From an uncultured bacterium (GTDB lineage Bacteria; Patescibacteriota; Dojkabacteria; SC72): a stretch of 34,083 nucleotides of DNA. The stretch is from the NCBI GenBank assembly GCA_937899155.1, contig CALDJM010000033.1, positions 1 to 34,083 on the forward strand. Reading direction: 5' to 3'. The notes under the pieces are model-generated. The model was not told where the DNA came from and ran no database searches. It saw only the letters and a program-made list of their open reading frames with translations. Below are positions 1 to 34,083 of the stretch, piece by piece; position 1 is the stretch's first letter; each line of letters starts with the position of its first letter. The position numbers and the translations under genes were made by a program.

Positions 1-1817
1 TATGTTTTAATCTCTCCGACCTGTTTAGAGTACATCTCGTTATATAAACCCTTCATTTCTATTAACTGCTTATGTGTACCATCTTCTATAATCTTACCCT
101 GATCAATTACTAGTATCCTTTCTGCATTTTTTACTGTTGCAAATCTATGAGATACAATCAAGGTTGTTTTATGTTTAGAGTTTTCTCTAAAGTTCTCAAA
201 AATCTTCTCTTCTGAAATACTATCTACTGCACTAGTCGGTTCATCTAGAATTAAGAATTTAGCATTTCTGAAAAAAGCTCTTGCCATAGCTAACTTTTGC
301 CACTCACCACCTGAGAACTCTACACCTTCTTTAACATCTCTACTGATAAAGGTGTTGTATTTCTTAGGAAGTTTATCTATCTTAGAGTGAATGTCAGATT
401 TCTTTGCTGCTTCTACAACATCCTTTTTATTTTGATTTGTAGTATCTCCAATGAAAATATTATCTGATGCTGAGATATTAAATTTATTAAATGTTTGGGA
501 TAGAATACCAACAAGTTTGTAATATTCATCCAGATTAAGATCTTTTATATCAACTCCATTGATTAGAATCTTTCCTTTCTGAGGGTCGTATATTCGAAGA
601 AGTAGTTTTATCAAAGTTGTTTTCCCTGCACCATTTTTCCCAACTACAGCAATGTCTTCATCTGCTTTTATAGAAAAATTAATATTCTTTAACACCCATT
701 TTTTACTTCTGTCATATTTAAACCAAACATCTTTGAATTCAACAGATACTCCTTTGTCAATATTGCTTAAAATGGTATCACCACTAATTTGAGTGTTTTT
801 CCAATTTTGTAGGTTGTAGAAAGTTTCAATTATCTTTCTGTTTGCTGATATTGAGGAGGATACATAGAGGACTTCTCCAATGTCGGAACTGAATTTTTGA
901 TATGCTGAAAGAACAAAGGTAAGCATACCGACTGTGAGTTGCCCAGCAAATACTAGTTTTACTGCATATATGAATACAAATATGGTTAATAGCCATGAGA
1001 ATAACTCTGCAAGGGTGTTCCATTTGTATCTTTTGATATAGTTTTTTTGGAGTTTACTACTAAATTTTCTATTTAAGTCCTCTGCTTTCTTTACAAGATA
1101 TTTGCCATATTTAAATACAAAAGCCTCTTGCATTTGTTCGAATTTGGTACTCCAGAATGTTCCTCTGTAGCTGGAATATTTAATCTTTTCTTCTCCTTTT
1201 CCACCCCATATATTCCATACCTGTTTTCCAAAGTGTTTTATGATTACGGCAGAGGGTATTACAGCAATTATTCCAAGTAATGCAAATATTGGCACTTGAG
1301 AGTAGATTGAGATAAATGAGAGTACGATAACGGGTAATAGGGCGATAACGTTCATGGAGTTATACAGAGAACTAGAGACTTCCCAAGAGTTCCAAGCGAG
1401 AGTGTTTTTCATGTTTACGAATTCTGGATCTTCATATGCACGAGGTTCAATTTCTAAATATTTTGTAAGGTATACTTCGTCTTCTAGGTGTGTTCTCCAC
1501 AGTGCTCTTATACTGTCAACATATTTGTATAAGTTGTTGGCTATAATCCCAATTAGAGTTACAACAATACCAACCACAATTGTTGGTACTAATGAATCAA
1601 AGCTTGCTCCTTGATTGTAACTTTTAGTAATACCATCAATTATTTTTGCTAGTATGAAACTATAGATGAGTGGGTATACTCTTGTAAGGAATCTTAGTAT
1701 CGTATATGTCCATATTTGCCAAGTATACTCATTCTTTTGATAATACTTTTTATATGCAAATATCAACAACTTAATGAGATTTGGTTTTTTCTGTTCTTCT
1801 TTTTTGACTTCTTTCAT
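1..1817 (-). CDS. ABC exporter, fused transmembrane + ATP-binding protein (MsbA-like); C-terminal end lies beyond window start
   Basis: Not in the ORF track because it is open at the window edge. My translation of the minus strand from ATG at 1817 (MKEVKKEEQKKPNLIKLL...) gives 605 codons without a stop. The N-terminal half is hydrophobic. It is followed by Walker A VVGKNGAGKTT (codon GAA at 659 is in frame with 1817), signature FSGGEWQKLAMARA, Walker B FLILDEPTS and H-loop VSHRF. Confidence 0.85.
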   Translation of the reverse strand, partial: MKEVKKEEQKKPNLIKLLIFAYKKYYQKNEYTWQIWTYTILRFLTRVYPLIYSFILAKIIDGITKSYNQGASFDSLVPTIVVGIVVTLIGIIANNLYKYVDSIRALWRTHLEDEVYLTKYLEIEPRAYEDPEFVNMKNTLAWNSWEVSSSLYNSMNVIALLPVIVLSFISIYSQVPIFALLGIIAVIPSAVIIKHFGKQVWNIWGGKGEEKIKYSSYRGTFWSTKFEQMQEAFVFKYGKYLVKKAEDLNRKFSSKLQKNYIKRYKWNTLAELFSWLLTIFVFIYAVKLVFAGQLTVGMLTFVLSAYQKFSSDIGEVLYVSSSISANRKIIETFYNLQNWKNTQISGDTILSNIDKGVSVEFKDVWFKYDRSKKWVLKNINFSIKADEDIAVVGKNGAGKTTLIKLLLRIYDPQKGKILINGVDIKDLNLDEYYKLVGILSQTFNKFNISASDNIFIGDTTNQNKKDVVEAAKKSDIHSKIDKLPKKYNTFISRDVKEGVEFSGGEWQKLAMARAFFRNAKFLILDEPTSAVDSISEEKIFENFRENSKHKTTLIVSHRFATVKNAERILVIDQGKIIEDGTHKQLIEMKGLYNEMYSKQVGEIKT

Positions 1818-1866
1818 AAATGTATGATTAAAAATCCTTGTAATAGTAACATTTTTCTACTAATTT

Positions 1867-1881
1867 TGTAAAGTGTTACAT
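1867..1881. promoter_or_regulatory. 15-nt motif TGTAAAGTGTTACAT (inverted arms TGTAA-N4-TTACA), copy 1 of 2
   Basis: An exact reverse-complement copy lies at 3958..3972. This copy sits in the divergent promoter region between the ABC exporter and sufC. Confidence 0.4.
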
Positions 1882-1924
1882 ATATATCGACTTACATTTA
1901 ATTCTCTTTTCAATATGTAACTCA

Positions 1925-1933
1925 TGATATAAT
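1925..1933 (+). promoter_or_regulatory. extended -10 element TGaTATAAT for sufC
   Basis: The TATAAT hexamer at 1928..1933 ends 7 nt before the sufC ATG at 1941. Confidence 0.4.
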
Positions 1934-1940
1934 TAAGAAT

Positions 1941-2672
1941 ATGTTCCAAGTAAAAAACCTACATGTCACAGTAGAGAAGCAAAAGATACTCAAAGATTTA
2001 ACTCAAGACTTTAGTGTTCCTGCAGGGAAGTTTTTTGTTCTCTTTGGTCCTAATGGTTGTGGCAAATCAACACTTTTTAGAGCAAGTATGGGTTTTTCTA
2101 AGTATAAGGTAAAGGGGGAAATTCTTCTTGATGGTAAAAAGATAAATGGGTTGGATATAGATAAAAGGGTTAAAGAGGGTCTTGTATATATGTATCAAAC
2201 ACCTCCAATATTAAAAGGAGTTAAGTTTGAGAATATTGTAAAAGAGAGTATTGGTAAAGAGAAATTTTGGCAAGAGCATTCTAAAGATGTTGATATTTTA
2301 GATGCTAGAAAATTTCTCCAAAGAGATATTAATGTTGGTTTTTCAGGAGGAGAGGTTAAAAGAAGTGAGCTTCTCTCTATATCAATGCTTCCAGATATCA
2401 AAGTTTTTCTTTTTGATGAGCCTGATTCAGGTATTGATTTGGATAATTTGAAGAATATAGGGGAGTATATGACAGCTTTGCTAAAGAAGAGGAAAGCAAT
2501 GGGCATTATCGTTACACATAGTGGTGATATTTTGAAGTATATTGATGCATACAAAGGTGCTGTGATGTACAGAGGAGAAATTGGTTGTGTTGGAGACCCT
2601 TTGGAGCTTCTAGATTGTATTAAGAAGAAGGGATATAGTGAGTGTGTAAGTTGTAAAGGAAAACAGATATGA
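1941..2672 (+). CDS. sufC: Fe-S cluster assembly ATPase SufC
   Basis: Walker A GPNGCGKST, signature GFSGGEVKRSELL and Walker B LFLFDEPDSGID. The size and the 4-nt overlap with a downstream SufB/D gene are typical. Confidence 0.85.
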   Translation: MFQVKNLHVTVEKQKILKDLTQDFSVPAGKFFVLFGPNGCGKSTLFRASMGFSKYKVKGEILLDGKKINGLDIDKRVKEGLVYMYQTPPILKGVKFENIVKESIGKEKFWQEHSKDVDILDARKFLQRDINVGFSGGEVKRSELLSISMLPDIKVFLFDEPDSGIDLDNLKNIGEYMTALLKKRKAMGIIVTHSGDILKYIDAYKGAVMYRGEIGCVGDPLELLDCIKKKGYSECVSCKGKQI

Positions 2673-3700
2673 TGAATTTAGAAGATTTTTTAGACAATTA
2701 TTCTAACTTAGGTTTTAATCCATATATTGTGTTGAATGATAATGAGCCTCTTTTGATGGAGAGCGAAGATGATTCTTTGGAGGTTTTGAGTATAGAGAAT
2801 CCTTTGGTTAAAGAGTATTTGGAAAGTAGTAAGTTGAAACTTCAAGATAATGAATGGAAGGAGTATACAGGCTACTTTATCAAATGTGCTAAGAATTCTT
2901 TTGGTAATGTTCAGACATGTTTTTTGACATCTCAGAAAGGTTTAGAACAGAGAGTTCAGAATGTTATCGTTGTAGAAGAGGGTGGTCATTTAGACCTTTT
3001 CACAGGTTGTCTTTCTAGTGGTCATGTTAAGGAGAATGTACATAGAGCCATTACAGATATCTTCATTGGAAAGAATGCTAAATTAACATTTAATATGATT
3101 CATTCTTGGGGTAAGACCTCAAAGGTATATCCTAAAGTTGGAGTACATGTGCAAAAAGGTGGAACATATATCTCCAACTATATTGTTTGGGAAGAGGTTA
3201 AAGAGATTATTTCCAACCCCGTTATTGAACTATCTGATGGTGCTAGAGCAATTACACAGTCTCTTTCATATATTCATCCTAATTCAAATATTGATTTGGG
3301 AGGGGATATTAAACTTCTGGGCAAAGCTAGTGTTGGGGAGATACACTCAAGTGCTGTTAATGGTGGTGGTAGTTTTGTAGCTACAACGAGTATTGAGGGT
3401 ATTGGAGATGGTTCTAAGGGGCATATTGATTGTAATGCATTGCTTTTAGATGATAGGGCTACTGTTACAGCTATACCTAAACTTTATTCTAAAAACAGTA
3501 ATACACAGTTAACACATGAGGCATTTTTAGGTAGGGTGTCTAATGAGGAGATAGAGTATTTGCAGACAAAAGGTTTTAATTATGATGATGCAGAGGAGAT
3601 TATAGTTAAGGGTTTTGCTAATAAGGCGATAGAGAGTATGCCAGAGAGAGTTAGAGAGAAGATGGAGAGTATTTTAGAGAAAGCAAAGTTAGGGTTTTAG
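2669..3700 (+). CDS. sufB: Fe-S cluster assembly scaffold, SufB/SufD family (short form; B versus D not resolved)
   Basis: It is translationally coupled to sufC (ATGATGA overlap). The C-terminal LTHEAFLGRVSNEEIEYLQTKGFNYDDAEEIIVKGF resembles the conserved SufB/D tail (HEA...FYL..RG...A...GF). Confidence 0.7.
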   Translation: MMNLEDFLDNYSNLGFNPYIVLNDNEPLLMESEDDSLEVLSIENPLVKEYLESSKLKLQDNEWKEYTGYFIKCAKNSFGNVQTCFLTSQKGLEQRVQNVIVVEEGGHLDLFTGCLSSGHVKENVHRAITDIFIGKNAKLTFNMIHSWGKTSKVYPKVGVHVQKGGTYISNYIVWEEVKEIISNPVIELSDGARAITQSLSYIHPNSNIDLGGDIKLLGKASVGEIHSSAVNGGGSFVATTSIEGIGDGSKGHIDCNALLLDDRATVTAIPKLYSKNSNTQLTHEAFLGRVSNEEIEYLQTKGFNYDDAEEIIVKGFANKAIESMPERVREKMESILEKAKLGF

Positions 3701-3915
3701 ATTATTTCTATTATTTTTCTTCCTGTTTTTTTACCCAATTTAATATTTATATTACTTTGTGGTACTTTGAAGTATTTGGAGAGTAGTTTAATTATCTCTA
3801 TATTTGCTTTTCCTTCTATGGGAGATGCTTTGACATATATTTTGTATGTTCCATTTTCTAGTTTTTCAATGTGAGATGTTTTTTGTTTTGTTTTAATAAT
3901 TGTTTCTATTGTCAT
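3697..3915 (-). CDS. DUF167 (YggU-like) small protein
   Basis: 72 aa. The pattern YVKASPIEGKANIEIIKLLSKYFKVPQSNINIKLGKKTGRKIIEI matches the remembered DUF167 pattern (A.P..GKAN..l...l...l.v....v.i..G..sr.K). Confidence 0.6.
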   Translation of the reverse strand: MTIETIIKTKQKTSHIEKLENGTYKIYVKASPIEGKANIEIIKLLSKYFKVPQSNINIKLGKKTGRKIIEII

Positions 3916-3923
3916 TGCTCTTT

Positions 3924-3932
3924 ATTCTACCA
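3924..3932 (-). promoter_or_regulatory. extended -10 element TGGTAGAAT for the DUF167 gene
   Basis: The minus-strand hexamer TAGAAT (3929..3924) lies 8 nt before the ATG at 3915. Confidence 0.35.
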
Positions 3933-3957
3933 TGGTTTTTAATTCTATAATGTTTAG

Positions 3958-3972
3958 ATGTAACACTTTACA
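3958..3972. promoter_or_regulatory. 15-nt motif, copy 2 (ATGTAACACTTTACA, reverse complement of 1867..1881)
   Basis: Exact 15/15 match in opposite orientation. It ends 8 nt upstream of the -10 of the nuclease gene. Confidence 0.4.
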
Positions 3973-3980
3973 TTATAGGG

Positions 3981-3986
3981 TATAAT
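3981..3986 (+). promoter_or_regulatory. -10 element (GGGTATAAT context) for the 415-aa nuclease gene
   Basis: TATAAT ends 6 nt before the ATG at 3993. Confidence 0.4.
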
Positions 3987-3992
3987 TAAGGT

Positions 3993-5240
3993 ATGAACGA
4001 TAATTTTGAATATAAACAAGAAGAACTCATAAACAGACAGGAAGATACTTTTCGTGATATTTCAAATAGAAAAAGTGGTAACAGGTTATCTGTATCTCAA
4101 ATGGAGAGAGTAATACCTCTTTTTAACAAATATTTTGATGTAGATGATGAAATTGAAGTAGCAAAAGAATTAAAGAAACAGGAAGACAGGGAGTTAGATA
4201 CTCAGGAAGCAAAGATTAGTGCAAAAGCATCGATATATGGAACTCAAATTCATCAGTTACAATATTTTCAACAGCTGTTTTCTAGAGTACACAATTTATG
4301 TAGGGATGTTGATATTGAAGATTTTAAGGCTACATTTCCTTTTAGGGATAAGAGCTACTACAAAGCTTTGGAAACGATACATAATATGACAGCAGATAAG
4401 AAAGATCCAATACAGTTGTGGGAATCATGGAGATTAAATGGGCATGATTTTTCATTACCAGAGGGTGTTCAAACAATACTTTCTCCGAATGAGATAAAGG
4501 AGATATGGGAGGTAGATGCTGTTAAGAAGAAGGATGTTGATGAGTTTTCAAAGAATGTTAAAAATATGGAGAAAGGGAAGTTAGATCCTCATAGGAATTT
4601 GTTGATGAACGAGGTTATGTTAATAACTAATATGTATTTGGGTGATTCTAATTTGCAAACTACAACCATGGTTGATGAGGTTGTTGTACCAATAGATTTT
4701 CCTGATAAACCAATAGTGGTAAGGGACTACAAGACAGGTAGGCAATTTGCAAAACCAAGTATGACAGAGAATATCCAGATATTTTTGATGATGAATTCTG
4801 TTTTAACAAATATTGCATACGGTTCTCATGAGATGGAATGGGGTCAGAGGGATTGGGAAATGGTACGAAATCGTCTTAGGTTACCATCTTTGAATTCTAA
4901 GAACTACAAGAATACTTCATTTGGAAGTGTTTATGATTCAGATATTTTAATGTGGAGTGATATGTTTGATAGTCGTATTAGGTTTGAGTATGTTAATCCA
5001 CTTACTCAAGAGAGTTTAGAAATTACTGCTAAAGATATGGGTATTGATACGAAGGAGGGGTTGGAGAATGTTTTGATATATTTGGATGAGGTGAATAAGT
5101 TTTATGGTAAGTATAAGAAATTGATTAAACCATTATTTAAGAAAAAGTATGTTCCATATGTTTTACCTAAGTTTGATTATGATGGTTTTAAGAGAGGGAA
5201 TAGGGTTAAAGAACAATTACAACAGGGGTTTGTTTGGTAG
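3993..5240 (+). CDS. PD-(D/E)XK nuclease family protein (RecB/Cas4-like core, no Cys cluster)
   Basis: The motif series is typical of the RecB-like PDDEXK fold: LSVSQMER (S.S motif), YGTQIHQL (G..H), TTMVDEVVV (Asp), IVVRDYKTGR (D/E-x-K, DYKTG) and QIFLMM (Q..hh). Confidence 0.6.
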   Translation: MNDNFEYKQEELINRQEDTFRDISNRKSGNRLSVSQMERVIPLFNKYFDVDDEIEVAKELKKQEDRELDTQEAKISAKASIYGTQIHQLQYFQQLFSRVHNLCRDVDIEDFKATFPFRDKSYYKALETIHNMTADKKDPIQLWESWRLNGHDFSLPEGVQTILSPNEIKEIWEVDAVKKKDVDEFSKNVKNMEKGKLDPHRNLLMNEVMLITNMYLGDSNLQTTTMVDEVVVPIDFPDKPIVVRDYKTGRQFAKPSMTENIQIFLMMNSVLTNIAYGSHEMEWGQRDWEMVRNRLRLPSLNSKNYKNTSFGSVYDSDILMWSDMFDSRIRFEYVNPLTQESLEITAKDMGIDTKEGLENVLIYLDEVNKFYGKYKKLIKPLFKKKYVPYVLPKFDYDGFKRGNRVKEQLQQGFVW

Positions 5241-5246
5241 TTGGTG

Positions 5247-5465
5247 TTACTGTGTGTTTTTAAACATATCACAGAAGTCTTGGTTTATTTCCTGACTTGT
5301 TTCCTCTTTGTATATTTTTTCAATACCCCTATTACATACTGTTTTAACAGATGTTCTAAACATTAGTAGAGAAAACATATCTTTGTAAATGATAAAGAGT
5401 GTTAGTCCTACTAAGAAGGTAATGTTAAGTATTATTGATATTGTTAGTAATATTTTTGTTTTCAT
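5247..5465 (-). CDS. small membrane-anchored protein, N-terminal-module paralog of the 354-aa protein
   Basis: N-terminal TM MKTKILLTISIILNITFLVGLTLFIIY. The start overlaps the upstream stop (TAATG). It shares MF...S....C ... DFC.M with the 5465..6529 product. Confidence 0.5.
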   Translation of the reverse strand: MKTKILLTISIILNITFLVGLTLFIIYKDMFSLLMFRTSVKTVCNRGIEKIYKEETSQEINQDFCDMFKNTQ

Positions 5466-6529
5466 TATTCTATTATCCCTTCATTTACAAGTAAGATAGT
5501 TTCAGTTTGTGTTATTGTTTCTTTGTCATGTTCTATTAGGAATTTTTGTATATTGGTTGTTGGAACTCTTAGGGATAATCCTTTTTCTAATTTGAGTGTA
5601 GTGTTAATAGTTTCTGGTGGGTTAGGGTATTGGTATAGGAGTATGTATTCTTTGCCATCTTCTATATACACCTGTGCTTCTTCATAACAAAAGTTCTTAC
5701 CATCCCCAAGAATTTTTGTGGTATGTACAGCAGCATATTGGACTGCTTTACTATTTTTTAGGAAGAATATCTCACTATTACATTGTATGTGAGTTCCTAT
5801 GTAATCATTTAGAATCATGAATGGATATTTAAGTTGAGAGTTGTTGTTGATATATAGTTGTAAATTATATGTGTTTTCCCCTCTGTAAATTGCCATAGTA
5901 GTGTTTTTTAGGTGGTTACCTTGGTAGTTAACTTTGCACTCTTCGTATGCCATTGGGAACTTAATATGGAATGAGGGTTCAGGTTTCAGTGGGCACATTA
6001 CCTCAATTATATTTTCATCATCGATTTGGTATGTAAAGCTCTCTTCTTTGTTTAATGCATCTACTGGTTGGTTAAATGTTAGGTGTGGTAGGCGAGGAAG
6101 TGTTTCTAACTCTTTTTTGTCTACGACATTGTCTACATATGAAAGTTTTTCTAATATTGTTTGATTTTTTCCTTCTATTTTAGCTTTAGAGTATTTAATA
6201 TATTTGTTGTATAGTTCTTCTTTATCACTATTCTCTTTGTTAGGGGTAATGTTTTCTTCTGTAATAGGATTATATCTTTGAAGTTTTTTCTCCATGTTCT
6301 TCCATTCTTCTGACCCTTCTTTCATATTACAGAAATCTTCTAATGTTTTAGTGTTAGGGTGATTAGGAATATCTTTTCTTGATTTTGATAGTAGGAAGTA
6401 GCATGCACCTCTTTTCGAGAGTTTGAACATAACAGGGTGGAAGAGTTTTGTGAAGAGGGCTAAGGATATTATAGTGAGGAAGAGAAGGTTGATGATTGTT
6501 GAGATTGTTAGTAGGGTCTTTTTATTCAT
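5465..6529 (-). CDS. membrane-anchored protein of unknown function (paralog family)
   Basis: N-terminal TM MNKKTLLTISTIINLLFLTIISLALF. The C-terminal region shares LKYPFMIL..IGT...IFFLKN...VQY with the 273-aa protein. Confidence 0.6.
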   Translation of the reverse strand: MNKKTLLTISTIINLLFLTIISLALFTKLFHPVMFKLSKRGACYFLLSKSRKDIPNHPNTKTLEDFCNMKEGSEEWKNMEKKLQRYNPITEENITPNKENSDKEELYNKYIKYSKAKIEGKNQTILEKLSYVDNVVDKKELETLPRLPHLTFNQPVDALNKEESFTYQIDDENIIEVMCPLKPEPSFHIKFPMAYEECKVNYQGNHLKNTTMAIYRGENTYNLQLYINNNSQLKYPFMILNDYIGTHIQCNSEIFFLKNSKAVQYAAVHTTKILGDGKNFCYEEAQVYIEDGKEYILLYQYPNPPETINTTLKLEKGLSLRVPTTNIQKFLIEHDKETITQTETILLVNEGIIE

Positions 6530-6973
6530 ATTTTAAGAATGTAGATGTTAGGGATAGTATAGGATATATATTAACAAAAACAAAGTAACAGATACTCTAA
6601 TTATTCAATTATCAAAATATAACATTCGGAATCCAAGAAACAAGAACGAAAAAATGTATGTTTTTACAAAGGGAGAAATTAGAGAAATTCTATTAACAAA
6701 AGATTGGCAGTAAACCTCCGCTTTCAGTATATTATTCCAATACCGCAGAGGGACTTCCCAATCTATTGATAACATTGTACCAAAACACCCCCTTAATCTC
6801 AAATCAAACATACTAATTCATTCGAGACACATGTTTCATTGCATCGATTGCATGGTAATCATTATCTATTAGTTCATTCAGAATATTACCGTTAAATAAC
6901 TCGGACCTACAATTCCTTTGCTGTAAATGGAATGGTGTTGGGTATCAATATGTGTTTATATCTTACTAAACAC

Positions 6974-7795
6974 TCAATCTTCAACAAATCCAGCAACCTC
7001 TATGATAGATGATTCTCTTACAATCATTTTCTTATCATGATCTATCTCCCACCTAGAAATCTTATTACCTATAAATGCTGGATCTGACCAATAACTGTAT
7101 ATATAGGGTTTGTTACTTTCTATATCAATATATACATTAACCTCTATATTAGATCTTAGTACTTGTTCAGTCAATTCGTTGTTATATCTAATCTCATATC
7201 TCACTAACTCATCATTAATTAGAAAATAAATAGCCTTTTTATCTCTAGACGAACCAATTGGCTCTTCTGCAACAATTAGTAATGGATACTTAAGCTCTGT
7301 ACTATGAAAAGTATGTAGTCCAACCTTGCCTACAAAGCCCAATTGTTCTCTTATTCCTATATTTGAATATATCTTGTCCTTGTACATAAGTTCCCCAGAG
7401 AGATATATCTGTGAAAGTTCTTCTTTATATTCTTCATCCTTGATATATTTAACCTCTACCTTCTCATTATTACCAATGTCATATGAAAATATGTCTGACT
7501 TTTTCAAATCTATTTCTGGAATTACAGTAATGGGTTCTATCTCTTTTAGGTTCGTTTTATCATATTCTTTTACAATATCAGAAACATCTTCTAACATTGC
7601 CATGGTGTATTCATCTTTTAGTACTGCTTCATTACAATCTTTAGTTTTTATATATCCACAATACTTCTCTACAATTTCAATTCTATGATTGTTAATATTC
7701 TCTTTTTTCTGACTATCTAAGTGTTTGGTGAATATAGCTACTAATATTGTTGTAATAAGAAGGAAAGAAATACCGATTAGTATCTTTGTTTTCAT
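6974..7795 (-). CDS. membrane-anchored protein of unknown function (paralog family)
   Basis: N-terminal TM MKTKILIGISFLLITTILVAIF. It shares LKYPLLIV..IGS...IYFLIN...VRY with the 354-aa protein. It lies 24 nt downstream of the macro-domain gene. Confidence 0.6.
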   Translation of the reverse strand: MKTKILIGISFLLITTILVAIFTKHLDSQKKENINNHRIEIVEKYCGYIKTKDCNEAVLKDEYTMAMLEDVSDIVKEYDKTNLKEIEPITVIPEIDLKKSDIFSYDIGNNEKVEVKYIKDEEYKEELSQIYLSGELMYKDKIYSNIGIREQLGFVGKVGLHTFHSTELKYPLLIVAEEPIGSSRDKKAIYFLINDELVRYEIRYNNELTEQVLRSNIEVNVYIDIESNKPYIYSYWSDPAFIGNKISRWEIDHDKKMIVRESSIIEVAGFVED

Positions 7796-7819
7796 ATTAT
7801 ATATAATTAAAAACTTAGA

Positions 7820-18520: not shown

Positions 18521-19702
18521 CTATTCTCTGATTACTGTAAATGGATATGAAAAATGTTCTATCCAAGATTTATAACCATTAAATCCAGTTGGAGATATTC
18601 CACCCCATCCTTCGTTATATCTTACTAAGCTATGCCCAGTATTTATTGTGTATCTTGAGAATCTAGTAGATTCTACAATATTTTCAATAAAAGATTTGTT
18701 GTCTGACAAAATATTTACGCCTAATCGAAATTTCCGATTATGAATCCATTCTAATAATTCTTCTTGTGATGAGTAGCTTAATAACCATAAGGTTGGTAAA
18801 AACTGAGCAGATTTAATTAACTCACCATTAGGATTGATGTTAGACATAATATATGGAAATTCTCCATTAATCTTTTGTATTTCTATAGTAGTTTCTTTTT
18901 TAATAAGGTTTTGGAAATTGTTTATAAGAATTTCTCCTGGTTGATAGTTTTCGGGAATATATTTTGAGAACTCTCCTGACTTAGTCATCTGATTACATGT
19001 TTCTATTAAAAGATCTTTATAATGAGGATAGAGTTCACTATTAATATATATCCCTTGAATTCTTTGACAACTTTGTCCTGTATGTAGAAAACTGTCATGT
19101 ATAGTTGTTTTAATACTCTCTTTATCTATATCTTTAATGTCAGAGATATTTATAATTTGAAAATCAGAAGCTTCAATTTCTGGATGAAACTCGATCAGAT
19201 TTTCTGCACAGATTTTTGCTATTTGTTTTGCATTCTCAAAACCTCCAAAGAAGTATACTGCATCCATATCGTGAATGATGTTTGTCACTTCTTCTTTGGA
19301 ACAAACATGTATATTCAATGGAAGCTGATATTTATTGATAATACCACTGTTCTCCCAAATGTGAGAAAAGAAATTAAGTGCTTTACTGCTTGGTTTTATT
19401 TCTACAGTATTTCCTACTACTAGAGCGTTTAGTACAGGTATTATTGACATTATAAAAGGCTCATTATACGAGAGTATGATTAATATGTCTCCTTTGGGAG
19501 ATAAGGTCGTTGAGTTTAGATTGGTCTCAATATTTACTATATACTTTTCTAGGTAACCGATTATATAGTTGTAATCATAATCAATTGCAAAGTCTGTATC
19601 ATTAGTTATATCTTTATTCAGAGTTTTTAAAGATCTCTCATTTTCTCTTAAGTAGGATATTAAATTGTTCGTAATACCCTCTACTTGATTAATCTTCAAC
19701 AT
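18521..19702 (-). CDS. aldehyde dehydrogenase superfamily protein (short; LuxC-like acyl-CoA/acyl-protein reductase candidate)
   Basis: ILSYNEPFIMSIIPVLNALVVGNTVEIKPSSKA resembles the ALDH NAD(P)-binding pattern (P.N.P....AL.AGN.V..KPS). FLHTGQSCQRIQGIYI contains the catalytic-Cys-type motif (GQ.C). Confidence 0.6.
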   Translation of the reverse strand: MLKINQVEGITNNLISYLRENERSLKTLNKDITNDTDFAIDYDYNYIIGYLEKYIVNIETNLNSTTLSPKGDILIILSYNEPFIMSIIPVLNALVVGNTVEIKPSSKALNFFSHIWENSGIINKYQLPLNIHVCSKEEVTNIIHDMDAVYFFGGFENAKQIAKICAENLIEFHPEIEASDFQIINISDIKDIDKESIKTTIHDSFLHTGQSCQRIQGIYINSELYPHYKDLLIETCNQMTKSGEFSKYIPENYQPGEILINNFQNLIKKETTIEIQKINGEFPYIMSNINPNGELIKSAQFLPTLWLLSYSSQEELLEWIHNRKFRLGVNILSDNKSFIENIVESTRFSRYTINTGHSLVRYNEGWGGISPTGFNGYKSWIEHFSYPFTVIRE

Positions 19703-20909
19703 ACTGTACGAGTTTTACTTTATTGTTATCTTCTCTACCAAAGAAATTAGGTTCAACTGAATTTATGTTGAAAGGAACTTTTGTAGTATCTTTAATATCT
19801 TTTTGTAATTTGGGAAGAATCTTGTCATCTTTTACACTAATATAGACTTGCGGAGTATACTTAATATCGTTCTTTTTGATCTTAAAGATTATATCTGATG
19901 ATTTTAAATTGTTTCCAACTATATTAAGAATGAAGTCCCTTAATTCATAAGGATTAACTTTTATCCCTCTGATGAACATCGTATCATTAATACGTCCATG
20001 TATTCTATCTATTCTATAACTTTGTCTTCCGCACTTACATTTCCCTGGAATTATTTTTGTAATATCCCCAGTTCTATATCTAATTATAGGAGAAGCTTCT
20101 TTTTTTAGGCTTGTAAGCACTAATTCTCCCAACTCTCCTAGTTTTAGAGTTCCCCCTGTCTTGGGGTTGATTATCTCAGCAATGACATAATCGTCAAGGA
20201 TGTGCAAGCCATTGTGATATTCACACTCATATGCGATTCCTGTATTTACTTCACAGAGGCCATAGTGATCAAAAACCTCTATATCGAGGAGTTCTTCAAT
20301 TTTTGCTCTTGTTTGATTTGAATAAATTTCTCCTGCGGCAATAGCCCTTTTAAGATTAAGTTTTTCTCTTGGTATGTTATTCTTCTCTAAAGAATCGCTC
20401 AAGTACAATAAGAAACCGGGAGTAGCAACAATGGTATCAATTTGATAATCAATCATTAAATTGATTTGCTTCATAATTGGTTGTATACCTGCTGGTAATA
20501 CAAAAGCTCCCAGATGTTGTATAGCATATGTATTTATTGCCGCTCCTGAAAATAAGCCATAACTCATTATAAACATTAAGCGACTATCTTTATTTATACC
20601 AAAAGTTTTCCATGCTTTAGATATAGCTTTGTTTCCTTCGAGAATATCCTTTTTTGTGAGGTATGATACAACGGCTTTGCCAGTTGTTCCTGAAGAGGTA
20701 TGTACTTCGATTACATTTTGCATATCTGTTGCTAGTCCTCCAAACGGATAGTTCTCTCTTAAATCTTGCTTTGTTGTAAAGGGTAGTGTAGAGAGATCTT
20801 CTAATCGTGATAATATTTTAAGATTTTTATCTTTATATAAATTCGTTTGTGACGCTGCTTTTATTGTTTTATTAAGATTTTGTAACCTTGATGAGTCATC
20901 TGTTTTCAT
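19689..20909 (-). CDS. adenylate-forming ligase of the PaaK / CapK / LuxE (coenzyme F390 synthetase-like) family
   Basis: AMP-binding P-loop HTSSGTTGKAVVSY. The roughly 400-aa size is typical of the PaaK-like short ANL enzymes. Confidence 0.65.
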   Translation of the reverse strand: MKTDDSSRLQNLNKTIKAASQTNLYKDKNLKILSRLEDLSTLPFTTKQDLRENYPFGGLATDMQNVIEVHTSSGTTGKAVVSYLTKKDILEGNKAISKAWKTFGINKDSRLMFIMSYGLFSGAAINTYAIQHLGAFVLPAGIQPIMKQINLMIDYQIDTIVATPGFLLYLSDSLEKNNIPREKLNLKRAIAAGEIYSNQTRAKIEELLDIEVFDHYGLCEVNTGIAYECEYHNGLHILDDYVIAEIINPKTGGTLKLGELGELVLTSLKKEASPIIRYRTGDITKIIPGKCKCGRQSYRIDRIHGRINDTMFIRGIKVNPYELRDFILNIVGNNLKSSDIIFKIKKNDIKYTPQVYISVKDDKILPKLQKDIKDTTKVPFNINSVEPNFFGREDNNKVKLVQYVED

Positions 20910-22111
20910 ATCAGATTTTCTTTGTGCATATTAATTAATGTGTTTTTTGTTTTTTCAATAATATCTTCTAATATTTCTTGGTGAACTGGTGATAGAAATA
21001 CAGTTTCTGTTGGTAGGGGAGGGAAGAGAATTTTAAGTCTGGCCATTCTTTTGATAAATTCCTGATATGCATTGGCATCAAAATTTTCGTTCGTTATTCC
21101 TTGATTGAAATTTTTACATCCAAAACCTATGGTGAGCATAGAGCCTATCCCTTGTATTGCAATGTTCAAATCGTATTCATGAATTAGGTTGCTTATTTCT
21201 AATCTAAAGCGATCCCCCATTTCATCTAACTGTTCATAAAACTTCTCGTCTTTCAATTTCTTAAGTACTGTTCTGGCTACCGATAAAGAGAGAGGGTGAC
21301 CGTTAAATGTCCCTGCGAAGAATACTTTTCCTGTTGGCATGTAATGTTCCATAATTTCTTTCTTCCCTGCGATAAGAGATAGTGGAAGACCTGAAGCAAT
21401 TGCTTTAGAGAAGGTGGAGAGATCTGGTGTTACATTAAATCTTTTTTGAGATCCTCCAATAGACATCCTGAAGCCATTTACAACCTCATCAAATATTAAA
21501 ACAGTACCTGTTCTTGTACAAATATCTCTGATTTCTTGAAGGTATCCTTCATTTGGTGGAGTACATCCAGAGTTTGCCAAAACGGGTTCAAGTATCATGC
21601 ATGCAAAAGACCCACTTTCGAGTTTCTCAGACACAGCTTTTGGATCATTGAATTTTACAAACTCGGGAGGAGTCTTTATTGTTGTTCCTGTTGTTGAGAC
21701 CATTCCTTCATGTGCACCATGGTAGCCTCCTTTTATAGAAAGAACATTGTTTCTTTTGGTGTAATTTCTTGCAAGTCTTATTGCATATGCTACCGCGTCT
21801 GAACCTGTAGTGGCATATCTGATTACTTCTGCGGAAGGAATAAGATTATGTATTTCTTCTGAATACTCTTTTTCGATAAGTGTTTGATAAGAGAAAAAGA
21901 ATGCTTTCTCTGTAGCGGTTTTGATAGATTTAACGATATCTGGATCTGCGTGTCCAAAAAGTAATGCTCCATATCCCATCCACATGTCAACAAATCTAGA
22001 GCCATCTTTATCATAAACATAAGGTCCTTCTCCTCTGACTATATTTTGGGGATAATATTCAGGTATTGGAATTGGTGAATTAACTCCACCTGCAAGATAA
22101 TTATTACTCAT
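20906..22111 (-). CDS. class III PLP-dependent aminotransferase, glutamate-1-semialdehyde 2,1-aminomutase (HemL)-like
   Basis: GGVNSPIP near the N-terminus, FDEVVNGFR, TFSKAIASGLPLSLIAG (PLP Lys) and FAGTFNGHPLSL. Confidence 0.75.
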   Translation of the reverse strand: MSNNYLAGGVNSPIPIPEYYPQNIVRGEGPYVYDKDGSRFVDMWMGYGALLFGHADPDIVKSIKTATEKAFFFSYQTLIEKEYSEEIHNLIPSAEVIRYATTGSDAVAYAIRLARNYTKRNNVLSIKGGYHGAHEGMVSTTGTTIKTPPEFVKFNDPKAVSEKLESGSFACMILEPVLANSGCTPPNEGYLQEIRDICTRTGTVLIFDEVVNGFRMSIGGSQKRFNVTPDLSTFSKAIASGLPLSLIAGKKEIMEHYMPTGKVFFAGTFNGHPLSLSVARTVLKKLKDEKFYEQLDEMGDRFRLEISNLIHEYDLNIAIQGIGSMLTIGFGCKNFNQGITNENFDANAYQEFIKRMARLKILFPPLPTETVFLSPVHQEILEDIIEKTKNTLINMHKENLI

Positions 22112-22655
22112 GGAAAAGTTTCTTCTTAAAATTTATGTTAATAGCTTTCATAGCTTGAGCCATTTTCTCTTTATGAGAACCTTCTAGCTGAATGTATGGA
22201 ATGTGGTGGGTATCTAGAATACTTTTTATTTGATTGTTAAGAAAAATGTTTTCAACGTTATTAGTTACTCCGTTTTCGGAAGAATTAAATAAAACAATAT
22301 CGTATTTTCTTAGATTAACAATTGCTTTTTCAAACAATTCAGGATTATATTCTCGCAAAATTCCCTCTGAAACAACATAGTTGTCGAGCAACGTGTTATT
22401 AAAGAATGTAAAATTGTTTGAATCCTTGAAAATTTGGAAACTCATAAATTCGTCTAATTTTTTGTCTGTAATACTTTGCAACTCCTCTAAAGACTCGGGT
22501 GTTTGAAGAGATATTTCATTTAAGTTTGTTTTGTAATGATTAGCGAGTTCTCGAGTGATTTTGTTGCTTTCTTCTAAGCCAAACCCTGTAATTGCTATTT
22601 TTGTAACTAAATCTCGATATACAATCTCTGGAAGATAGTCTACATATTTTTTCAT
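22104..22655 (-). CDS. NadR-like C-terminal (ribosylnicotinamide kinase-like) domain with degenerate P-loop; probably the 3' part of a frameshifted gene
   Basis: MKKYVDYLPEIVYRDLVTKIAITGFGLEESNKITRELANHYKT aligns by eye to the remembered NadR segment [50 protein letters not shown] is replaced here by GLEESNKIT. Confidence 0.55.
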   Translation of the reverse strand: MKKYVDYLPEIVYRDLVTKIAITGFGLEESNKITRELANHYKTNLNEISLQTPESLEELQSITDKKLDEFMSFQIFKDSNNFTFFNNTLLDNYVVSEGILREYNPELFEKAIVNLRKYDIVLFNSSENGVTNNVENIFLNNQIKSILDTHHIPYIQLEGSHKEKMAQAMKAININFKKKLFHE

Positions 22656-23067
22656 ATTTTCTCATAGTAGAGGATATATTGATATGTGCTCTATCCATGT
22701 CTACAACAACATTTTCTGCATTTAAGTGACGACTCATATGCTCACCATAGCTTTCTGAAGAGATAAAGTGCGTAATTTTCTTCCCTCTTAATACTTTAGA
22801 GATAAAAAGCTCTTGTTTTCTTTGTACATTCAAATCACTATTATTGTGTTCGTTGGGTGCATCCCATCCTTCTATAACATTCACTTGTGGATATAGCTGT
22901 CTAATCCAGTTTGCTCTAACATTTGTCGGGATGTGGACTCGATCTGGACAATCGTATACTACGAATATTAGTTCATCGACAATGTCAAGAGCTGTATCAA
23001 TTAGATATTGGTGTCCTTTATGCATAGGAGCAACTTTCCCAAGAATTAACCCAGTTGTTTTATTCAT
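22540..23067 (-). CDS. NadR-like N-terminal nucleotidyltransferase (HxGH cytidylyl/adenylyltransferase) domain; the last ~38 codons look out of frame
   Basis: GKVAPMHKGHQYLIDTALDIVDEL (compare GKFYPLHTGHIYLIQRA...VDEL) and ISSTMR (ISxxxxR motif). After ISSTMRK the frame reads a low-complexity R/S-rich tail. Confidence 0.6.
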   Translation of the reverse strand: MNKTTGLILGKVAPMHKGHQYLIDTALDIVDELIFVVYDCPDRVHIPTNVRANWIRQLYPQVNVIEGWDAPNEHNNSDLNVQRKQELFISKVLRGKKITHFISSESYGEHMSRHLNAENVVVDMDRAHINISSTMRKYEKICRLSSRDCISRFSYKNSNYRVWLRRKQQNHSRTR

Positions 23068-23999
23068 AGCAAATCGTTTGATAATCTAAAATTATTATTT
23101 AGTAATTCAATAAGTGATTTATATTCAATGTCTACATTGCATGAAATACCTTTGTTATTGGGCGAGTTAATCTTGTGGCCTATATGTAAAAGATATGTAA
23201 ACATAAAAAGTGTTCTTCTAAGCATTAGAAAATGTAGCATATCTAATTGTTGTTGAGTAAGAATGGGGAATTTGTCTTGATAAGCCCGAATATAAGTTTC
23301 AATTAGATTCATGTCTGAGCCCGTAGTGTTTATTATGAGCTCCTTCATCGCGATAGCAATATCACTAATTACGGGTGCAAAGTGACTTTCTCCGAAATCA
23401 ATGAATAACAATTCTTGCTTTGAGTTTTGTAAAATATTAACTAGCTCTAGATCTTCATGAATTATTGATTTCGGGAGATCAAAATTTTTATATTTTGATA
23501 TATATGAATCTACCTTCTCTTTTGCTAAGTTGATGACATCTTCTATCTCAGAATCTTCTTCTTTTCTGGAGAAAAGATCTATAAAGCTTAAATCAAAAAT
23601 GGAGAATCTTTCTCTTTTGCCCTTAGGACTAAAGTTTTGTAGCGTTTTGTGCATATCCGCTTGCATATGAGCGATTTTTTCGAGGGTTTCCTTTTTAATG
23701 TCAACAGGTGACAAGGGATCGCCATCGAAATATTTGTATAAAATAAATATTTCATCTTCGAATTGTAAAATCTCTCCAAATGTTTCTATATATCCTTTTG
23801 TAGATTTGGATAATTTTTCTAGTACAGATTTCTCAAATACTAGTTCGTCAAGATCCTTTAGGGGAAATATTTTGAGGACAAATTTCTTATTGTCTTCTGT
23901 TTCAATTAGAAAGCAACTGTTCTCATGTCCAGAATCAATCACTGTAAGTTTTTTACAGTGTAAAAAACTAAGACTATTTCTAATCGTCAAAATGTCCAT
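23064..23999 (-). CDS. APH-fold small-molecule kinase (aminoglycoside/choline/homoserine-kinase-like phosphotransferase)
   Basis: Brenner motif IIHEDLELVNIL (HxDxxxxN), FIDFGES (DFG-like) and an N-terminal VIDSGHENSCFLIE...FVLKIF nucleotide-binding region. I prefer the ATG at 23999. The ORF-track start at 24044 is a TTG that doubles as a -35-like TTGACG. Confidence 0.7.
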   Translation of the reverse strand: MDILTIRNSLSFLHCKKLTVIDSGHENSCFLIETEDNKKFVLKIFPLKDLDELVFEKSVLEKLSKSTKGYIETFGEILQFEDEIFILYKYFDGDPLSPVDIKKETLEKIAHMQADMHKTLQNFSPKGKRERFSIFDLSFIDLFSRKEEDSEIEDVINLAKEKVDSYISKYKNFDLPKSIIHEDLELVNILQNSKQELLFIDFGESHFAPVISDIAIAMKELIINTTGSDMNLIETYIRAYQDKFPILTQQQLDMLHFLMLRRTLFMFTYLLHIGHKINSPNNKGISCNVDIEYKSLIELLNNNFRLSNDLL

Positions 24000-24015
24000 A
24001 GTTATATGACAGATG

Positions 24016-24044
24016 ATTTTATAGTAAATACGACATTTCGTCAA
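24016..24044 (-). promoter_or_regulatory. candidate promoter of the kinase operon (-35 TTGACG, 17-nt spacer, -10 TAAAAT) squeezed against the IS end
   Basis: The minus strand reads caagaaTTGACGaaatgtcgtatttacTATAAAATcatctgtcatataactATG. The -35 begins 7 nt from the IS inverted repeat. Confidence 0.35.
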
Positions 24045-24050
24045 TTCTTG

Positions 24051-24075
24051 CTTAATGTCTCATGACATTTGTCCA
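24051..24075. repeat. IS terminal inverted repeat, left (CTTAATGTCTCATGACATTTGTCCA)
   Basis: It is the perfect reverse complement of 24984..25008 and contains the transposase stop codon. Confidence 0.85.
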
Positions 24076-24962
24076 CCTAATATTACCTCCATTGGTGTCT
24101 TTAAATCAATTCCTAAATGTGGTCTATCTGTGTTGTACTCCTCTAACCACAGTCTAAACTGCTCTCTTAAATCATCATAATCCTTTGGTCTTTTCATTCT
24201 AAAAAAGAAGAACTCCTCCTCATCTGTTCTAAAACTTCTCTCAATCACAGCATTCTCATTAGGACTACTCTTGTGTGTGAAGTGATGATTCATACCTAAA
24301 GCATTAACATGCTTAACAAATCTACTCTGAAACTCTAACCCATTATCAGTTTGAAGAAAGACTGGTTTGAAAGGTAGTCTAGGTACAATCTCAAGTAGAG
24401 AAGATATTGCACAATCCATATTTAAGTGATTGAAAATCACAGCATCTTTGTATCTTGAGTATATATCAATGATTGCATACTCGTAACATGTCCAAGGAAG
24501 CCCTGAGAGCTCAGGAGTGATATATTTCACATCCATTTGTAAATATCCTACTTCTTTTGTATTTCTTAGATACATATGTTTAGTTTTTTGATATCTAGGT
24601 CTTCTATGATTATGGTAATTATCTACTAAACCTTTTCTTTTTAGAAGCCTATGTATTGTATTATGGTGCAGGTCTAATTTCAGTACATACTTAATTTTTC
24701 TAGCACAAAAGCCTTTTTCTTTTTTCAACTTAACAATCTTTCTACTAATTGGATGTGTTAGTTTTGTGTGTATTGTTTTTGGTTTTGTGCTTTTTCTTTC
24801 TATCTTTACCTTTCTGATTGGTGTGAGACCGCTTTTCTGTTTGGCTTTTTTGTACCATCTTTTTACAGTTTTAGAACTAATTCCTAGTTCTTTAGCGGTC
24901 TTTACGGCATCGTAATCATTGTCAATGTATCTATTGACTATTGTTTTTGGTTGTATCCTCAT
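24060..24962 (-). CDS. DDE transposase (integrase core/rve fold) with N-terminal HTH
   Basis: HTH VKTAKELGISSKTVKRWYKK. The catalytic residues are D in YLQMDVKY, D in LQTDNGLEF (62 residues later) and E in NAVIERSF (35 residues later). Confidence 0.85.
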   Translation of the reverse strand: MRIQPKTIVNRYIDNDYDAVKTAKELGISSKTVKRWYKKAKQKSGLTPIRKVKIERKSTKPKTIHTKLTHPISRKIVKLKKEKGFCARKIKYVLKLDLHHNTIHRLLKRKGLVDNYHNHRRPRYQKTKHMYLRNTKEVGYLQMDVKYITPELSGLPWTCYEYAIIDIYSRYKDAVIFNHLNMDCAISSLLEIVPRLPFKPVFLQTDNGLEFQSRFVKHVNALGMNHHFTHKSSPNENAVIERSFRTDEEEFFFFRMKRPKDYDDLREQFRLWLEEYNTDRPHLGIDLKTPMEVILGGQMS

Positions 24963-24983
24963 GACTTTAGTTTATGTTAACTA

Positions 24984-25008
24984 TGGACAAATGTCATGAG
25001 ACATTAAG
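24984..25008. repeat. IS terminal inverted repeat, right (TGGACAAATGTCATGAGACATTAAG)
   Basis: It is the perfect reverse complement of 24051..24075. Confidence 0.85.
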
Positions 25009-25341
25009 GAGGGTGGTATTCGACCGAGTACAGGACAAGCTCAAAAGATAGCAATTGCTCGCTTCTTCTACAGAAATGCTCCTCTTGCAATATTTGACGA
25101 GCCAACTGCAGCAATCGATGCAGTTTCTGAGTACAAGATATTTAACAGGATATATAATTTCTTTGATAATAAAACTGTCATTATCATCTCACATAGATTT
25201 AGTACAGTAAGAAATGCAGATAGGATAATCGTTTTAGACAAAGGCAAAGTCGTTGAAGAGGGAAGCCATGAAGAGCTTGTTAAAAAGAAAGGTGGAACAT
25301 ATAGCAAATCATACAAACTACAAGCAGAGGGATACAAGTAA
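25009..25341 (+). pseudogene. 3' relic (111 codons) of an MsbA-like ABC exporter ATP-binding domain, truncated by the IS
   Basis: My translation in frame from the first base after the IS repeat reads EGGIRPSTGQAQKIAIARFFYRNAPLAIFDEPTAAIDAVSEYKIF...IIISHRFSTVRNADRIIVLDKGKVVEEGSHEEL...*. It has the signature remnant, Walker B and H-loop but no Walker A, TMD or start. It parallels the tail of the exporter at 1..1817. Confidence 0.8.
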
Positions 25342-25418
25342 CTTCAAGTACCTATAACAATATTAAATATCTGTTAAAAGCGACCTTAAACACCCTTACC
25401 ATAAGGATAAAATGTACC

Positions 25419-25427
25419 GACCAGGTC
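25419..25427. repeat. palindrome GACC-A-GGTC (member of RACC-W-GGTY motif set)
   Basis: Read directly. It is intergenic, between the ABC relic and the end of the ABC-2 permease gene. Confidence 0.5.
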
Positions 25428-25448
25428 TGGTGAACGGTTAATTAAGTG

Positions 25449-26273
25449 TTAACTGCTTGCACTGGAGTACCTTTTTACATTCATATTCCACACTAGTTTG
25501 GATATTACTAAAAGTATAATCCCAATCACCAACCCCACCAAAACAAATCCATAACTAAATCTTCCAATCATAATATTGGCAGGTACTGTTGTTAGAAATG
25601 CAATTGGTATTGCTGTATAAAAAACAACACTTAATGAGCTTCCAAATACATCAATAGGATATTTTGTTAGACCTAGTAATTCTTTTGCAATTGAAAGAAT
25701 ACCATTTCTAGGATTGGAGATTGTAAAGCTAGCAAAGAAAAGGTATATGGCATACCAAATTAACAATGCTACACATATTGCAACAATACCAACTAGGACA
25801 TTGAGAAAAGATATACTCCCCCACTCTGCAATAATATAGTAAAGAATTAATATGAATCCCGATAGTGCTGTAATGAAGTTTGTAATGAAGAAGTCTGAGA
25901 ATGATGCATAGAACGATGATGAGATGGGTTTGAGAAGTATATAGTCAAACTTTCCTTCAATTACTTTTGATTCTAAATATAGAAGATTTGTTGAGAACAG
26001 AGACCAACCAATGTAATTAAGAACATTCCAAATACCAATAACTAGATATGTTTGGGATCTACTCCAACCTGCATACATTTCACTCTTTCCAAATAGTACA
26101 TTAAGTAATGCAATTTGAATCCCAACAACAAGAAGAGTTCGCAGAAATCTAACAAAAATATCTGTTTTGTATAGATAACTTCGCTTAATTCCTCCCCTAA
26201 CTACTTGTTTCCATACTCTAAAGTAGTAGGAAAATGTTCTTTTATTTTGTTTTTCAGATTCCTTCCGCTTCAT
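25449..26273 (-). CDS. ABC-2 family transporter permease
   Basis: Multi-TM protein. GKFDYILLKPISSSFY resembles the remembered ABC-2/DUF990 pattern (G.ld..LlkP). I prefer the ATG at 26273 (MKRKESEKQ...). The track start at 26342 is TTG. Confidence 0.6.
   Translation of the reverse strand: MKRKESEKQNKRTFSYYFRVWKQVVRGGIKRSYLYKTDIFVRFLRTLLVVGIQIALLNVLFGKSEMYAGWSRSQTYLVIGIWNVLNYIGWSLFSTNLLYLESKVIEGKFDYILLKPISSSFYASFSDFFITNFITALSGFILILYYIIAEWGSISFLNVLVGIVAICVALLIWYAIYLFFASFTISNPRNGILSIAKELLGLTKYPIDVFGSSLSVVFYTAIPIAFLTTVPANIMIGRFSYGFVLVGLVIGIILLVISKLVWNMNVKRYSSASS

Positions 26274-34083: not shown

What the first reader, a model, noticed from the sequence alone, without database searches (positions are those of the whole stretch)
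18521..23999. IS-adjacent operon of six overlapping reading frames (five proteins if the split NadR-like gene is one): a carboxylate-to-aldehyde-to-amine module plus kinase and nucleotidyltransferase
Seen directly: six consecutive minus-strand reading frames overlap stop to start by 4, 116 (the NadR-like split discussed separately), 8, 4 and 14 nt, so this is one translationally coupled operon. In order, the products are:
- an APH-fold kinase (HEDLELVN, IDFG);
- a NadR-like HxGH nucleotidyltransferase (PMHKGH, ISSTMR) fused or split with a kinase-like domain whose P-loop is degenerate;
- a HemL-like class III aminotransferase (GGVNSP, FSKAIASG);
- a PaaK/CapK/LuxE-type adenylating ligase (SSGTTGK);
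- a short aldehyde-dehydrogenase/LuxC-like protein (GNTVEIKPS, GQSC).

Established knowledge: LuxE-type synthetases with LuxC-type reductases convert acids to aldehydes. Class III aminotransferases convert aldehydes or keto groups to amines. A kinase plus an HxGH cytidylyl/adenylyltransferase is the logic used to make NDP-activated head groups (Kennedy-type CDP-ethanolamine/choline, CDP-glycerol).

My inference is that the operon builds an amino-alcohol or amino-acid-derived phospho head group and activates it as a nucleotide conjugate, for decoration of a surface polymer or lipid or for a nucleotide-linked small molecule. I do not know this gene combination as a described pathway. For an organism that appears metabolically minimal, and with an IS right next to it, it looks like acquired accessory chemistry.
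Basis: partly seen in the sequence, partly recalled or inferred. Interest (0 to 1): 0.65.

Follow-up and report, generated by a model that had tools for sequence, protein, structure and literature searches.

The report
Operon normally tied to tyrosyl-tRNA synthetase
This five-gene operon of a tiny symbiotic-type bacterium probably reduces a tyrosine-like acid to an amine and joins it to an adenine nucleotide; in almost every other genome that has it, it sits beside the tyrosyl-tRNA synthetase gene, an association no paper in the searched library describes.

Summary
Six overlapping minus-strand ORFs (18521-23999) encode an APH-fold kinase, a split NadR-like protein, a HemL-like aminotransferase, a PaaK-like ligase and a short ALDH.

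The split is a 5-nt deletion private to this assembly. Four independent assemblies of the same population carry an intact 322-aa gene.

The same five genes, in the same order, recur in Patescibacteria. Relatives of the ALDH also occur in DPANN archaea, so this is a real, conserved operon.

In 31 of 32 informative lineages the ligase-ALDH core lies 0-2.3 kb from the tyrosyl-tRNA synthetase gene (TyrRS), in varying positions and orientations. The window is the only exception. A 958-bp IS sits where TyrRS follows in sister contigs.

Accessory modules swap. Aminotransferase + kinase + NadR-like alternates with Fe-alcohol dehydrogenase + Polβ nucleotidyltransferase, or with TyrRS/TrpRS-like paralogues.

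The nucleotidyltransferase is NMNAT-type with a dead kinase domain, so it is probably an adenylyltransferase, not a cytidylyltransferase.

Best reading (inferred): a tyrosine-like acid is reduced, aminated, phosphorylated and adenylylated to a tyrosyl-adenylate-like conjugate that acts on or with TyrRS. The surface head-group idea has no specific support. The library searches found no description of this cluster.

The parts
23064..23999 (-). APH-fold small-molecule kinase (311 aa from the ATG at 23999). A TTG at 24044 is an unlikely alternative start.
   Evidence: Pfam APH 79 bits and Choline_kinase 43 bits; best NCBIfam match is homoserine kinase at 72 bits, below the 271 cutoff. HxDxxxxN and (I/L)D(F/W)x motifs are present in 14/14 orthologues. 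There is no PDB sequence match at E<=0.001.
22540..23067 (-). N-terminal fragment of the NadR-like gene: the NMNAT-type HxGH nucleotidyltransferase domain, truncated by the frameshift inside the ISSTMIR motif.
   Evidence: TIGR01526 nadR_NMN_Atrans 57 bits. Alignments A1 and A4 show GKxAPxHxGH, SSExYGEHMS and IS(S/A)TMIR conserved with true NadR.
22104..22655 (-). C-terminal fragment of the NadR-like gene: a ribosylnicotinamide-kinase-like P-loop domain with a degenerate Walker A and without the IPYDDTWDRSG segment of true NadR.
   Evidence: It aligns to residues 138-322 of the intact 322-aa orthologues. PDB NadR hits cover both domains. A model of the intact protein (pLDDT 88.9) matches NadR structures only as a two-domain protein. 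0/16 orthologues have GxxxxGK[ST].
22661..22662 (.). Site of the 5-nt deletion (GATAC on the coding strand, TCGTA on the + strand) that splits the NadR-like gene in this assembly only.
   Evidence: DNA alignment with L001. L057 matches the window over 6,639 bp with 0 mismatches and this single gap. The X8 contig carries TCGTA behind 22661. L056-L058 encode an intact 322-aa protein.
20906..22111 (-). HemL-like class III (PLP) aminotransferase. It is not a true glutamate-1-semialdehyde aminomutase.
   Evidence: hemL 338 bits against a cutoff of 527. Closest PDB relatives are GSAM at 223 bits. The PLP lysine FSKAI is invariant, HemL's NSPVRAF is replaced by invariant NSPIPIP in 19/19 orthologues, and the lid-loop region is shortened.
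19689..20909 (-). PaaK/LuxE-type adenylate-forming ligase, always immediately upstream of the ALDH and overlapping it.
   Evidence: PaaK 265 bits against a cutoff of 646. PDB PaaK 4r1l at 235 bits. Motif counts: SSGTTGK-type 34/36, YGxxE 36/36, YRTGD-type 32/36. The ligase is paired with the ALDH in all 46 loci that hold it.
18521..19702 (-). Short (393 aa) ALDH-superfamily protein, LuxC-like. Proposed to be an acyl-enzyme (thioester) reductase that makes the aldehyde.
   Evidence: Pfam Aldedh 97 bits, LuxC 21.8 bits. GQxC Cys in 41/42, YNEP Asn in 40/42, EFxPE(I)E Glu in 35/42. The model has pLDDT 86.5 and a generic ALDH fold at TM 0.75-0.8. The subfamily is tight, about 26-30 clusters at 50% identity among 1.84 billion representatives.
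24051..25008 (-). 958-bp IS481-family insertion sequence (transposase 24060-24962) with perfect 25-bp terminal inverted repeats, inserted 51 bp upstream of the kinase start codon.
   Evidence: NF033577 transpos_IS481 160 bits, rve_3 and rve. Inverted repeats at 24051-24075 and 24984-25008. L001 has the operon without the IS. The IS is multi-copy in run X8.
25008..25009 (.). Junction where the window departs from its sister contigs. In L056-L059 TyrRS (506 aa, divergent strand) starts 72 bp beyond this IS end. In the window, ABC-2 transporter genes follow instead.
   Evidence: Homology of L056-L059 to the window ends exactly at 25008. Contigs of four runs break at 24051 and 25008/25009, and a non-IS sequence precedes 25009 in all four.

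Best explanation
The six ORFs are one five-gene operon. Its NadR-like gene is broken here by a 5-nt deletion private to this assembly. The operon belongs to a modular family of accessory clusters in Patescibacteria (CPR), with related forms in DPANN-type archaea, that are almost always physically tied to the tyrosyl-tRNA synthetase gene.

Proposed mechanism (inferred unless stated otherwise):
1. The PaaK/LuxE-like ligase adenylates a tyrosine-class carboxylate, either tyrosine itself or a 4-hydroxyphenyl acid.
2. The ligase hands the acyl group to the catalytic Cys of the short ALDH/LuxC-like protein, which reduces it to the aldehyde.
3. In this variant the HemL-like aminotransferase converts the aldehyde to an amine. 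In sister variants an Fe-alcohol dehydrogenase makes the alcohol instead.
4. The APH-fold kinase phosphorylates a hydroxyl of the molecule. The NMNAT-type domain of the NadR-like protein, whose own kinase domain is dead, then adds AMP from ATP to give an ADP-linked conjugate. Sister variants do this in one step with a Polβ-type nucleotidyltransferase or with a TyrRS/TrpRS-like paralogue.

The end product is proposed to be a non-hydrolysable tyrosyl-adenylate-like molecule that acts on or with TyrRS, as an inhibitor, as a regulator, or with the linked TyrRS giving immunity.

What is shown: gene content, co-conservation, TyrRS linkage, catalytic residues and folds.

What is inferred: the direction of the ALDH reaction, tyrosine as substrate, the site of phosphorylation, ATP as donor and the biological role.
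For: Operon and conservation:
- The same five genes in the same order occur in 18 of 40 dereplicated lineages.
- The ligase-ALDH pair is invariant and overlapping.

TyrRS linkage:
- 31 of 32 lineages with enough flank have a full-length TyrRS (TIGR00234, 240-336 bits, cutoff 114) within 0-2311 bp. It lies upstream or downstream, on either strand, and in three lineages inside the operon.
- At least six TyrRS lineages (<45% identity between them) are involved, and one TyrRS lineage can carry different operon variants.
- The loci were fetched with the ALDH as bait, so TyrRS was not selected for.
- Near-identical sister contigs of the window have TyrRS just past the IS.

Tyrosine signal from independent architectures:
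- L064/L065 have a degenerate TyrRS paralogue in place of the ligase: paralogue, ALDH/LuxC, APH, HxGH nucleotidyltransferase, then a true archaeal TyrRS.
- Variant 3 and L066 carry a catalytic-domain-only TyrRS/TrpRS-like paralogue that keeps PHVG and KMGKS motifs.
- L017 has two TyrRS genes flanking the cluster.
- tRNA-Tyr is adjacent in L021 and L030.

Module swapping:
- An aminotransferase or an alcohol dehydrogenase follows the same ligase-ALDH core, which fits an aldehyde intermediate.
- A nucleotidyltransferase of some kind is present in every complete variant.

Nucleotidyltransferase type:
- The closest relatives are true PnuC-NadR-NrtR salvage enzymes.
- The nucleotidyltransferase domain is conserved but the kinase domain has lost Walker A and its lid segment.
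- The fold matches NadR, NMNAT and PPAT.

Aminotransferase:
- It is closest to HemL, which acts on an alpha-amino aldehyde, but lacks HemL's Arg.

Weaker support:
- MccF-branch S66 peptidases flank the cluster in four lineages. MccF is an immunity enzyme against an aminoacyl-adenylate mimic (PMC9239234).
- Tyrosinol and Tyr-AMP analogues bind the TyrRS active site (PMC12966498; PMC1934993).
Against: - No product, substrate or activity has been measured, so every chemical step is inferred from family membership and neighbourhood.
- The ALDH keeps the general-base Glu and its fold does not discriminate reductase from dehydrogenase, so the pathway could run in the oxidative direction.
- If tyrosine is the substrate and the aldehyde becomes an amine, the only hydroxyl left for the kinase is the phenol. 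The phosphorylation site is therefore unclear.
- Variants without an alcohol dehydrogenase or aminotransferase (L025, L037, L048, L064) show that the nucleotide need not be attached at C1.
- PaaK-type ligases typically take aryl-acetates rather than alpha-amino acids.
- The linked TyrRS looks like the lineage's ordinary housekeeping enzyme: the orthologue in L070 has a plain ribosomal-protein context. A dedicated resistant second copy is therefore not shown, apart from the two-copy loci L017 and L064.
- MccF cleaves a carboxamide that a fully reduced product would lack.
- The variant-3 paralogue scores slightly better against TrpRS than TyrRS models.
Confidence: 0.4

Rival explanations
1. The operon builds an amino-alcohol or amino-acid-derived phospho head group, activates it as an NDP conjugate (Kennedy/Lic-type logic), and a transferase then uses it to decorate a surface polymer or lipid.
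For: Kinase + HxGH nucleotidyltransferase is the canonical logic for NDP-activated head groups. The APH kinase also hits the choline/ethanolamine kinase family. The acid -> aldehyde -> amine module is supported. CPR cells have elaborate surfaces and scavenge building blocks (general knowledge).
Against: The nucleotidyltransferase is NMNAT/NadR-type, and adenylyltransferases dominate its sequence and fold neighbours. No phosphotransferase, LicD-like or glycosyltransferase family recurs among neighbours in about 40 lineages. Sister variants use a Polβ-type nucleotidyltransferase, which would give an NMP ester that is not a pyrophosphate donor. The model gives no reason for the near-obligatory TyrRS linkage or for the TyrRS-like paralogues.
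Confidence: 0.17
2. A tRNA-synthetase-dependent pathway modelled on the C5 route (GluRS -> Glu-tRNA reductase -> HemL). TyrRS, or its paralogue, supplies activated tyrosine (Tyr-AMP or Tyr-tRNA). The ALDH-like protein reduces this to tyrosinal and the HemL-like enzyme rearranges or aminates it. TyrRS is a biosynthetic partner, not a target, and the ligase activates a second acid.
For: The aminotransferase is HemL-like above all other class III enzymes. In L064/L065 a TyrRS paralogue directly precedes the ALDH/LuxC gene and there is no PaaK-like ligase. TyrRS is translationally coupled to the cluster in variant 2, with 4-nt overlaps in L009, and lies inside the operon in L008, L030 and L038.
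Against: The PaaK-like ligase is otherwise invariant and always fused in register with the ALDH, which is the LuxE-LuxC arrangement and makes an extra activating enzyme unnecessary. TyrRS may lie on the opposite strand or more than 1 kb away. This model does not by itself explain the kinase and nucleotidyltransferase.
Confidence: 0.15
3. Catabolic or salvage direction. An aromatic amine (window variant) or alcohol (Fe-ADH variant), such as tyramine or tyrosol, is converted to the aldehyde, oxidised by the ALDH to the acid and activated by the ligase. The NadR-like protein and kinase serve NAD or nucleoside salvage.
For: Swapping aminotransferase for alcohol dehydrogenase upstream of a common ALDH + ligase is equally natural for converging catabolic routes. 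The ALDH retains the hydrolytic general-base Glu and resembles class-3 aromatic/fatty aldehyde dehydrogenases. The ligase is closest to phenylacetate-CoA ligase. The closest characterised relatives of the NadR-like protein do NAD salvage.
Against: No downstream paa or ring-processing genes occur in any locus. An AMP-forming ligase costs ATP and gains nothing without further steps. The NadR-like RNK domain is dead and no PnuC/NrtR accompanies it. A nucleotidyltransferase of three unrelated folds is retained across variants, which argues that it belongs to the pathway. The TyrRS linkage is unexplained.
Confidence: 0.1
4. There is no functional tie to TyrRS. The flank of tyrS is simply a hot spot where accessory genes accumulate in CPR genomes, and the operon makes some unrelated small molecule.
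For: Other, different accessory inserts sit next to TyrRS orthologues. L069 has a 3.6-kb insert compared with L070. L066 has a different module without the ligase or ALDH. The linked TyrRS appears to be the native housekeeping gene.
Against: The cluster occurs on both sides and both strands of TyrRS, and TyrRS can lie in the middle of the operon. TyrRS-derived paralogues are themselves cluster members. Even the alternative inserts contain TyrRS/TrpRS-like paralogues. Stop-start overlaps with TyrRS occur in variant 2.
Confidence: 0.08

Closest known systems
LuxE-LuxC fatty-acid reductase of bacterial luciferase operons (acyl-protein synthetase + ALDH-superfamily acyl reductase)
   Same: An ANL/PaaK-type adenylating enzyme is encoded directly next to an ALDH-superfamily protein with a catalytic Cys. 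The Pfam LuxC model is hit at its threshold. The logic is acid -> acyl-AMP -> acyl-enzyme -> aldehyde.
   Different: Sequence identity to solved ALDHs is only 13-18%. The protein is about 90 residues shorter than LuxC. There is no LuxD or luciferase. The ligase is PaaK-like, not Pfam LuxE. The substrate is probably aromatic rather than a fatty acid. Reductase activity is untested.
C5 pathway module GluRS -> glutamyl-tRNA reductase -> glutamate-1-semialdehyde aminomutase (HemL)
   Same: It links an aminoacyl-tRNA synthetase, a thioester-type reductase that makes an alpha-amino aldehyde, and a HemL-type PLP enzyme. HemL is the best match of the window's aminotransferase.
   Different: The reductase here is ALDH-type, not GluTR. 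The aminotransferase fails the HemL cutoff (338 against 527 bits), lacks the Arg of NSPVRAF and has a shortened lid. The synthetase is TyrRS. No haem pathway is present.
NadR (HTH-less) NMN adenylyltransferase / ribosylnicotinamide kinase of the PnuC-NadR nicotinamide riboside salvage system
   Same: It has the same two-domain architecture and fold, and 35-38% identity over the full length to Paenibacillus enzymes. All NMNAT motifs are kept.
   Different: Walker A and the IPYDDTWDRSG segment of the kinase domain are lost. There is no PnuC or NrtR. The protein is always encoded between an APH kinase and a class III aminotransferase. It scores 57-83 bits against a cutoff of 341 for TIGR01526.
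Kennedy/Lic-type head-group activation (choline or ethanolamine kinase + cytidylyltransferase)
   Same: An APH/choline-kinase-fold kinase is followed by an HxGH nucleotidyltransferase, which gives a phospho-alcohol and then an NDP-alcohol.
   Different: The nucleotidyltransferase is of the adenylyl (NMNAT/PPAT) branch. No downstream phosphotransferase is conserved nearby. Sister variants replace kinase + nucleotidyltransferase with a Polβ nucleotidyltransferase.
Gene clusters for aminoacyl-adenylate-mimic antibiotics with target-related immunity (microcin C with MccF/MccE; more generally aaRS-inhibitor clusters carrying a copy of the target synthetase, the latter from general knowledge)
   Same: A synthetase gene is co-localised with enzymes that join an amino-acid-like moiety to a nucleotide. 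MccF-branch peptidases sit beside the cluster in four lineages. MccF's function is taken from PMC9239234.
   Different: There is no MccA/MccB-type peptide-adenylation system. The linked TyrRS seems to be the housekeeping copy in most genomes. No inhibitor has been demonstrated. The chemistry proposed here (a reduced carboxylate) is not known from a natural aaRS inhibitor.

Membership tests
Aldehyde dehydrogenase superfamily (PF00171) | Profile score above the Pfam cutoff; catalytic Cys, general-base Glu and oxyanion Asn; ALDH fold | tested here: met
   96.7 bits against a cutoff of 23. C212 (GQxC 41/42), E175 and N80 (YNEP 40/42) are conserved. The AF2 model has pLDDT 86.5 and TM 0.75-0.8 to many ALDHs.
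LuxC-type acyl reductase (PF05893) | Works in the reductive direction on an acyl group delivered by a partner LuxE-type synthetase | not testable with these tools
   The LuxC profile hit is 21.8 bits against a cutoff of 21 (borderline). An adenylating partner is always adjacent. The fold search does not separate reductases from dehydrogenases.
Phenylacetate-CoA ligase PaaK (TIGR02155) | Equivalog score and a paa catabolic gene context | tested here: not met
   264.6 bits against a cutoff of 646.3. No paa genes occur in any of about 50 loci. ANL motifs are kept, so it belongs to the PaaK-like clade of adenylate-forming enzymes only.
Glutamate-1-semialdehyde 2,1-aminomutase HemL (TIGR00713) | Equivalog score; the Arg of the NSPVRAF motif (binds the substrate carboxylate; role recalled from the GSAM literature); a full-length gating loop | tested here: not met
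   338.5 bits against a cutoff of 527.3. NSPIPIP is invariant in 19/19 orthologues and the loop region is about 15 residues shorter in HMMER alignments to GSAM. The PLP Lys is kept, and class III membership is met (Aminotran_3, 200 bits).
NadR NMNAT/RNK (TIGR01526) | Two-domain NMNAT + P-loop kinase fold | tested here: met
   PDB NadR sequence hits cover both domains. The only full-length Foldseek hits are NadR 8x7f, 1lw7 and 6gyf at E 1e-18 to 1e-13.
NadR NMNAT/RNK (TIGR01526) | Functional ribosylnicotinamide kinase (Walker A GxxxxGK[ST], lid segment), equivalog score, PnuC/NrtR context | tested here: not met
   0/16 orthologues have Walker A, and the IPYDDTWDRSG segment is absent. Scores are 57-83 bits against a cutoff of 341. 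PnuC and NrtR are present next to the Paenibacillus relative but in none of the cluster loci.
APH / choline-kinase-fold kinases (PF01636) | Profile score; Brenner motif HxDxxxxN and a metal-binding Asp | tested here: met
   79.4 bits against a cutoff of 23.2. Both motifs occur in 14/14 orthologues. No equivalog is reached (homoserine kinase 72 against 271), so the substrate is unknown.
Kennedy/Lic-type CDP-head-group pathway | A cytidylyltransferase, plus a transferase that uses the CDP-alcohol | tested here: not met
   The nearest relatives are adenylyltransferases (NadR, NMNAT, PPAT), and ECT ranks 18th at E 5e-5 with TM 0.31. No recurrent transferase family is found among clustered neighbours. 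Neighbours were clustered by BLAST, not exhaustively annotated.
aaRS-inhibitor biosynthetic cluster with self-resistance synthetase | A synthetase gene co-localised with the biosynthetic genes | tested here: met
   31 of 32 informative lineages, at 0-2311 bp.
aaRS-inhibitor biosynthetic cluster with self-resistance synthetase | The linked synthetase is an additional, resistant copy | tested here: inconclusive
   Two TyrRS-type genes occur in L017 and L064. However, an orthologue of the linked TyrRS sits in a plain housekeeping context in L070.
aaRS-inhibitor biosynthetic cluster with self-resistance synthetase | The product inhibits the cognate synthetase | not testable with these tools
   This needs the compound and an aminoacylation assay.
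IS481 family insertion sequence | DDE (rve) transposase of IS481 type flanked by terminal inverted repeats | tested here: met
   NF033577 scores 160 bits (best family, below the curated 224), with rve_3 and rve. Perfect 25-bp inverted repeats lie at 24051-24075 and 24984-25008. No clear target-site duplication was seen.

The most novel reading that the evidence does not exclude
Ultra-small episymbiotic bacteria and archaea (CPR and DPANN) carry a modular, horizontally shuffled family of gene clusters that make non-hydrolysable tyrosyl-adenylate mimics. These would be reduced-tyrosine alcohol, amine or aldehyde forms joined to AMP or ADP. They would target the TyrRS of hosts or competitors, or tune the producer's own, with the physically linked TyrRS (and in places MccF-like peptidases) providing immunity. 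This would be a first candidate small-molecule weapon, or translation-control metabolite, for these lineages, and a natural route to a class of aaRS inhibitor known so far only from synthetic chemistry.
Probability: 0.2. Interest if true: 0.9.

Novelty: new variant of a known kind. Interest (0 to 1): 0.72.

Why it matters
CPR bacteria and DPANN archaea have minimal metabolism, and very little is known about any specialised chemistry they perform or how they interact with hosts. A conserved, modular enzyme set is locked to one specific aminoacyl-tRNA synthetase across Saccharibacteria, Parcubacteria and Microgenomates, with related forms in archaeal-type contigs. That gives a concrete, testable lead, and every enzyme is soluble and small enough for in vitro reconstitution.

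If the product is a tyrosyl-adenylate mimic, three things follow:
- It would give a natural biosynthetic route to aminoalkyl-adenylate-type aaRS inhibitors.
- It would provide a new self-resistance-style marker for genome mining.
- It would suggest a mechanism by which episymbionts manipulate translation.

Even if the role is different, three findings are new pieces of enzymology: a NadR whose kinase half has died and been replaced by a separate APH kinase, a HemL-like enzyme that has lost HemL's substrate arginine, and TyrRS-derived paralogues recruited into small-molecule pathways.

For annotation, the result also shows that this MAG's split gene is private to this assembly, and that its IS junction is not reproduced in the other assemblies examined.

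Tried and rejected
- **Rfam and tRNA scans of the window:** nothing found.
- **Promoter/terminator scan:** at background level (42 sites against 38 expected). Only a 10/12 match between the IS and the kinase start is worth mentioning.
- **Composition and codon usage as evidence of acquisition:** the operon is indistinguishable from housekeeping genes.
- **Anti-phage defence system:** no PADLOC hit for any operon protein.
- **Phospho-lyase idea:** the kinase would phosphorylate an amino alcohol and a class III enzyme would eliminate the phosphate, as in APH-aminotransferase fusions (PRK06148/9). The kinase hits those fusions weakly, but the aminotransferase is HemL-type and those models are not among its top hits, so I set this aside.
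- **CoA-synthase-like idea (PPAT + DPCK):** PPAT is only a distant single-domain fold match. NadR matches both domains, and the close relatives are NAD-salvage enzymes. Rejected.
- **Fold search of the ALDH model, to decide reductase versus dehydrogenase:** all ALDH classes are equidistant, so it was uninformative.
- **PDB sequence searches for the kinase and the Polβ-type protein:** no hits.
- **RNA-seq evidence for co-transcription:** no runs available.
- **Raw reads for the frameshift:** only assembled contigs were available. They show presence of the intact allele but cannot exclude the deletion allele.
- **Literature searches for the cluster:** four searches, nothing describing it.

Full report
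**1. The observation**

One search lists six consecutive minus-strand ORFs: 23064-24044 (ATG at 23999), 22540-23067, 22104-22655, 20906-22111, 19689-20909 and 18521-19702.

Pfam and NCBIfam give these assignments:
- APH/choline-kinase fold (79 bits).
- An HxGH nucleotidyltransferase whose best model is nadR_NMN_Atrans.
- A class III aminotransferase, best matched by HemL (338 bits, cutoff 527).
- A PaaK-like adenylate-forming ligase (265 bits, cutoff 646).
- An ALDH-superfamily protein (97 bits) that also touches the LuxC model at its threshold.

None reaches an equivalog cutoff. They are divergent members of their superfamilies, not orthologues of named enzymes. An IS481-family transposase follows at 24060-24962.

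The rest of the window places it in a low-GC, small-genome bacterium: SufBD, a macro-domain protein, a type I R-M system, LysRS, a HisRS-type synthetase, an L,D-transpeptidase and GreA. The contig is DAIOWZ010000004.1 of assembly GCA_036758225.1.

**2. The split NadR-like gene**

Relatives carry one intact gene of 322-337 aa between the kinase and the aminotransferase, and the window's two fragments align to its two halves.

At the DNA level the window lacks five bases (GATAC) inside the codons for the ISSTMIR motif. Logan contig L057 matches the window over 6,639 bp with no mismatches and this single gap. L056-L058 encode the intact 322-aa protein. A contig of an unrelated digester run also carries the five bases.

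The frameshift is therefore private to this MAG. It is either a rare allele or an assembly or polishing error, and only contigs, not reads, were available to decide. One other metagenome contig (L047) has an independent frameshift at almost the same inter-domain position, which I cannot explain.

**3. Conservation**

A search with the ALDH-like protein found about 96 clusters. The named ones are Patescibacteria (Woesebacteria, Parcubacteria, Berkelbacteria, Saccharibacteria) plus a Woesearchaeota MAG. An exhaustive profile search shows a tight subfamily of only about 26-30 clusters at 50% identity, followed by a sharp score gap.

Using the ALDH as bait, I fetched 13 loci from species-representative genomes and 36 from metagenomes. 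I then mapped all components onto them and dereplicated to 40 lineages.

The ligase and the ALDH are always adjacent and usually overlapping. The architectures break down as follows:
- **Variant 1, the window's** (kinase, NadR-like, aminotransferase, ligase, ALDH): 18 lineages.
- **Variant 2** (a 258-aa Polβ-type nucleotidyltransferase and an Fe-alcohol dehydrogenase ahead of ligase-ALDH): 9 lineages.
- **Variant 3** (a 350-aa catalytic-domain-only class Ic synthetase paralogue): 3 lineages.
- **Variant 4** (Polβ nucleotidyltransferase, ligase, ALDH): 3 lineages.
- **Variant 5** (GTP cyclohydrolase II, Polβ nucleotidyltransferase, M20 peptidase, APH): 1 lineage.
- The remaining 6 lineages are five partial loci and one distant ALDH (L054).

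The operon is real.

**4. The TyrRS linkage**

Of the 40 lineages, 31 have a full-length tyrosyl-tRNA synthetase gene within 0-2,311 bp of the cluster, mostly within 300 bp. These genes score 240-336 bits on TIGR00234 (cutoff 114). Eight lineages have too little flank to judge. The only lineage with long flanks and no TyrRS is the window itself.

Several features argue for selection rather than inherited synteny:
- TyrRS lies upstream or downstream, on either strand. In L008, L030 and L038 it lies inside the operon, between the aminotransferase and the ligase.
- In variant 2 it is the first gene and overlaps the next gene by 4 nt.
- At least six TyrRS lineages (<45% identity between them) are involved, and a single TyrRS lineage can carry different variants.
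- TyrRS was not the bait, and one TyrRS gene in a genome of roughly 1 Mb (a typical CPR size, from general knowledge) gives a chance expectation near 1%. The linkage cannot be a sampling artefact.

Further tyrosine signals:
- L017 has two TyrRS genes flanking the cluster.
- tRNA-Tyr abuts the cluster in L021 and L030.
- In the archaeal-type contigs L064/L065, a second-tier ALDH/LuxC is preceded (3-nt gap) by a degenerate 318-aa protein whose only family hit is tyrosine-tRNA ligase. It is followed by an APH kinase, an HxGH nucleotidyltransferase and a bona fide archaeal TyrRS (389 bits), with no PaaK-like ligase at all.

An orthologue of the linked TyrRS occurs in a plain YchF-S6-SSB-S18 context (L070). 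Another (L066-L068) is followed by the same 350-aa paralogue family plus a TrpD-like phosphoribosyltransferase, a Zn-ADH and a HAD phosphatase. The linked TyrRS thus looks like the native gene, next to which variable modules gather.

**5. Why the window lacks TyrRS**

The IS is a 958-bp element (24051-25008) with perfect 25-bp inverted repeats. It is absent from the 86%-identical relative L001.

In L056-L059 the sequence is identical to the window up to 25008, and TyrRS (506 aa, divergent strand) then starts 72 bp beyond the IS end. In the window, ABC-2 permease genes follow instead.

Contigs of four runs all break at the IS ends. A non-IS sequence precedes 25009 in all four, and another IS copy with a different flank exists in X8. 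The window's IS|ABC-2 junction is therefore either a recombination between IS copies or a mis-join across a repeat. Either way, the ancestral neighbour of this operon is TyrRS.

GC, GC3 and codon usage of the operon fall within the range of the window's housekeeping genes, so composition does not mark it as recently acquired.

**6. The individual proteins**

*ALDH-like protein.* Its Cys212, Glu175 and Asn80 are conserved. A confident model (pLDDT 86.5) has a generic ALDH fold equidistant from all solved classes. This confirms membership but not direction.

*Ligase.* It keeps the ANL core motifs and is closest to PaaK structures.

*Aminotransferase.* It keeps the PLP lysine but replaces HemL's NSPVRAF with an invariant NSPIPIP. 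It also has a shortened lid region. It is HemL-derived, but it is not HemL and is unlikely to bind an acidic side chain. (The role of that Arg is recalled from the GSAM literature, not tested here.)

*NadR-like protein.*
- It has full-length relatives at 35-38% identity in Paenibacillus, Lysinibacillus and Limnobaculum.
- The closest of these sits between PnuC and NrtR, a true nicotinamide-riboside salvage context.
- The alignment shows a well-conserved NMNAT domain. The kinase domain has lost Walker A (GAMSTGKST becomes GFGLEESNK or GAPSxExxK) and the IPYDDTWDRSG segment.
- The model (pLDDT 88.9) matches NadR as a two-domain protein. Otherwise it matches NMNAT and PPAT, with a cytidylyltransferase far behind.
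- I infer an adenylyltransferase whose dead in-cis kinase has been functionally replaced by the adjacent APH-fold kinase.

*Kinase.* It has intact catalytic motifs. Its weak best matches are amino-alcohol-type kinases: homoserine kinase II and choline/ethanolamine kinase.

**7. Mechanism**

*Shown:* a conserved ligase-ALDH pair; alternative aminotransferase or alcohol-dehydrogenase partners; a nucleotidyltransferase of one of three folds in every complete variant; and TyrRS linkage.

*Inferred:*
- The ligase-ALDH pair works like LuxE-LuxC (acid to acyl-AMP to acyl-enzyme to aldehyde). The aldehyde is then aminated (window) or reduced (variant 2). This parallels the alcohol-or-amine branch after reductive release in myxochelin biosynthesis, which I cite from memory.
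- The kinase plus the NMNAT-type enzyme gives an ADP-linked conjugate. The Polβ enzyme, or the synthetase paralogue, gives an AMP-linked one.
- The substrate is tyrosine or a close 4-hydroxyphenyl acid. This rests on the TyrRS linkage and the TyrRS-derived paralogues only.

Which hydroxyl is phosphorylated is open. Some variants have no alcohol dehydrogenase or aminotransferase (L025, L037, L048, L064), so the attachment site may be a group common to all variants, such as the phenol, rather than C1.

The biological role I consider most likely is a tyrosyl-adenylate-like molecule acting on or with TyrRS. Three observations bear on this:
- Tyrosinol occupies the tyrosine pocket and blocks charging (PMC12966498).
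- Non-hydrolysable Tyr-AMP analogues bind the active site (PMC1934993).
- MccF-branch S66 peptidases lie 200-350 bp from the cluster in four lineages. MccF is the immunity enzyme that cleaves aminoacyl-nucleotide mimics (PMC9239234). This is weak support, because a fully reduced product would lack MccF's scissile amide.

**8. Rivals**

- *Surface head-group model.* It keeps the chemistry but fits the adenylyl-type nucleotidyltransferase poorly. It also lacks any conserved downstream transferase, does not fit the Polβ variants, and does not explain TyrRS.
- *C5-like model, with TyrRS supplying activated tyrosine.* It is attractive for L064. It makes the otherwise invariant ligase redundant.
- *Catabolic reading* (amine or alcohol to aldehyde to acid to acyl-AMP/CoA). 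The ALDH residues do not exclude it. It leaves the nucleotidyltransferases and TyrRS unexplained, and no downstream genes exist.
- *Pure 'hot spot next to tyrS' reading.* It is contradicted by TyrRS lying inside operons and by TyrRS-like paralogues being cluster members.

**9. Novelty and verdict**

Four full-text searches found no description of this cluster or of a TyrRS-linked ligase-ALDH module in CPR or DPANN. No operon protein matches a known defence family.

The enzyme families are all known, and each sub-logic has precedents: LuxCE-type reduction, transamination of an aldehyde, kinase plus nucleotidyltransferase, and a synthetase-linked cluster. I therefore rate it a new variant of known kinds rather than categorically new. 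The combination, its modularity and its strict tie to one synthetase in the most reduced cellular genomes are unexpected and directly testable.

Confidence in the full mechanistic statement is about 0.4. The TyrRS linkage and the operon structure are essentially certain.

Noticed in passing
window 9951-12158 (+): The 735-aa gene between hsdM and hsdS of the type I R-M operon matches the candidate anti-phage defence family PDC-S46 almost end to end (781 bits). Pfam sees only a weak SMC_N ATPase signal. The R-M locus therefore carries an embedded second defence gene.
   Followed up: partly
window 25008/25009 and 25009-27424: The join between the IS and the ABC-2 permease genes is not reproduced in any of four independent run assemblies. 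All contigs break at the IS ends, and a different sequence precedes 25009. It may be a mis-assembly across a multi-copy IS, or a real IS-mediated rearrangement in this MAG.
   Followed up: partly
L047 4660-5660: There is a second, independent frameshift in a NadR-like orthologue at almost the same inter-domain position, just upstream of the xxATMIR motif. That copy also has FHVCH in place of HxGH. This could be coincidence, decay, or tolerated separation of the two domains.
   Followed up: no
L064 7041-12328 (and L065): This archaeal-type variant runs: degenerate TyrRS paralogue (318 aa), ALDH/LuxC (436 aa), APH (314 aa), HxGH nucleotidyltransferase (336 aa), then a true archaeal TyrRS (358 aa) on the opposite strand. 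It has no PaaK-like ligase and no aminotransferase.
   Followed up: partly
L066 8001-13299 (also L067, L068): A different TyrRS-adjacent module runs: TyrRS, a 350-aa class Ic paralogue (44.5% identical to the variant-3 paralogue), a TrpD-like phosphoribosyltransferase (162 bits, just under cutoff), a Zn-ADH and a HAD phosphatase. A TrpD-like gene also accompanies a second-tier ligase-ALDH/LuxC pair together with RibD_C in L061/L062.
   Followed up: partly
L069 9404-12900 versus L070: The same TyrRS orthologue occurs with and without a 3.6-kb insert immediately downstream. The insert holds a GTP-cyclohydrolase-I-like gene, a CYTH gene and several small ORFs. The tyrS flank seems to be a variable region in these genomes.
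   Followed up: no
L002 12998-14029; L015 2634-3659; L032 11344-12330; L052 445-1425: MccF-branch Peptidase_S66 genes lie 200-350 bp from the cluster in four lineages, on varying sides. Amidohydro_2 genes (four lineages) and sensor histidine kinases (seven lineages after merging duplicate loci) also recur nearby.
   Followed up: partly
L001 3018-4529; L056 10001-11521; L007, L021: The TyrRS of the window's own lineage is 503-525 aa. It has an N-terminal extension of about 100 aa that matches no family; the tyrS model aligns from residue 103.
   Followed up: no
window 16608-17321 (+) and 7820-8305 (-): A DUF6994 protein (264 bits) sits directly after hsdR, and a stand-alone macro-domain protein (162 bits) sits just before hsdM. 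Both flank the R-M/PDC-S46 locus. Neither hits PADLOC.
   Followed up: partly
window 27484-28767 (+) and 3993-7795: Several sizeable ORFs (427, 415, 354 and 273 aa) have no Pfam match. The 427-aa ORF also has no NCBIfam match.
   Followed up: no
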